Under the pieces are notes generated by a model that had not been told where the DNA came from, ran no database searches, and saw only the letters and a list, made by a program, of their open reading frames with translations. A stretch of 53,928 nucleotides of DNA, taken from positions 1-53,928 of the IMG/VR virus record IMGVR_UViG_3300045996_002424, one strand, 5' to 3'. Positions 1-53,928 of this stretch are shown piece after piece. The position numbers and the translations under genes are program-made. How positions within the stretch are numbered: the first letter of the stretch is position 1; each line of letters opens with the position of its first letter. This stretch comes from a virus (taxonomy: Duplodnaviria; Caudoviricetes).

Positions 1-138
1 TCAGGGCCGGAACGACCGCGCCCCACGGCGCCGGCAAAGCCGCGGCCAGCCCCTCGACCGAAACCGAAGCCGAGCAGGCCATAGGGGCCGATAGGGAGAG
101 TATGTGAGCTGATTTTTCGTAACCGGGTCATTTCTTGT

Positions 139-414
139 GTGGAGGTTGTGGTGGTGAGTGCGCCGCCTTTGGCGTTTGAGATTATGGCGAATGCGCCGGT
201 GTATGGGGTGGAGGATCGCCGAACGCTGCGGCTGTTGGTCGAGCAGGCTCGTGATGAGGCGGGGAGGATTCTGGTGAGGCAGGCGAAGGGCGACCGGTTG
301 TCGCGCGCATCTGGCGGTGTGCAGGATGCGGTGGTAGCTGCCGTGGTGGGGGCGATGACGTTGAAGGAGCGGATGCGGTGGCTGAATGAGCGGCAGCCTT
401 TGCGCAGGAGGTGA
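139..414 (+). CDS. Hypothetical protein
   Basis: ORF with plausible composition; no recognised motif. Confidence 0.45.
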   Translation: MEVVVVSAPPLAFEIMANAPVYGVEDRRTLRLLVEQARDEAGRILVRQAKGDRLSRASGGVQDAVVAAVVGAMTLKERMRWLNERQPLRRR

Positions 415-711
415 GGGGTGTTCACGTTGACGTTGGACCTATCGCAGGAGGAGCACGATTTCTTGCTGGAGGTGCTGCATCAGGCGTCGCGGAACCGGAA
501 GCGGTCGCCGGTGTGGCGGGCGACGGCGAAGCGCATCGTGGAGCAGGTCGACGGCTACGACCAAGCGGTGGTTGAGGACGAACAGGGGAGGTGAGCAAAT
601 GGGAGCGTGGGTGCTTCTTTTTCCCGCGCTGGGAATTGTCGTGGCGCTTGCCGCGATCTACGTCGGCGTGAACCCGCCGAAGCGATTCAAGAATCCGAGA
701 GGCAGGTCGGG

Positions 712-984
712 ATGCCAAAGAACGGAAAGGGGGAAGCTGTGACGGTTTACGTACTGCTGACCGATAACGACGACGGGTACGCGCTCGTCGCGTGCCCGAG
801 TGGAGCCGACGCGACGAGCCTGGCCTCCACGGCCATCTTCAACGACGGCGATGTGTTGGCGTGGCGGGTTCCGGATTCTGCGATCACAGACTGGGAGCGG
901 GTCCGGGAGATTCTCCGGGACGGCGGGGGCATCAATGAGATTGAGGCAGCCGTACTACACGAGGAGCCGCGGCGCGGGTATTAG
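712..984 (+). CDS. Hypothetical protein
   Basis: MPKNGKG...; globular-looking sequence convergent with the minus-strand early operon. Confidence 0.5.
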   Translation: MPKNGKGEAVTVYVLLTDNDDGYALVACPSGADATSLASTAIFNDGDVLAWRVPDSAITDWERVREILRDGGGINEIEAAVLHEEPRRGY

Positions 985-1586
985 CCGGCGGTGGCGTGTT
1001 GGGCGAGGAGGCCGATGGTGTGGTCTTCCTCGCTCCACACCTGTCCGCACGCGCGGCACAGGGCGGTGACGGTGGTGAGGTTGACGCGGATGCTGTCGGG
1101 GGTTTGGCAGTCCGCGTGGGGGCAGGTGACGCCGCGGAGTCGGCGGACGTGTTCCCAGCCGGTCATGACGAGGCACCAGCGACGCCATCGGCGTAGGTCG
1201 CTGATGAGCAGGTGCGCGGTGGGTTCGTCGAAGGACATGGCTTTGGCGGCGAGTTGTCGCAGGTTGGATTCGACTCTCGGCCGGATTTCGAGGCCGATTG
1301 AGGTGCACCAGGTGCGGACGGCGGCGGTGATTTCGTCGTGGGTGGAGAGGGCTTCGATGGCCAGGGGTGGGCGGCTGCCGGGTTTGCCGCCGCCGGGTTG
1401 GCCGTCGGCGGGTGTGGTGGTGGGTGTGACGGCGTTGTGGAGTTGGGCGAGGAGGCCGGGTTGGCGGGTGATGTGGTGGCGGATGCGGCGGTGTCGGCTG
1501 TGGTCCCAGTAGTGGATGGGTTCGCGGTGCAGGTAGGAGTCGGTGAGGGCGTCGGCGTTGTCGCGGATGTCGTCTTGCCACGTCAT
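981..1586 (-). CDS. Phage protein with C-terminal Zn ribbon (possible late-gene regulator)
   Basis: MTWQDDIRD...; CPHADC...CRAC; last gene of the early leftward operon. Confidence 0.6.
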   Translation of the reverse strand: MTWQDDIRDNADALTDSYLHREPIHYWDHSRHRRIRHHITRQPGLLAQLHNAVTPTTTPADGQPGGGKPGSRPPLAIEALSTHDEITAAVRTWCTSIGLEIRPRVESNLRQLAAKAMSFDEPTAHLLISDLRRWRRWCLVMTGWEHVRRLRGVTCPHADCQTPDSIRVNLTTVTALCRACGQVWSEEDHTIGLLAQHATAG

Positions 1587-1711
1587 TCCGGCTCCAGGTG
1601 GTCGAGGAACGTGTCGTAGTCGGCGAACCAGGCGCCGCAGAGGGGACACTGTTCGGCGCCGCATCGGGTGCAGACGTAGTCGTCTGGGGAGTCGGTGACG
1701 TGGCCGGTCAC
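1583..1711 (-). CDS. Small Zn-finger protein
   Basis: CTRC...CPLC...FLDHL; overlaps neighbouring start and stop codons. Confidence 0.4.
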   Translation of the reverse strand: MTGHVTDSPDDYVCTRCGAEQCPLCGAWFADYDTFLDHLEPE

Positions 1712-1926
1712 TGGTGGAGGTGGTCGGCGGTGATGAGGCCGGTGACGGCGCCGATGGCGACGGCGTGGGTGGTGTTGCGGGCGCCGATGGCGTCGCGGAC
1801 GGCTTGCAGGTGGGTGCGGACGGTGTTGCGGGTCATGCCGAGCTGGTGGGCGATGCCGGTGTTGGTGTAGCCGATGGCGGCCAGGCGCAGGCATTCGATC
1901 TGTCGGGGGGTGAGGTCCGTGGTCAT
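1708..1926 (-). CDS. LuxR-family HTH regulator (stand-alone)
   Basis: LTPRQIECLRLAAIGYTNTGIAHQLGMTRNTVRTHL...GARNTTHAV. Confidence 0.85.
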   Translation of the reverse strand: MTTDLTPRQIECLRLAAIGYTNTGIAHQLGMTRNTVRTHLQAVRDAIGARNTTHAVAIGAVTGLITADHLHQ

Positions 1927-2099
1927 CCTGCGTCTCCTTCTTCGTCGTCGACGCTTTCGTCGATGGTGCTGATGCTGTTGTTGACGGCGACGCCATCGAG
2001 GGCGAGGCCGGCGCCGGCTCGGGAGAACACTTCCCACACTTTGACAGCGACGTTTTCGTCGTCGGTGATGACGGCGAGGTTGAGGGAGAACAGGGTCAT
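1923..2099 (-). CDS. Small acidic hypothetical protein
   Basis: MTLFSLNLAV...; ATGA-coupled to neighbours. Confidence 0.5.
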   Translation of the reverse strand: MTLFSLNLAVITDDENVAVKVWEVFSRAGAGLALDGVAVNNSISTIDESVDDEEGDAG

Positions 2100-2452
2100 C
2101 GCTGCTCCGGTGGTAGGTGCCCGGTGAGGCGTAGGACGTCGAGGAATTGTTGGCCGGTCATGGTGACGAACCATTTGCGGGGGTCGGTGGTTCCTCGTCG
2201 TTTGTGCCAGCAGACAGCTATTTGTGCGTGGTCGTTGATGCCTTCGATGGTGGTTTCGTCGATCCAGGCGCCGAGGGCGTCTCTGCGGCAGTTTTTGACT
2301 TCGATGCAGACGCCGATGATTCCGGCGATGTCTCCGCGGTCGAGGGCGCCGTTGAGGGCTCTGCGTTCGGCGTGGGGTGCTCCGTTGGCTTGCAGGAGGG
2401 TGACGATGGCGGTTTCGGCGGCGGTGCCTTTGGTCTTGCTGGGGTTGGCCAT
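2096..2452 (-). CDS. Holliday junction resolvase (PD-(D/E)XK type)
   Basis: SKTKGTAAE...DRGDIAG...IEVKN motif typical of actinophage resolvases. Confidence 0.8.
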   Translation of the reverse strand: MANPSKTKGTAAETAIVTLLQANGAPHAERRALNGALDRGDIAGIIGVCIEVKNCRRDALGAWIDETTIEGINDHAQIAVCWHKRRGTTDPRKWFVTMTGQQFLDVLRLTGHLPPEQR

Positions 2453-2455
2453 GTG

Positions 2456-2689
2456 TTAGGTCTCCAGGCTGTGGAGCCAGCGCAGCAGCCTGATGGCGGT
2501 GTCGTTACTGGCGCTGCCGACGTGGCGTTCGAGGCGGCTGAGGGTGGCGTGGTGGACGCCGATGATGTCGCCGATTTCTCGGAAGGACATGTCGCGCTGC
2601 TTGCGGACCATGCGCAGCAGGGTGCCGAGGTTGGCGAGGACGTCGGCGAGTTCGGCGTAGGTGCTCAGTTCGGTGTCGTTGTTGGTCAT
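2456..2689 (-). CDS. XRE-family HTH protein
   Basis: LRMVRKQRDMSFREIGDIIGVHHATLSRLE. Confidence 0.8.
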   Translation of the reverse strand: MTNNDTELSTYAELADVLANLGTLLRMVRKQRDMSFREIGDIIGVHHATLSRLERHVGSASNDTAIRLLRWLHSLET

Positions 2690-3057
2690 GGCTGGGGCCT
2701 CGGGATCACTCGGTTGAGGATGTCGGTGACTCGGCGGGCTTGTAGGGGGTTGAGGCGGTGTCCGTCGGCGGCGGTTTGGGCGGCGCGGAGGATGGCGACA
2801 ACGTCCGCGGCGTCCAGGTCGAGGAGGTTGGCGAGGTGGGGTGGGACGGCGGCGACGTCGAGGCCGACGGCGTGGGCGTAGGCGAGGATGGTGTCCATGC
2901 GGCTGTAGACGTGGCCTGCTTCGAGGCCGTGGATGGTGCTGCGGGAGACGCGGAGGCGGCGGGCGAGGGTGGGGCCGGATAAGCCGGCGCGGTTGCGGGC
3001 GGTGCGGAGTCGTTCGCGCAGCCGGTTCCAGCTGCGTTCGGTGGCGCGGGCGTTCAC
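2686..3057 (-). CDS. XRE-family HTH protein
   Basis: LRTARNRAGLSGPTLARRLRVSRSTIHGLEAG. Confidence 0.75.
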   Translation of the reverse strand: MNARATERSWNRLRERLRTARNRAGLSGPTLARRLRVSRSTIHGLEAGHVYSRMDTILAYAHAVGLDVAAVPPHLANLLDLDAADVVAILRAAQTAADGHRLNPLQARRVTDILNRVIPRPQP

Positions 3058-3197
3058 GGGGTTCCTCCGGTGCGGAGCAGGGCTGCGAGGCGTGCCTTGG
3101 TGGTGTCGCTGAGCGGTGGGGCGTGCTCGACGAGTTTTCGGATGAGCGTGTCGATCATGGCGGCGTGTTGGGTGGGAGTCACGTCGTCTAGACCTTC

Positions 3198-3551
3198 CTA
3201 GGATGCACGAGGGGGTGTGTCCTTTTTTTCTTGGAGCTTGCGCCGTTCGCGGGGGTCGAGGCCGCCCCACACCCCGTCGGGTTGGCCGGTGCGCAGAGCC
3301 CAGGCGGCGCAGTCGTCGCGGGCGGGGCAGGGGCGGCAGATGCGTTTGGCCTTCTTGTAGGCGGTGACGGTGGGGCCGTCGGGGAAGAAGATCGCGGTGT
3401 CGTCGGGGGAGCAGGCGAGGTCGCTGCGGTGGGCGACCGGGGGCATGTCGCGGTAGTTGAGGGTGCCGTCGAAGCGGGGGGCCCGTGAGGGTTGGTTGGA
3501 GGGCCCAATGGGGCGCCCGATGGGGCGCAGGCCGGTGGGTCGGGGGCTCAT
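3198..3551 (-). CDS. whiB: WhiB-family Fe-S transcription regulator
   Basis: AC...FFP...AKRICRPCPARDDC...GVWGG...ER: four Cys plus the GVWGG turn. Confidence 0.9.
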   Translation of the reverse strand: MSPRPTGLRPIGRPIGPSNQPSRAPRFDGTLNYRDMPPVAHRSDLACSPDDTAIFFPDGPTVTAYKKAKRICRPCPARDDCAAWALRTGQPDGVWGGLDPRERRKLQEKKDTPPRAS

Positions 3552-6145
3552 GCGTTGCCTTCCTCGCTGCGTCGACACTGGTAGTGAGCGTAAGTATTGG
3601 TCGGCCAGGAGCATCGAGGGCATACCTCGTCTAAGTTCCCGACACCCTGGTTTGCGTGGTTCTCTTGGTGTGAACCAGGCGAACCAAGCAGTTGGGAACT
3701 TTTTTCAGTTCCACGCGTAGATGAGGAAAAGTTCCCAACTGCTTGGTGCGCTTGGTTCGCGCCTGGTTTTGGCTGCTCAGGCGGGCTGCCCGGATCTGCC
3801 CCGCCAGGGGCGTCGAGGAGGGTCGGAACGTCTGGTTCTGGTTTCGGCTGGTCGTCGGCGTCGTTGTCGGGGCCGGCCGGGACGAGGCTGTCGGTGAACC
3901 GCAGACCGCGGATGACCGACGGCTTGGCGGGGGGTGGGGAGGCTGCGCGCCACGCCGGCCGGGACAGTCCGGCGGGCAGGGTCTTGGCCTGGATGCGGTC
4001 GGCGTAGACGTAGTCGGGCAGGGCCGAGTGGCCGGTGATGCGCTTCTTGAACTCGGCGTCGCCGAGGGGTTTGCCGCTGTCGGAGCGCCAGGTGCGGAAT
4101 TCTTGGTAGAGCTCGGAGGCGATGACGTAGTAGCCGGGGTCGACGTCGAGGCGTTCGTTGAGGAACCGGAGGATGACGTCGCAGTCCTGCCGCCAGGACC
4201 AGATGGCGGCGTCGACGCTGGGCGGGTTGGGCATGCCGCGCAGGCTGGCGCCGCCGCCGTAGTAGAGGCGGGCGCCGTGCACGAGCCAGGCGAGGATGGC
4301 TTCCTGGACGGCCTTGGTGGTGAGTCGACGCTTGAGGGTGGGGTCGCCGACTCGGTCGTTGGCGGTGTCGAGGGCCTCGCCGTGCTGCTTGAACTTGTAG
4401 GGGAAGCTGATGCGCAGCAGCCGCCGCCAGGTGCCGTGGTCGGTGTCGGTGACGGTGGGGACGTGGTTGGTGTTGAGGAACATCGAGTGGGTGGGCTTCC
4501 AGGAGACGATGTCCTTGTAGAGGTGGCGGCCTTCGATTTCCTGGGCGTCGAGGAGGTCTTTGGCGATCTGGGTGTCGAGGTAGCCGTTCTCGGGAGTTTC
4601 TTCCATGTAGGCGAGGCGGATGCCGCGCAGGGTCATGCGTTCGGGGGTGGCGCCGCCGGTTTGGCGGGTCTTGAGCAGCAGGGTGTTGGGGACTTTGGCG
4701 GCGTAGGTGTTGAGGGTGCGGAAGATGGAGCCGAGCAGGGCGGTCTTGCCGTTGTCGCCGCCGCCGGTGAGCAGGACGAGGCGTTCGGAGGCGTGGCCGG
4801 TGATGGCTTCGCCGAGGACGGTTTGGAACCAGTCGTGGGTGTCGTCGGGTAGCGCGGAGAGGGCGGCTTTCCAGTCCATGCTGGTGGCGGCGGGGTTGTA
4901 GCCGACGGCGGTGATTTTGGTGATGAGCATGGAGGGGTCGTAGGGGGTTTGTTCGCCGGTGCGCAGGTTGATGACGCCGGTGGGGGTGTTGAGGATGTCG
5001 GGGTCGGTGTCGAAGTCGGCGGCGTCGCGCCAGACTCCTTCGATGCCGCGGGCGAGGGCGGTGATGTTGCTGACTTTGGTGCGGGATTGGACGGTGGCCC
5101 AGCCGTCCATTTCGGGGCTGCTGGCGGCGACGGTTTGGCCGGCGGCGACGCGTTCTTTGTGGGTTTCGACGGCGTCGAGGTATTTGCTGAGGACCCATTG
5201 GCGGACGGCTTCGGTGACGATGGGGTCGTCGACGGGTGCCCAGTGGGTGCCGGTTTGGTGGAGCCAGCCGAGGGCGGCGGTGCAGAGGAAGTGGCCTTCC
5301 ATGACTTCGGCTGCGCATAGTTCTGCGAGGCGTACTTCGGTGAATTCGTTGATGCCTTTTTGGGGTTCGGGGCAGGCGCCGGTGCGGTGTTCGATGAGTT
5401 CGTCGAGGGTGCCGCCGGCGTGGAGGTAGTCGTCGACGCCTTTGACGGCGGTGCCGCGGGTTTCGCCGGGGACGACGAGGTACCAGACGCGGGCTGCGCC
5501 TCGGCTTTTGAGGAATCGGCCGAGGCGTTTCATGGCTTGTTGGATTTGTGGTTTTTCGACGGTGTCGGCGTCGAAGCAGATGGTTATTTCGCGGCCTTTG
5601 AGGGCGATGTCTTCCCAGGCGCCGTGGGTGCCGGTGCTGCCGCGCCAGTTCCATACGCCGGCCAGGGCGACGGTGACGACGTCGCGGCTGGTGAGGGCGT
5701 CGGCCTTTTTGATGCCTTCGGTGATCCAGAGGGGTTTGGTGACGTCTTTGATGTAGGGCAGCAGGACGGGGTCGTCGGCGCCGCGGTCGCGGGTCCAGCG
5801 GGGGTGTACGTCGAGGTCGGTGGGCCGGTTCTTGACGCCGACGTACTTCATGGTTTTGCCGTCGGCGGTGCGGACGGCGACGTTGGGCTTCCATTCGTAG
5901 GACACGACGCGGCCGTTGGCGCCCCAGATGGGGGTGAGGCGGCCGGGGAAGTAGCGGTCTTCTTCGGTGGCGAATTTGGGGAAGCCGAGGGATTCGAGTT
6001 CGCGGCGGGGGGCTTGGTCGTTGGCGGTGGGGCGGGTGATGGTGCGGTAGCCGCGTTCGGCGATGACGTCGGGGTGGATGGTGGAGGCGTCGAGTTCGTG
6101 GCGGTGGTGGGGGTAGAGGTGGGTGGTGAGGTAGTCGCTGGTCAT
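3548..6145 (-). CDS. DNA primase-helicase (TOPRIM/DUF3854-like + D5/SF3 helicase)
   Basis: ITEGIKKADA, ICFDAD, KGVDD in the N-terminus; Walker A GGGDNGKT, YMEE, LNTNH, TWRR in the C-terminus. Confidence 0.9.
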   Translation of the reverse strand: MTSDYLTTHLYPHHRHELDASTIHPDVIAERGYRTITRPTANDQAPRRELESLGFPKFATEEDRYFPGRLTPIWGANGRVVSYEWKPNVAVRTADGKTMKYVGVKNRPTDLDVHPRWTRDRGADDPVLLPYIKDVTKPLWITEGIKKADALTSRDVVTVALAGVWNWRGSTGTHGAWEDIALKGREITICFDADTVEKPQIQQAMKRLGRFLKSRGAARVWYLVVPGETRGTAVKGVDDYLHAGGTLDELIEHRTGACPEPQKGINEFTEVRLAELCAAEVMEGHFLCTAALGWLHQTGTHWAPVDDPIVTEAVRQWVLSKYLDAVETHKERVAAGQTVAASSPEMDGWATVQSRTKVSNITALARGIEGVWRDAADFDTDPDILNTPTGVINLRTGEQTPYDPSMLITKITAVGYNPAATSMDWKAALSALPDDTHDWFQTVLGEAITGHASERLVLLTGGGDNGKTALLGSIFRTLNTYAAKVPNTLLLKTRQTGGATPERMTLRGIRLAYMEETPENGYLDTQIAKDLLDAQEIEGRHLYKDIVSWKPTHSMFLNTNHVPTVTDTDHGTWRRLLRISFPYKFKQHGEALDTANDRVGDPTLKRRLTTKAVQEAILAWLVHGARLYYGGGASLRGMPNPPSVDAAIWSWRQDCDVILRFLNERLDVDPGYYVIASELYQEFRTWRSDSGKPLGDAEFKKRITGHSALPDYVYADRIQAKTLPAGLSRPAWRAASPPPAKPSVIRGLRFTDSLVPAGPDNDADDQPKPEPDVPTLLDAPGGADPGSPPEQPKPGANQAHQAVGNFSSSTRGTEKSSQLLGSPGSHQENHANQGVGNLDEVCPRCSWPTNTYAHYQCRRSEEGNA
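3683..3747. repeat. 21-bp perfect inverted repeat, putative replication origin
   Basis: ACCAAGCAGTTGGGAACTTTT (3683-3703) / AAAAGTTCCCAACTGCTTGGT (3727-3747), flanked by short AACCA(A/G)GC-like repeats, at the 3' end of the primase gene. Confidence 0.6.
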
Positions 6146-6375
6146 GCGAGCAGCCAGAAGATGATGGCGGTGATGGCGATGGTGGAGCTGATCCAGCCGG
6201 CGATGAAGTAGAGGGTGGCGCGGTCTTCGCCGGGGTGGGGGATGTGGTGGAAGCGGTGGCTGAAGACGCGGTCGGTGTAGTGGGTGCGTTGGGTGTGGTT
6301 GAGGCCCCAGAAGTCGGCGTCGCCGTCGATGGTGTTGGGGTAGTCGGTGGTGTGGCGGTGCCGTCCGCGGGCCAT
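6142..6375 (-). CDS. Small membrane protein
   Basis: C-terminal hydrophobic helix LYFIAGWISSTIAITAIIFWLLA. Confidence 0.55.
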   Translation of the reverse strand: MARGRHRHTTDYPNTIDGDADFWGLNHTQRTHYTDRVFSHRFHHIPHPGEDRATLYFIAGWISSTIAITAIIFWLLA

Positions 6376-6575
6376 CACTGCTCCTGGCAGGTGTGGGGGA
6401 GGGCGGCGGCGTAGCCGGCCATGGCTTTGTGGGGGGCGTGTTCGTGGGTGTGTTCGAGGTGGCCGGTGAGGCGGAACTGCAGGGCGGTCTGGTTGTTGAT
6501 GAGTAGCCAGTGGCGCAGCGCTTCGCAGGCGTGACAAATGGGGACAACGGTGAGGTCTTGAGTGGTTGCGGGCAT
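6375..6575 (-). CDS. Hypothetical protein
   Basis: MPATTQDL...; CHAC; RBS AAGGA. Confidence 0.5.
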   Translation of the reverse strand: MPATTQDLTVVPICHACEALRHWLLINNQTALQFRLTGHLEHTHEHAPHKAMAGYAAALPHTCQEQ

Positions 6576-6658
6576 GGCGGTATCCTTGGGGGTGACAGGG
6601 GTTCCGGGTTTCGGATCTGAAGAAGAGGCTCTCGTTGGCGCGGGAGCCTTTTCTGTGT

Positions 6659-6844
6659 TCAGGCGGCGGTTCGTTGATGCTCCCGGGGTGGGTTGAGCAT
6701 CGCTTCGAGGTCCGTTTTGCGGATGCGGACGAGCCGGCCGAATTTCTGGTAGGGCAGGGTCCCGTCGTACCTGCGGGCGTCGATGGTCTGTAGGGAGCAG
6801 TTCGCGATCGTGGCTGCTTGCTGGCGGGTGATCCACTCGGTCAT
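6659..6844 (-). CDS. Excisionase-like (HTH_17/MerR) DNA-binding protein
   Basis: WITRQQAATIANCSLQTI...GTLPYQKFGRLVRIRKTDL. Confidence 0.8.
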   Translation of the reverse strand: MTEWITRQQAATIANCSLQTIDARRYDGTLPYQKFGRLVRIRKTDLEAMLNPPREHQRTAA

Positions 6845-7063
6845 GTCCGGAACCTACCATCACTGGATACGTCTCCTCAGCACTTGGCATCACTCGGCAT
6901 GTCTTGATATGTGTCGGGTGTGGGGTGTGACCCGGCGCCCTCTCGACACCACCGGGCCTATGGCGGAGGCGCACCGAGTGGCGGAGCGTGGGCGGCCGGG
7001 TCACACCGGTCCCTGCCGGTCGCAACCCACGGGGCAGGGGCGGGACCGGACCGGCAGGGACGC

Positions 7064-7702
7064 CTAGAAGGGCGGTTCGTCGCTGAACGCGGCCGGGGCG
7101 TACGGGGTGACCACCGGCCGGGCCTGCTGCTGTTGGGGTTTGCGCAGGGCGAACTCGGGGGTCGGCGCCGGCCCGTGCAGCCCGGCCCGGTCCACGATGG
7201 ACGCGGTGTCCGGGTACGCCCCGGCGCCGGCGGCCAGCACGGGGGTCATGTCGGGCTTGCGGCCCTCCCCGGCAGCCGGCGGCCGGTAGGTGAAGGAGTA
7301 CAACTTGGCGTCCTGGCCGCCGCCGGTGGAGGGTTCGGTGCCGGTCCAGGCGCAGGACAGGTGCCCGCCGATGAGCAGCCCGTCACGTCCACCGCCCCCG
7401 GCGACCACGGCTTCCCGCAGGGCGTTCTCCATGCGCTTGCCGCGCACGAACAGCCGCCGCTCGGTGATGCCGTTCTCGTCCTGCTTGCCGGTGTCGATGG
7501 TGATCTCGTACTGCAGCTTCGGGTCGTTGGGCAACCCCGTGCGCAGGTTGACCGGGTGGTTGACGACCTGCTTGTCCTGCCAGTACAGGGGGATGTTGGT
7601 CTTGTACTCGGTGTGCTGAGTGCGGCGGGCGTCGACGATGATCCCGTCGACCTGCTCACCGATGCGGGTGAACCGGGCCCCCGGTGCGCGAGTCTCGAAC
7701 AT
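7064..7702 (-). CDS. Putative single-stranded DNA-binding protein
   Basis: Beta-rich core, flexible tail ending in acidic DEPPF; adjacent to the exonuclease. Confidence 0.6.
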   Translation of the reverse strand: MFETRAPGARFTRIGEQVDGIIVDARRTQHTEYKTNIPLYWQDKQVVNHPVNLRTGLPNDPKLQYEITIDTGKQDENGITERRLFVRGKRMENALREAVVAGGGGRDGLLIGGHLSCAWTGTEPSTGGGQDAKLYSFTYRPPAAGEGRKPDMTPVLAAGAGAYPDTASIVDRAGLHGPAPTPEFALRKPQQQQARPVVTPYAPAAFSDEPPF

Positions 7703-7705
7703 GCG

Positions 7706-7966
7706 TTATTCCTCCCGAGGGTGGTTGCGGACGAGCCGGTCGACGGCGATGGCGAGGAGTTCGGCGAGGCCGACGTGGTCGACCTCGCGGGCGAGGAACG
7801 TCGCGAGGCCCGCGAGGGCCAGTTCCGGGTTGGGCGCCATCTGCGGGTCGGTGGTGATGGCGGCGTAGTGGGTGTCGAGCAGCCCGTCGAGGGCCTCGCT
7901 GAGGGTGGCCTTGATCTGGTCGAAGGTGGCGAGGCTGGCCGCGGTGGGCTTGAAGTCGTCAGTCAT
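7706..7966 (-). CDS. Hypothetical protein
   Basis: MTDDFKPT...; helical, coupled to the exonuclease stop. Confidence 0.55.
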   Translation of the reverse strand: MTDDFKPTAASLATFDQIKATLSEALDGLLDTHYAAITTDPQMAPNPELALAGLATFLAREVDHVGLAELLAIAVDRLVRNHPREE

Positions 7967-8997
7967 GCTGCGGAACCTAGCTGACGCTTGCGGTCGGCGG
8001 CGGCGGCGGTGTGTTCGAGGGTCCATTCCCCGGCGGCCAGGGCGGTGCGCCACACGGTCACCAGCTGCGCCGGGTCCGTCGCTTTCTTGATCTGTTCCAG
8101 AACACGGTCGGTGTCGAGGGCGAGTTGGGTGTGTTGCGGTGGGGTCCACGGCCAGCCCATGCGGCGGGACTTCGCACGTACTTCACGGATGGCGAAGGCC
8201 AGCTTCGCGGCTTCCCACCCTTGTTCGAGGTCAACTTCGTACAGGGTGCAGGTGCCGGACCGCACGGGGATGTGGATGACCATGCCGCGGGTGATGTCGA
8301 GGTCCGGGGGCAGCGCCTCCAGGTCTCCGGTGGTGGGGTTGAGAACGGCGTCGGCGTGGGCGTACTGGGCGAGTTGGATGGCGATGGCGAGCCAGTCGAA
8401 GATGTACTGCTGGCTCTTGAGGTCGCCGACGACGAGGCGCCCGTCGGGCAGGCGCAGCAGCCGGTCGTAGGTGCCAGCGGTCTGCACGGTGGTGTTGACG
8501 ACGATCCGTTCGATGTGCTCGACCGGGCGGGCGATGCGGTGGTGGTCGAGGGTGCGTTCGTAGACGGCGAGGTCGGGCAGCAGGGCGACGGGGACGTCGA
8601 TGTCGGACAGGCGACCGGCGTCGTGGTACTCGGTGACGGTGTGCAGGGCGGTGCCCCACCCGGAGCCCTGGTTGGCGCCGGCGATGTCGGCGGCGGTGTC
8701 GCAGATGGCGTCGAGGGCGGCCTTGAGTTCCTTGGCCTCGCTGCTGTCGGCCAGGATCAGGGCGTCGGTCAGCTGCGGGACGGTGGTCAGCAGGGTGGGG
8801 TCGGCGGCGGCGCCTTGCAGGACCATCCGCCGCTTCCACCGGGTGAGGGCGGTGGTGTCGTCGAGGGTGTGGGCGAGGGTGGTGGCCCGGGTCCAGGGGC
8901 GCATCACCCCGGTGTGGGGGGTGGGCAGCAGGTAGCGGCCGAACCGGTCACGTTCCGGTTCGGGGCGCAGCCCGGGGATCTCCGGTGGCCTATCCAC
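7963..8997 (-). CDS. PD-(D/E)XK exonuclease (RecE/Cas4-like)
   Basis: GTALH...AGTYDR...VGDLKS...QLAQY motifs. Confidence 0.85.
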   Translation of the reverse strand: MDRPPEIPGLRPEPERDRFGRYLLPTPHTGVMRPWTRATTLAHTLDDTTALTRWKRRMVLQGAAADPTLLTTVPQLTDALILADSSEAKELKAALDAICDTAADIAGANQGSGWGTALHTVTEYHDAGRLSDIDVPVALLPDLAVYERTLDHHRIARPVEHIERIVVNTTVQTAGTYDRLLRLPDGRLVVGDLKSQQYIFDWLAIAIQLAQYAHADAVLNPTTGDLEALPPDLDITRGMVIHIPVRSGTCTLYEVDLEQGWEAAKLAFAIREVRAKSRRMGWPWTPPQHTQLALDTDRVLEQIKKATDPAQLVTVWRTALAAGEWTLEHTAAAADRKRQLGSAA

Positions 8998-9322
8998 GGG
9001 TCACCGCCCGCTGGGCGGGGCAGCCTCGCCGGTCGTGGTCGCGTTGTTCGTCGCGGTTACGGGCGGCGGCGGAGCAGTGCAGGCACTGCTGCCAGGCGGT
9101 GAATGGGTCGGTGGATTCGGTGTGGGTTTCCCACTGGTGGGTGGTGGTGGGTTCAGTCATGGGCTGTCCGCCAGAGGCGGTGGTGGCCGGTGAGGGGGCC
9201 GTGGCGGTGTTCGGCGCAGGCTGCCCAGGTGCGGGGGCCCAGGCGCAGCATCTTGCGCCAGAGGGGTTGGTGGGCGGCGACGAGGCGGTAGCGGGGCGCT
9301 TCGTGGCAGGCGTAGCAGGACC

Positions 9323-9514
9323 TCATGCGGCACCTCGGGTGGGGTAGGGGTGCAGCAGGGGGTTGCGGTCGCGGTCGCAGGAGGCGCGGTGGGCCCTAGG
9401 TGGTTGTCCGTCGGTGCGGTAGACGCCGCAGGAGGGGCATTGGTTGTCGGCGCGGCCGTGTTGGGCGGCGTCGATCTGTTGCATGCAGTAGTCGTGGGGG
9501 GTCAGGTCGCTCAT
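9323..9514 (-). CDS. Small Cys/His protein
   Basis: CPSC...HRASC. Confidence 0.45.
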   Translation of the reverse strand: MSDLTPHDYCMQQIDAAQHGRADNQCPSCGVYRTDGQPPRAHRASCDRDRNPLLHPYPTRGAA

Positions 9515-9840
9515 GCGGCGACCTCGGGCTGGGTGTCGGGTTGGTCGTCGGCGGGGGTGAGGGAGCGGACGACGGTGAGGAGGTCTTCGAGGCTGGCGAG
9601 TAGCCAGGGGTGTACGGCGCGCAAGTCGCGGCCGAGGACGGCGTTGGCTTGTTGGCTGGCGCGGCCTCGGCGGCCGGCTTCGCGGAGTTTCTCGACCTGG
9701 AGTTCGCGGACCTTGTCTTCGAGGTCGTCGTCGGTGAGGTCGGGCCAGCGGTGGCGGGCGATGTTGCGGAGGCGTTCGCGTTCGGCGGCGCGGGCGTTGC
9801 GGAGGATGGCTGCGGTGGTTTCGGCTGCGGTGGGTGCCAT
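9511..9840 (-). CDS. Hypothetical protein
   Basis: MAPTAAETT...; good RBS (GAGGGAGG). Confidence 0.55.
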   Translation of the reverse strand: MAPTAAETTAAILRNARAAERERLRNIARHRWPDLTDDDLEDKVRELQVEKLREAGRRGRASQQANAVLGRDLRAVHPWLLASLEDLLTVVRSLTPADDQPDTQPEVAA

Positions 9841-10129
9841 GGCGGTGGCCGGCCCTCCCTCACGATTCGCGGGGAACCCGCCTGCGTGTGGGAGAGGGCC
9901 TGTGGCGCGGACCGGGTGTGCCGTCCTTCGTCCGCCGGTTGGCACGTGCCCGTTGGTTGAGGCCTGGTGCGTCGACGGTTATGGTGAAGTACGGCGTGGG
10001 CGAGTGGAGTCGCCCTGTCGCCGGTTCGGCCCTCTGGGAGCGCAGAGGGTTCGGGTCAAGTTGTGGTTCGAAACCGCCCAGGTCCCCTGTGAACTGGATA
10101 TTCATGGGGGCCTGGGCTTTTAACACGCG

Positions 10130-10560
10130 TTCAATTAGCACATATGTTCGGGTGCCCGCGGGATAGAGCCGTGGACAGTAAGGCCAAGCTTAAGCAGGTA
10201 GCGTCACGTTCCGCAAGGATGGTAGGGCGTGAGCCGCATCGGCCGAACGGTTGAGTGACTGTCGTGGCATCGGGTCGTTGTGCTGCGGTTATGCCCCGTG
10301 ATAAAACCCCCCATGGGGTATTGAGCCCAGCACTGTGGTAATGGTCTGACCTTATACTCTGGGTGACGATCCGATGTGGATCTTGCCACATTGGGAGCGA
10401 GCCCAGGGTGACGCGGAGCACTGCACGACCTGCATGTTTCCGCAAAAGACCCGACCATGCGTCGACCGACACGCTCCGGTGATGTTCCCGTGCTGGGGTC
10501 CACTCGCACCCCTTTCCCTGTCGTGCTAGCGTCGACGTTGTCGACACGCATGTGCCAAGG
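10130..10560. promoter_or_regulatory. Divergent control region between leftward and rightward early operons
   Basis: Lower-GC non-coding gap; TATACT at about 10353; palindromes such as GTCGACGTTGTCGAC. Confidence 0.5.
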
Positions 10561-10568
10561 AGGGCAAG

Positions 10569-11057
10569 TTGATCGTCACCGGTTCCCCCCACGACGAAGG
10601 CGCCGAACCGGCCGCCAAGGCCCGGCTGCAAGACACCCTGCGCGAACTCGAAGACCTCGACCGCGAGGTGGACCAGCTGACCGAGCGGCTCAAGCTGCTA
10701 CGCCGCCGCCAGTCCCAGCTACGCGGACAGCGCGAACGTCTGATCCGCGAAGTCTCCGGCCGGCCCCCGACCCTGCCGAAACCACCGCACGTGAGCGCCG
10801 AGAAGTACTTCGACGCCGTCATCGGCTGGGTCACCGACGTCGCCAAGGAAGGCGACGCCGACCGGGCCGCCCTGCTCCTCATGGCCCGGCTGCGCGAGCA
10901 CCCCGGAACCAACGGTCTGCTGAACTCGGACCTCCAGGGCGAGCTCCTGCTCACCGTCATGCGCGAAGGCCCCGACGGTGTCATCCAGTTCGTCACCAAC
11001 CTGCCCCGACCTGCCCAAGGGAAGGAGACCGATGACCGCGCGCGAGATCAGGGCTGA
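10569..11057 (+). CDS. Coiled-coil hypothetical protein
   Basis: LRELEDLDREVDQLTERLKLL heptad pattern. Confidence 0.6.
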   Translation: MIVTGSPHDEGAEPAAKARLQDTLRELEDLDREVDQLTERLKLLRRRQSQLRGQRERLIREVSGRPPTLPKPPHVSAEKYFDAVIGWVTDVAKEGDADRAALLLMARLREHPGTNGLLNSDLQGELLLTVMREGPDGVIQFVTNLPRPAQGKETDDRARDQG

Positions 11058-11454
11058 CTGCCCTCGCTGCCAGGCGTCCGGGACGATCAGCGTCCGCCGG
11101 GTGCTGACGGCCAAGCCGCTTGGCACGTTCTCGCTGGCGGGCGCGCAGATCAAGGTGTCCGCCGTCGAGTCCGCCGTCGCCGAGTGCTCGGCATGCGACC
11201 TGTCGGTGGTGGGCCATCTGGAAAACGCGACCTTGAGCCCGGACGGGCGGGCGTTCACCGGCGGGCACTTCGTGTCCACGGCTAGCGCGCCGAAGCTGAC
11301 GGGCTCAGCGTGCAGCTGGTACGAGGGCGATCCGATCGAGGACGTGCCCGACGATTACAACGGGCCGTGCATCCACTGCCACCAGCCCCGTGATGCCCAC
11401 GGCCCGGACGACACGGTTACCGCGCCGTATTCAGGCGGGGTGAATCGTGGCTGA
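11032..11454 (+). CDS. Cys-rich hypothetical protein
   Basis: CPRC, CSAC, CIHC pairs; RBS AAGGAG. Confidence 0.55.
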   Translation: MTAREIRADCPRCQASGTISVRRVLTAKPLGTFSLAGAQIKVSAVESAVAECSACDLSVVGHLENATLSPDGRAFTGGHFVSTASAPKLTGSACSWYEGDPIEDVPDDYNGPCIHCHQPRDAHGPDDTVTAPYSGGVNRG

Positions 11455-11686
11455 CATTCCCCAGGTGGAAGCAGACGCCCAGCAGTGGCATGACGCCCAG
11501 GTGGAAGCAGACCCGGAGCACGAACAGTTTTCGTCGTGCTGGTGCTGCTGCTGGTCTTGCGACCCCGATGCGACCGGCGACAAGGGCAATCCGTTCTATA
11601 CCGCCGCGCAGGCTGGGATGCGTGCTGAGCGCGCTGCGAGCGATACCGGTTCGAATTCAACATCTGAAGAAAAGAGGGATTTGTGA
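11447..11686 (+). CDS. Hypothetical protein
   Basis: CWCCCWSC motif; overlapping neighbours. Confidence 0.5.
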   Translation: MADIPQVEADAQQWHDAQVEADPEHEQFSSCWCCCWSCDPDATGDKGNPFYTAAQAGMRAERAASDTGSNSTSEEKRDL

Positions 11687-11922
11687 GTAACGATCTGCAC
11701 CTGGCGGCCATCTTCTTCTGGTCCGCCGCCGTGCTGTTCCTGATCAGCGCCGTGTACTCCGCGGTCTTCCCGCAGGACGTGCGGGTGTGGCGGGCGACCC
11801 TCGCCGCCGGGTTGGTGACGGTGGCGGGAACGTTGGGAATGGTGTTCTGGACCGTGGGCTCTGCGGTCAGTGAGTTGCAGAAGAACCTGTCGGAGATCGG
11901 CTCCTCGTTCCCCGGGTCGTGA
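11683..11922 (+). CDS. Two-TM membrane protein
   Basis: Two hydrophobic stretches. Confidence 0.6.
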   Translation: MSNDLHLAAIFFWSAAVLFLISAVYSAVFPQDVRVWRATLAAGLVTVAGTLGMVFWTVGSAVSELQKNLSEIGSSFPGS

Positions 11923-12194
11923 GCGGGGGTCGTGAGCTGTGGGGCGCCACGGAGGCTCAGGCCCACCTTGGCGTCTCCCGGCAGCGCATCGGTCAGCTGG
12001 CGCGGGCGTACCCGCGGCTACTGCCGGTGGTGTTCAGGAACCCGGTCACCGGTAAACGGTGGTGGTTGGCTGACGACTGGCGGGCGTTCGCGAGGATTCC
12101 CCGGCCAGCTGGCCGGCGGGTCGGCACCGGTGGCCGCACCGGCCTGGCCGAACATCCACCTGAGACGATCCGGGCCACCGACAGATTTCGTTGA
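11919..12194 (+). CDS. HTH DNA-binding protein (AlpA/MerR-like)
   Basis: LWGATEAQAHLGVSRQRIGQL...RWWLADD. Confidence 0.7.
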   Translation: MSGGRELWGATEAQAHLGVSRQRIGQLARAYPRLLPVVFRNPVTGKRWWLADDWRAFARIPRPAGRRVGTGGRTGLAEHPPETIRATDRFR

Positions 12195-12625
12195 AGGGTC
12201 CATCTCTAATGGACGGTGTGACCGACGACAAGGAACAACCGACGTACACCAGGGCCGAGGTGGATGCCGCAGTTGCCGAGGCGCTGCGACGCGTGAGGCG
12301 GGAGCTGGAGCACTGGGAGTGGTACGGCGCGGTGCCTCATGTGGAACACGTCGCCGACGCTCTCGGGGTGCAGATCCCCGATGAGTGACCGAACCCAAGG
12401 AGGGGTTGTTGTGAATGTGCTGATGTTGCCGGTGCGGCGCCCGCTGACCGTCGACGACGCGATCGAGGTCCTCGACGAGTTGGCCGGGCAGCAGCTGCCG
12501 GTGGTGCTGGCCGCGGATCAGGCGGTGGTGCACCTGTTCCCGCAGCGGGACATGACCACCCGGGAAGAGGTGCGGGTGCTGCGGTGCTGCTCCGCGCACA
12601 CCGACGCGAGGTTGGTGTGGCACCC

Positions 12626-12934
12626 ATGCCGCTGAAGCACGACGACCACCGGCTGTCGACGAGGGTGTCGCGGCGGCCGAAGAGGAACGACAGCCCGCCG
12701 GCCCACGAGTTGCGGTCGCTGATGGTGCACCGCTTGCGGGACACGTTCAAGGTGGTGTTCCGGCGCAGTCTGCGTGGTGGTCAGGTGAGCGCGTTCTGCG
12801 AGTACTGCGATGGGTGGTCCGCGCACCTCGATGAAACTGGGATCACCACGGTGTTCACGTGTGCCGGGTGTTCGCGCACGTTCCAGCTGGAGTTCGCGGT
12901 GTTCTCCGAGGTGGAGGAAGTGGTGGAGCCGTGA
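12626..12934 (+). CDS. Zn-ribbon hypothetical protein
   Basis: CEYC...CAGC. Confidence 0.5.
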   Translation: MPLKHDDHRLSTRVSRRPKRNDSPPAHELRSLMVHRLRDTFKVVFRRSLRGGQVSAFCEYCDGWSAHLDETGITTVFTCAGCSRTFQLEFAVFSEVEEVVEP

Positions 12935-13584
12935 ACACGGCCACGGTTGTGGCGGTGGTCGTCATCATCGGTTCGATATTCGCGGCACTGATCGCAGATG
13001 GGGATGGCCGTGGTCTGACATCACAGCCCGGGTCTATGCGATCGTGGGGTGGATTGTCCGGAACCGAGGGGGCGGGAGTTTATCGCGTGGCCAGTTCATC
13101 GCCGAATGTGCGACTGAAGACCGGTACGAACGACCTGTTTCACACGGTCCAGGCGCGGGTCGCCGGCGAGTTGAGTTTGGGTTTGCGGGGTGTGACCGCC
13201 GACATCCTGGTGGCGTCGATGCTGCGCATGTGTACGACGCCGACGAACTTCCCCGCATTGGTTCAGGCAGTGGTTGCCGAACGGGAACACCGAGCGAAAG
13301 GACCCGACGACGCCGATGGCGAAGTGGACTGAGGTCGACAACGAGACCGGACAGACGAGGGAGGTGGAGCTGCCGGACGAGCTGGCCGAGCTCGTCGACC
13401 GGGCGTTGAACCCGCCTGCGGGATACGACCCGTACGACAAGATGACGCGCCGCACTCTGCCGGTGGACGACCAGGATTGAGTGCTAGTCGTCACGTCCAC
13501 CGCAGCAGCCGAGCAACCCGAAGCCGCGGCCGAGTACGCAGACACCGAAGCCGAACACGCCGCGCCGACCGTGAATGAGTCTGA

Positions 13585-13842
13585 GTGAACACCAAAGCCG
13601 CCTGCGTCTACGCGCTGCTGGTTGTCGCCACGATGGTGATGCCGCTGAAGGACGCCATGTGGCGGATGCGGGCGGCGGCGCTGGCCGGCGTGGTGGCGCT
13701 GGTACTGCTCGTCGCGAACCTGGTGACAGTCAGGCTGTGGGCGGCGCTGGCGTGGCTAATCGCAGTTTTGCTGGCGGCCCGCCTCGGTGAGGTCGCCCTG
13801 AATCAGTGGATGAAACAACTCAATGAACCAAAGAAACGCTGA
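13585..13842 (+). CDS. Membrane protein
   Basis: Three hydrophobic helices. Confidence 0.6.
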   Translation: MNTKAACVYALLVVATMVMPLKDAMWRMRAAALAGVVALVLLVANLVTVRLWAALAWLIAVLLAARLGEVALNQWMKQLNEPKKR

Positions 13843-13878
13843 GGCGCGGGGGATCTGCTAAACGGAAGGAACCGAACT

Positions 13879-14202
13879 GTGGAATACGCCAAGCCCATCA
13901 TCGCTGGAATAGCCGTGGGACTTTTCGTCCTCGGTGTGATCGTGGGGTTTCTGATCCGCGGTGTCGTCGGCCTCGCTTTCGGTGAGGATCGGATCGTGCC
14001 GACGGACCCGATGCCCCGCAAACCGGAGCGTGACCCGGCCGCTGTCGGGCCGCTGATCGGGGTGGCGTCAGTGCCCGACGACACACCCCCCGCCCGACCG
14101 GGCAGACATAGCCTGGAAGACCGACCGACCACAGACCTCAAGCACATGATGCGGCCGTACATCGGTGAGCCGCCTGTGGTACGGCCCCCGACCCCCCACT
14201 GA
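13879..14202 (+). CDS. Membrane-anchored Pro-rich protein
   Basis: N-terminal TM; RBS GGAAGGA. Confidence 0.55.
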   Translation: MEYAKPIIAGIAVGLFVLGVIVGFLIRGVVGLAFGEDRIVPTDPMPRKPERDPAAVGPLIGVASVPDDTPPARPGRHSLEDRPTTDLKHMMRPYIGEPPVVRPPTPH

Positions 14203-14222
14203 AAGTCCAGGACACAGGAAAG

Positions 14223-14654
14223 GTGGGGCCCGCGGTGCGGGTGATGGAGAGGCAGCACCGCACCGTGGACCCCACGAACACAGAGATGAAGGGACCATCT
14301 CCCGTGCGAAACGATACACAGACCGAGCCAATGACGAGCCGCGGGTTCAAGGACTTTTTCTCCCGCACCCGCGACAACGACGTCAAGATCGTGATCAACG
14401 ACGTTCAGGTTCCGGTGGCGGCGCTGACCTACGACCCGAGCTCAGACAACTACCTGATCCTGCCGGTCGAGGACGAGTACTACCGGATCGCGTTGGAGCC
14501 GGATCTCGACGTGTACGTTCGCCGGGACTGGAAGGTCGCCCACGACAACGGTCGCACCTGCACGCGCTGCGACAGGGCGATCCGTATGGGGGAGGCGTAC
14601 CTGCCTCACGACGACAGCCACGTCCACGTGCACTGCCCAAAGAGCGTGTCGTGA
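14223..14654 (+). CDS. Hypothetical protein with C-terminal Zn finger
   Basis: CTRC...HVHC. Confidence 0.5.
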   Translation: MGPAVRVMERQHRTVDPTNTEMKGPSPVRNDTQTEPMTSRGFKDFFSRTRDNDVKIVINDVQVPVAALTYDPSSDNYLILPVEDEYYRIALEPDLDVYVRRDWKVAHDNGRTCTRCDRAIRMGEAYLPHDDSHVHVHCPKSVS

Positions 14655-14859
14655 CCCGGCCGGCGCTGACGCTGAAGCGTGACGGGTTGGTGTTCGAGCT
14701 GGTGCCCGGCGCCGACCGGCGCCGCTGGGTGTGTCGTGACTGCTCGAACCTGCCCGGGGCGTGCAGCCGCACCGGCTGCGCCGGGCGCCGGCCGCGCGGG
14801 TGGCGCCGCCAGACCGGTGGCATCACCGAGAACACCGCGAACGAAAAGGGGGCCGCTTG

Positions 14860-15027
14860 ATGCTGGTGCTGTCGCGCCGCATAGACGAAGCCGTGCGTAT
14901 CGGCGACGACGTTGAAGTGATCGTGGTCGGTATCAAGAAGGGTGAGGTGCAGCTGGGTATCAGCGCACCCCGCAGCGTGGACGTGGTCCGCGTGGAGCTC
15001 GATGTTCAGGAGGCAAGGGGCTCATGA
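14860..15027 (+). CDS. csrA: Carbon storage regulator CsrA/RsmA-family RNA-binding protein
   Basis: MLVLSRRIDEAVRIGDDVEVIVVGIKKGEVQLGISAPRSVDVVRVEL matches the CsrA signature end to end. Confidence 0.9.
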   Translation: MLVLSRRIDEAVRIGDDVEVIVVGIKKGEVQLGISAPRSVDVVRVELDVQEARGS

Positions 15028-15491
15028 CATTGGAGAACGACGACCTGGTGCAGGCCTGCCTGGACTTGGCCGGGCGGGCTGGGGCCACCGGTGTGGAGAT
15101 CGGGTTCGTCCGCGAGGATGTGCCGTCCGAGCAGGCCGGCTGGTTCGCCTTCGCCAAGTACAGGGGTGCACGGATCTCCGTCGAGGAGCAGACGTCTCCG
15201 GCGACCGCGGCGCTGAGCCTCGCGCACCGCATCCTGCGCGGTGCGCGGTGCCGGTGCGGGGACATGGTGTCGCTGTCGGACCGGCAGCCGGGCTGCCGGT
15301 GGCGGCTGGAAGGGGCCCGGTGGCAGCCCGGCTGCAACGCACCGACGATGAAGGTCCCTGAGGGGTTGCGGGGTGACTACACCGGCATGGCCCGGGTGTA
15401 CGCCGAGCAGGCGCCGGCGAACCGGCGGGAGCGCCGCCGCCGCCGCGGGTCGGGTCCAACGCGGGGGTGGGGTCAGTGGCTGGGCAACTGA
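15024..15491 (+). CDS. Hypothetical protein
   Basis: ATGA-coupled to csrA; CRC...C...C. Confidence 0.55.
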   Translation: MTLENDDLVQACLDLAGRAGATGVEIGFVREDVPSEQAGWFAFAKYRGARISVEEQTSPATAALSLAHRILRGARCRCGDMVSLSDRQPGCRWRLEGARWQPGCNAPTMKVPEGLRGDYTGMARVYAEQAPANRRERRRRRGSGPTRGWGQWLGN

Positions 15492-15693
15492 ACGAGATGT
15501 TCATGGTGACCCTGCGGTACCCGGACGGGGTGATGGAGGAATCGATGGTGACGTTCCACCCCCTGCTGGTGGACGCGGTGGCTGAACGGGATGCCACCGC
15601 CGACGACGACGAGGAGCAGATGGTGCGGGTGTTCCGGGTCGTGCAGGTGTCGGACGAGGAACTACAGCAGGCGCGTGAGCAGAAGGGGCAGGC

Positions 15694-16482
15694 ATGAGTT
15701 TGCGGTTGGACGTGCTGAACAACAAGGGTGGGGTCGGCAAGTCGACGATCACCCTTGTCCTGGCCGAGGCGGCAGCCCGGATGGGCAAGCAGGCCTTGGT
15801 GGTCGACATGGACCCGCAGGCGAACGCGACGCGGCGTCTGGGAGTGCGGTCGACGAAGACGCTGACGACGTGCCTGCAGATGGGAGTGCAGCAGGGCGAG
15901 GCGTCCAACTACATCCACGGCCACCGGTGGGCTGGGTTCGAGCACCTCGCGATCGACGTGCTGCCCGCCAACCTGGACCTGGAGGATCGGGCGTTGGAGG
16001 CGGGGCAGCCGGGTGCCCACTACCGGCTGCGGCGGGCGCTGTTCGGCGTCGACGACCGCTACGACCTGACGATCATCGACTGCCCGCCCACCCTGAAGGG
16101 GCACCTGACGACGCTGTCGCTCGCGGCGCTGGACGGCCCCGGTGATGTGGTGCTGGTGCCGCTGGAGCCCGAGTACGACGCTGTGGCGTCGGCCCGCCGC
16201 ACCGTCGACTACGTCCAGCAGTGGCGTGACGACCTGGGTGTGCCGAACGCGCGGGTGGCGGGGGTGATCGTGAACCGTGTCCGTGGCACGAACCTGCATG
16301 GGATCCGGGAGGCGCAGTTCGTGGACACGCTGCCGGATGCGTTGCTGCGGGTGCCGTTGCGGGCGCGGATCGCGGAGCTGCAGGACGCTGGCCGGCCGCT
16401 GTCGAGCGACCCGAGCATGAAGGACATCCTCGAACAGTTCGAGGGCCTGGTGAAGATGTTGCTGAAGGAGGAGAAGGCGTGA
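15694..16482 (+). CDS. parA: ParA-family partition ATPase
   Basis: Deviant Walker A NNKGGVGKST, VDMDPQAN, IIDCPP. Confidence 0.92.
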   Translation: MSLRLDVLNNKGGVGKSTITLVLAEAAARMGKQALVVDMDPQANATRRLGVRSTKTLTTCLQMGVQQGEASNYIHGHRWAGFEHLAIDVLPANLDLEDRALEAGQPGAHYRLRRALFGVDDRYDLTIIDCPPTLKGHLTTLSLAALDGPGDVVLVPLEPEYDAVASARRTVDYVQQWRDDLGVPNARVAGVIVNRVRGTNLHGIREAQFVDTLPDALLRVPLRARIAELQDAGRPLSSDPSMKDILEQFEGLVKMLLKEEKA

Positions 16483-16928
16483 GCGCGCGACGTGAGCCGC
16501 CACCGGTGGTGGATGACAACCCGGCGACCCCGCCGCCGCGGCGCGGGCGGGGGTCGTTGGAGCAGGCTGCGGTGTTCGAGCAGGAACAGCCGGCTGGTGC
16601 GGGGGATGACCAGGACCCTGGTGTGCTAGCAAGCTTGCTAGCAAGCAATGGGGATGGTGAGCAGGCTGGTCCGGACACGGCGCAGGTGATGGCCGGGCTG
16701 GTCGGGCTGCGCCGCCGGCCGGTGGACCCGATGAACGACTACGTTGCCGATGGCACCCGGGAGTTGCGGTGGGTGCAGGCGGCGATCGCACACCAGGCGG
16801 CGTTGACCGGGCAGACGCAGCAGGAGATCAAGCGCGACGCGCTGCTCGGGGTCCGGCCGATCTCGGCGGAGCTGCTCGACGCCCACTACAAGGATACGTA
16901 TGGGCAGGATCGGCCACGTCATGGCTGA
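16479..16928 (+). CDS. Probable small ParB/centromere-binding partner (type Ib-like)
   Basis: Directly after parA; disordered N-terminus, helical C-terminus; contains the parS-like palindrome. Confidence 0.5.
   Translation: MSARREPPPVVDDNPATPPPRRGRGSLEQAAVFEQEQPAGAGDDQDPGVLASLLASNGDGEQAGPDTAQVMAGLVGLRRRPVDPMNDYVADGTRELRWVQAAIAHQAALTGQTQQEIKRDALLGVRPISAELLDAHYKDTYGQDRPRHG
16624..16643. repeat. Palindrome TGCTAGCAAGCTTGCTAGCA (parS-like)
   Basis: Perfect 20-bp palindrome; an extended copy occurs at 50294-50329. Confidence 0.6.
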
Positions 16929-17139
16929 GGAGGTGCGATTGGAGGACTGGCAGATCTTGATCTTGCAGCGGGTGGCCGACGGTCGCACCTACGCGGAGAT
17001 CGGTAGGGAGTTGCGCCTGGCCGAGGACACGATCAAGAAGTACATGACCAGCATCCGGGCGGTGCTGGGTGCGCGGAACAAAGCACACGCTGTGCACATC
17101 GCGAACGGCAAGGGACTGGTGACACCGTGGTCGAGTTGA
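16921..17139 (+). CDS. LuxR-family HTH regulator (stand-alone)
   Basis: ILQRVADGRTYAEIGRELRLAEDTIKKYM...LGARNKAHAV. Confidence 0.85.
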   Translation: MAEEVRLEDWQILILQRVADGRTYAEIGRELRLAEDTIKKYMTSIRAVLGARNKAHAVHIANGKGLVTPWSS

Positions 17140-17411
17140 TCCTCGGTGCATCGAAGGCGCCGTCATGGATGGGGTGGGTGCTGCTCGGATTCGGGTTGGC
17201 CTGCACCGGAGTTGCGGGTTGGATGCTCGGGCGTCGGTGGTGAGCAGCAACGGCCGTAGTGTTCGGCGGCAGGCGCAGCAGCACGCAGACAATGCGGCGT
17301 TGCTGCGCCTGCCGGTGGTCGAGTACCTGGCGTTGCCGCGCCGGGAACGTAAACGCCGCCTTCAGGCGGCCAGACACCTGGCCGGTCGGCCGGGGGAGGA
17401 GAGGCGAACGG

Positions 17412-17684
17412 ATGCCTAGGGCATTGAGGACGGTGAAGGGGTGTCAGCTGCCGGCGGAGGTGCGGGCCGGGCTGACAACGCGTCGGCAGGTCCTCGGGCT
17501 GTCGCAGCGGGCTCTGGCCGAGATCATGGAGAGCAACCAGTCGACCCTGTCGCAGCTGGAGAACGGCCGCTCTGACCCGTTGGTGGGAACGTTGGTGCGT
17601 TGGGCTGAGGCGTTGGGGTTGCGACTGACGATCGGGCTGGAGGTCAACGCCGAGGAGAAGGAGGAGGGCGCCGGTGCCGGGTGA
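17412..17684 (+). CDS. XRE-family HTH protein
   Basis: RRQVLGLSQRALAEIMESNQSTLSQLENG. Confidence 0.8.
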   Translation: MPRALRTVKGCQLPAEVRAGLTTRRQVLGLSQRALAEIMESNQSTLSQLENGRSDPLVGTLVRWAEALGLRLTIGLEVNAEEKEEGAGAG

Positions 17685-18136
17685 TGTGATCGAGCGGGTC
17701 GCGACGGGGGTGCGGTACGTCAAGCGGCGGGGGGTGTACGACGTGCACGAGCTGCTCGACGCGGTGGGTGACTCGGTGATCGGCCGGACGTACCGGGCGC
17801 GGTGCGGGCGGGTGCTGCTCGGTCAGCTCGGTGCGGTGTTGACCACGAAGGAGGTGACGTGTTCGCAGTGTTTGAGGTGAGGGTTTTCGGGGGGTGGCCG
17901 GCGCCCTCCCGGAACACCCCCCGGAACCGGCCACCCCCCGATGTCTCCCTGCAGCGAAGGTTCGCCGCCCAGTGAACCCCCTCGACTGGGCGGGTACCGC
18001 GCGGGGAGAGGGAAAGTATGCATCATGCCGTGGAGGGGGGTGGCGTGTGGGGTGGTGGCGTTCACCACAATCAATAATCTACACTGCGCGGCACTGCACA
18101 TGAGTGCCAGACTCTAAGCTGGAAGGACGGTGCACC

Positions 18137-20047
18137 ATGCCCCCAGGTGTCGACGTCGTCACCAGACCCCTCCGGACCAAGGCACTGCAGGAGATCAGAC
18201 GCAGACTGAGAGGGGAGCAGAGACGTGAGGCAGAGACCTACGTCAACAGCCGCAGGGCTACATCGAAAGGTATCTACAACCTCGTCGACCGGCTGAAGGA
18301 CCTGCCCGATCTGACCGACCACAGCACCCACACCCGTTACGACCAGGAATTCAAAGACCAGGTCGTTGCCGAGTTCCGGGCTGGCGTGAGCATTTCGGAA
18401 CTGTCACGGCGATACGGTGTCAGCCGCAAGGCCATCAGCGAATGGTGCGGCCCATCCGGCCGGTACAACAACGAAGAAACCAGAGACCAGGCGAGGGAGG
18501 AATTCCTCGACGGCGCGACCGTCGGCGACCTTGCGAAGAAATACCACGTCGCCGTCCAGACCATGTACGCCTGGCTCAAACCAGCGAGAGAGGAACGTGA
18601 AATGGCATCACGGCAGGCAGAACAACTTCGAATGGTGAAGCGGTGCGAAAAAGTCGGGTGGAGAACCGAGTACTCCGGTGACGGCGTCAAGGTGTTCACC
18701 CCCGAAGGCCCTCGGGTGGTGCACCTTTCCCCGAGCGACGGGGCATGGTCGGCGAAGAACATGCTCAAGGAGCTGGAGAACTGCGGCCTCCTTGTGGCAG
18801 AAGAGGAACTGAAAAGGCAGAATGCGGCTGACCGTAAGGCCAAGCTGGCCCAGGAACGCCAAGCAGCGGACGCGAAGGCTGAGCAGATCGCCAAGCGCAA
18901 CGGCAACAACAGTGCCGCGCTGATCCGGGCGGCCGGCCCGTACCTGGTGGAACCCGAGGACCTGCCGCTCAGCTGGTTCGTCGAGGCGCATCCGGCGCCG
19001 CAGATGCGGTGGGTGTGGGTCAACGCCTCGCTGGCCGATTACCTGCTGGAGCACCACAACATTCCTGGCGGTGCCGGGCGGCCCGGCTCGAACCGGCCGC
19101 AGTCCGAAACGCGGATCATGTTCTACCGTGACGTCATCGTCTCCGGGCAGTGGTACCTGACCCACCAGGGCATGGCCATGGACCGGCGCCAACCCAAGCC
19201 GATGGTGCAGGACGGTCAGCACCGCCTGGCCGCGGTCGTCGCCGCCCAGGAACTGCTGGACAAGCTGCGGGAGATGGATCCTCTAGAGCGTGAAGCGCTG
19301 ATCGAGGACGGGTCCTCCTACCAGGGCATCCTGAACGACAAGGGTGAACTGCTCAACGAACTGCGGGTGCCTGCGGCGTTCTTCGTCGGCATGGACCCCC
19401 GTAACTTCGCGGCGATCGACGACGTGCTGCTGCGTAACGCCAACCAGCTGTTCACCCAGGCCGGCGAGAAGCACGGCGGGACGCTGCAGACGGCGGCCCG
19501 GCTGATCACCGCGTTCCGCAGCCGCGACCCCCGGGCCCGGATCCGTAAGCGCCTCACCAACATCGACTCCATGGAAGTGCTCAAGGAGGGCAAGGACCAC
19601 CTGCGCAAGGGGGCGCAGATCGCGAACACCCACGCCCGGAAGATTCCGCTCAGCAACGGTGTGCTCGCTGCGGCGTACTACCTGATCGGGACGGCCAACG
19701 GCTTCGACAACCGGTTCGTCGAGGCGTTCTGGCATGGTGTGATCAACGGTGTGCGGCAGGGCACCCGGTACATGCTCGACGACGACGACCCGCGTCAGGC
19801 GCTGCGCACCACCATGAGTGAGAAGAAGGAGAAGGGGAGGATGCCTCGGCCGATCGATCAGCTCGGCATCGTCATCACCGCCTGGAACAACCTGGTGACC
19901 GGTAAGCACGTGCGGCGGATGCGGTGGGCCGACGGCGCGGACCTGCCGGAGCTCCTGATCTGCGCCGACCGTGGGCCCAACGCGTCCGCGACGCCGCGGT
20001 CGCTGGTGGGCGAGATCGATAACCTCGCGGAGGCCGCTAGTGAATAA
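18137..20047 (+). CDS. Multidomain protein: two HTHs, HicA-like segment, coiled coil, ParB/DGQHR-like domain
   Basis: SISELSRRYGVSRKAISEW; TVGDLAKKYHVAVQTMYAW; GWRTE...SPSD...KN; THQGMAMD...QDGQHRLAA. Confidence 0.75.
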   Translation: MPPGVDVVTRPLRTKALQEIRRRLRGEQRREAETYVNSRRATSKGIYNLVDRLKDLPDLTDHSTHTRYDQEFKDQVVAEFRAGVSISELSRRYGVSRKAISEWCGPSGRYNNEETRDQAREEFLDGATVGDLAKKYHVAVQTMYAWLKPAREEREMASRQAEQLRMVKRCEKVGWRTEYSGDGVKVFTPEGPRVVHLSPSDGAWSAKNMLKELENCGLLVAEEELKRQNAADRKAKLAQERQAADAKAEQIAKRNGNNSAALIRAAGPYLVEPEDLPLSWFVEAHPAPQMRWVWVNASLADYLLEHHNIPGGAGRPGSNRPQSETRIMFYRDVIVSGQWYLTHQGMAMDRRQPKPMVQDGQHRLAAVVAAQELLDKLREMDPLEREALIEDGSSYQGILNDKGELLNELRVPAAFFVGMDPRNFAAIDDVLLRNANQLFTQAGEKHGGTLQTAARLITAFRSRDPRARIRKRLTNIDSMEVLKEGKDHLRKGAQIANTHARKIPLSNGVLAAAYYLIGTANGFDNRFVEAFWHGVINGVRQGTRYMLDDDDPRQALRTTMSEKKEKGRMPRPIDQLGIVITAWNNLVTGKHVRRMRWADGADLPELLICADRGPNASATPRSLVGEIDNLAEAASE

Positions 20048-20666
20048 ACCGGGCATCGGAGGTCGGCTGCGGCGGGTGTGGGAACCGGACCCGACCGCGT
20101 CCGTGCCGGCGAAGGCCCGGGAGGTGGCGCGCGCCTACCGGGCCGCGGCGATGGAGCAGCAAGCGCGGGCCGAGGCGGCTGAGGCGTTGCTGAACACCCT
20201 CATGAACCGGGTTCGGGGTTTGATGCAGACAACGAACCCGGACATGGTCCGGCTGGTCGACAAAGCGTTGGCCGGTGGCCCGTCGGACCAGGTCCGCGAC
20301 CTGGACGTGCGCTTCACCGAGTGGGGTGAGGACTGGCACGTTCGGGAGCCGGTGGAGTTGGACTACGACGACTCCGACTGGCTGCCGTCGAAGACCATCA
20401 TCAAGTTGATGGGTATCTCCGACAGCACGTTGTGCGACATGCGGATGAAGGGGTTGGTGAAGCACCGGTTCCTCGGGGAACGGGCGGGGCACGTGTATCA
20501 GCTCGGTGAGGTTCGCGAGGTGCGGGCCTCGTTGCCGGGGCGGGGCCGTCCCGGGCTGCCGAAGGTCCCGGACGGTCAGCCGAGGCCCAGGCCGGCCAAG
20601 AAGGCGGCACCGAAGAAGGCAGCGGCCAAGAAGAAGGCTGAGCGGGGTCGTGGCAACCGCCGATGA
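20040..20666 (+). CDS. HTH-containing protein with Lys/Ala histone-like tail
   Basis: IIKLMGISDSTLCDMR; PAKKAAPKKAAAKKK. Confidence 0.6.
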   Translation: MNKPGIGGRLRRVWEPDPTASVPAKAREVARAYRAAAMEQQARAEAAEALLNTLMNRVRGLMQTTNPDMVRLVDKALAGGPSDQVRDLDVRFTEWGEDWHVREPVELDYDDSDWLPSKTIIKLMGISDSTLCDMRMKGLVKHRFLGERAGHVYQLGEVREVRASLPGRGRPGLPKVPDGQPRPRPAKKAAPKKAAAKKKAERGRGNRR

Positions 20667-21198
20667 GGCGCCGAAGATCACGGGCCACAAGTTCCGCCGG
20701 TACGCCGGTTCGAACCCGAAGAAGTACAACGACATCTGCGCGTACAACGGCACGTGTGAGCGGTCGGCGGCCGAGCACGCAGCGGCTCGATCGCTGCAGA
20801 AGCCCCGTAGAAAGCCCGGTGAGGACGCCCCCCAGACCGGTCGATAAGTGCCCTACACTGTTCGGGTGTCGAGTTCAGTGAAGGTCCGCGTACTGCGGGG
20901 CCTGACCGTCGTGACTATCATGGCCGGGCTGGGCTGGGTGTGGCAACGAAGCCGTGTCCAGCCCAGTCCAGCCGCCCCCGACTGGAAGGAACGACCATGA
21001 CGACGTCACCTGGCCCGATCGGCGACCCCGCACCCCCGCGGCCACGTCCCACCCCCAAGCCCGGAAACTAGCAGGAGACCGTAGCCATGAGCACTGAAGG
21101 TATGCCGCCCACGTATCCCGGTTCCCCGCCCACGCCGCCGCCACCCCCGCCGCCACCCCAGCCCGGCGCGCACTGACCCTTTCTCGCCAGCACAGGGA

Positions 21199-21246
21199 AA
21201 AGGCGCCCCACCAGACCAGTTGCCAGTGGTCTGGTGGGGCGCCTTT
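21199..21246. terminator. Bidirectional intrinsic terminator between convergent arms
   Basis: 20-bp stem AAAGGCGCCCCACCAGACCA / TGGTCTGGTGGGGCGCCTTT. Confidence 0.8.
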
Positions 21247-21271
21247 GTGTATGTGGTGCCTATGTGGTGCC

Positions 21272-21487
21272 TCAGTGCAGGGGCTGGGGGTCGGAACCGT
21301 TGACGGTTCCGGCGTTGCGGACCCGGTAGGTGGCCGCCCCGGCGACCAGGGCGGCGGCGAGGCAGCCGGCGATCAGGCTGACCCAGCCCTCGGTGGTAGC
21401 GGGCTGGTCGCCGTTGACCAGGGCGGTGGTAAGGCCGGTGGCGAACGCCGCCACGCCGGCCATGATGGCCTTACGTACTCGGTTCAT
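21272..21487 (-). CDS. Holin (two TM)
   Basis: RKAIMAGVAAFATGL...EGWVSLIAGCLAAALVAGAATYRVRN at the end of the lysis cassette. Confidence 0.65.
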   Translation of the reverse strand: MNRVRKAIMAGVAAFATGLTTALVNGDQPATTEGWVSLIAGCLAAALVAGAATYRVRNAGTVNGSDPQPLH

Positions 21488-21616
21488 GATGAACCTCCAA
21501 TGTGGACGGGGGTGGTGCTTGGACGGCAGCATGATCACCTGGATGTACAAGGTGGTGAACGAGACGCAGCCGGCCAGCACGATCAAGACGATGCAGAACC
21601 AGGACTCCACGGCAGA

Positions 21617-21910
21617 TCAGGTGATCAGTCCGCTGGGGTACGGTGGTGGCGGTGGTGGGTCCCCGTTGGCGATGTGCCGCCGCAGCTCGCCGATGTAATC
21701 GCCCTGAATGCGGGCGATCCTTTCCAGGCGGTCAATGCGCAGGGCGTCCTTGGCGCGTTCCGCTCGTAACTCCCTGATGTCTTCCTGATGCTGGTCGATC
21801 ATCTGCATGTTCGTGTCCGCCCGCTGTTTGCGGCTGGACACCCGGGCGGTGATCCACGAAGCGCCGAGAACCCCCAACGCCGCCAAGGCGGCGGCAATCA
21901 GTGGATCCAT
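21617..21910 (-). CDS. Lysis-cassette membrane/coiled-coil protein
   Basis: N-terminal TM, coiled coil, PPPPP tail. Confidence 0.65.
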   Translation of the reverse strand: MDPLIAAALAALGVLGASWITARVSSRKQRADTNMQMIDQHQEDIRELRAERAKDALRIDRLERIARIQGDYIGELRRHIANGDPPPPPPYPSGLIT

Positions 21911-22317
21911 GGCTGCTCCCGGTCGTCGGCTTCATGACCGGGTCCCGGGATCCCACCTGCCACGCGAAACACGAAATACGCGAACCCCAGCCAGATCATC
22001 GCCGAGACGTAGCCGCGGTCATCCGCGCCGGCGATCCAGCCGAACAGCGACAGCAACCCCCAACCGACCTTGATGGAAATGCAGACGGTGAACGCGAGCG
22101 TGTCTCGGGGCTGGAACGCGTACACCAGGGCGATTGCAGCGGTCACCGCCCACAAGGTGCCCCACACCCATAACGGCAGGACGCTGTCCAGCCACACGTA
22201 CTGCGGGTTCAGCGGCCGGCGAGGGTTGAACACCGCGTAGGCGAACACCCCGTCGAGCAGGGCAAAGAACAGCAGCACCTCACCACGGCGCCCCACCCGG
22301 GGGCGGTCGACAATCAT
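21898..22317 (-). CDS. Four-TM membrane protein (holin-like)
   Basis: Four hydrophobic segments; downstream of the endolysin. Confidence 0.65.
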   Translation of the reverse strand: MIVDRPRVGRRGEVLLFFALLDGVFAYAVFNPRRPLNPQYVWLDSVLPLWVWGTLWAVTAAIALVYAFQPRDTLAFTVCISIKVGWGLLSLFGWIAGADDRGYVSAMIWLGFAYFVFRVAGGIPGPGHEADDREQPWIH

Positions 22318-22324
22318 TGGATGG

Positions 22325-23314
22325 CTACACCGCCGGGTCCGGGTCAGGTTCGGGCTGCACGTCCGCAAGCAGGTCCCGGATCTCGGCCACCTTCGCGTGG
22401 ATCGCCGCGGTCTGCTCGTCGTTGGCGGCGTCGGTGTTCGCGATCAGCTCCGCCAGGTCGGCCAGCAGGGCGTGGGTGGTCTGGTGCCACGACGCCGACG
22501 GTGTCCACCCCCAGATCTCTCGCAGCGGCTGCATCCGCTTGGAGTACGGGTTCCACACCTGGTAGTCCGCGACCGCCTTGGCGATCGCTTCCGGTGTCAC
22601 CGACTCAGCAACAGCGGCGGTCACCACCTTGGTGACCGCGGCGGTGACCCCCTTGACGATCAGGTCAATGTCTTCCTTCCGCACGACCTCTTCCTCCCTC
22701 GGTGTCACGGACTGCTGCCACTCGGCGTACGTCCACCCCATGTCGATCGTCAGGGCCTTCCACATGGACCAGAAGTCGCCGATGATGTTGCGGCGCAACG
22801 AGTCGTGCCGGTGCCACAGGTGCGACGAGTCCCCGGTCTCCGGGTCGTCGGTGTACTCGTTCCACCCCTCGACCACCCGGTCGCCGTCGACCTGGCCGAT
22901 GGTGTAGGCGTACACGTCGTCCGGCCGCAGGTCCGTCAGCGAACTCATCGCCTTGACCAGCCGCTTGGTGTACTTGTTGATCTCGGTGTAGTTGCCGGTG
23001 TGCGCCCTGGTGAACGTCCAGTCGTGCGCAGCGCACTTGGTGCGCCAGTGCGGGCCGCGCCGGTCCGGGGCACGGCGGATGGAGTGATCGGTGCGAGGGT
23101 CGCCCAGGCCGTAATCCGGCAGGTCCCCGCCGACGTTGTGGTAACCCGCCTTGTCGGCGAACGTGCCGCCGTTCTCCGACAGCGGCTCCAGGGCCAGCCG
23201 CATGCAGACCAACCACCACAGGGCGTCGGTCATCCGGGCGGGGTTCGGGTTCGGGCGCGGCAGCCCGAAGTCCGGCGGCGCACCGCGCGGGTGGGTGCGT
23301 GGGTTCATCACCAT
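22325..23314 (-). CDS. Endolysin, probable Zn peptidase
   Basis: GYHN...AAHD...HLWHRH metal-ligand pattern; position between tail and holin genes. Confidence 0.65.
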   Translation of the reverse strand: MVMNPRTHPRGAPPDFGLPRPNPNPARMTDALWWLVCMRLALEPLSENGGTFADKAGYHNVGGDLPDYGLGDPRTDHSIRRAPDRRGPHWRTKCAAHDWTFTRAHTGNYTEINKYTKRLVKAMSSLTDLRPDDVYAYTIGQVDGDRVVEGWNEYTDDPETGDSSHLWHRHDSLRRNIIGDFWSMWKALTIDMGWTYAEWQQSVTPREEEVVRKEDIDLIVKGVTAAVTKVVTAAVAESVTPEAIAKAVADYQVWNPYSKRMQPLREIWGWTPSASWHQTTHALLADLAELIANTDAANDEQTAAIHAKVAEIRDLLADVQPEPDPDPAV

Positions 23315-23330
23315 GCCCAGCCCCCTTCTG

Positions 23331-23639
23331 CTATTGGCCGCGGTCTTCGGGGGTGACACCGGCGGCGGCGTCCCACACGTCACGGACCTTGTTCTGCAGG
23401 GCCTCGTCGGGCTCGTCGACCGGCACGTCCTGCGATGCCAGCAGCAGCGCGAACCGTTGGGTGACGCCGATCGGGTCGGCCAGCACGTACCGCGACAGCT
23501 CCCACCGCTTACGCGCCCACACCGGCTTGGCGACGGTTTCGTTAGCGACTTCCAGGGCGACGCGGGTGACGGCGATCCCGACCCGCACCTGGAACGCCTG
23601 GGTGTTGTAGACCAGGTACCGGGCAGCGAAGTCGGCCAT
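23331..23639 (-). CDS. Tail-associated hypothetical protein
   Basis: MADFAARY...; coupled to tail genes. Confidence 0.6.
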   Translation of the reverse strand: MADFAARYLVYNTQAFQVRVGIAVTRVALEVANETVAKPVWARKRWELSRYVLADPIGVTQRFALLLASQDVPVDEPDEALQNKVRDVWDAAAGVTPEDRGQ

Positions 23640-24148
23640 TACTCGACCCGGTTCAACTTGAGGTACGAGTTGGTGAACAGGCGGGTCGGTGTCGCGTTCG
23701 ACACGAACTGAGCCCAGTGCACCTGGATCGTCCCGGCGGTCACACCGGTGACGACCAGACCGTTGACGTAGCCGACCATCGTGGCGCCGGCACCGTTGCA
23801 CCCCCACACACCGCTGCCGTTCTCGGCGTACGGCGGCAGGTGGACGTCGGTGTAGCTCGACCCGGTGCTCTCGATGATCGATCCCATGCCGTCGAACGTG
23901 GTGCCGACCGGGCAGAAGTACATGAGCTTGAGGTCGGCCGCGGCGGCACCGTCGTAGATGATCATCGACCGCAGCTCATACACCGCGTTCGCGTCGACGG
24001 CGACTTGCAGGTGGCCGTCGACGATGAGGGTGGTCGAGCTGGTCACTGACGTGTCGGACAGCTTGCGGGCGAAGTTCACCCCGACGAGCCAGTCGTTGAA
24101 CTCGTCGGCGGTGGGAACGTCGCCGGTTGCGTAGACAGGCTTGGCCAC
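23639..24148 (-). CDS. Minor tail protein
   Basis: ATGDVPTADEFN N-terminus; beta-rich; GTIQVHWAQ. Confidence 0.7.
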   Translation of the reverse strand: MAKPVYATGDVPTADEFNDWLVGVNFARKLSDTSVTSSTTLIVDGHLQVAVDANAVYELRSMIIYDGAAAADLKLMYFCPVGTTFDGMGSIIESTGSSYTDVHLPPYAENGSGVWGCNGAGATMVGYVNGLVVTGVTAGTIQVHWAQFVSNATPTRLFTNSYLKLNRVE

Positions 24149-24160
24149 AGAGGACCCCCC

Positions 24161-25450
24161 TCAGTAGGAAACCGGGTAGACGCCGACCTGACCCAGCTCG
24201 GGGTGGCCGACGGTGAAGAACGAGTAGGCGTGGGCGCTCTCCAGCACGAACGCGGTGTCCCACCGCTCGCCGTCTGAGGCCATCCGTACGCCGCGGATGA
24301 AGCAGTCCTGCTGGATCGGGTCACCACCGCCGGCTGGGCGCCGCAGAATCGTGATGCGGTCGCCGAACTCACGGCCCAGCAGCGTCGGCCACATGACGTC
24401 GTCCATGTCCGGTGACGGCCGCAGGAAAGAGATCTCAGCGAACCGGCGATCCGGGTGCCGGTGGCGGTACAGCACCGCCTCGGCGTGGCTGAGCGCCTCG
24501 ACGTCGGTCATCTGCAGCAGGTCGGTGCGCTCGAAGGTGCGTTCCATGTACCGGGCGATGCTGTCGGTGTCGGTGGCCTGCTGCGGGGTGCCACCAACCC
24601 GAGTGATCGTCACACTGTTGACGAGCCCGTCGACGAGGCTCGACATCTTCGTGTCCGCGTACGGCAATTCACCGGTGGCGTCGTACCCGCCGTCGCCAAA
24701 CGTTGCTTGCGAAGTGGTCGAGCGGGGATCGGTCAGCATCGACAGCCGATCCCGGAACGTGGCCTTGCCGTCAGGGTTGATGAAGAACTCACCGAGCTCG
24801 GTGTCCTGAACCAGCTGCAGCTCCGACATGCCGTTGCCGGACAGCTCCGTGCCCTGCAACGTCATGGCGCCGGTGTCGATCTGCCGGTCGGCGGTGGGCC
24901 AGCCCAGCGAGGTGAGGATCCGACCTATCCGGGCGCCGCTGTACTCCCCGGACCCGGCGATGAGGCTGGGCAGGGGCCGGTCCTTGTCGAGCAGCTTCGA
25001 ACCGTCGGTGGCGGTGACGGTCACGTACGTCCAGAACGACCCCTGGTAGTCGGGTGACCAGTCGTCGACGTAGCCGTAGAACAGCGGGTACACGGTGCCG
25101 TTCCACTCGGCGAGGATCCGCAGCCGGCGTTCCGGTTCGACCTCGGTGATTCCAGCGGTGACGTACGGCCCGGACAGGTTCTCCGGGTCGAAGTCACGGT
25201 TCGGGTCGTGCAGCACCACCGTGGCGGTACCGGGTTCGTAGCGGCGGGTCGGCTGGTCGCCGGAGTTGACGCCGCGCCGGAACGACCAGGACTGCACCAC
25301 GGTGGCGTTGTCGAGGCGGACCCAGATAGCGTCCGGGCCGATCTCGGCGATGCCGACCTTGCCGCGTTCGGGGTCGCCGACGACGAAGATGTCGTCGGCG
25401 ACCAGCGTGCTGGTGAAGCCGATCTCGATGCGGATGTCGGGCAGGGTCAC
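24161..25450 (-). CDS. Minor tail / baseplate hub protein
   Basis: Follows the tape measure gene; SFRRG...PGTATVVLHDPNRDFDP. Confidence 0.75.
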   Translation of the reverse strand: MTLPDIRIEIGFTSTLVADDIFVVGDPERGKVGIAEIGPDAIWVRLDNATVVQSWSFRRGVNSGDQPTRRYEPGTATVVLHDPNRDFDPENLSGPYVTAGITEVEPERRLRILAEWNGTVYPLFYGYVDDWSPDYQGSFWTYVTVTATDGSKLLDKDRPLPSLIAGSGEYSGARIGRILTSLGWPTADRQIDTGAMTLQGTELSGNGMSELQLVQDTELGEFFINPDGKATFRDRLSMLTDPRSTTSQATFGDGGYDATGELPYADTKMSSLVDGLVNSVTITRVGGTPQQATDTDSIARYMERTFERTDLLQMTDVEALSHAEAVLYRHRHPDRRFAEISFLRPSPDMDDVMWPTLLGREFGDRITILRRPAGGGDPIQQDCFIRGVRMASDGERWDTAFVLESAHAYSFFTVGHPELGQVGVYPVSY

Positions 25451-28170
25451 GGCAGGACCGGCTTTCCGTGGACGACCATGCGACCTCCGCGTTCGAAGTA
25501 GGCCGACAGGTGCGCCACGACCTGCCGGCCGACCTCGGCGGGGTGGGCGCCGGCGGCGACGGTGATGGGCATGTTGATGGTCACCGACCCGGCGCCACCA
25601 CCGGCGGCGGTCTGAGCGGCGGACAGGACCCGTTCGGGGCCGCGTTCGGCGAACGAGTAGGTGGCCCCCGACGCCCCCACTCCGAGGACCGGTTCGCGGA
25701 TGATTCCACCGTTTTGCATGGCAATGTGAATATGGTTGCGGTGCGCTTCCATAAGGGCGTTGTTGAACGAGCCCTTGTTCTGGCCGCGGGTGTACGCGTA
25801 ATCGCGGGAATTGGTGCGGTGGATCAGTTCCAGCGGGCGCTTGTTCGCCAGGAACGACGCCAGCCGGTCCTGGCCGTACCCCATCCAGTCCACCGCACGG
25901 CCCGATCCGTGCCATTTGGGGTCACCTGGGCGATATGCGTTGCCGAACGACCCGGACATCGGGCCGGTCGACTGGATCAGGGCGACGATCTTGCGCCACA
26001 CCCCGGAGTCACCGCGCTGCGCAGACGGCGACGACGGCCAGTCCCCGAACTTCGGGATGACCCGTGACAGCGCCCATTCCTTCGACGGCACCCACGACTT
26101 GCGCAGGTTCGTGTGCATGGGGATGCCGCGCCGTGTCTCGACCGGCATGACGTGGCCACCGACGGCATAGCCGGCAGGGACCTGACCGGTGGCGTTCATC
26201 TCTTCGAGCAGCCCCGGGTGCTGCTTCTCGATCTGCTGCCGGGACTGCTTGCGGATGACGTACTCGTCGGCGTGGACCACACCGGCCGGCTGCATCTTCG
26301 GGCCCGGTCCGGTCCAACCACCGGCGTGCCAGGTCAGCGACCGCATCGCGGCCTTGCCCTCGTTGCGGACCGCGGCGATGGTCTTGCCTTCGGCCAGGGC
26401 CCGCTGCGAGACGTACAACGCCTGCAGCTTGTCGGCGATCGTGGCGAGGCCGTCGAGCAGCACCTTGGTGTGCTTGTCCGGCGGGATCTTGCCGTAGGTC
26501 TTGATCAGGTCCTGGGTGGTCTTGTTGTTGCCGAAGGTGCGGGTGGTTTCCTTCTCGATCGCCTTGGTGCGCTTCTCGTGCTGCTTGCGGGCCTCGTCGA
26601 TCGACATGCCGTTGGCGACGTTCGCGAAGTACGACTCGTTGTTCGCGAGCAGCAGTTCTTCCAGGGCGTCGCGGTTGGCCCGACCCTTGGTGGTGTTGAT
26701 GTCGAGGCTGGTGCCGTTGTCCTTGACCGACTTCGACAGGGCGTCCCACGACTTGGCGTACGCCTCGTTGGCCTCTGAGGCGCTGACGGCAACCCCGATG
26801 GTGTTCTGCCAAACCTGCTTGAGGCCGGCCGACAGCTGGGTGGTGCGGGCCAGCGCCGGGTTGATGTTCTCGATGGACGCCTTGTAGTCGTCCTGGGAGG
26901 CCTTCAACGCGTCTTGGGCGGCCTTGAGGGACGCCTCGTTCTGTTCGAGGAGCTTGGCGCTGATCGCCATCTTGGTCATGCCGTCGGCGGCGGTGAACGT
27001 CCCGAGGGCGTACCGGCGCACCGCCCCGGTGGCCGGGTCGATGACCTGGGTCGTCTTCTGGATCGAGGTGTTGAAGTCGTCGGCGGCGTTCTTCGCGAGC
27101 TTGGCGTTGAGCTCCAGCCGGATGTACTCCAGCTGCGCGTCCCGGCCGAACGCCCCGAACTTGACGAGGAACCCGTACGCCTCGGTGAGCCCGTTGATGA
27201 TGATGCCGATGGACGCGAGGGTGGCTTCCAGGAGGCTGAACGCCTGCCGCAGCGCGACCGCAGCTTCGATGCCGTTGTCGGACAGGCGGCTGAAGATGTC
27301 CTTGATGGTGCGGCCGATACCGGCCAGGCCCTGCGCGATCGCCTCGACTGCGGGACCGGCGGCGGCGATGCCGATACGGAGCCCTTCGACGATCTGCCGC
27401 ACCATTTCGGCCAGGCCCTTGGCGAGGGGTTGGACGAACTTGGTGGAGTCGCCGAGGAGCCCTTCGAGGTCCATCCTGTTGATGGCCTGCTCGAACACGC
27501 CGAGGGCGACGATGGCCTGGCCGACGAACTTCTCGGTGACGCCGGACAGGCGGGTCTCGATGCGCATGCCGAGGGCGTTGACGGCCCCTTTGACGCGGTC
27601 GTCGCGGGCGGCCAGAGCCAGACCACCGGCGACACCGCCGATACCGGCGCCGCCGATGATCGCCCCGGACACCATCGCCCCGAGCAGCGGCAGCATGTAG
27701 GCGACGCCGCCGAGGATGGTGCTGCCGAGGGGGATAGCGACGTTGCGGGCGATGCTCATGAATCCGATGTGGAACCGTCGGCCGGCTTCCAGCCCGGCCT
27801 TTTCCGCTTCGCCGGGGGGCAGCAGCTTACGGACGGTGGTGAGTTCCTTGAGTCGTTTCTGCTGTTCCTTGATCTGCTCGACGACGGTGGTGTTGCCTTC
27901 TGCGTACGCGGTGGACAGGCCTTGCAGGTTTCGGCGGACCACGGAGATCTGCCGGTCCATCTCGGCGATGTTGGCGCGCATCATTGCGGAGTTGCGGGCG
28001 ATGTCAGCGCTGGTCTTGCGGGCGTTGGCGCCCATGTTGCGGAAGGTGCCGGTGGCCTTCTCGGCGGTGTCCTTGAGGTGGCGTACGGCGTCGGCGCCGG
28101 AGCGGAACGCCCGCTTGAACTGGTCGATGTCGGCGATGAGCCGTACGCCGGTGGTACGCACCCCGGGCAC
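25447..28170 (-). CDS. Tape measure protein with C-terminal Zn-peptidase-like muralytic domain
   Basis: 907 aa, Ala-rich and helical; GGWTGPG...GVVHADEYV; WHGSGRAVD...HRNHIH. Confidence 0.85.
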   Translation of the reverse strand: MPGVRTTGVRLIADIDQFKRAFRSGADAVRHLKDTAEKATGTFRNMGANARKTSADIARNSAMMRANIAEMDRQISVVRRNLQGLSTAYAEGNTTVVEQIKEQQKRLKELTTVRKLLPPGEAEKAGLEAGRRFHIGFMSIARNVAIPLGSTILGGVAYMLPLLGAMVSGAIIGGAGIGGVAGGLALAARDDRVKGAVNALGMRIETRLSGVTEKFVGQAIVALGVFEQAINRMDLEGLLGDSTKFVQPLAKGLAEMVRQIVEGLRIGIAAAGPAVEAIAQGLAGIGRTIKDIFSRLSDNGIEAAVALRQAFSLLEATLASIGIIINGLTEAYGFLVKFGAFGRDAQLEYIRLELNAKLAKNAADDFNTSIQKTTQVIDPATGAVRRYALGTFTAADGMTKMAISAKLLEQNEASLKAAQDALKASQDDYKASIENINPALARTTQLSAGLKQVWQNTIGVAVSASEANEAYAKSWDALSKSVKDNGTSLDINTTKGRANRDALEELLLANNESYFANVANGMSIDEARKQHEKRTKAIEKETTRTFGNNKTTQDLIKTYGKIPPDKHTKVLLDGLATIADKLQALYVSQRALAEGKTIAAVRNEGKAAMRSLTWHAGGWTGPGPKMQPAGVVHADEYVIRKQSRQQIEKQHPGLLEEMNATGQVPAGYAVGGHVMPVETRRGIPMHTNLRKSWVPSKEWALSRVIPKFGDWPSSPSAQRGDSGVWRKIVALIQSTGPMSGSFGNAYRPGDPKWHGSGRAVDWMGYGQDRLASFLANKRPLELIHRTNSRDYAYTRGQNKGSFNNALMEAHRNHIHIAMQNGGIIREPVLGVGASGATYSFAERGPERVLSAAQTAAGGGAGSVTINMPITVAAGAHPAEVGRQVVAHLSAYFERGGRMVVHGKPVLP

Positions 28171-28248
28171 CCCCGATTTTTCTCAAGCTGGACGGATTGA
28201 CCTCGGCACTGTGCGAGGGCGAGACTGGGGCCCGTGGGAAGGCCGCCG

Positions 28249-28407
28249 GTGAAAACGGCAGACGAGCAGGACGTCGTCACGAGGTGGCGGCGGATGCTGT
28301 GCTGGACGAGGCGCGCCGGGGCCACCTCACGGGTCAAGCGGAGGATCCGCCGGCGGGAGCGGCACACCGCGAAGACCGAGCTACGCCAGGGAGGGGACAG
28401 CTCATGA
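28249..28407 (+). CDS. Small basic protein
   Basis: VKTADEQDVVTRWRRMLCW...KRRIRRRER (translated by hand); ATGA overlap with the next gene. Confidence 0.5.
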   Translation: MKTADEQDVVTRWRRMLCWTRRAGATSRVKRRIRRRERHTAKTELRQGGDSS

Positions 28408-28949
28408 CCACAACCAGCACGGTGACGATGCGGGAAACGCTCACCTTGTCGCGTGAGGACATGCTGAGTGCGTGGCTGGTGTACAACGAGGCCTTCGCGG
28501 AATTGGAGACCCTGTCCGCCACCCGGCATCTGTTCAACTGGCCAGAGTTCGAGTGGTGCGCGAAAGACCACCGCATCCTCAAATACATGCCCACCAACGC
28601 CGACCGGCGGGTGGTGGGAATCGGTGCCCTGACCAACTACCTGGATGCGTGGCCGACGATCTCGGCGCCGTTCTTCAAGCGGCACTGGCCGCAGCTGTAT
28701 GAGGAGCACCGGATCTGGTACGTCGGGTTCGTCGCTGCCGCGAAGCGCAGCGGTGTGTTCCCGGATTTTCTGCGGGCAATGACGAACGGCCGCAAGAACG
28801 ATCTGTTCATCATGGATTTCTGCGCGTACAACGAGCTGGAGCGGCACATGCCGGAAGTGTCAAAAGCTGTTCTGCTGCGGAACAACCCGCATGTGCAGAT
28901 GCACCGTTTCGATCAGCAGTCGTGGTGGGCGGTGGCATTCCATGCCTAA
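28404..28949 (+). CDS. Hypothetical protein, possibly GNAT-like fold
   Basis: VVGIGALTN...IWYVGFVAA beta pattern; RBS GGAGG. Confidence 0.55.
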   Translation: MTTTSTVTMRETLTLSREDMLSAWLVYNEAFAELETLSATRHLFNWPEFEWCAKDHRILKYMPTNADRRVVGIGALTNYLDAWPTISAPFFKRHWPQLYEEHRIWYVGFVAAAKRSGVFPDFLRAMTNGRKNDLFIMDFCAYNELERHMPEVSKAVLLRNNPHVQMHRFDQQSWWAVAFHA

Positions 28950-29355
28950 CGCGCTGAACAAGGCCATGCAGTGGATCCGGGGGTTGTTCCGGAACCGGGA
29001 CGAGGACTACGGCTACGAGCTGCAGCTCGATCTGTACGGCTGCGACATGAGGTTCGTCAACGACGCCGAGCGGCTGCGGCGATTCGTTGAGGAGCTCGTC
29101 AGGCGAATCGACATGGTGGCGTTCGGCGAGTTCGTGTGCCCGCACTTCGGGCACACCTCACCGAAAACATCCGGGTACTCGTTCCAGCAGTGGATCGAGA
29201 CCAGCATGATCTCCGGCCACGTCCGCGAGGCCAACGGGACCCTGTACCTGAATGTGTTCAGCTGCAAGGAATTCGACCCGAAGGTCGTGATCCGGTTCTC
29301 CTACCAGTACTTCAACGCGAAACACCACCGGGCGCGCATGCGTGTCCGGCACTGA
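28942..29355 (+). CDS. speD: S-adenosylmethionine decarboxylase proenzyme (pyruvoyl-dependent)
   Basis: GYELQLDLYGCD...SGYS...IETSMISGH...LYLNVFSCKEFD. Confidence 0.85.
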   Translation: MPNALNKAMQWIRGLFRNRDEDYGYELQLDLYGCDMRFVNDAERLRRFVEELVRRIDMVAFGEFVCPHFGHTSPKTSGYSFQQWIETSMISGHVREANGTLYLNVFSCKEFDPKVVIRFSYQYFNAKHHRARMRVRH

Positions 29356-29541
29356 GGGAGGCCCGTGCACGTCGGACAGCGCTGCGCGTTCTGCATCAGG
29401 CTGGACGCGATCTACCGGCAGGACCTGCCGGTAGATCAACAGAACGCCGCGATCGACGCCCTGTTCGACCTTGCGGACCGGGCGCGGCGTGCCCGCCGGG
29501 TGTCCGGCCGGCGGCGGAAGCGGCGGAACTACTGAGAAGGA

Positions 29542-29754
29542 GTGAGCGTGTCCACCGAGGCGCAGTCGTCGACATCGTCGACAGACGACCCCGTCGACGA
29601 CATGCACCACATGTACTGCTGTGACCAGGAGAAGTCGCTGTGCGGCACCGACCTCAGCGGGGCGCCGGACCTTGGGCACGTGGCCTGGGACCGGCTGTGC
29701 CCGATGTGTGAGGTGCTATCCCGGCTTCCGTGCGCGTGGTGCGGTGACATCTGA
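29542..29754 (+). CDS. Cys-rich small protein
   Basis: HMYCC...LCG...CPMC...CAWC. Confidence 0.55.
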   Translation: MSVSTEAQSSTSSTDDPVDDMHHMYCCDQEKSLCGTDLSGAPDLGHVAWDRLCPMCEVLSRLPCAWCGDI

Positions 29755-29966
29755 TGGACCCCGCGGGCGAGCAAGATCCCGAGGATGTCCGCGACCGGGC
29801 CCTGATCTTCGTGTACACCGTGAGCAGCACGTTCTGTCTCGTCGTCGCAGCGCACGCAGCGGTGTTCGACCTCACCGCCCGATTCGCCGTGTTCGCCGTG
29901 CTGGCGATGGTGATCAGCGGGGCCGGGCTGATCCGCTTCGTGAAGATGCTCACCCGAAAACGGTGA
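29754..29966 (+). CDS. Two-TM membrane protein
   Basis: Hydrophobic stretches. Confidence 0.55.
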   Translation: MDPAGEQDPEDVRDRALIFVYTVSSTFCLVVAAHAAVFDLTARFAVFAVLAMVISGAGLIRFVKMLTRKR

Positions 29967-30202
29967 ACGTGCGAAACGTCGACACCGAGGACTACACTGA
30001 GAGGAGCCCGGCATTGGGAGCGAGGTCGTACACCCGCTACTCCCGCATCACCCCAGGCATGGTCGCAGTGATGAAAACCCTGTACGAACAGGGCTGGTCG
30101 CTGCGCGCCATCGCCGAAGAAATGAACGTGTCCTACGGATCGACCTACAACCACCTCCGGAAAGTCGTGACCCTGCGCCCCCGAGGAGGCATCCGCAAGT
30201 GA
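29963..30202 (+). CDS. Actinomycete-type small HTH protein
   Basis: LYEQGWSLRAIAEEMNVSYGSTYNHL...LRPRGG. Confidence 0.75.
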   Translation: MNVRNVDTEDYTERSPALGARSYTRYSRITPGMVAVMKTLYEQGWSLRAIAEEMNVSYGSTYNHLRKVVTLRPRGGIRK

Positions 30203-30372
30203 CCGTCTGGCTGATCGTCAGCGCCTACATCCTGATCGTCGTCCTCGCCGTCGTCTACGTCGTGAAGGCGTTCCTCCAGGAACGACTCTCGGAATGGACG
30301 GCGCTGAAAATGCTCGGCGTACTGATCTTCCTCGGACTCGTCGCTGCCGCCGGCGTCGGCGCCGCATCATGA
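30199..30372 (+). CDS. Two-TM small membrane protein
   Basis: VTVWLIVSAYILIVVLAVV... (translated by hand). Confidence 0.55.
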   Translation: MTVWLIVSAYILIVVLAVVYVVKAFLQERLSEWTALKMLGVLIFLGLVAAAGVGAAS

Positions 30373-30400
30373 GCTACCTCGACTACTGCGCCGGTCGACC

Positions 30401-30568
30401 ATGAAGCGGCACCTGCCGCGCGGCCGATGGACCCGCGAACTGCTCGACTCGCTGCCGTGGCGGGAGCTGGCAGAGATCAGCCGCTACCGGTACCGCGGCA
30501 CCAAGAAGTGGGCCAAGCGGCGCATCCACAAGATGGAGCGCCAGCAGGCCAAACGAGACCAGGCGTAA
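30401..30568 (+). CDS. Small basic protein; stop codon lies in dif-like site 1
   Basis: MKRHLPRGRWTRELL...AKRDQA*, 55 aa (translated by hand). Confidence 0.55.
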   Translation: MKRHLPRGRWTRELLDSLPWRELAEISRYRYRGTKKWAKRRIHKMERQQAKRDQA

Positions 30569-30595
30569 GACTCATTATCGACTAGGGAGGGCAGA

Positions 30596-30892
30596 ATGCA
30601 CGATCAGCTTGGTGGAGAACTCTTCGACCCAGAGACCTCTCCGCTTCTGAAGGGCAAGCCGATAAGCGGGTATGTCGAGGTAATCGACCGCGAAGAGCTG
30701 GTGGCGCTCCGAACCCGTCTGTTCGACGCCGAGGCGGCACTGGCCGAGTTGGTGCGACTCCGCGACGACCCCCACCACTGGGCGGACCCGGCGGCATGGT
30801 CTCGCGCTCGCGCGGTACTGGAGCAGATCCCGTGCGGCGACGCCCCAGCACCATGCAACTGCGATGACCCGGTCCTCCATCGGGGTCATTAA
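30596..30892 (+). CDS. Cassette ORF 1, hypothetical
   Basis: Between sites 1 and 2; RBS GGGAGG. Confidence 0.6.
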   Translation: MHDQLGGELFDPETSPLLKGKPISGYVEVIDREELVALRTRLFDAEAALAELVRLRDDPHHWADPAAWSRARAVLEQIPCGDAPAPCNCDDPVLHRGH

Positions 30893-30930
30893 CCTGACAT
30901 AAGAACAGCTATCGATCATATAGGGGCAGA

Positions 30931-31335
30931 ATGGACTACCACGCCGACGGCACCAAATACGACTCCCGCTGCAATTGCGACGAGGTGTGCGATGTCAGCC
31001 TGAGGGCCGCCGACGCGCAGATCCGCGAAGCCGCCGCCAAGGACCCCGCCTACGCGCAAGTGCTGATCGAGATTTTCGAGGAGGACGCGTTCGCCGTCGA
31101 GGCCATGCGGGACGAGTCCAGCAGGATCGCGCGCCAGAGCTGGAACATCCTCGGCGAGGACGGCCACCACGAGTACCTGTCGACGGGCTGCCTGCACGGA
31201 GAACACGAGTACTGCAAGAGCATGACGGGGCTGGCGGGGGCGAAGCGGCCTGCGGAGTGCAAGTTCTGCAAGGCGCCGTGTATCTGCGGGTGCCACAAGG
31301 ACACGTCCGTCATCGAGGGCGGCATTGCAACCTGA
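30931..31335 (+). CDS. Cassette ORF 2, Cys/His-rich
   Basis: CNCDEVC; CLHGEHEYC; CKFC...CICGCH; stop in site 3. Confidence 0.65.
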   Translation: MDYHADGTKYDSRCNCDEVCDVSLRAADAQIREAAAKDPAYAQVLIEIFEEDAFAVEAMRDESSRIARQSWNILGEDGHHEYLSTGCLHGEHEYCKSMTGLAGAKRPAECKFCKAPCICGCHKDTSVIEGGIAT

Positions 31336-31358
31336 CATAACAACAGAGGAAGAACCCC

Positions 31359-31655
31359 ATGATTGAAACCGTTTTGGTGGACAGCCGCGGCGCCCGGTGG
31401 ATGCGTACTCAGGAGTACCAGGAGGACCGGCCCGGCGAGTACGGATTCCTGACCCTCGCATCCGACAGGGGTGAAAAGGAAATCTACGAATGGGTCGTGG
31501 AACGCTTCGGGTTCCGCGACGACCGACTCGACGGCAAGCCGTATCTCATCGGATTCCTGTCCGACGAAGCTACCGAGGAACTGGCCGCCATGGACGACGA
31601 GGAGCGCGCCCTGCGTAACGCCGTCCGTGTCCGCCGCGACCGCAACCTGACATAA
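31359..31655 (+). CDS. Cassette ORF 3, acidic hypothetical
   Basis: Stop TAA is the end of the site 4 arm. Confidence 0.65.
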   Translation: MIETVLVDSRGARWMRTQEYQEDRPGEYGFLTLASDRGEKEIYEWVVERFGFRDDRLDGKPYLIGFLSDEATEELAAMDDEERALRNAVRVRRDRNLT

Positions 31656-31657
31656 CA

Positions 31658-31858
31658 ATGGTTATCGATCACGAGCATCCGTGCCCGTCGACGGCCTGTC
31701 GCGACGATCTTCGGCGCCAGGGTTACGACCTGCCGGATGACATGGAATGTTGCATCTGCTGGAAGCAGCAACACGCCCCCGAGCTGTTGGTGGGGCCGCT
31801 CCCGCCGCCCTACCCGCCCGCGCCAGACATAGCGAAGGTTATCGATAATGAAGATTGA
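31658..31858 (+). CDS. Cassette ORF 4, Cys-rich (start in the site 4 spacer)
   Basis: CPSTAC...CCICW; reads through site 5. Confidence 0.45.
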   Translation: MVIDHEHPCPSTACRDDLRRQGYDLPDDMECCICWKQQHAPELLVGPLPPPYPPAPDIAKVIDNED

Positions 31859-32156
31859 GCCGGGTGAGATCCGGGTGGCTGGCGCCGACATGATGCTCGA
31901 CCGGCCCCGCATGAAGGTCTGGCACCTCGACCTCGACTCGAAGTACGCCGAGATCCTCTCGTACTCCACCAGCGAGGTTCTGCTTGCAGCTGGCGACCGC
32001 ACACTGCGGACCGACGAAGAATTCAAAGGTCAGCCGACCGCAGTCATAATCGACCTACCCGACGATTGGCACGTTATCGCGGAATGCGCACGGTATACGT
32101 GCCGCATCGTTGCCTACCAATACGACAAACGCATGAAGCAAATCACTCTGACATAA
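31848..32156 (+). CDS. Cassette ORF 5, hypothetical
   Basis: Start in the site 5 arm; stop TAA is the end of the site 6 arm. Confidence 0.6.
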   Translation: MKIEPGEIRVAGADMMLDRPRMKVWHLDLDSKYAEILSYSTSEVLLAAGDRTLRTDEEFKGQPTAVIIDLPDDWHVIAECARYTCRIVAYQYDKRMKQITLT

Positions 32157-32190
32157 CGTCAAGTATCGACCAGGAAGGAGGATCCCCGAC

Positions 32191-32499
32191 GTGGCGTTAA
32201 TCGACCTCACGGAGCTGTCCGATTCCGATCTCGCAGGAATGATGGATGGGGAGGTTCCCTGTGAACTCAAAGAAGCATTCGTAGGAGCCGCCGCGAGGTG
32301 GCTGCCAGGAAAATGTCAAGAGGTCGCCACTCACGCGATGAAGTTGACATGCAGCTCATGTGGCAAGGGCGGCACGGTACGCACCTGCCTGCGTTGCGCG
32401 AGACTTGTTCGCTGGGGTCTCAGGTTGCACGTACTTGAAATCAAAACGGAGCCCCACAGCTGTCGGCCACCCATCAGGTGGCGCATCAACCTGGCATAG
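32191..32499 (+). CDS. Cassette ORF 6, Cys-rich
   Basis: CSSC...CLRC; stop TAG is the end of the site 7 arm; RBS AAGGAGG. Confidence 0.6.
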   Translation: MALIDLTELSDSDLAGMMDGEVPCELKEAFVGAAARWLPGKCQEVATHAMKLTCSSCGKGGTVRTCLRCARLVRWGLRLHVLEIKTEPHSCRPPIRWRINLA

Positions 32500-32640
32500 C
32501 GGAGGTTATCGACCATGTCGGGCGAAGCGATGCAGAAGCCAAAGGTCGGCGACGTCGTGTGTGACTGCCGCATGGTCCACTCGCAGGTAATCACCGTAGC
32601 CAATGGCGGCAGAACCGGTGACCGATCACAGGAGGCATGC

Positions 32641-32991
32641 ATGAGCTACGCCCGGTGGGGCTGGAACTCCTCAGACGTCTACATCTACGGCGGCACGTCG
32701 ACCGGCGGCAACGTGCTGGTCTGCTGCGGCTGCGACGACGGCGACTGCCCCACGTACGGCGACATGCTCCGGCACATCAGCAAACACCGGGCCGCCGGGC
32801 AGCACGTGCCGGCCTACGTCGACGAACGCCTCCAGGCCGAAATCGCCGACCCGGCACAACAATGGGTCGAGGTCGGCGAGCTTCCCGAGACCATGCACCC
32901 CGACCCGGGACCGCAACGGCCCGAGCCGCCGCAGTTCACCCAGCTGCGGGAAATGGTCGAGAAGGCGTGGGCCGACGAGGACCGCGGATAG
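32641..32991 (+). CDS. Phage hypothetical protein with Zn-finger-like motif
   Basis: MSYARWG...SDVY...CCGC...HISKH; RBS AGGAGG. Confidence 0.65.
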   Translation: MSYARWGWNSSDVYIYGGTSTGGNVLVCCGCDDGDCPTYGDMLRHISKHRAAGQHVPAYVDERLQAEIADPAQQWVEVGELPETMHPDPGPQRPEPPQFTQLREMVEKAWADEDRG

Positions 32992-33020
32992 CTCGAACCA
33001 CCCCGACCAGAGAGGACACC

Positions 33021-33281
33021 ATGGCCGCACACCGGCGGTGGGCCGACGTACGCGACGAGGCCGGCCTTGAGGCAGCCCGCTGCCAGCGGTGCGGCGGCCT
33101 GATCAGCGACGTCGACCTCGTCAGCACGGAATGCCGAGCGGGCTACTGCACCATCGTCGCCTGCGCCTGCGGCGAGGAGATCGGGTCGTTCGGGCCGGTA
33201 GGCTGCCCGTCCTGCACACCGTGGCGGTCGGCGCGCCTGCGCAAGATCCGGCAGGCGTACGCCCGCCGGCGGCGGCGGTGA
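33021..33281 (+). CDS. Cys-rich hypothetical protein
   Basis: CQRC...CAC...CPSC. Confidence 0.55.
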   Translation: MAAHRRWADVRDEAGLEAARCQRCGGLISDVDLVSTECRAGYCTIVACACGEEIGSFGPVGCPSCTPWRSARLRKIRQAYARRRRR

Positions 33282-33548
33282 ACGACGCTAGGGAGAACAC
33301 GGTGACTCTTCGCCCGGTAAGAGACTCGCTCGCGACGGCGATCGGCCAGCTGATCGGCGACCCGTTCCTGATCGCCGGCCATCCGCTGACATGCAACGGC
33401 GGGAATCCCGACGTACGCACCCACCATGATCACGAGGTACGGATGATGCTCAGTTCTGCAACTGGTGCCCCGTGCCCACCGCCCCCAACCCGCGGGCGCA
33501 CCCGGACGGCAAGGCGCTCCACCGCGAACCGTCCTGAGAGGAGGCCAG

Positions 33549-33995
33549 GTGACAGTCCGTGACGACAAGCCCGAGAAGCTGCGCATCGACCACGTCGAGC
33601 GTGGCCCCCTCCCGTGGCGGGAGGTTGAGCTGACCGAGTGTGGCCTGCCGATCGCTGGCCATCCGGTCATCACGCGCGATGCCTACGTGGCGCGGCGGCG
33701 TCAATGGGGCCGCGAGCGGACCCTGTTCACGGTGTGCCGTACGTGCGCCAATACCGCCGCGAACTACAAGCCGTGGGATGAAGATCCCGTCTCCATCATC
33801 AAGAGGGAGGCCGAGCGGTGCGGCTGGTTCCCGCATCCCGATGACCTTGGGCGGGACCTGTTCACCCGCGAGCTCCGCGCCCTCGCCGCACTCGTGGAGG
33901 CGCACCGCGAGGAATTCCTGGGCTATGTCGAAGGGCTCACAGAAACGGTGTCACTGGACGCGGCCCGCAAGGCGCGGAAACGCCAAGCGAAATAG
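33549..33995 (+). CDS. Hypothetical protein
   Basis: HVER...TECG...CRTC; RBS GGAGG. Confidence 0.6.
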   Translation: MTVRDDKPEKLRIDHVERGPLPWREVELTECGLPIAGHPVITRDAYVARRRQWGRERTLFTVCRTCANTAANYKPWDEDPVSIIKREAERCGWFPHPDDLGRDLFTRELRALAALVEAHREEFLGYVEGLTETVSLDAARKARKRQAK

Positions 33996-34010
33996 AAAAA
34001 GGGGAAACGG

Positions 34011-34268
34011 TTGCTGTATCGCAATTTGCGGTTGGTCATTGCCATCATCTTGATCGTGCCAGTTTTAGCGGCGCTGCTTCAGGTCATGCCGATGAACTGC
34101 CCGACCACCTTGAGTGCAATGTTCAGCGCTGACCAATGCGACCAGACGTCGCAGATCGGTGTCTTTTTCCTTGGCCTTGCCTCTGGTCTCATCGCGTTCC
34201 TGATCGGCCACGGCATCGAAGGCCTGGTGCACAGACACCGCAATCGGAAGGATTCCGAGAATGAATGA
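34011..34268 (+). CDS. Two-TM membrane protein
   Basis: Two TM helices flanking a Cys-containing loop. Confidence 0.55.
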   Translation: MLYRNLRLVIAIILIVPVLAALLQVMPMNCPTTLSAMFSADQCDQTSQIGVFFLGLASGLIAFLIGHGIEGLVHRHRNRKDSENE

Positions 34269-34280
34269 GCGAGGCGCGCA

Positions 34281-34865
34281 GTGAAACGCCTGGTTCTCCC
34301 AGGGCTGGGGTGCCCGCCGCGAATCTACGGCAAAGACACTGTGGTGGTGTACAACCCCGACCTGACCCTGGTCGGCAACGCGGCCTGGATCGCTCAGTCA
34401 CTGTCCGAGCGGACCTTGCTGATCGGGCACTCGATGGGCGGGATCATTGCGTCGTTGGTGGGCGGCAACCACCCCGTACTGAACATCGAAGGGTTGCCGA
34501 CCCGGCCGTCAAAGGGGACGCTGCAGCTCGGTGCAGGGGTCGAGCCCAGCGCAGCGAGCATGTTGTGGCGCAGCCTGCTGGCTGAGTGCAATCCGGCGGC
34601 CACGTCAACGCTGGCCGGCCACTACGAGCGGTGGCTGCACAACAACTCCGCCGCGACCCTGTGGCGGCACGTCAAGGCCCCGAAGCTGTACGTATACGGC
34701 GAGGAATCCACTGCCGATCGGGTCCATCTGCAGGTCGGAGTCGGCGACCGGATCGGGATCCCCGGTGCCAGCCACTTCCCGATGGTCGACCGGCCGGATG
34801 CGCTGTCGGCGATCATCCACGCCTTCGAACAATGCTTAGAAATTCCTCGGCGTGCACGACTCTGA
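34281..34865 (+). CDS. Minimal alpha/beta-hydrolase
   Basis: PGLG oxyanion loop, GHSMGG nucleophile elbow, PGASHFPMVDRP catalytic His. Confidence 0.8.
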   Translation: MKRLVLPGLGCPPRIYGKDTVVVYNPDLTLVGNAAWIAQSLSERTLLIGHSMGGIIASLVGGNHPVLNIEGLPTRPSKGTLQLGAGVEPSAASMLWRSLLAECNPAATSTLAGHYERWLHNNSAATLWRHVKAPKLYVYGEESTADRVHLQVGVGDRIGIPGASHFPMVDRPDALSAIIHAFEQCLEIPRRARL

Positions 34866-35112
34866 TCTCCCTGGGAGGAGTGGTCGTTGATCTACGCGTT
34901 GTTCATCGCGGCGGTCGCCGGCTGGCAGGTGTACACCGTCACCGATCAGGGTGAACCTGTTCTGGTCTGGGTGCCGCCCGAGGTGTTGCCGCTGGTCGCG
35001 ACCGTTGTGGCGGTGTGGTTCCTGTGGCGGCAGGAATCCTGGTGGCACAACTAGTGTCGACGGTATAGAGTTCGGCACTGCTAAGCCGAAGCAGGGAAGA
35101 AGGACCAGGCCA

Positions 35113-35850
35113 GTGACACGCCTCAGCCAGATCATCGCGATCGAGAAGGACAACAAGACCCGCGCCGAACAGGTCGCGTTCGCCGCCTACAAGCTGCTGG
35201 AAAAGCCCGAGCCACTGGCGGGCATCAGCCGGGCCTACACGCCCCGCGACGCCGAGGGCGAGCAGCTGCCGACGCAGACCACGCGGGTACAGACCACGGT
35301 CGCCGAGACACTGCGCGACATCAGCGTGTTCACCGGCCGGTACCTGGACCTGGTCGGCACCAAGGAGCGCACCGACCAGGACGCCCGCGCCGACGTGGTC
35401 GTCGATGGCGAGGTGTTCATCCCCGACGCACCGGTGACGTTCCTGCTCGCGCTGGAGCGGCAGCTCAACGAGGAGATGGTGCAGGCGAAGAAGCTGCCCA
35501 CCCTCAGCCCCGAGTTCGAGTGGGCTCCGTACGACGGCAACGGCACCTACGTGACCACACCGATCACCACCGTGCGGTCCAAGAAGGTACCCCGTAACCA
35601 CGTCAAGGCGCCGGCCACCGACAAGCACCCGGCGCAGGTCGAGGTGTACTTCGAGGACACCGCCGTCGGTGACTGGGTCACCAAGCACTTCTCCGGCGCC
35701 CTCCCGGCCTCGGTCAAGCAGCAGATCATCAACCGCATCACCAAGCTGCTCGAAGCGGTCAAGCAGGCCCGCGAGGAAGCGAACACCACCACCGTCACCG
35801 ACTACAAGTACGGCAACAAGGTGTTCGGCTACATCTACGGCCAGAGCTAA
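35113..35850 (+). CDS. Conserved uncharacterised 245-aa protein (recalled as DUF7873-like; verify)
   Basis: RLSQIIAIEK...ARADVVVDG...PVTFLLALERQL...APATDKHPAQV...FSGALP...AVKQAREEAN. Confidence 0.8.
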   Translation: MTRLSQIIAIEKDNKTRAEQVAFAAYKLLEKPEPLAGISRAYTPRDAEGEQLPTQTTRVQTTVAETLRDISVFTGRYLDLVGTKERTDQDARADVVVDGEVFIPDAPVTFLLALERQLNEEMVQAKKLPTLSPEFEWAPYDGNGTYVTTPITTVRSKKVPRNHVKAPATDKHPAQVEVYFEDTAVGDWVTKHFSGALPASVKQQIINRITKLLEAVKQAREEANTTTVTDYKYGNKVFGYIYGQS

Positions 35851-36272
35851 AATCCCAGATGTCCTGCCGGTCGTAACTCGGCAGGAAAAGGGCGCAGGCG
35901 GCTCTGACGAGGGTCGCCCGCGTTCAAGGGGGTGTCGGGCTCACAGCACCCCGGCACCTCCACGCAACACAGCAGCAGCACGAGAAGCAACACCAGTAGG
36001 CGGCAGCTGTGCCGCACCAGTATCAGCTAGATGTTGCAGCAGGGAGCACAACGCCAAGCGTCGCATCTTGAAGTGATGGCTGATTGCAGGGGTCCCAGGT
36101 TCAAGTCCTGGTCCCACCTCCAAACGTGGTGGGGTAGCTCAGTTAGGCAGAGCACTGCGTCGCAGCAAGACCGTCACGTGTGGCGGCGTACCGGATGGGC
36201 GTACAACAAAACCATTGGTCTGAGATACCAATTTGGTGAAGACCCCCCAGGGCAGGGTAGTCCTGGGGGGTC
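35851..36272 (+). ncRNA. Candidate structured ncRNA with circularly permuted tRNA-like (YrlA-like) domain
   Basis: T arm, acceptor 3' strand with CCA, linker, acceptor 5' strand and D arm at 36085-36159; further hairpins; terminal hairpin 36241-36272. Confidence 0.75.
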
Positions 36273-36377
36273 GCTCCCATCTCAGGACCTTTACCAACCG
36301 GTGACCCCATACAGCCCGGCTGTATGGCTAAGATGTCGCGGTCAGTGTGATCCCCTGTGGAAGGACACCCCTCAACA

Positions 36378-37265
36378 ATGAACAAGACCCTGACGGCAAC
36401 GCTCGCCGGTACGGTGGGCCTGCTCGCCGCCGGTCTGGTTGCCTTGCCCACCACCGCGCAGGCCACCCCGAAGCCGTGCCTGCCCACGAAGGTGGGAGCC
36501 AAGACGACGATCCCGACGTGCCCGCCGCAGCAGGAGCCTCCGGTGTGCGGCACCTGGAAGGCCCGCGGTGCGACCGGCGCCTACCCGAACATCACGTTCG
36601 GCGGGAAGCCCGCAGGCACCGAGATCAGCGCCACCACCGCGAAGCTGACGAAGCCGGCCGACGGTATCGACCCGGGTGTGGAATTCGCCGCCGCCGACCT
36701 GGACGTGGTTCTGGACAAGGCCACCAAGGTTTCCGTGAACTTCGAACTCAGCGGTGGGGCGTCGGCCGCCGCCGGCGCCATCCGCATGTTCGGTTACACC
36801 ACCAAGGGCGCCAACACCATCACCGACGGCCCGGACTTCAAGGACGAGGCGTCGGGTAACAGCGGCACCCTGAAGTTCACCGTGCCCGCCGGGAAGCTCG
36901 GCACGCTCGGGCTGGTGTACGACGCCAGCAACAACAGCCAGGGCGCCGTCACGTTCAACAACCTGACGATCGGTGACCGGCTGGTGAAGTTCACCCCGTG
37001 CACCCCGCCCACCACGACGCCGACGACGCGGCCCACCACCACCGCACCGACCACGACGCCGACGACCGTGCCGACGAGCACCCCGCCGTCGTCGACGCCG
37101 CCGGTGGTGGACCCGGGTACCGGTGGTGGTGACGACGCCGACAGCCCGAGCCTGCCGGTGACCGGCCCGACCACGGGCATCATCGCCGCGGTGGCCGTGT
37201 TCCTGATCGGGCTCGGCGGTGTGGCCGTGTACGCGTCGCGCCGCAAGCGCCAGTTCGAGGCGTAA
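36378..37265 (+). CDS. Sortase-anchored (LPXTG) cell-surface protein
   Basis: Signal peptide (AQA), Thr/Pro linker, LPVTG + TM + RRKR tail. Confidence 0.85.
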   Translation: MNKTLTATLAGTVGLLAAGLVALPTTAQATPKPCLPTKVGAKTTIPTCPPQQEPPVCGTWKARGATGAYPNITFGGKPAGTEISATTAKLTKPADGIDPGVEFAAADLDVVLDKATKVSVNFELSGGASAAAGAIRMFGYTTKGANTITDGPDFKDEASGNSGTLKFTVPAGKLGTLGLVYDASNNSQGAVTFNNLTIGDRLVKFTPCTPPTTTPTTRPTTTAPTTTPTTVPTSTPPSSTPPVVDPGTGGGDDADSPSLPVTGPTTGIIAAVAVFLIGLGGVAVYASRRKRQFEA

Positions 37266-37280
37266 GCCTCCAGAAATCCG

Positions 37281-37310
37281 GCAGCCCCCAGGATCGCCCC
37301 TGGGGGCTGC
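37281..37310. terminator. Hairpin terminator at a convergent junction
   Basis: GCAGCCCCCAGG / CCTGGGGGCTGC. Confidence 0.7.
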
Positions 37311-37312
37311 TG

Positions 37313-37735
37313 CTATTTCTGAGCCCTTACCGACCACAGCAGTGCGCCGTGCGCCGGCTTGGCGTCCTTACCGTTGTTGGTGAACGACTGTTGCGACTCG
37401 ATCAGCGTCTTACGGGCCAGGCAGTACCGCTTGGCCACCACGAACCGGGGTGCGTCCTTCTCGTCGGCGAGGGTCATCGCCTTCGGTAGCCCGCAGCACG
37501 AACACAAGCTGTCGCGGTACTGAGCCAGGGCGATCATCACCGCCTGGTCGTGTTCAGTCCACTCCGGCTCGGTGACCGTGACCGCCCGGACGAGGCGTTC
37601 CCCGTCGTACTCGTACTCGGTGACCGTCACAGGTTCGCGGCCCTCGAACTTCGACAACGGCACCCCGAGGCGTTCGACCGTCTCTAGCCGTTGTCGGAAC
37701 TCGGGATCGCCGCCGACCCGGCGAACGAGAAAGGG
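37313..37735 (-). CDS. Tail assembly chaperone, -1 frameshift extension (gpGT-like)
   Basis: Slippery C CCT TTC (37735-37729); -1 frame is open: PFLVRRVGGDPEFRQRLETVERLGVPLSKF... Confidence 0.75.
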   Translation of the reverse strand, partial: PFLVRRVGGDPEFRQRLETVERLGVPLSKFEGREPVTVTEYEYDGERLVRAVTVTEPEWTEHDQAVMIALAQYRDSLCSCCGLPKAMTLADEKDAPRFVVAKRYCLARKTLIESQQSFTNNGKDAKPAHGALLWSVRAQK

Positions 37736-38253
37736 ATGTCAACCTTCCCCTGGTTCAGCAGCCACGCCGCGCCGACCAGCTCGTCGAACTGGCCCTGCGA
37801 CAGGTCGAGCAGGTCCCAGTCCTCGTCGGTCAGTGGGGGGTCCACGATGGAGTGCCGCACGAGGGGGTCGGGGAACGTTTCAGAGTTCACGAACCCGGCC
37901 ATCATGTCCTCGCGGAGCATCTCCCCGCCCTTCTCCCGGGGCGGGTGCTGCGCCTTCAGTTCCGCGAACGATGGCCGGTGGTCACCCGGCCGGCGGGTCC
38001 GCGGCAACGCCCGCAGCCGGAACTCCACAATCGACTCACGCATCTGCTCCGCGACCGCAGTCAGGCGGTCTTCGAGCTCCGCCGTGCCCGCCCCGGCCAG
38101 GGATGTGCTCTTGTGTTCCTTCGCTTCGTCGAGCTGCCGCTTGAGCAGTTCGTGTTCTGCGGCCAGGTCTCCGCGTAGGACGACCGGGACGATCGTCTCC
38201 GGCAACCGGGCGGCCTTGATCTTGTCTCGCCAGTGCGGCTTCGTCATTTTCAT
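37684..38253 (-). CDS. Tail assembly chaperone (gpG-like)
   Basis: After the major tail gene; ends ...VDIPFS. Confidence 0.75.
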   Translation of the reverse strand: MKMTKPHWRDKIKAARLPETIVPVVLRGDLAAEHELLKRQLDEAKEHKSTSLAGAGTAELEDRLTAVAEQMRESIVEFRLRALPRTRRPGDHRPSFAELKAQHPPREKGGEMLREDMMAGFVNSETFPDPLVRHSIVDPPLTDEDWDLLDLSQGQFDELVGAAWLLNQGKVDIPFSFAGSAAIPSSDNG

Positions 38254-38362
38254 ACTCTCCCGATGAGGTGCGCGGGTCCGGGGCTCGGGAGAACACCCGA
38301 GACCCGCGCACGAAAAAACCGCCCTCAGGGCGGCTGTCTTCTGCAGTGCTAGCCTCTCGGCC

Positions 38363-38644
38363 ATGCCGAGCAAGCAATGGGCCAAGTCCACCTACAGCAG
38401 CCTGACCAACACGTGCCTGGAGGCCAGGTGGGCCAAGTCCACCTACAGCACTCGTTCGACGACCTGTGTGGAGGCCCGCACGAACGACGGCGTGGTGCAG
38501 GTGCGTGATTCGAAACTGGGCGACACCAGCCCGATCCTCGAATTCCCCTTGGAATCCTGGAGGGAATTCCTCGACGGCGTGGCCGCCGGGGAATTCACCC
38601 AGACGGCCCTGACTAGGCCACCACAGCGCGCAGGTTCGGCGTAG
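38363..38644 (+). CDS. DUF397-family protein (antisense insert)
   Basis: WAKSTYS...CLE/CVE twice, VQVRDSK, LEFPLESWREFLDGVAAGEF. Confidence 0.85.
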   Translation: MPSKQWAKSTYSSLTNTCLEARWAKSTYSTRSTTCVEARTNDGVVQVRDSKLGDTSPILEFPLESWREFLDGVAAGEFTQTALTRPPQRAGSA

Positions 38645-39092
38645 ACGTGACCGTCAGCGGCACCTGGTACCGCTCCAAGCTGTTCTCTTCCACGTCAACG
38701 TGCTGGACCTCGCCGCACTGCACCGGGTACACCCGCACCGCCTGCGACGCCGCCCACGCGGTGCCTTCAGTGAGGCTGGTCCGAACCACGATGTAGCCGG
38801 TCGCGTCGCGGATCAGGGTGGTGTACGCGGTGTCCGACGAGTCCTGCTTCTTCAACGTCAGCATCGGCTGGTCGAACGACGTCCGCCCGTTACGGGCCGT
38901 GTTGAACGTCGACGCCAGGCTGGACGTGTCCACCTTCGCGGTCTCCGGCTGGAAACCGGACAACCCGTCGGCGGTGAGCAGGGACTGCAGCAGCATCCCC
39001 GCGTTCAGCTCAGCGGTGGTCGGGGCGGCGATGTTGGCGATGGTCGGAACCCACGCCACCCTGGTACGACCATCAGCGACAATGTCGGCCAC
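38613..39092 (-). CDS. Major tail protein
   Basis: ADGRTRVAWVPTIANIAAPTTAELNAG...VYPVQCGE, an actinophage tail-tube pattern. Confidence 0.85.
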   Translation of the reverse strand: MADIVADGRTRVAWVPTIANIAAPTTAELNAGMLLQSLLTADGLSGFQPETAKVDTSSLASTFNTARNGRTSFDQPMLTLKKQDSSDTAYTTLIRDATGYIVVRTSLTEGTAWAASQAVRVYPVQCGEVQHVDVEENSLERYQVPLTVTSTPNLRAVVA

Positions 39093-39095
39093 AGG

Positions 39096-39446
39096 TCACT
39101 CCTTCGTGTTCTTGTCGGCGCCAGTGGCCGGCTTGCTGGTGGTGGACGTCGACACAGCCGGCGCCGGGGCCTTCGGCTGGTCGAACAGCTGGGAGTCCTT
39201 CGTGACGTCGACCGGCTCCGGCGGTGCCGAGTACTCCCAGCCCATCGCCTCCCACGTCGGCGCAGCGCCGTACGGGAACCGGGCCGGGGCGTCGAGACCG
39301 TCCTTACGCATCCACACGAAGTCGGTGGGCGACGGCTCGTCGACGACCTGGTAACCCAGCGGGGTCCACCGGTCGCGTTCCTCCACCCCGGTGACCCGGC
39401 CGTGGGTGCCCTCAGTTGTGGTGATCCAGTACGTGGTCTTGCTCAT
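39096..39446 (-). CDS. Virion-module hypothetical protein
   Basis: In the operon before the major tail gene. Confidence 0.6.
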   Translation of the reverse strand: MSKTTYWITTTEGTHGRVTGVEERDRWTPLGYQVVDEPSPTDFVWMRKDGLDAPARFPYGAAPTWEAMGWEYSAPPEPVDVTKDSQLFDQPKAPAPAVSTSTTSKPATGADKNTKE

Positions 39447-39787
39447 CGCGCGGGCCCCCGCAGCAGCTTGTAGGTGACAGACGTGGTCCCGGAGAACGTC
39501 ACCGTCGCCACACCGGTCGACGAGTTGACGTGCGCCTGGGTGATCAGGAACCAGCGGTCCGCGCCGTTGGCCACGGCCTGGTTCGGGGCGGTCGTGGTGT
39601 TCCCCGCAGCAGTGGTGCCGGGGTCAACGAGCACCACGTTGATCGACCCACCGCCGCCGTTGATCACGTTCAGCAGGGCGCCGTTGGTGCCGATGTCGGC
39701 AGCGGAGATGGTGTCCGAAGCGGACACCGCCGCACCGGTGACAGTGGTGGCCGTGGTCCCAACGGACACGGCAGTGAGCAGCGCCAT
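39443..39787 (-). CDS. Virion structural protein (beta-rich)
   Basis: LLNVINGGGGSINV...ATVTFSGTTSVT. Confidence 0.65.
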   Translation of the reverse strand: MALLTAVSVGTTATTVTGAAVSASDTISAADIGTNGALLNVINGGGGSINVVLVDPGTTAAGNTTTAPNQAVANGADRWFLITQAHVNSSTGVATVTFSGTTSVTYKLLRGPAR

Positions 39788-40007
39788 ACGGCGCACCCCC
39801 TTCAGGGCCGGAAGTTATTGCGATCAAGAGCAGACGCGTGGTGAGATGAAGACCCCGGCACACGGAGTCCCAGCTGCGTGTGCCGGTCACGATTTCCCGG
39901 CCCGGCCAGGCAACGGCACGTTTAGCCTCTTGGCCGGGAACAGAACCCCCAGGGGGGTATTCGCCCTCTACCTGGTCGGGCCGGGGTACCCCAGATCAGG
40001 GAGACAG

Positions 40008-40343
40008 ATGAGGCCGAACGCCGGCTGGGCGACTGCGTCCGCCTGCGGTAATGGGCACGCCTGCGTGGAGGTGGCGCACAACAACGCGTTGCACGGCGGG
40101 CAGGTCCTGGTCCGCGACAGCAAGCAGGCCGACGACCCAGACCGGGTCGTGCTGCGGTACACCCCCGCCGAGTGGATGAACTTCATCGGCGGGTTGAAGC
40201 TGGGCTACGGAGCCATTCACACCCTGCAGGAAGACGGCTTCGTCATCCTTCACGATGAGCTGCTGCTGCGTTTCGACCGCGACGAATGGGAGACGTTCAT
40301 GGGCGGTGTCCACAAGGGTGAGTTCGACATCGCCCCGATCTAG
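40008..40343 (+). CDS. DUF397-family protein (antisense insert)
   Basis: ACVEVA...VLVRDSK...YTPAEWMNFIGG and a second FDRDEWETFMGGVHKGEFD. Confidence 0.85.
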   Translation: MRPNAGWATASACGNGHACVEVAHNNALHGGQVLVRDSKQADDPDRVVLRYTPAEWMNFIGGLKLGYGAIHTLQEDGFVILHDELLLRFDRDEWETFMGGVHKGEFDIAPI

Positions 40344-40747
40344 GCGGGCACCGACCGCAGCACGTACACCAACACCATCGACGCAGCGAGGGTCCCGGTC
40401 CGTTCGTGGATCGGGATGTCTGTCGACTCCTCCCACCGAATCGGGTAGCACTTACGACCCGACACCGTCGGGGTGACATCTTGTAAAGCGGTCCGGACGC
40501 GTCCCACCACGGTCCGGACCGCAGCATCAGTGCCGGCCACGCAGTGACACACGATCCGCATCGCGTACACATGCGTCATCCCGACGAAATTCAGATCCGG
40601 CGGCGCCTCAGAGAACCGCACCAACACATACGGCGCCACGCTCGGGTCGGTCTGCGCGGGCACCACCCCGTCGTGCCAGTTCAATGGTGGGACGTCGTTG
40701 ACCGCATCCAGCAAGGCCAGCACCGCCGCCGCGTGTTCTTTGATCAT
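40340..40747 (-). CDS. Tail terminator / completion protein
   Basis: Synteny; DGVVP...PYVLV. Confidence 0.65.
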   Translation of the reverse strand: MIKEHAAAVLALLDAVNDVPPLNWHDGVVPAQTDPSVAPYVLVRFSEAPPDLNFVGMTHVYAMRIVCHCVAGTDAAVRTVVGRVRTALQDVTPTVSGRKCYPIRWEESTDIPIHERTGTLAASMVLVYVLRSVPA

Positions 40748-41127
40748 TCGAACGCCTCACCGGCCGCGCGTTCCAACCGGTCGATCCACCGCGGGATCTC
40801 CCGGTCAGCCGCCGGCCTCCAGTGCGGGTGCTCCCGCGACGTCGGCGTACCGAACTCGATGTACACGTCCAACTTGCCCTGCAGCCGTTCGTGTTCGGCG
40901 CCGGCCTCCCCCACTACCTGAGTGCGGACCTGGTCGCGTTCCACGTCGTACGTGAAGGACCGGGCCAGGTGCGGCAAGTGGGCGTAGCCGCGGACCTGCC
41001 GTTGCGCGTCCGCGACGATCTTGCGCATCGACGCCCGGGTCGCCCAGAACGCCTTGTCCATCATCTCGTCGGCGGCGTCGTCCATGTCCTGGGCCAACAC
41101 ACCCAGGCCCTGCGTTTCCACCCTCAT
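40744..41127 (-). CDS. HK97 gp10-like neck protein
   Basis: IEFGT...PHWRPA motif. Confidence 0.7.
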   Translation of the reverse strand: MRVETQGLGVLAQDMDDAADEMMDKAFWATRASMRKIVADAQRQVRGYAHLPHLARSFTYDVERDQVRTQVVGEAGAEHERLQGKLDVYIEFGTPTSREHPHWRPAADREIPRWIDRLERAAGEAFE

Positions 41128-41153
41128 GACGACCCCCCTCCTACACTGGAACA

Positions 41154-41384
41154 GTGGCCGACACTGAAGAATCTGAAGCGGTGCGGGAACACCAGGAGTG
41201 GGCTATCCGGATTCACTGCCCCATAGGAGGCGTGCCCGGGCCCCACCTACTGCTGAGCTACCGCGACGAAAACGTCACCCGGATGAGATACGCCTGGTGG
41301 TGTGAGCACCGACCCGACGCCCAACCCGAGCTACTGACCCGCATCGTCCTGGAATTCCGGGAGCGATGGCGGCCGACCAGCTAG
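41154..41384 (+). CDS. Hypothetical protein (antisense insert, probably leaderless)
   Basis: TACACT 6 nt upstream of GTG. Confidence 0.5.
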   Translation: MADTEESEAVREHQEWAIRIHCPIGGVPGPHLLLSYRDENVTRMRYAWWCEHRPDAQPELLTRIVLEFRERWRPTS

Positions 41385-41782
41385 CTGGACATCTCCAGCA
41401 CGGTGATCCGGCGGGCAGTCAGGAACGACTTCATCATCGAGTCCCGCACGATCAGCGTCTTCCCGACGATCTGCGGGTCCAGCACCGACGACACCATCAC
41501 CACCCGGTCCCCTTCCAGGGCCTCCGGTGCGTCCATCGGGATGTGCAGTTCGAGGCGGGACACGATGACCTGCTGCTCGGCCAGGTCCACCCAGGAACCA
41601 CCGAGACGTTCCCGGGTACGCACCATCAGCCGGCACTTACCCGAGTACACGGCCGTGGTGGTTTCGGAGATGACGCCACCCGCGCCCTCGGTGGAACCGG
41701 TGACCCGCACGATCGTGCACTCGTCGATCATCAGCTTCTCCGCGGCCTGACGACCCCGATGCAGCGCAGACTGTGCACCCAT
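41381..41782 (-). CDS. Head-tail connector / stopper (DUF6093-like)
   Basis: GRQAAEKLMIDECTI...VYSGKCR...TARR. Confidence 0.75.
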   Translation of the reverse strand: MGAQSALHRGRQAAEKLMIDECTIVRVTGSTEGAGGVISETTTAVYSGKCRLMVRTRERLGGSWVDLAEQQVIVSRLELHIPMDAPEALEGDRVVMVSSVLDPQIVGKTLIVRDSMMKSFLTARRITVLEMSS

Positions 41783-43308
41783 CACGGACCTCCCCAGCTG
41801 GTGACCCCGGCGTACGGGCGGGCAGTGATACCGCCGGCGGGGGCGGTGGTGGTACCGGTGAACGGGCGGGCGGTGGTGGCACCGCCGCCTGGGGCCGCAG
41901 TCACCCCGTCGTCCGGGCGGTAGGTGGTACCCCCGGACACCTCCGTCACCGCGACCGCGACCGCCGTGAACACCGCCGCAGTCAGCCCGACAACCACCGC
42001 GATGGGAACCGGGGTGACAGCAACACCCGTGAAAGCTGCGGTCGCGGCTGTCACGGACACCGTCACGGCGCCTGGGGCCGGGGCGACAGGCTGCCCCGCC
42101 CATGTGCCCGACCCTGCCGTGAGGGTGACCTCGCTCGGGGCCGGGGCCGGGGTGACAGCAACACCCGTGAAAGCTGCCGTGGCCACCGTGAGGGTGAGCC
42201 CACCGACCGACACCGCGTCCACCGCGACCGCGGTGAAAGCTGCCGTGGCCGGGGTGACGGTGACCGACACCGGCTGCGGCACGGGGGTGACAGCAACACC
42301 CGTGCGGGCCGCTGTAGCCACCGTGAGCGTGACCGTGACAGCACCGGGGACCGGGGTGACAGCAACACCCGTGCGGGCCGCTGTAGCCACCGTGAGCGTG
42401 ACCGTGACAGCACCGGGCACTGGAGTGACCGCGACACCGGTACGAGCCGCTGTAGCCACCGTGAGGGTGACCGCGCCGGGCGTGGGTGATGCCGCTACCG
42501 CGACGCCGGTGAACGCTGCGGTAGCCGTCGTGGGGGTGACGGTGACCGGGCCGGGAACCGGAGTGGTGGTGACACCGGTGAACGCCGCCGTGGCCGGGGT
42601 GAGGGTGACCTCGCTGATCTCGGAGGCGACGGTGTAGAAGCCGAAGTCGTCGAGCTGCAGCGTCGTGGTGGACGCCTCGACGGCGTCCGTGCCGATCATG
42701 ATGTACGGCACGCCGACGGTGTCCGCGCCGAACGGTGTCGCCAGCGTGGTGGTGACGGTCCACGTCAGCCCGTCGGTGGACCACGACCATTGCAGTTCGC
42801 CTTCGACGATGCCGACCGCGAAGTACTTGTGCGTTGCCGGGACGTAGGTGAACTCGGCCCGGTTGACGGTCACTCCGGCGACCTGGGTGTTGCAGCGGGC
42901 CAGGTTGTTGGTGATGAACCAGTAGAACTCGTTGGCCGAGCTCAGGCTCATGATGACGGGGTAGGCGCCGAACGTGATCAGCGACTGGTTGCCCGCGGAC
43001 ACGACGTGGACACCGATGTGCCGCCCCGCCACGTCCCAGGTGTCTGTGCGTTGGATGCCGTAGTACCCGGCCGCAAGGGTCGTGGTCAGGTTGAGCCGCT
43101 GGCTGGTCTCGGTGACCTGCGCCCCGCCCCAGTTGTCCCAGCCGGCGCCGATCGAGTTGTTGTTGAAGTCGTCGATGGGGACGAAGTGCGGGGTTTCGCC
43201 TTCCTCGATGAACTCGGCGAACTCCAGGTCGTCGACGAAGGTCAGGTCACGTACGAGGGCCCGCTTGTGGGCCCTGGACAGAACAATCGTGCCCTCGTCA
43301 TGCGACAT
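41782..43308 (-). CDS. Fibre-like protein: lectin-like N-domain plus tandem ~21-23-aa repeats
   Basis: Repeated VTLTVATAARTGVAVTPVPGA. Confidence 0.7.
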   Translation of the reverse strand: MSHDEGTIVLSRAHKRALVRDLTFVDDLEFAEFIEEGETPHFVPIDDFNNNSIGAGWDNWGGAQVTETSQRLNLTTTLAAGYYGIQRTDTWDVAGRHIGVHVVSAGNQSLITFGAYPVIMSLSSANEFYWFITNNLARCNTQVAGVTVNRAEFTYVPATHKYFAVGIVEGELQWSWSTDGLTWTVTTTLATPFGADTVGVPYIMIGTDAVEASTTTLQLDDFGFYTVASEISEVTLTPATAAFTGVTTTPVPGPVTVTPTTATAAFTGVAVAASPTPGAVTLTVATAARTGVAVTPVPGAVTVTLTVATAARTGVAVTPVPGAVTVTLTVATAARTGVAVTPVPQPVSVTVTPATAAFTAVAVDAVSVGGLTLTVATAAFTGVAVTPAPAPSEVTLTAGSGTWAGQPVAPAPGAVTVSVTAATAAFTGVAVTPVPIAVVVGLTAAVFTAVAVAVTEVSGGTTYRPDDGVTAAPGGGATTARPFTGTTTAPAGGITARPYAGVTSWGGP

Positions 43309-43313
43309 CTAGA

Positions 43314-44102
43314 TCACCCCTGCGCGACGTGGAGACCGCCCATGATGTTCGGTGACGTCGTCGTCTGCGGAAGCCAGATCAGTTCGAGGCAGGCGTTGTC
43401 GCCGATCTGGCCCAGCGCCGTCTCCGGCCACCCCAACGTTCCCGTCGCACCCACACCCGCGATGTTCAGCTGTGCGAGGTGTTTGCGCAGCACAGCGTTG
43501 AACTTCCCGGTCGACGCGGTAGTCAACTGCACCTGGGTGAGGTTCCTGACGCCCTTGTCGCCGGACGCCAACGACACCGGCATGGCCCGGCCGATCGGCG
43601 CCGACGCCGCGAACTGGCCGAGCGCGGTCGACCCCGCGTTGCCATCCTGATCGGTGTAGTTGATCGCAATGTTGCCGGTCTGGGTCGCGCCGAGCGCGGT
43701 TTCCACCTCGAACCACAACTGCATGTCCGTCCAGGCCGTGGCCCGAGTCGGCAGGGTCACGGACGCCATCGCCTGGGCTGTGTTCACCGCGGCGCTGACG
43801 CCCCAGTCGGCAACCCGGTCCGTGAGGATCAGCGTGCCCGCGACGTTGCAGCACGCCTCGAACGACGCCAGGTAGCTGGTGTTGCTCGGTGCGGGCAACG
43901 AGATCGCACCCTGGCTGGCGCTGGTGTACGTGGCGTTGGACCCGTTCGCCGGGCCCGCTGCCGCGGCGGCGGGGGTGCCGGAGGTGCGCCACTGCGCCTG
44001 GAAGAAGTTCAACGCCGGCGCCGTGCCGCCGATCTTCATGAAGTACTGGTGTGAACTGGCCGCGATCGCCGCGATGAGTTGGTCGCGGGTGGTGATCGCC
44101 AT
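43314..44102 (-). CDS. Virion structural protein
   Basis: MAITTRDQLIAA...LASGDKGVR; beta-rich. Confidence 0.7.
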   Translation of the reverse strand: MAITTRDQLIAAIAASSHQYFMKIGGTAPALNFFQAQWRTSGTPAAAAAGPANGSNATYTSASQGAISLPAPSNTSYLASFEACCNVAGTLILTDRVADWGVSAAVNTAQAMASVTLPTRATAWTDMQLWFEVETALGATQTGNIAINYTDQDGNAGSTALGQFAASAPIGRAMPVSLASGDKGVRNLTQVQLTTASTGKFNAVLRKHLAQLNIAGVGATGTLGWPETALGQIGDNACLELIWLPQTTTSPNIMGGLHVAQG

Positions 44103-44103
44103 G

Positions 44104-44517
44104 TCAGGTCAGCCGGATGAAATCGGTGACGGTCACGTTCAGCCCACCGTCCATCGGCTGCGGGAACCCGGTGGTGTGCACGCTGATCAAGTCACGGGTG
44201 GAGTCGGTGCCGCTGCCCTCGTCGTAGAAGATCAGCCCTTGGGCGGTGACGCCGGGGGCGGCGGCGAACGTCAGGTTCGCGCAGTCGATGTTGACCCGGC
44301 CGTTGGCGTCGTCCTCGGTGACGGTGACCGAGCCCGGGGTGACGCGTTCGGTGTGGATCGACACGGAGGTGACGGCGTCGAGGTCGGCCACGGTGTTGAG
44401 GGTCAGGGAGTGCACACCGGTCTGGGTGCCGGTGATGATCCCGGCCCGCCACGTGATCGCGGACCCGCCGCCGGTGGTCAACCGCAGCTTCCCACGGTTG
44501 GTGATGGACTCAGCCAT
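44104..44517 (-). CDS. Virion structural protein
   Basis: Beta-rich; in the head-neck block. Confidence 0.65.
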   Translation of the reverse strand: MAESITNRGKLRLTTGGGSAITWRAGIITGTQTGVHSLTLNTVADLDAVTSVSIHTERVTPGSVTVTEDDANGRVNIDCANLTFAAAPGVTAQGLIFYDEGSGTDSTRDLISVHTTGFPQPMDGGLNVTVTDFIRLT

Positions 44518-44529
44518 GAGTTGCTCCAG

Positions 44530-45060
44530 TCAGGCGATCAGGGAACCGCGGTACGCGGCGGCGACGTCCCGCCACGGCCGGCCGGGGACGATCTTGTAGT
44601 TCGGGTCGTAGCGGACGGTGTAGTCGTCGATGCGTTCCGACACCGCGGAGGTCGGGTTGCTGTACATGCCGGACGCGATCTCCAGCACCGCCAACTTCAC
44701 GTCGTCAGGGACGGTCGTGTATCCGTGGGTGAGGTCCACTTCGAGCAGGTCGGGCACCGATGGGGAGTAGGACCCGAACCCGGCGGCCCGGTACAGCACG
44801 CTGTTGATCAGCGTCCACCCGGTCACGGCGACCCCGTTGATGCGGACCTCGTCGATGGCGGTGACCGGCTTGAACGGCAGGATCACGTTGGTGTGCCGGG
44901 TGCCGGTGGTGACCCAGGTGACCGACTGGGCGGCGAACCAGGTGTCGGCTGCGGCCGAGAACTCCCCGGATGCCAGCGTCAGTGCCTGGTTCGCCGACGC
45001 CGTGTCGACATCGCTTTGTAGGTAGGCGGCCAGCTCCGACGCGAGGGCGTACTGGACCAC
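44530..45060 (-). CDS. Head-tail adaptor
   Basis: YALASELAAYL...THGY...PDDVKLAVLEIA...SNP. Confidence 0.8.
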   Translation of the reverse strand: MVQYALASELAAYLQSDVDTASANQALTLASGEFSAAADTWFAAQSVTWVTTGTRHTNVILPFKPVTAIDEVRINGVAVTGWTLINSVLYRAAGFGSYSPSVPDLLEVDLTHGYTTVPDDVKLAVLEIASGMYSNPTSAVSERIDDYTVRYDPNYKIVPGRPWRDVAAAYRGSLIA

Positions 45061-45122
45061 GTCGCCTCCTACTGTTCAATTGAGCGGTGTGACTGCTATG
45101 TTGTTCGGGCCTCTTCCAGGGC

Positions 45123-45188
45123 ACAGCTGGCGGCAACTGGAGAGTCCCCGTTCGAAGTCCCTCCGGTTGTCGCCAGCGCCCTTTTATG
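45123..45188 (+). terminator. Plus-strand hairpin with U-tract (candidate antisense sRNA end)
   Basis: 17-bp stem GCTGGCGGCAACTGGAG / CTCCGGTTGTCGCCAGC with G-U pairs, then CCCTTTTAT. Confidence 0.55.
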
Positions 45189-45191
45189 CGT

Positions 45192-45434
45192 TCAGTCCGC
45201 GGTGATCGAGTCCCGCACGACGCGGCGGGTGCGCCGCTCCCCCGGCCCCGCCGACGTGGTTTCCGTGGCCGTCGAGGTCGTGGAGTCGCGAGCGGCGGCA
45301 GCGTCTGCCGGCTCGTAGAACCGCTCTCGACCGATGACCCGGGGGTCGTCTTCCGGGACCAGCGCCCCGACCCGCATGGTCACCGGGACGCCTTGGTGGT
45401 CGAACGAGTGGGCTTCCTTGACGCGCAGAGCCAT
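45192..45434 (-). CDS. Head-region small protein
   Basis: DDPRVIGRERFYE...AGPGERR. Confidence 0.65.
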   Translation of the reverse strand: MALRVKEAHSFDHQGVPVTMRVGALVPEDDPRVIGRERFYEPADAAAARDSTTSTATETTSAGPGERRTRRVVRDSITAD

Positions 45435-46060
45435 CAGCCGTCCGCCTTCGGCCCCTGCGACTGGGAGTCCTTCAGCTCACCCTCGGTCAGCGACTCGGTG
45501 CCGTACAGGGTCTGCCGCTCCCCGATCGGGCCGCCCTCGCGCAGCGACTCGTCCGACAGCCCGTGCGGGCCGGGCGAGAACATGCCCTTGCGGTCCTCGG
45601 CGGCCTTGTTCTCCCGGTCTTGCAGGTGCTTGCGGGTGAACGCGGCCTGGCCCATCACGTCCGGGCCGTCGACCTGCTGCGGCTTCGCCGGCCACTCCTC
45701 GACCTTGGGCCGCTGGTCTCCGACCCGGTTGTCGAGGCGGGCATCGACGTTGTCGGCGCCCGGCACGGTGGTGCGCCGCTCGTAGGACTCCCGCAGCTCG
45801 TCGGCGATGCCCGAGTTCGGGTCCTGGTCGCGGTTACCGGTGCGCTGGCCGCGGACCGAGTCGCCGGAGGCGGTGCGGGCGGTGGTCTCCGACCGGGCAC
45901 CGGTCGCGGACCGGTCACCGGTGGTGGCCTGCTTGTCGCCGGTGGCCTTGTCGCCGGCCTTGTCGCCGGTGGCCTTGTCCGCAGCGTTCTGCGCGGCCTT
46001 CTGGTAGTCGGCCGCCGACCGGTCGGGCGCGGCCTTCGGCTGGTTCTCACTGGTCGCCAT
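45434..46060 (-). CDS. Disordered charged protein
   Basis: DKATG repeats; RBS AAGGGA. Confidence 0.6.
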   Translation of the reverse strand: MATSENQPKAAPDRSAADYQKAAQNAADKATGDKAGDKATGDKQATTGDRSATGARSETTARTASGDSVRGQRTGNRDQDPNSGIADELRESYERRTTVPGADNVDARLDNRVGDQRPKVEEWPAKPQQVDGPDVMGQAAFTRKHLQDRENKAAEDRKGMFSPGPHGLSDESLREGGPIGERQTLYGTESLTEGELKDSQSQGPKADG

Positions 46061-46108
46061 CAGGGGCGTCCCTTCTTGTCGATGATGCGGTTGTTACAGT
46101 GCGCGGCT

Positions 46109-46327
46109 ATGAAGCGGGTGCAGGTCATTTACGAACTCGGTGAGACGGTTCTTATTGACGAAGTTGTCGCCGAATACGTGAACGTGCGAGTACTGCCGGG
46201 ACGGCGGGCCACCGTGAAAACGGCCACTCAATCAGCGCACTACTCCAAGGCTGGGCGCGTTCTGATCGACGAGAACTACGACGGCCCACCGATGCCGTTC
46301 ACCCGCACACCGGTGACCGACCGGTAG
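46109..46327 (+). CDS. Hypothetical protein (antisense insert, probably leaderless)
   Basis: TGT-TACAGT 8 nt upstream of ATG. Confidence 0.55.
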   Translation: MKRVQVIYELGETVLIDEVVAEYVNVRVLPGRRATVKTATQSAHYSKAGRVLIDENYDGPPMPFTRTPVTDR

Positions 46328-46328
46328 G

Positions 46329-46745
46329 TCAGCGCTTGACGGGCTTGCTGGTTTCGCCGCCGAGGACGACGATCGCGCCGACGGTGCCGCCGGTGGTGGC
46401 GCCGGCGCCGGTGACCGAGGCCCGCACGTACCGCTTGGGGCCGTCGTAGCCGATCTCGGCGATGGTGTTCTGGGTGGCGGTGGTGAACGCGGCGGTGCCG
46501 CGGACGTGTTCAGCAGCAGCGGCGGCGAATGAGCTGCCGTCGTCGGAGTCCTGGACGGTGACGGTGTGCGTTCCATCGGTGATGGTGCCGGCGATGACCA
46601 CCACCAGGCAGGTGGTGAATCCGTCGACGCCGCCGGACGGGTCGGACTTGTCGACCGAGGTGCCGTTCGCGGTGACGTTCGCCCGCAGCGCGAGCGGCAG
46701 GGTGAGCCGCGCCAGGACGTCGTCGTACAGAGGCGATTTCGCCAT
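46329..46745 (-). CDS. Capsid decoration/cement-like protein, paralog 2
   Basis: GTSVDKSDPSGGVDGF...KRYVRASVT. Confidence 0.7.
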   Translation of the reverse strand: MAKSPLYDDVLARLTLPLALRANVTANGTSVDKSDPSGGVDGFTTCLVVVIAGTITDGTHTVTVQDSDDGSSFAAAAAEHVRGTAAFTTATQNTIAEIGYDGPKRYVRASVTGAGATTGGTVGAIVVLGGETSKPVKR

Positions 46746-47022
46746 GGGGCGTACTCCCTATTGAGCTGAGCAGTGTGTAAGCTGGGCGGTGGGTCCCTGT
46801 CCCGACCGCGTTGGCAGGGGCCCGCCAGACTCGGTGGGTCCGCTCCCTGGCCGGCACAGACTCACCGCCGCGGCCCCCGCCCGGAAGCGGGCGCCGCACG
46901 GCGCGGTGGTCCCTTCTGCAGGGGGAGGGACCACCGCACCACAAGCCACCTCACCCGACCGGCGCTGGTCAGGTGAGGTTCCGGTGGCCCCCGCCTCCGA
47001 GACAACCGGCGGGGGCCACCAC

Positions 47023-47448
47023 TCAACGCTTGACCGGCGTGCTGGTTTCACCGCCGAGGACAACGGCCGCACCGATCGCACCGCCGGTAGTAGCCCCGGT
47101 GACGGTGACCGAAACCCGCAGGTACCGCTTCAGGCCGTTGTAGCCCAGCTCAGCCATCGAGTGGCTGTCCCCCGATGACGCAGCGATCGACGGCGGCCCG
47201 CCGAACACGTCAGCCGCAGCGGCCGTGGCGAACGATGACCCGTCGTCCGAGTCCTGAATTGTGACGGTATGCACCCCGTCGGTGATCGCCCCGGCGATGA
47301 CCAGGAACAGGCAGGTCGTGAAGCTGTCGACGCCGCCGGACGGGTCCTGCTTGTCGATGACGGTGCCGTTGGTGGTGCCGTTCGTGCGTACCGCCAATGG
47401 CAAACAGAGCCGCGCCAGCACGTTGTCGTACAGCGACGATTTCCCCAT
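47023..47448 (-). CDS. Capsid decoration/cement-like protein, paralog 1
   Basis: GTVIDKQDPSGGVDSF...KRYLRVSVT; directly after the capsid gene. Confidence 0.7.
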   Translation of the reverse strand: MGKSSLYDNVLARLCLPLAVRTNGTTNGTVIDKQDPSGGVDSFTTCLFLVIAGAITDGVHTVTIQDSDDGSSFATAAAADVFGGPPSIAASSGDSHSMAELGYNGLKRYLRVSVTVTGATTGGAIGAAVVLGGETSTPVKR

Positions 47449-47514
47449 TGGCCGCGCTCCCCTTGAGCCCAACAACAGGGCCGGAGCGTTCACCCCGGCC
47501 CTGCCGTTCACTTA

Positions 47515-49035
47515 CTACGTGACGTTGAGCATGCGGAACGCGGCGTCGTTCACCGAGTCCGCACCCGTGCGGTAGTACGCGAACCAGCCACGCTGGCCGG
47601 TCGGGCGGCCGTTGGCCGTGCCGAACAGGTGCGGGATGAACTCGACGGTCATGCCGATGCGGTCGGCGATGACGTAGTTCGAGAAGTCCCCGAACACCGC
47701 CATGTAGTTCTCCTGGGTGGCGTTGATGACGCCATCCATGTCCTCAGCCTCGTAGATCGGCTTGCCGAGCAGGTTCGCCGGCCGGTCGTCGCCGAGCTGC
47801 GCCCACAGCGACGAACCACCGGCGGTGTCGAACTGCCGGGCCCGGTTGTAGAACGCGTTCGTGGCCAGCCACGCCGCCCGCGAACGGAACCGCGCCGGCA
47901 GGGCACCCTGCACGCTGTACAGGTCACCGACCGCGAGGGTGTCGGCGCCCGCGCTGGCGACGATCGACGAACCGCCGACCAGGGCGGTGACGATACCCGT
48001 CGGCTGGCCGGTACCCGTGCCCACCGCGAACGCGGCGGCCTCCAGGATGTCGCGGCCCTCGGCGAGCAGCCGGGCCACCTCCGCCGCGCCGTTGGCCATG
48101 TCCTGCAGCGCCTCGATCGACACCGGCACGAAACCCCGCGCCATGTAGATCGGGATGGTCGGCTGCGCGAACGTCGGGGCGTCGTCGGAAACCTGCGACG
48201 CCTCCGCGTCCCACGACCACGACACCGCACCCGCGGACACACCGTTCCAGACATCGCCGGTCGCGACGACCTGCCGGGCGATCCGCCGGATCTCGTTGAG
48301 CGAACCGTTGGCCGTCACGATGACGGTCGGGTCCAGCTGGAACGGGATCAGGTAACCACCGGCCGAGTCCGTCAGCGACATGGCACGCACCGCGTCCAGG
48401 GCCCGCTTCTCGGTCTCGTCGAGCTCGTGCATCCGGTTCGTCGCGGCCTTCGCGAACGCCCGGATGTACGCCGGGCTGGAGCCGGCGAGGACCAGCTTCG
48501 CGATCTTCGCGTCCTTGTCGTCGAACCGCTCCAGGATCTGGGTGGCGGCCTCCCGGACCTTGTCGTTGGCCGACGGCATCTTCTCGATGGCCGACAGGGC
48601 CCGCGACCGCAGCTCCAGGTTCACGTCCTCCCGGGTCCGGCCAAACGTGCGGATCTCGGAGAGGTCCCACGGGTTACGGAACCGCTTGTCCTCGACGCTG
48701 TCGGGCTCCAGGAACGCGTCCCGGTCGTACTCGCCGGTCGAGTGCGGCGACGTGCTGGCACCGAACGCGCCGCGCTCCAGGCGCAGGTTCGCCGCCGACA
48801 CCCCGGCCGCAGCGGCCTTGATCTCGCCGACCTGAGCCTGACGCTCCAGGTACTTGCGGTGCTTGTCGGTGATCTTGAATTCCTCGCGGAGCTCCGAGAA
48901 GTACTGCTCGTCCTCGGGGTTGAGCTCGTCGAGCTCGCCGAGGCGCTCCAGTTCGGTGGTGATCTCCCGGAGCCGGTTGATGCACTGGGAGTGGGTCAGG
49001 GTGGGGCCCTTGTTCTGGCCCGTGTCGTCCGCCAT
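47515..49035 (-). CDS. Major capsid protein (HK97 fold, with delta domain)
   Basis: SAGGYLIP...GTGTGQPTGI...LLGKPI...FGDFSNY. Confidence 0.92.
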   Translation of the reverse strand: MADDTGQNKGPTLTHSQCINRLREITTELERLGELDELNPEDEQYFSELREEFKITDKHRKYLERQAQVGEIKAAAAGVSAANLRLERGAFGASTSPHSTGEYDRDAFLEPDSVEDKRFRNPWDLSEIRTFGRTREDVNLELRSRALSAIEKMPSANDKVREAATQILERFDDKDAKIAKLVLAGSSPAYIRAFAKAATNRMHELDETEKRALDAVRAMSLTDSAGGYLIPFQLDPTVIVTANGSLNEIRRIARQVVATGDVWNGVSAGAVSWSWDAEASQVSDDAPTFAQPTIPIYMARGFVPVSIEALQDMANGAAEVARLLAEGRDILEAAAFAVGTGTGQPTGIVTALVGGSSIVASAGADTLAVGDLYSVQGALPARFRSRAAWLATNAFYNRARQFDTAGGSSLWAQLGDDRPANLLGKPIYEAEDMDGVINATQENYMAVFGDFSNYVIADRIGMTVEFIPHLFGTANGRPTGQRGWFAYYRTGADSVNDAAFRMLNVT

Positions 49036-49041
49036 GGCGGG

Positions 49042-49926
49042 TCAGGTCCTTTCGATGGAGAGCAGGTAGCCGCGGGCGTGGCGGGCGAATTCCTTCGCCG
49101 GGTTCTTCACACGCTCCGGGGCAGGGGCGGACGGGTGCTCTCCAGACGAGGGCTCGCTGACGGGCGGCGCGGCCGGAACTTCTTCGGCCGGGTGCTCGAC
49201 GGGCGGTTCCTGGTTGGGGGGCGGCGCGTCATCTTCAGCAGTGCGGGTGGAACGGGTAGCCGCGTCAGCGATGAACACGGCCTCGGCGAGCTTGTGACGC
49301 TCGCTCGGCTCGGTCAGCCGACCCAGATCGATCACGACCCGGGACCGGACACCGACCGACGTCTCGACGTAGGCGGGCCACACAACCGGCCCCGCCTCGG
49401 TGATCTTCACTTCCTTCAACGTGCGCTGCAGCGGCCCGCGGTCCTGCGGGTCCCACAGCAGGTTCATGACTTCCTTCGGGTCCCGGATCAGACCGCCGGC
49501 CTTGTCGCGCCACTCCTCACGCACGACCGAGAACCGGAACGACATGCCCTCGACCGACTTCTCCCGGATCGCGTCACGCACCGGCTCGACGAGCCAGTTG
49601 TTGTGGAGCCGGCCCACCGCGTGCAGGCCGACGCCGCGCTTCTCCTCCATGGAGTCCCACCGGCCGATCGGCAACGACCCGATCAGCGGGTGGTGGCCGT
49701 GGTCGAACTGCAGCTTCGGCATCCGCTCCGAGATCGACTTACGGAACGCGCCGAACGCCAACTGCTCGTCGAACGTGCCTTCCCACGAGTCGATCCGGGT
49801 GGGGGTGTTGAACACCGCGGCGATGCCGTCGATGGTCAATCCGTCGCCGGACTGGTCGTCGATCGCGCGGAGCGTGAACTGGGCCTCTCGGCACAGGTCA
49901 TCCTGGTAAAGAGCCCGTTCAGGCAT
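49042..49926 (-). CDS. HK97-family prohead protease
   Basis: GIAAVFN...FDHG...GMSFRF...EAGPVVWPAY. Confidence 0.9.
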   Translation of the reverse strand: MPERALYQDDLCREAQFTLRAIDDQSGDGLTIDGIAAVFNTPTRIDSWEGTFDEQLAFGAFRKSISERMPKLQFDHGHHPLIGSLPIGRWDSMEEKRGVGLHAVGRLHNNWLVEPVRDAIREKSVEGMSFRFSVVREEWRDKAGGLIRDPKEVMNLLWDPQDRGPLQRTLKEVKITEAGPVVWPAYVETSVGVRSRVVIDLGRLTEPSERHKLAEAVFIADAATRSTRTAEDDAPPPNQEPPVEHPAEEVPAAPPVSEPSSGEHPSAPAPERVKNPAKEFARHARGYLLSIERT

Positions 49927-49966
49927 CCGAGTCGACTCCTTCCGGAAGGCATGTCAGGCTGACGTT

Positions 49967-50299
49967 GTGACGTTCATGGACGAGCTACGCGCTGGTCGCG
50001 CGAGCGCTGAAGACATCGATGACTGGATCGATTGCTGGCACATGGCCGACGGCATCGGCCGCCCACTGCACGTGCACCTCGGGCTGACCTGGGAGGAGTA
50101 CCGGCACTGGGGCGCTACCGGGCGCCTGCCGGGGTACTGCGAGGTGTGCACACTCGCCTACCGCGGCACGTGCTGCCCGAACGGCATCGCCCGTTCCCCC
50201 GAGGAACACCAGGCGGTACGGGTGAACGTTGAAGCCGCCCGCGCCGGCCGCAAGACCGCCGTCCAGGAACTCCAAGAACTCAAGGACGGAACCTGCTAG
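49967..50299 (+). CDS. Hypothetical protein (antisense insert)
   Basis: DIDDWIDCWH...LHVHLGLTWEEY. Confidence 0.6.
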   Translation: MTFMDELRAGRASAEDIDDWIDCWHMADGIGRPLHVHLGLTWEEYRHWGATGRLPGYCEVCTLAYRGTCCPNGIARSPEEHQAVRVNVEAARAGRKTAVQELQELKDGTC

Positions 50300-50329
50300 C
50301 AAAGTTGCTAGCAAGCTTGCTAGCAACTT
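50294..50329. repeat. Three TGCTAGCA units including a 28-bp perfect palindrome (parS-like)
   Basis: AAGTTGCTAGCAAGCTTGCTAGCAACTT (50302-50329). Confidence 0.65.
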
Positions 50330-50442
50330 CCCAGGTACCGTGACGCGGTACGGCCTAGCACTAGATAAGAGCCCGCGTGCCCCGCCCCTTAAGAAGAGTG
50401 CTGAGACGGTGTAACCCCGTCATGGGGCGCGCGGGCCGCCCG

Positions 50443-51840
50443 CTAGGCCTCGTCGTCGGTGACGTCGGTCTGGTCCGCGTCGCCGTCGTTGTCGTCCGCC
50501 GGGTGAGGCGGGTTGACGTTCTGCACCTGAACGGTCGGGATACCCGTGTGCTCCAACAGGCCCCAGTCCTCCGCGTCGACCGCAGCCACAACAGACTCCG
50601 GCTTCCACGCACCATCAACCAGCAGCCGCATGGTGGCCGCCTGCGCCTGCTGAATCTTCGCCGCAGCGTCGCGGTCCTCCCGCAGGAACGGCACGTCGCG
50701 GGAGTCGTACCACAACCGCTGCGCCGGGCCCGGCGGCGGCACCAGGTGCTCGAAGCTGCCGGCGGCGTTCTGCCACAACGGGTGCATCGTGCCGTCCGCG
50801 AACCGGCGCCGCGCCTGACCGTAGTTACCGGCGTTCAGGCTGGACCCCTGCAAACCCTCGGACAGGCCGACGATGACCGGTGGCACCCCGGCCGCCGCCG
50901 CGATCCGCGTCTCACCGGCACCCTGCACGACCTTGAAGTCGAGCTGCTTCATGTCCCGGCCGACCACAGTCGCGTCCGCACCCGGGGTCATGTACAGGGT
51001 GCGGTAGGCGTTCGCGACCCCCGAGTGGGAGCCCTCGATCATCTCGACCTTCTTCAGGAACTCCTCGTTGGAGCGCGCCTCGATGCCCTTGATGACCATG
51101 TTCGGGGTGGCGCCGTTCTCGAAGAACTTCCGCTTGTGCGTGGTCATCAGCTGGTCGTTCTGGATCTCCCGGACCACCGGCGTCAACCACGACATTCCCC
51201 GGTACGTGGCAAGGGGGTCGGGCATGGGGGCGTGGTGGGCGACCTCGTCGCGCAGCAACGCCACCGAGTCGTTCCCGGAGTGCTGACCGCCCTCGGTGTA
51301 CAGGTACCCGACCCGCCGCCACCCGACGGTGGCGCCCTGCATCCGCATCGGCGCGAGGACGATGTCGACCCAGTCCGGGCGCAGCCGCACGAGCTGCCCG
51401 TCGACGACCGTCCAGTACGAGTTACCGGCCAAGTCGACGTCTTGGATGACGCGAGCCAGGAGGTCCTGGGTGGTGCCGCCGGGCCACGGCTTCTCCAGCA
51501 GTGTCAGCGACGGCATCCCGAACATCGTCGACGGGCGGCCCTTGTTCAGCCGCTGGTACTGGAACCGGATCCCCGAGAACACCAGCTGCCGCACAGCCAT
51601 GCACGCGAACACCACACCGTTCGCGGCGAACGCCTGCGTGGCGTACGACTCCAACGAGTTGGTGATCCGCTCGGCCTTCTCCCCGGCCAAGGTCTGCTGG
51701 ATCCCGACACCGGTGATGGGGTAGGCGTGCCCGTTGAACCAGAATTCCGACGTGGCCGCGAGGTAATCGTCGACCGTGGTGATGGAACGCTCCGCGGGCG
51801 GGTCGAAGAACCAGTTCCGGAGCGCGTCTCGGAGGCCCAA
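50443..51840 (-). CDS. Portal protein (HK97 family)
   Basis: VFACM...LAGNSY...RLRPD...FFENGATP...IAAAAGVPP. Confidence 0.92.
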   Translation of the reverse strand: MGLRDALRNWFFDPPAERSITTVDDYLAATSEFWFNGHAYPITGVGIQQTLAGEKAERITNSLESYATQAFAANGVVFACMAVRQLVFSGIRFQYQRLNKGRPSTMFGMPSLTLLEKPWPGGTTQDLLARVIQDVDLAGNSYWTVVDGQLVRLRPDWVDIVLAPMRMQGATVGWRRVGYLYTEGGQHSGNDSVALLRDEVAHHAPMPDPLATYRGMSWLTPVVREIQNDQLMTTHKRKFFENGATPNMVIKGIEARSNEEFLKKVEMIEGSHSGVANAYRTLYMTPGADATVVGRDMKQLDFKVVQGAGETRIAAAAGVPPVIVGLSEGLQGSSLNAGNYGQARRRFADGTMHPLWQNAAGSFEHLVPPPGPAQRLWYDSRDVPFLREDRDAAAKIQQAQAATMRLLVDGAWKPESVVAAVDAEDWGLLEHTGIPTVQVQNVNPPHPADDNDGDADQTDVTDDEA

Positions 51841-52100
51841 CGGATACCTCCAGATAGCTAAGCGGTGATAGAGTTGGACTCTGTCGGGCTGGGGTGAGTA
51901 GGCATGACCCCGACTGCAAGGGCCGCCGGGACTTAAACCGGGTAAGACGGGGAGGCAAACCCCGCGCCTCCAACACCTCGGCCCGACTCAGCCAGGTACT
52001 GACGGACACCGAGTGCCGCGAACGTGATGCGGGCATCAGGATCGACCCAGTCGTGATCCTGGACAGCGAGGGCAATGACGTGAGGCCTTCGCAAGGTGGT

Positions 52101-52263
52101 GGGTCCGGACAGCCAGGGTCAAGAACCGCGGTAAACCACGCCGGGCTGGTTGGGCGTGTGCAGCGGTCACGTGGCCGCGGTCACCCACCGCCTGTAGCGG
52201 TGACGGGCCCGGACAGCCAGGTAAGAACCGCAGCGACCACGCCTGGGCTTGGTTGGGGCGTGC
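52101..52263. repeat. Imperfect ~60-bp direct repeat with hairpin
   Basis: CCGGACAGCCAGG..AAGAACCGC..CCACGCC-loop-GGCGTG present twice. Confidence 0.6.
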
Positions 52264-52290
52264 TAGTAGCGACGTCGCTGCGGTCGCCCG

Positions 52291-53892
52291 TCACCGCCAC
52301 GCCGCGAAGAACTCCTGCACCGGCTCCTCCACCAACGCGCCGTCCTCAATGGCCTGTCCGCGGGCGTGGTACGCCAGGACTGCAGCCACGGCGGCGTCGA
52401 TGAGCTGACCGGTGCCGCGCTTGGCCATCTTCAGGTAGTGCTGGCCGAGTTCCTCTTCCTCACCCGGGCGGGGCTTCTTCCGGGCGCCCTTGACCAGCAC
52501 CGCGTTCTTGCAGTGCTTGGTGAGGATCTCGTCGCCGTCGTGGGTGAGCTGGCCGGCGGCGAACGCCGTCGTGAACCGCTCGATCGCCTTGTCCATGCGC
52601 ATCTCGACGTTCGTGGGGAACTCCACGATCTGCTTCGGCCACCGCCCCGACCACGCATCCAGGTAGTCCTGCCACCGGTACGGGTCAGCGAACAGCAGCG
52701 TCACGTCGTACGCCTCGAACGCGTCCTCGACGGTGGCGTTGACTTCCTCGGACGGCACCTTCCACGACACCACATTGTCCGGTCGTTCCCACGTCCGAAG
52801 GTGAAAAAGCTTCCCATCCGACATCCGGGCCGCGATCAACGAAGTGGCGTCCCGAACCTTCGCGCCGTCGAACCCGAGAGCGATCTTCTCCCCAGCCCGC
52901 AGCTCCTCCGGGCCGGCGAGGGCATCCCACTTGATGGGGTCCACGAACACCGATTCGCCAACGACGATCTCGTTGAGGAAGAATCGGCGCCGGTCCGCTT
53001 CCATGTGGCGGGGGGAGCGGACCTCATGCATGATCCGACCCCGGATATTCACCCAGCCACCACGTTCGAGGGCGCTGTCGCCGTACTGGCGCAGCAGTTC
53101 CGCATACAGCTCGTCGTCGTTATTCAGGTCCTCGACCCGGCAGGACTCGACTGAATCGACCAGGACCCGGTCGTCGGGGTTGTCGTTGGTGATCTGCGCC
53201 TCGGAACCCTCCGTCGGGTCCCACGCGTTCGTCAGCTCCAACCACCGGCCGTCCATACCGGCGACGTTCCGCTTCACCGCGCCGGCGACTTTGCGGTACC
53301 CGCCCTGCAGCGTGAACAGGTGGCTTTCGGTGATCGTGAGGAACGTCAACGGGGCACCCAGCCGGGCCTTCGCCGACGTCGTCACCGGCTCCACCTTCCC
53401 GCCACCCGGCAGCACACACCGCGTCAGGCCGATGTCGAGGCCGGTCATGTCACCCAACGGGCCTAGTTGCCCCATGGCAACGAATGGACGCCAGGTGTTG
53501 TCGGTCTGCTCCTCGGACGTGCCGAGGCACACGATCAGTGGGGTGGGGTAGGGGGAGCCGACGGGGTCGCCGGCCGCGTTCCACCCGTCGAACCGAGTCG
53601 GGCCCAACGCCTCAGCCCAGATCATCGCCGCACCGAAGGGGTCCTTGCCCCACTTCTGCGACCGGCGCAGCTGGGCGCCGGTGAACCGCAGGTTGTCCGG
53701 CGACGGCCACGGCGCCGCGTGCGGGTACAGGCGGTAGAAGTGGAGCAGGAAGTTCCACATCTCGTCGGTCAGCCGGTACGGCTCACCCTGCCGGTACCCG
53801 TCCGGGATCACACAGTGCGCTTCGATCCACTCGCCAACCTCGTACCCCAGGGTGGGGAACTCGCCCTCGACTTCTGGTCCACGCCAGGGCAT
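52291..53892 (-). CDS. terL: Terminase large subunit
   Basis: RRSQKWGKDP Walker A, ITESH Walker B variant, LGFDG and IDAAVA nuclease motifs. Confidence 0.9.
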   Translation of the reverse strand: MPWRGPEVEGEFPTLGYEVGEWIEAHCVIPDGYRQGEPYRLTDEMWNFLLHFYRLYPHAAPWPSPDNLRFTGAQLRRSQKWGKDPFGAAMIWAEALGPTRFDGWNAAGDPVGSPYPTPLIVCLGTSEEQTDNTWRPFVAMGQLGPLGDMTGLDIGLTRCVLPGGGKVEPVTTSAKARLGAPLTFLTITESHLFTLQGGYRKVAGAVKRNVAGMDGRWLELTNAWDPTEGSEAQITNDNPDDRVLVDSVESCRVEDLNNDDELYAELLRQYGDSALERGGWVNIRGRIMHEVRSPRHMEADRRRFFLNEIVVGESVFVDPIKWDALAGPEELRAGEKIALGFDGAKVRDATSLIAARMSDGKLFHLRTWERPDNVVSWKVPSEEVNATVEDAFEAYDVTLLFADPYRWQDYLDAWSGRWPKQIVEFPTNVEMRMDKAIERFTTAFAAGQLTHDGDEILTKHCKNAVLVKGARKKPRPGEEEELGQHYLKMAKRGTGQLIDAAVAAVLAYHARGQAIEDGALVEEPVQEFFAAWR

Positions 53893-53928
53893 AAACTCAC
53901 CCCTCGCGCACAGTGCCTGACACTTGCT

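What the first reader, a model, noticed from the sequence alone, without database searches (positions are those of the whole stretch)
30558..32516. Integron-like gene-cassette array built from Xer/dif-like recombination sites
Seen in sequence: seven same-orientation sites with 11-6-11 spacing. They are ACCAGGCGTAA-GACTCA-TTATCGACTAG (30558), ACCTGACATAA-GAACAG-CTATCGATCAT (30892), ACCTGACATAA-CAACAG-(no right arm) (31330), ACCTGACATAA-CAATGG-TTATCGATCAC (31645), GCCAGACATAG-CGAAGG-TTATCGATAAT (31822), CTCTGACATAA-CGTCAA-GTATCGACCAG (32146) and ACCTGGCATAG-CGGAGG-TTATCGACCAT (32489). Each interval (177-438 bp) holds one small plus-strand ORF. Five ORFs stop inside the left arm (30568, 31335, 31655, 32156, 32499) and a sixth stops at its first base (30892). 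All seven 6-bp spacers differ. Established: the reverse complement (e.g. GTGATCGATAA-CCATTG-TTATGTCAGGT) has the layout of E. coli dif (GGTGCGCATAA-TGTATA-TTATGTTAAAT) and resembles the mycobacterial dif as I recall it (..CCGATAA-N6-TTATGTCAAGT). Acinetobacter pdif modules are plasmid-borne and usually alternate in orientation. Inference: a phage-borne cassette system that uses host XerC/D to capture, stack or shuffle single small genes, since no tyrosine recombinase is encoded here. Unequal spacers would limit accidental deletion.
Basis: partly seen in the sequence, partly recalled or inferred. Interest (0 to 1): 0.92.

Follow-up and report, generated by a model that had tools for sequence, protein, structure and literature searches.

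The report
Phage gene cassettes between dif-like sites
A soil actinobacterial phage separates its small accessory genes with copies of its host group's chromosome-resolution site (dif), and a near-identical phage from another soil carries different DNA between two of those sites, so host Xer enzymes probably swap single genes there.

Summary
Six full 11-6-11 sites and one half site lie on the + strand at seven consecutive gene junctions (30558-32516); 0.17 are expected by chance. They are real dif mimics. The reverse complement of site 4 matches CGATAA-N6-TTATGTCAGGT exactly. That pattern occurs once each in at least 120 genome records, and 73 of the 80 titled ones are Actinomycetota. It also fits the published predicted Frankia dif (PMC3025954). 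The complete 53.9-kb phage encodes no tyrosine or serine recombinase, rve transposase, protelomerase or XafT. It does encode ParA. New evidence: in soil run X2 an otherwise identical phage has cassettes C+D (30904-31644) replaced. Identity ends one base after the XerD-type arm of site 2 and resumes at the first base of site 4, and the foreign DNA starts with its own spacer, XerC-type arm, SD and GTG. Same-orientation arrays with unrelated genes occur in other high-GC metagenome contigs. Xer binding, catalysis and free cassette circles are not shown. Best reading (0.55): Xer-dependent single-gene cassettes. The scan noted similar arrays before on other DNA (e1-6191731, e1-6224482, e1-6313358). 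My paper searches found no description.

The parts
30401..30568 (+). ORF A (55 aa); its stop TAA is the last 3 nt of the left arm of site 1
   Evidence: GC3 0.89; no Pfam or PHROG hit
30558..30585 (+). Site 1: ACCAGGCGTAA-GACTCA-TTATCGACTAG, the most degenerate XerD-type arm; followed by GGAGGG and ATG
   Evidence: (3 mismatches)
30596..30892 (+). Cassette ORF B (98 aa); its stop ends on the first base of site 2
   Evidence: GC3 0.72; present in run X2 up to 30903
30892..30919 (+). Site 2: ACCTGACATAA-GAACAG-CTATCGATCAT; left border of the replacement seen in run X2 (identity ends at 30903)
   Evidence: (0 mismatches)
30931..31335 (+). Cassette ORF C (134 aa) with a conserved Cys/His domain; its stop TGA lies inside the half site
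   Evidence: 12 homologues, domain HEYLSTGCLH...CKFCKAPC; GC3 0.90; no cover in run X2 over 31042-31509
31330..31346 (+). Site 3, a half site: ACCTGACATAA-CAACAG, then the RBS AGGAAG directly; there is no XerC-type arm
31359..31655 (+). Cassette ORF D (98 aa); ends N-L-T-stop inside the left arm of site 4
   Evidence: no homologue but itself in 5.8 billion proteins; replaced together with C in run X2
31645..31672 (+). Site 4: ACCTGACATAA-CAATGG-TTATCGATCAC. Its reverse complement matches CGATAA-N6-TTATGTCAGGT exactly. It is the right border of the X2 replacement (identity resumes at 31645)
31658..31858 (+). Cassette ORF E (66 aa); its ATG lies in the spacer of site 4; it reads through site 5 and overlaps the start of F
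   Evidence: GC3 0.72
31822..31849 (+). Site 5: GCCAGACATAG-CGAAGG-TTATCGATAAT; its spacer doubles as the SD (GAAGG) for the ATG at 31848
   Evidence: (2 mismatches)
31848..32156 (+). Cassette ORF F (102 aa); ends T-L-T-stop in the left arm of site 6
   Evidence: GC 0.58, GC3 0.74
32146..32173 (+). Site 6: CTCTGACATAA-CGTCAA-GTATCGACCAG, followed by GAAGGAGG and GTG
   Evidence: (0 mismatches)
32191..32499 (+). Cassette ORF G (102 aa, Cys-rich); ends N-L-A-stop in the left arm of site 7
   Evidence: GC 0.58, GC3 0.65, the lowest in the island
32489..32516 (+). Site 7: ACCTGGCATAG-CGGAGG-TTATCGACCAT; its spacer doubles as the SD (GGAGG) for the ATG at 32515
   Evidence: (2 mismatches)
32515..32991 (+). 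ORF H (158 aa), the first gene after the last site; no site follows it
   Evidence: no relative found in viral contigs
30374..30401 (+). Possible eroded site upstream of ORF A (ACCTCGACTAC..CGGTCGACC before the ATG); a weak resemblance only
   Evidence: read by eye; below every scan threshold

Best explanation
The seven sites are mimics of the host group's 28-bp dif site. They read XerD-type arm, 6-bp centre, XerC-type arm on the coding strand. The phage has no recombinase of its own, so host XerC/XerD most likely bind the sites and use them as crossover points. Each unit looks like a single-gene cassette: its own 6-bp centre, a XerC-type arm, an RBS, an ORF and a XerD-type arm that supplies the stop codon. 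The cassettes sit in one co-oriented operon without junction promoters. The phage has ParA, so it may persist as a plasmid prophage. Recombination between a site here and a compatible site on another co-resident phage or plasmid molecule would then replace, add or remove whole cassettes. This could run through a cointegrate followed by resolution at a second site, or through a one-strand exchange completed by replication. Because the centres within one array differ, sites in the array should not recombine with each other, which protects it from deletion. Shown: the sites, their identity to dif, the lack of a phage recombinase, and one natural cassette replacement bordered by two sites. Inferred: Xer binding and catalysis, and the route of exchange.
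For: (1) The array is not chance: 6 sites against 0.17 expected, all on one strand, at 7 consecutive junctions.
(2) The sites are dif-like. CGATAA-N6-TTATGTCAGGT, which site 4 matches exactly, occurs in at least 120 genome records, once in 119 of the 120 fetched loci, and 73 of the 80 titled records are Actinomycetota. In a sample of 401 Actinomycetes genomes, 72 have a near match, almost always single. The published predicted Frankia dif is CACGCCGATAA-TGCACA-TTATGTCAAGT (PMC3025954).
(3) The XerD-type arm is 11/11 identical to that consensus in sites 2, 3 and 4. The fifth innermost base pair of both arms is invariant: 7/7 in the XerD-type arms and 6/6 in the XerC-type arms. PMC9226527 (section 22 read) reports this position as critical for XerD. 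Strong XerD arms with looser XerC arms are, as I recall, also typical of plasmid Xer sites such as cer and psi.
(4) Six-frame searches of a record rated 100% complete find no PF00589, PF00239, PF00665, PF16684 or PF12375 at E<=1.
(5) There is natural variation. Run X2, from a different study than the best holder X1, has contigs with no listed differences between 30466 and 33796 on either side of the array. It has zero depth over 31042-31509. One contig leaves the window at 30903 and runs on for 143 unlike letters that begin with a new spacer, a XerC-type arm, GGAGG and GTG. Another contig has 184 unlike letters that join the window exactly at 31645.
(6) Same-orientation arrays with the same stop/site/SD/start layout occur in other high-GC metagenome contigs: L223 (7 right arms, 5 with left arms, endolysin nearby), L208 (2 sites) and L240 (2 sites). 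They share no gene with the window or with each other. The X2 spacer also occurs at a site in L223.
(7) GC3 is uneven across cassettes B-G (0.72, 0.90, 0.78, 0.72, 0.74, 0.65) against 0.83-0.89 for the flanking genes 30199-30372, A and H.
(8) In mycobacteria, direct repeats of dif excise by XerCD anywhere in the chromosome, and centre variants recombine only with themselves (10.1101/758037). In Acinetobacter dif modules, excision needs direct orientation and near-identical spacers (PMC13141974, passages).
Against: No binding or cleavage data exist.
- None of the 7 centres carries the ACA/TGT end that 82 of 121 chromosomal sites have.
- All XerC-type arms read TCGATAA, where 111 of 121 scanned chromosomal sites have CCGATAA. 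A native T-type dif exists in 7 of 401 sampled genomes, but with a TTGACATAA XerD arm. No sampled genome has the phage's exact arm combination. G382, the genome with the closest capsid relative, has the C type.
- Only one replacement event was seen. It comes from Logan contigs, its full insert was not visible, and the centre of site 2 differs between the two variants.
- Because every gene boundary in this stretch carries a site, ordinary mosaic breakpoints at gene boundaries would also fall on sites.
- The only cassette with homologues (C) gave 76 IMG/VR loci, and 0 of 76 have dif-like sites within 4 kb. No cassette was seen in two different arrays.
- One array-bearing contig (L208) encodes its own tyrosine integrase.
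- IMG/VR scans found no second array.
Confidence: 0.55

Rival explanations
1. The conserved junctions act as short homology 'linker' sequences. General or phage-encoded homologous recombination swaps genes at the 11-28 bp of shared sequence. The likeness to dif is a relic, for example of one ancestral plasmid-prophage resolution site copied along with inserted genes, and Xer plays no part in the exchange.
For: In X2 the identical stretch at both borders is the 11-12 bp left arm, so the event is equally compatible with microhomology-guided exchange. The spacer of site 2 differs between the variants, which is not expected from a classical two-step Xer reaction within a shared centre. Half sites exist: window 31330, and two right-arm-only junctions in L223.
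Against: Unrelated contigs keep the dif-specific positions, the 6-bp spacing and the fixed orientation while sharing no genes. That is selection for a protein-recognised site, not for mere homology. Eleven base pairs is very short for homologous recombination. I looked for no phage recombinase of the RecT, Erf or Rad52 kind, so this point is untested.
Confidence: 0.15
2. The sites dock host Xer proteins without moving genes. They could be multimer-resolution sites for a ParA-maintained plasmid prophage. They could instead be XerD landing pads, as in SMC unloading at XerD-binding sites in Bacillus or Staphylococcus, or roadblocks or regulators within the operon.
For: The phage has ParA and no integrase. 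About 60 high-GC IMG/VR contigs carry one single T-type dif-like site, so single phage-borne sites are common. PMC9226527 (section 22) recounts XerD-only binding sites with a non-recombination role. An earlier scan note on a marine phage read its dif copies as docking sites (e1-5914001, unchecked).
Against: One site suffices for dimer resolution. Seven sites with seven different centres cannot resolve dimers better than one. The strict placement at stop/start junctions, the cassette-wise replacement in X2 and the uneven GC3 are not explained. No promoter-like site sits at any junction.
Confidence: 0.15
3. The motif works at the level of expression. It could be a start-associated sequence or translational operator read on the mRNA, like the SAS/ESAS motifs of cluster K mycobacteriophages (recalled, not checked here). 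It could also be the operator of a phage HTH protein.
For: The right arm lies 0-18 nt upstream of the start codon at 6 junctions. In sites 5 and 7 the spacer is itself the SD. In L223 the right arm plus SD is better conserved than the left arm. The phage encodes HTH proteins.
Against: The RNA folds of the six full junctions are no more stable than shuffles (z from -1.11 to +1.47). No Rfam family matches. A translational motif gives no reason for a 17-position identity with chromosomal dif, or for the conserved XerD-type arm inside the upstream ORF's last codons.
Confidence: 0.08
4. The repeats are leftovers of tandem duplication of one ancestral gene plus its junction, with no present function.
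For: Several products are small and Cys-rich. Sites 1 and 2 share GGGCAGAATG downstream.
Against: The cassette proteins show no mutual similarity in my reading, and no self-hits appear at the DNA or six-frame protein level in the island (one search lists only between-sequence hits, so this is weak). The same motif occurs in unrelated contigs. It matches host dif.
Confidence: 0.02

Closest known systems
dif modules bounded by pdif sites on Acinetobacter Rep_3 plasmids (XerC/XerD); PMC13141974 (passages read), PMC6449649 (abstract seen in a search listing)
   Same: Both have 28-bp XerC/XerD-type sites with variable 6-bp spacers that bound small accessory modules on an extrachromosomal replicon lacking its own recombinase. 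Modules differ between otherwise related replicons. Spacer identity gates recombination.
   Different: pdif sites alternate in orientation (C and D modules), so a single module cannot be excised. Here all sites are direct repeats and each unit is one promoterless gene in one operon. The host phylum differs (Actinomycetota against Gammaproteobacteria) and the carrier is a tailed phage. Experimental excision is shown for pdif and not here.
IMEX elements and their tandem arrays at chromosomal dif (CTXphi, TLCphi, VGJphi of Vibrio cholerae); PMC9226527 (abstract and section 22 read), others from search listings
   Same: Both are mobile DNA without an integrase that exploits host XerCD through dif-like sites deviating from dif. 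Serial insertion gives directly repeated dif-like sites between elements. Deviant arms or centres prevent unwanted excision.
   Different: IMEX are whole phages or satellites inserted in the chromosome at dif. Here the array lies inside a tailed phage genome, and the units are single genes of 0.2-0.4 kb. No XafT-like activator (PF12375) was found.
Integrons (IntI, attI, attC cassettes)
   Same: Both have co-oriented, promoterless, single-gene cassettes, each ending in a recombination site. Cassettes have varied composition and unknown functions.
   Different: No IntI or any tyrosine recombinase is present. The sites are short double-strand dif-type sites, not folded attC hairpins: the junction folds are not more stable than shuffles. 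No attI/Pc platform was identified.
Engineered dif variants for Xer-cise in mycobacteria (10.1101/758037, whole text read)
   Same: Directly repeated actinobacterial dif sites flank a gene. Sites with different central regions coexist stably because they do not cross-react.
   Different: That system is man-made and uses identical pairs that excise. The natural array has no identical pair within it.
Start-associated sequences (SAS/ESAS) of cluster K mycobacteriophages (recalled; only titles seen)
   Same: Both are a repeated motif placed just upstream of the start codons of small early genes in an actinophage.
   Different: The sequence differs, and no dif likeness is reported as far as I recall. 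Here half of the motif lies in the upstream ORF's end.

Membership tests
Xer recombination site of dif type | Two 11-bp arms around a 6-bp centre, with palindromic inner bases ATAA/TTAT | tested here: met
   Six of seven sites have the 11-6-11 layout; the seventh lacks one arm.
Xer recombination site of dif type | XerD arm matching that of the host group's chromosomal dif | tested here: met
   TTATGTCAGGT is 11/11 in sites 2, 3 and 4. It is the arm of single-copy sites in at least 120 records, mostly actinobacterial. The fifth innermost base pair is kept in 7/7.
Xer recombination site of dif type | XerC arm matching the host dif | tested here: inconclusive
   The inner CGATAA is exact in 4 of 6 sites and off by one in 2. 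The next base is T in 6/6, against C in 111 of 121 chromosomal sites. A T-type native dif occurs in 7 of 401 sampled genomes. The host is unknown.
Xer recombination site of dif type | Bound and cut by XerC/XerD | not testable with these tools
   This needs EMSA or a genetic assay.
Chromosomal dif proper | Single copy at the replication terminus of a chromosome | tested here: not met
   There are seven copies within 2 kb of a phage genome.
Acinetobacter-type dif modules | Modules bounded by Xer-type sites on a replicon without its own recombinase | tested here: met
Acinetobacter-type dif modules | Adjacent sites in inverse orientation (alternating C and D modules) | tested here: not met
   All sites are on the + strand: 6 forward, 0 reverse. 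The rule is taken from PMC13141974.
Acinetobacter-type dif modules | The same module found in different contexts, with borders at the sites | tested here: inconclusive
   One replacement has both borders at sites. No cassette was found in two arrays, and 0 of 76 loci with homologues of cassette C have sites.
Integron | IntI-type tyrosine recombinase next to the array | tested here: not met
   No PF00589 match at E<=1 in six frames of the whole record.
Integron | attC sites that fold as imperfect hairpins | tested here: not met
   The junctions fold no better than shuffles (RNA parameters). The palindrome is only 4-5 bp.
Integron | Co-oriented promoterless cassettes | tested here: met
   All ORFs are on the + strand. 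One promoter-like match in 6 kb, inside ORF F and not at a junction, against 0.8 expected.
IMEX | No own integrase; dif-like attachment site | tested here: met
IMEX | The element integrates into chromosomal dif | not tested
   The host is unknown. The record is a free, complete phage genome.

The most novel reading that the evidence does not exclude
Soil actinophages carry an integrase-less analogue of the integron. Single-gene cassettes are each framed by the two halves of a host dif mimic, and the host's own XerCD inserts, swaps or removes them between co-resident phage and plasmid genomes. The 6-bp centre acts as an address that travels with the downstream gene. This would be a dedicated site-specific mechanism for the gene-by-gene mosaicism of phage accessory regions.
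Probability: 0.4. Interest if true: 0.9.

Novelty: new variant of a known kind. Interest (0 to 1): 0.8.

Why it matters
How phages exchange single genes precisely at gene boundaries is an old open question, usually put as illegitimate recombination plus selection against dedicated boundary sequences. Here the boundary sequences are copies of a site for a known, universal host enzyme pair. That makes the question testable with simple tools: EMSA, excision assays in xerC/xerD mutants, and read mapping for junctions. If true, it extends Xer-driven module shuffling in three ways: from Acinetobacter plasmids to tailed phages, from Proteobacteria to Actinomycetota, and from alternating to directly repeated sites. 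It would also give a way to find rapidly exchanged phage accessory genes, which are candidate anti-defence or host-takeover genes, by their frames alone. The address-like centres are the same trick that engineers devised for stable multi-site Xer-cise.

Tried and rejected
Searches for relatives and further arrays:
- Close relatives in GenBank phages by DNA gave no match in near or distant mode. By protein, the terminase and primase reach only about 35% identity to actinophages.
- An IMG/VR scan for the site gave 79 loci, each with a single match. Re-scanning them with a matrix gave no array.
- An IMG/VR scan for the TTGACRTAA variant gave 113 loci and no array.
- Relatives found through the DUF7873 gene (L086, L087, 43-44% identity) have no sites.
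- Relatives through ORF H: none.
- Prophage relatives through the capsid (G382, G273) share only head genes and have no sites.
- The two X2 loose-end strings were not found in IMG/VR or in the fetched loci.

Function and structure:
- Pfam and PHROG scans of cassette proteins A-H gave nothing.
- The 647-aa HTH protein (18104-20047) was tested as a hidden recombinase. It has only HTH_Tnp_1-type N-terminal hits and no PDB relative.
- RNA-structure, Rfam, promoter and terminator readings of the junctions were negative.

From read laying:
- The parts of X3 and X4 without cover are low-depth gaps and are not used.
- The four 'letters between' joints of table 5c (X3, X4) have short sides at 85% likeness and do not fall on sites. 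I treat them as other organisms.
- Breaks between X1 contigs near sites 2 and 4-5 may be low coverage.

I did not try to name the G genomes. G382 shares its dif centre with records titled Nocardioides, which is at most a hint of host. Supplements of PMC3025954, which hold the dif lists, are closed and could hold the dif of the true host group.


Full report
WHAT THE WINDOW IS. The window is a whole IMG/VR virus record of 53,928 bp. It is rated 100% complete, has no end repeats and is 66.8% G+C. It is a tailed actinophage. It has a large terminase (52291-53892, -), portal (50443-51840, -), major head protein (47515-49035, -), tape measure (25447-28170, -) and primase/helicase (3548-6547, -). 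The best GenBank phage relatives reach only about 35% protein identity and infect Streptomyces, Microbacterium, Gordonia and the like. There is no DNA-level relative. The phage encodes ParA (15694-16482, PF13614 2e-29). Six-frame searches at E<=1 find no tyrosine recombinase, serine recombinase, rve transposase, protelomerase or XafT-like factor. The finding lies in a + strand block of small genes (28197-35850) set between the minus-strand tape measure gene and the remaining minus-strand virion genes, which resume near 36.8 kb.

With up to three mismatches the pattern finds six sites. All are on the + strand within 2 kb, against 0.17 expected, and no shuffle reaches six. Nothing else in the genome resembles them. 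The sites occupy seven consecutive junctions, A|B through G|H. The junctions before and after the array are tight overlaps without sites. Five upstream ORFs end inside the left arm and one ends on its first base. The right arm is followed by an SD and a start codon. In sites 5 and 7 the 6-bp centre is itself the SD, and in site 4 it contains the ATG of ORF E, which then reads through site 5. All seven centres differ.

THE SITES ARE dif MIMICS. Kono et al. print the predicted Frankia alni dif as CACGCCGATAA-TGCACA-TTATGTCAAGT (PMC3025954, passage). The reverse complement of site 4 is GTGATCGATAA-CCATTG-TTATGTCAGGT. I scanned one genome per prokaryote species for CGATAA-N6-TTATGTCAGGT. Of the 80 titled records, 73 are Actinomycetota, including Nocardioides, Williamsia, Rhodococcus, Microbacterium, Arthrobacter, Mycobacterium and Gordonia. 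In an even sample of 401 Actinomycetes genomes, 72 hold a site within one mismatch of CTGACATAA-N6-TTATCGA, nearly always a single copy. So the phage motif is the chromosome-dimer resolution site of this class.

HOW THE PHAGE SITES DIFFER FROM CHROMOSOMAL dif. Three differences are systematic.
- The base outside CGATAA is T in 6 of 6 phage sites, but C in 111 of 121 chromosomal sites.
- The outer XerC-arm bases differ.
- None of the seven centres ends in ACA, against 82 of 121 chromosomal sites.
A native T-type dif (ACTTGACATAA-TGTTCA-TTATCGAGCAA) does exist in 7 of the 401 sampled genomes, all 6.9-10.7 Mb. No sampled genome has the phage's exact arm pair. The XerD-type arm is the better kept arm: 11/11 in three sites, and the fifth innermost base pair is invariant. 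PMC9226527 (section 22) reports that position as decisive for XerD.

THE NEW EVIDENCE: A NATURAL CASSETTE REPLACEMENT. Six soil-metagenome runs from five studies hold parts of the stretch. I laid the Logan contigs of four of them on 28000-35000. X1, perhaps the source sample, matches throughout. X2 comes from another study and carries the same phage. It has contigs with 0-7 differences each, and none is listed between 30466 and 33796. It has no cover over 31042-31509 and shows two loose ends. One contig follows the window up to 30903, which is the left arm of site 2 plus one base. It then continues for 143 letters unlike the window, beginning with a different 6-bp centre, a canonical XerC-type arm (TTATCGACCAA), GGAGG and GTG. 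Another contig has 184 unlike letters that join the window exactly at 31645, the first base of the left arm of site 4. So cassettes C and D, together with the half site between them, are replaced by foreign DNA in X2. That DNA brings its own centre and right arm and ends in the shared left arm. Logan contigs are built from 31-mers (background knowledge, not from a call), and an 11-bp repeat cannot create such a join. The new centre is the same as that of one site in the unrelated contig L223. The caveat is that it is one event, and every gene boundary here carries a site.

THE SAME FRAME ELSEWHERE. A metagenome scan for ACCTGACATAA-N6-YTATCGA gave 35 loci. Most are single, low-GC chance hits. 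Three high-GC contigs carry several same-strand sites.
- L223 is a 40.6-kb contig with 9.7 kb held here. It has seven TTATCGRCC right arms, each followed by an SD and a start codon. Five have a left arm, and one left arm is tandemly duplicated.
- L208 has two sites.
- L240 has two sites.
L223 encodes an endolysin. L208 encodes a phage-type tyrosine integrase and a PHROG protein. None of these contigs shares a gene with the window or with each other at the DNA or six-frame protein level. In IMG/VR I found no other array. About 60 high-GC viral contigs do carry one single T-type dif-like site.

THE CASSETTES. A-H have no Pfam or PHROG family. D has no homologue but itself among 5.8 billion proteins. 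C carries a Cys/His domain shared with 12 proteins and with 76 IMG/VR loci, none of which has dif-like sites within 4 kb. The gene family is therefore common in actinophages and is only here framed as a cassette. GC3 varies from 0.65 to 0.90 among cassettes B-G, against 0.83-0.89 for the flanking genes 30199-30372, A and H. That fits mixed origins.

RIVAL READINGS. The junction RNAs are not structured (z from -1.11 to +1.47). No Rfam family matches, and no promoter or terminator sits at a junction. An expression motif does not explain a 17-position identity with dif. Multimer resolution of a ParA plasmid prophage is plausible for one site, but not for seven with different centres. Exchange by short homology at the shared left arm cannot be excluded from the X2 borders alone. 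Against it stands the conservation of dif-specific positions, spacing and orientation in contigs that share no genes.

HOW IT MOST LIKELY WORKS. In mycobacteria XerCD excises anything between two identical direct dif copies, and sites with different centres do not cross-react (10.1101/758037). In Acinetobacter dif modules, excision needs direct orientation and near-identical spacers. Single modules are thought to move by cointegrate formation at one site and resolution at another (PMC13141974). Applied here, the different centres keep the array stable in cis. A co-resident genome with a matching site can recombine in trans and exchange everything up to the next matching site. The X2 event suggests that the centre travels with the downstream gene. 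That would place the effective crossover at the border of the XerD-type arm. This is one event and an inference. Xer binding, Xer catalysis and circles are not shown.

COMPARISON AND NOVELTY. The closest known systems are the Acinetobacter pdif modules and the IMEX arrays at Vibrio dif. The pdif modules use the same enzyme logic but have alternating orientation, sit on plasmids and occur in Proteobacteria. The IMEX arrays have direct repeats and no integrase, but they are whole elements inserted in a chromosome. The array is not an integron: it has no IntI and no folded attC. Five paper searches, together, turned up no description of dif-type arrays between single genes of tailed phages. Earlier agents of this scan noted similar arrays in other actinophage-like genomes (e1-6191731, e1-6224482, e1-6313358). 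These notes are unchecked and not independent. I rate the finding a new variant of a known kind, with interest 0.8.

Noticed in passing
window 36073-36180 (+): Rfam YrlA (Y RNA-like) match of 39.4 bits. This is below the gathering score of 69, with E 5.5e-6.
   Followed up: partly
window 15694-16482 (+) and 28891-29355 (+): ParA-type ATPase (PF13614 2e-29) and an S-adenosylmethionine decarboxylase domain (PF02675 8.6e-17) in a phage without any recombinase. This suggests a plasmid-prophage life style.
   Followed up: partly
L320 2375 and 11906 (+); L319 718 and 3689 (-) (genome G003, record titled Gordonia jacobaea): Direct repeats of host-type dif (TTATCGG arm) lie 9.5 kb and 3 kb apart in a bacterial genome. 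They look like IMEX-like elements inserted at dif in an actinomycete.
   Followed up: partly
about 60 high-GC IMG/VR loci among L341-L453: Each carries one single T-type dif-like site (TTGACRTAA-N6-TTATCGA). A few centres recur in many contigs (GGTAAA, TAGAGT, TAGAAG). These may be Xer-dependent attachment or resolution sites of actinobacterial (pro)phages.
   Followed up: no
L057 3339 (-) and 4048 (+); also L037, L010: Viral contigs of one large sample carry two inverted dif-like sites 0.6-0.8 kb apart. In L057 the centres are identical. This is the geometry of an Acinetobacter-type dif module.
   Followed up: no
L207: A genome record has two inverted copies of CGATAA-N6-TTATGTCAGGT sharing the same 5 bases beyond the XerD arm.
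   Followed up: no
L334-L340 (genomes G244, G153, G276, G386, G007, G228, G371): A set of large (6.9-10.7 Mb) Actinomycetes genomes has a native dif with a T-type XerC arm. Four of them carry the identical sequence ACTTGACATAA-TGTTCA-TTATCGAGCAA.
   Followed up: partly
L223 (- strand), about 5073-5115 of the reversed locus: A 19-bp unit holding the XerD-type arm is tandemly duplicated just before a full site. It may be a scar of recombination or slippage.
   Followed up: no
window 30931-31335; alignment A1: A Cys/His-rich domain (HEYLSTGCLHGxHxYC...CKFCKAPCxCxCH, 21 invariant columns) of unknown function occurs in 76 IMG/VR loci of high-GC phages.
   Followed up: partly
L208 1771-2889 (+): A tyrosine integrase (phrog_1, 3.4e-35) lies 1.2 kb from the two dif-like sites of this contig. 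Not every array-bearing element lacks a recombinase.
   Followed up: no
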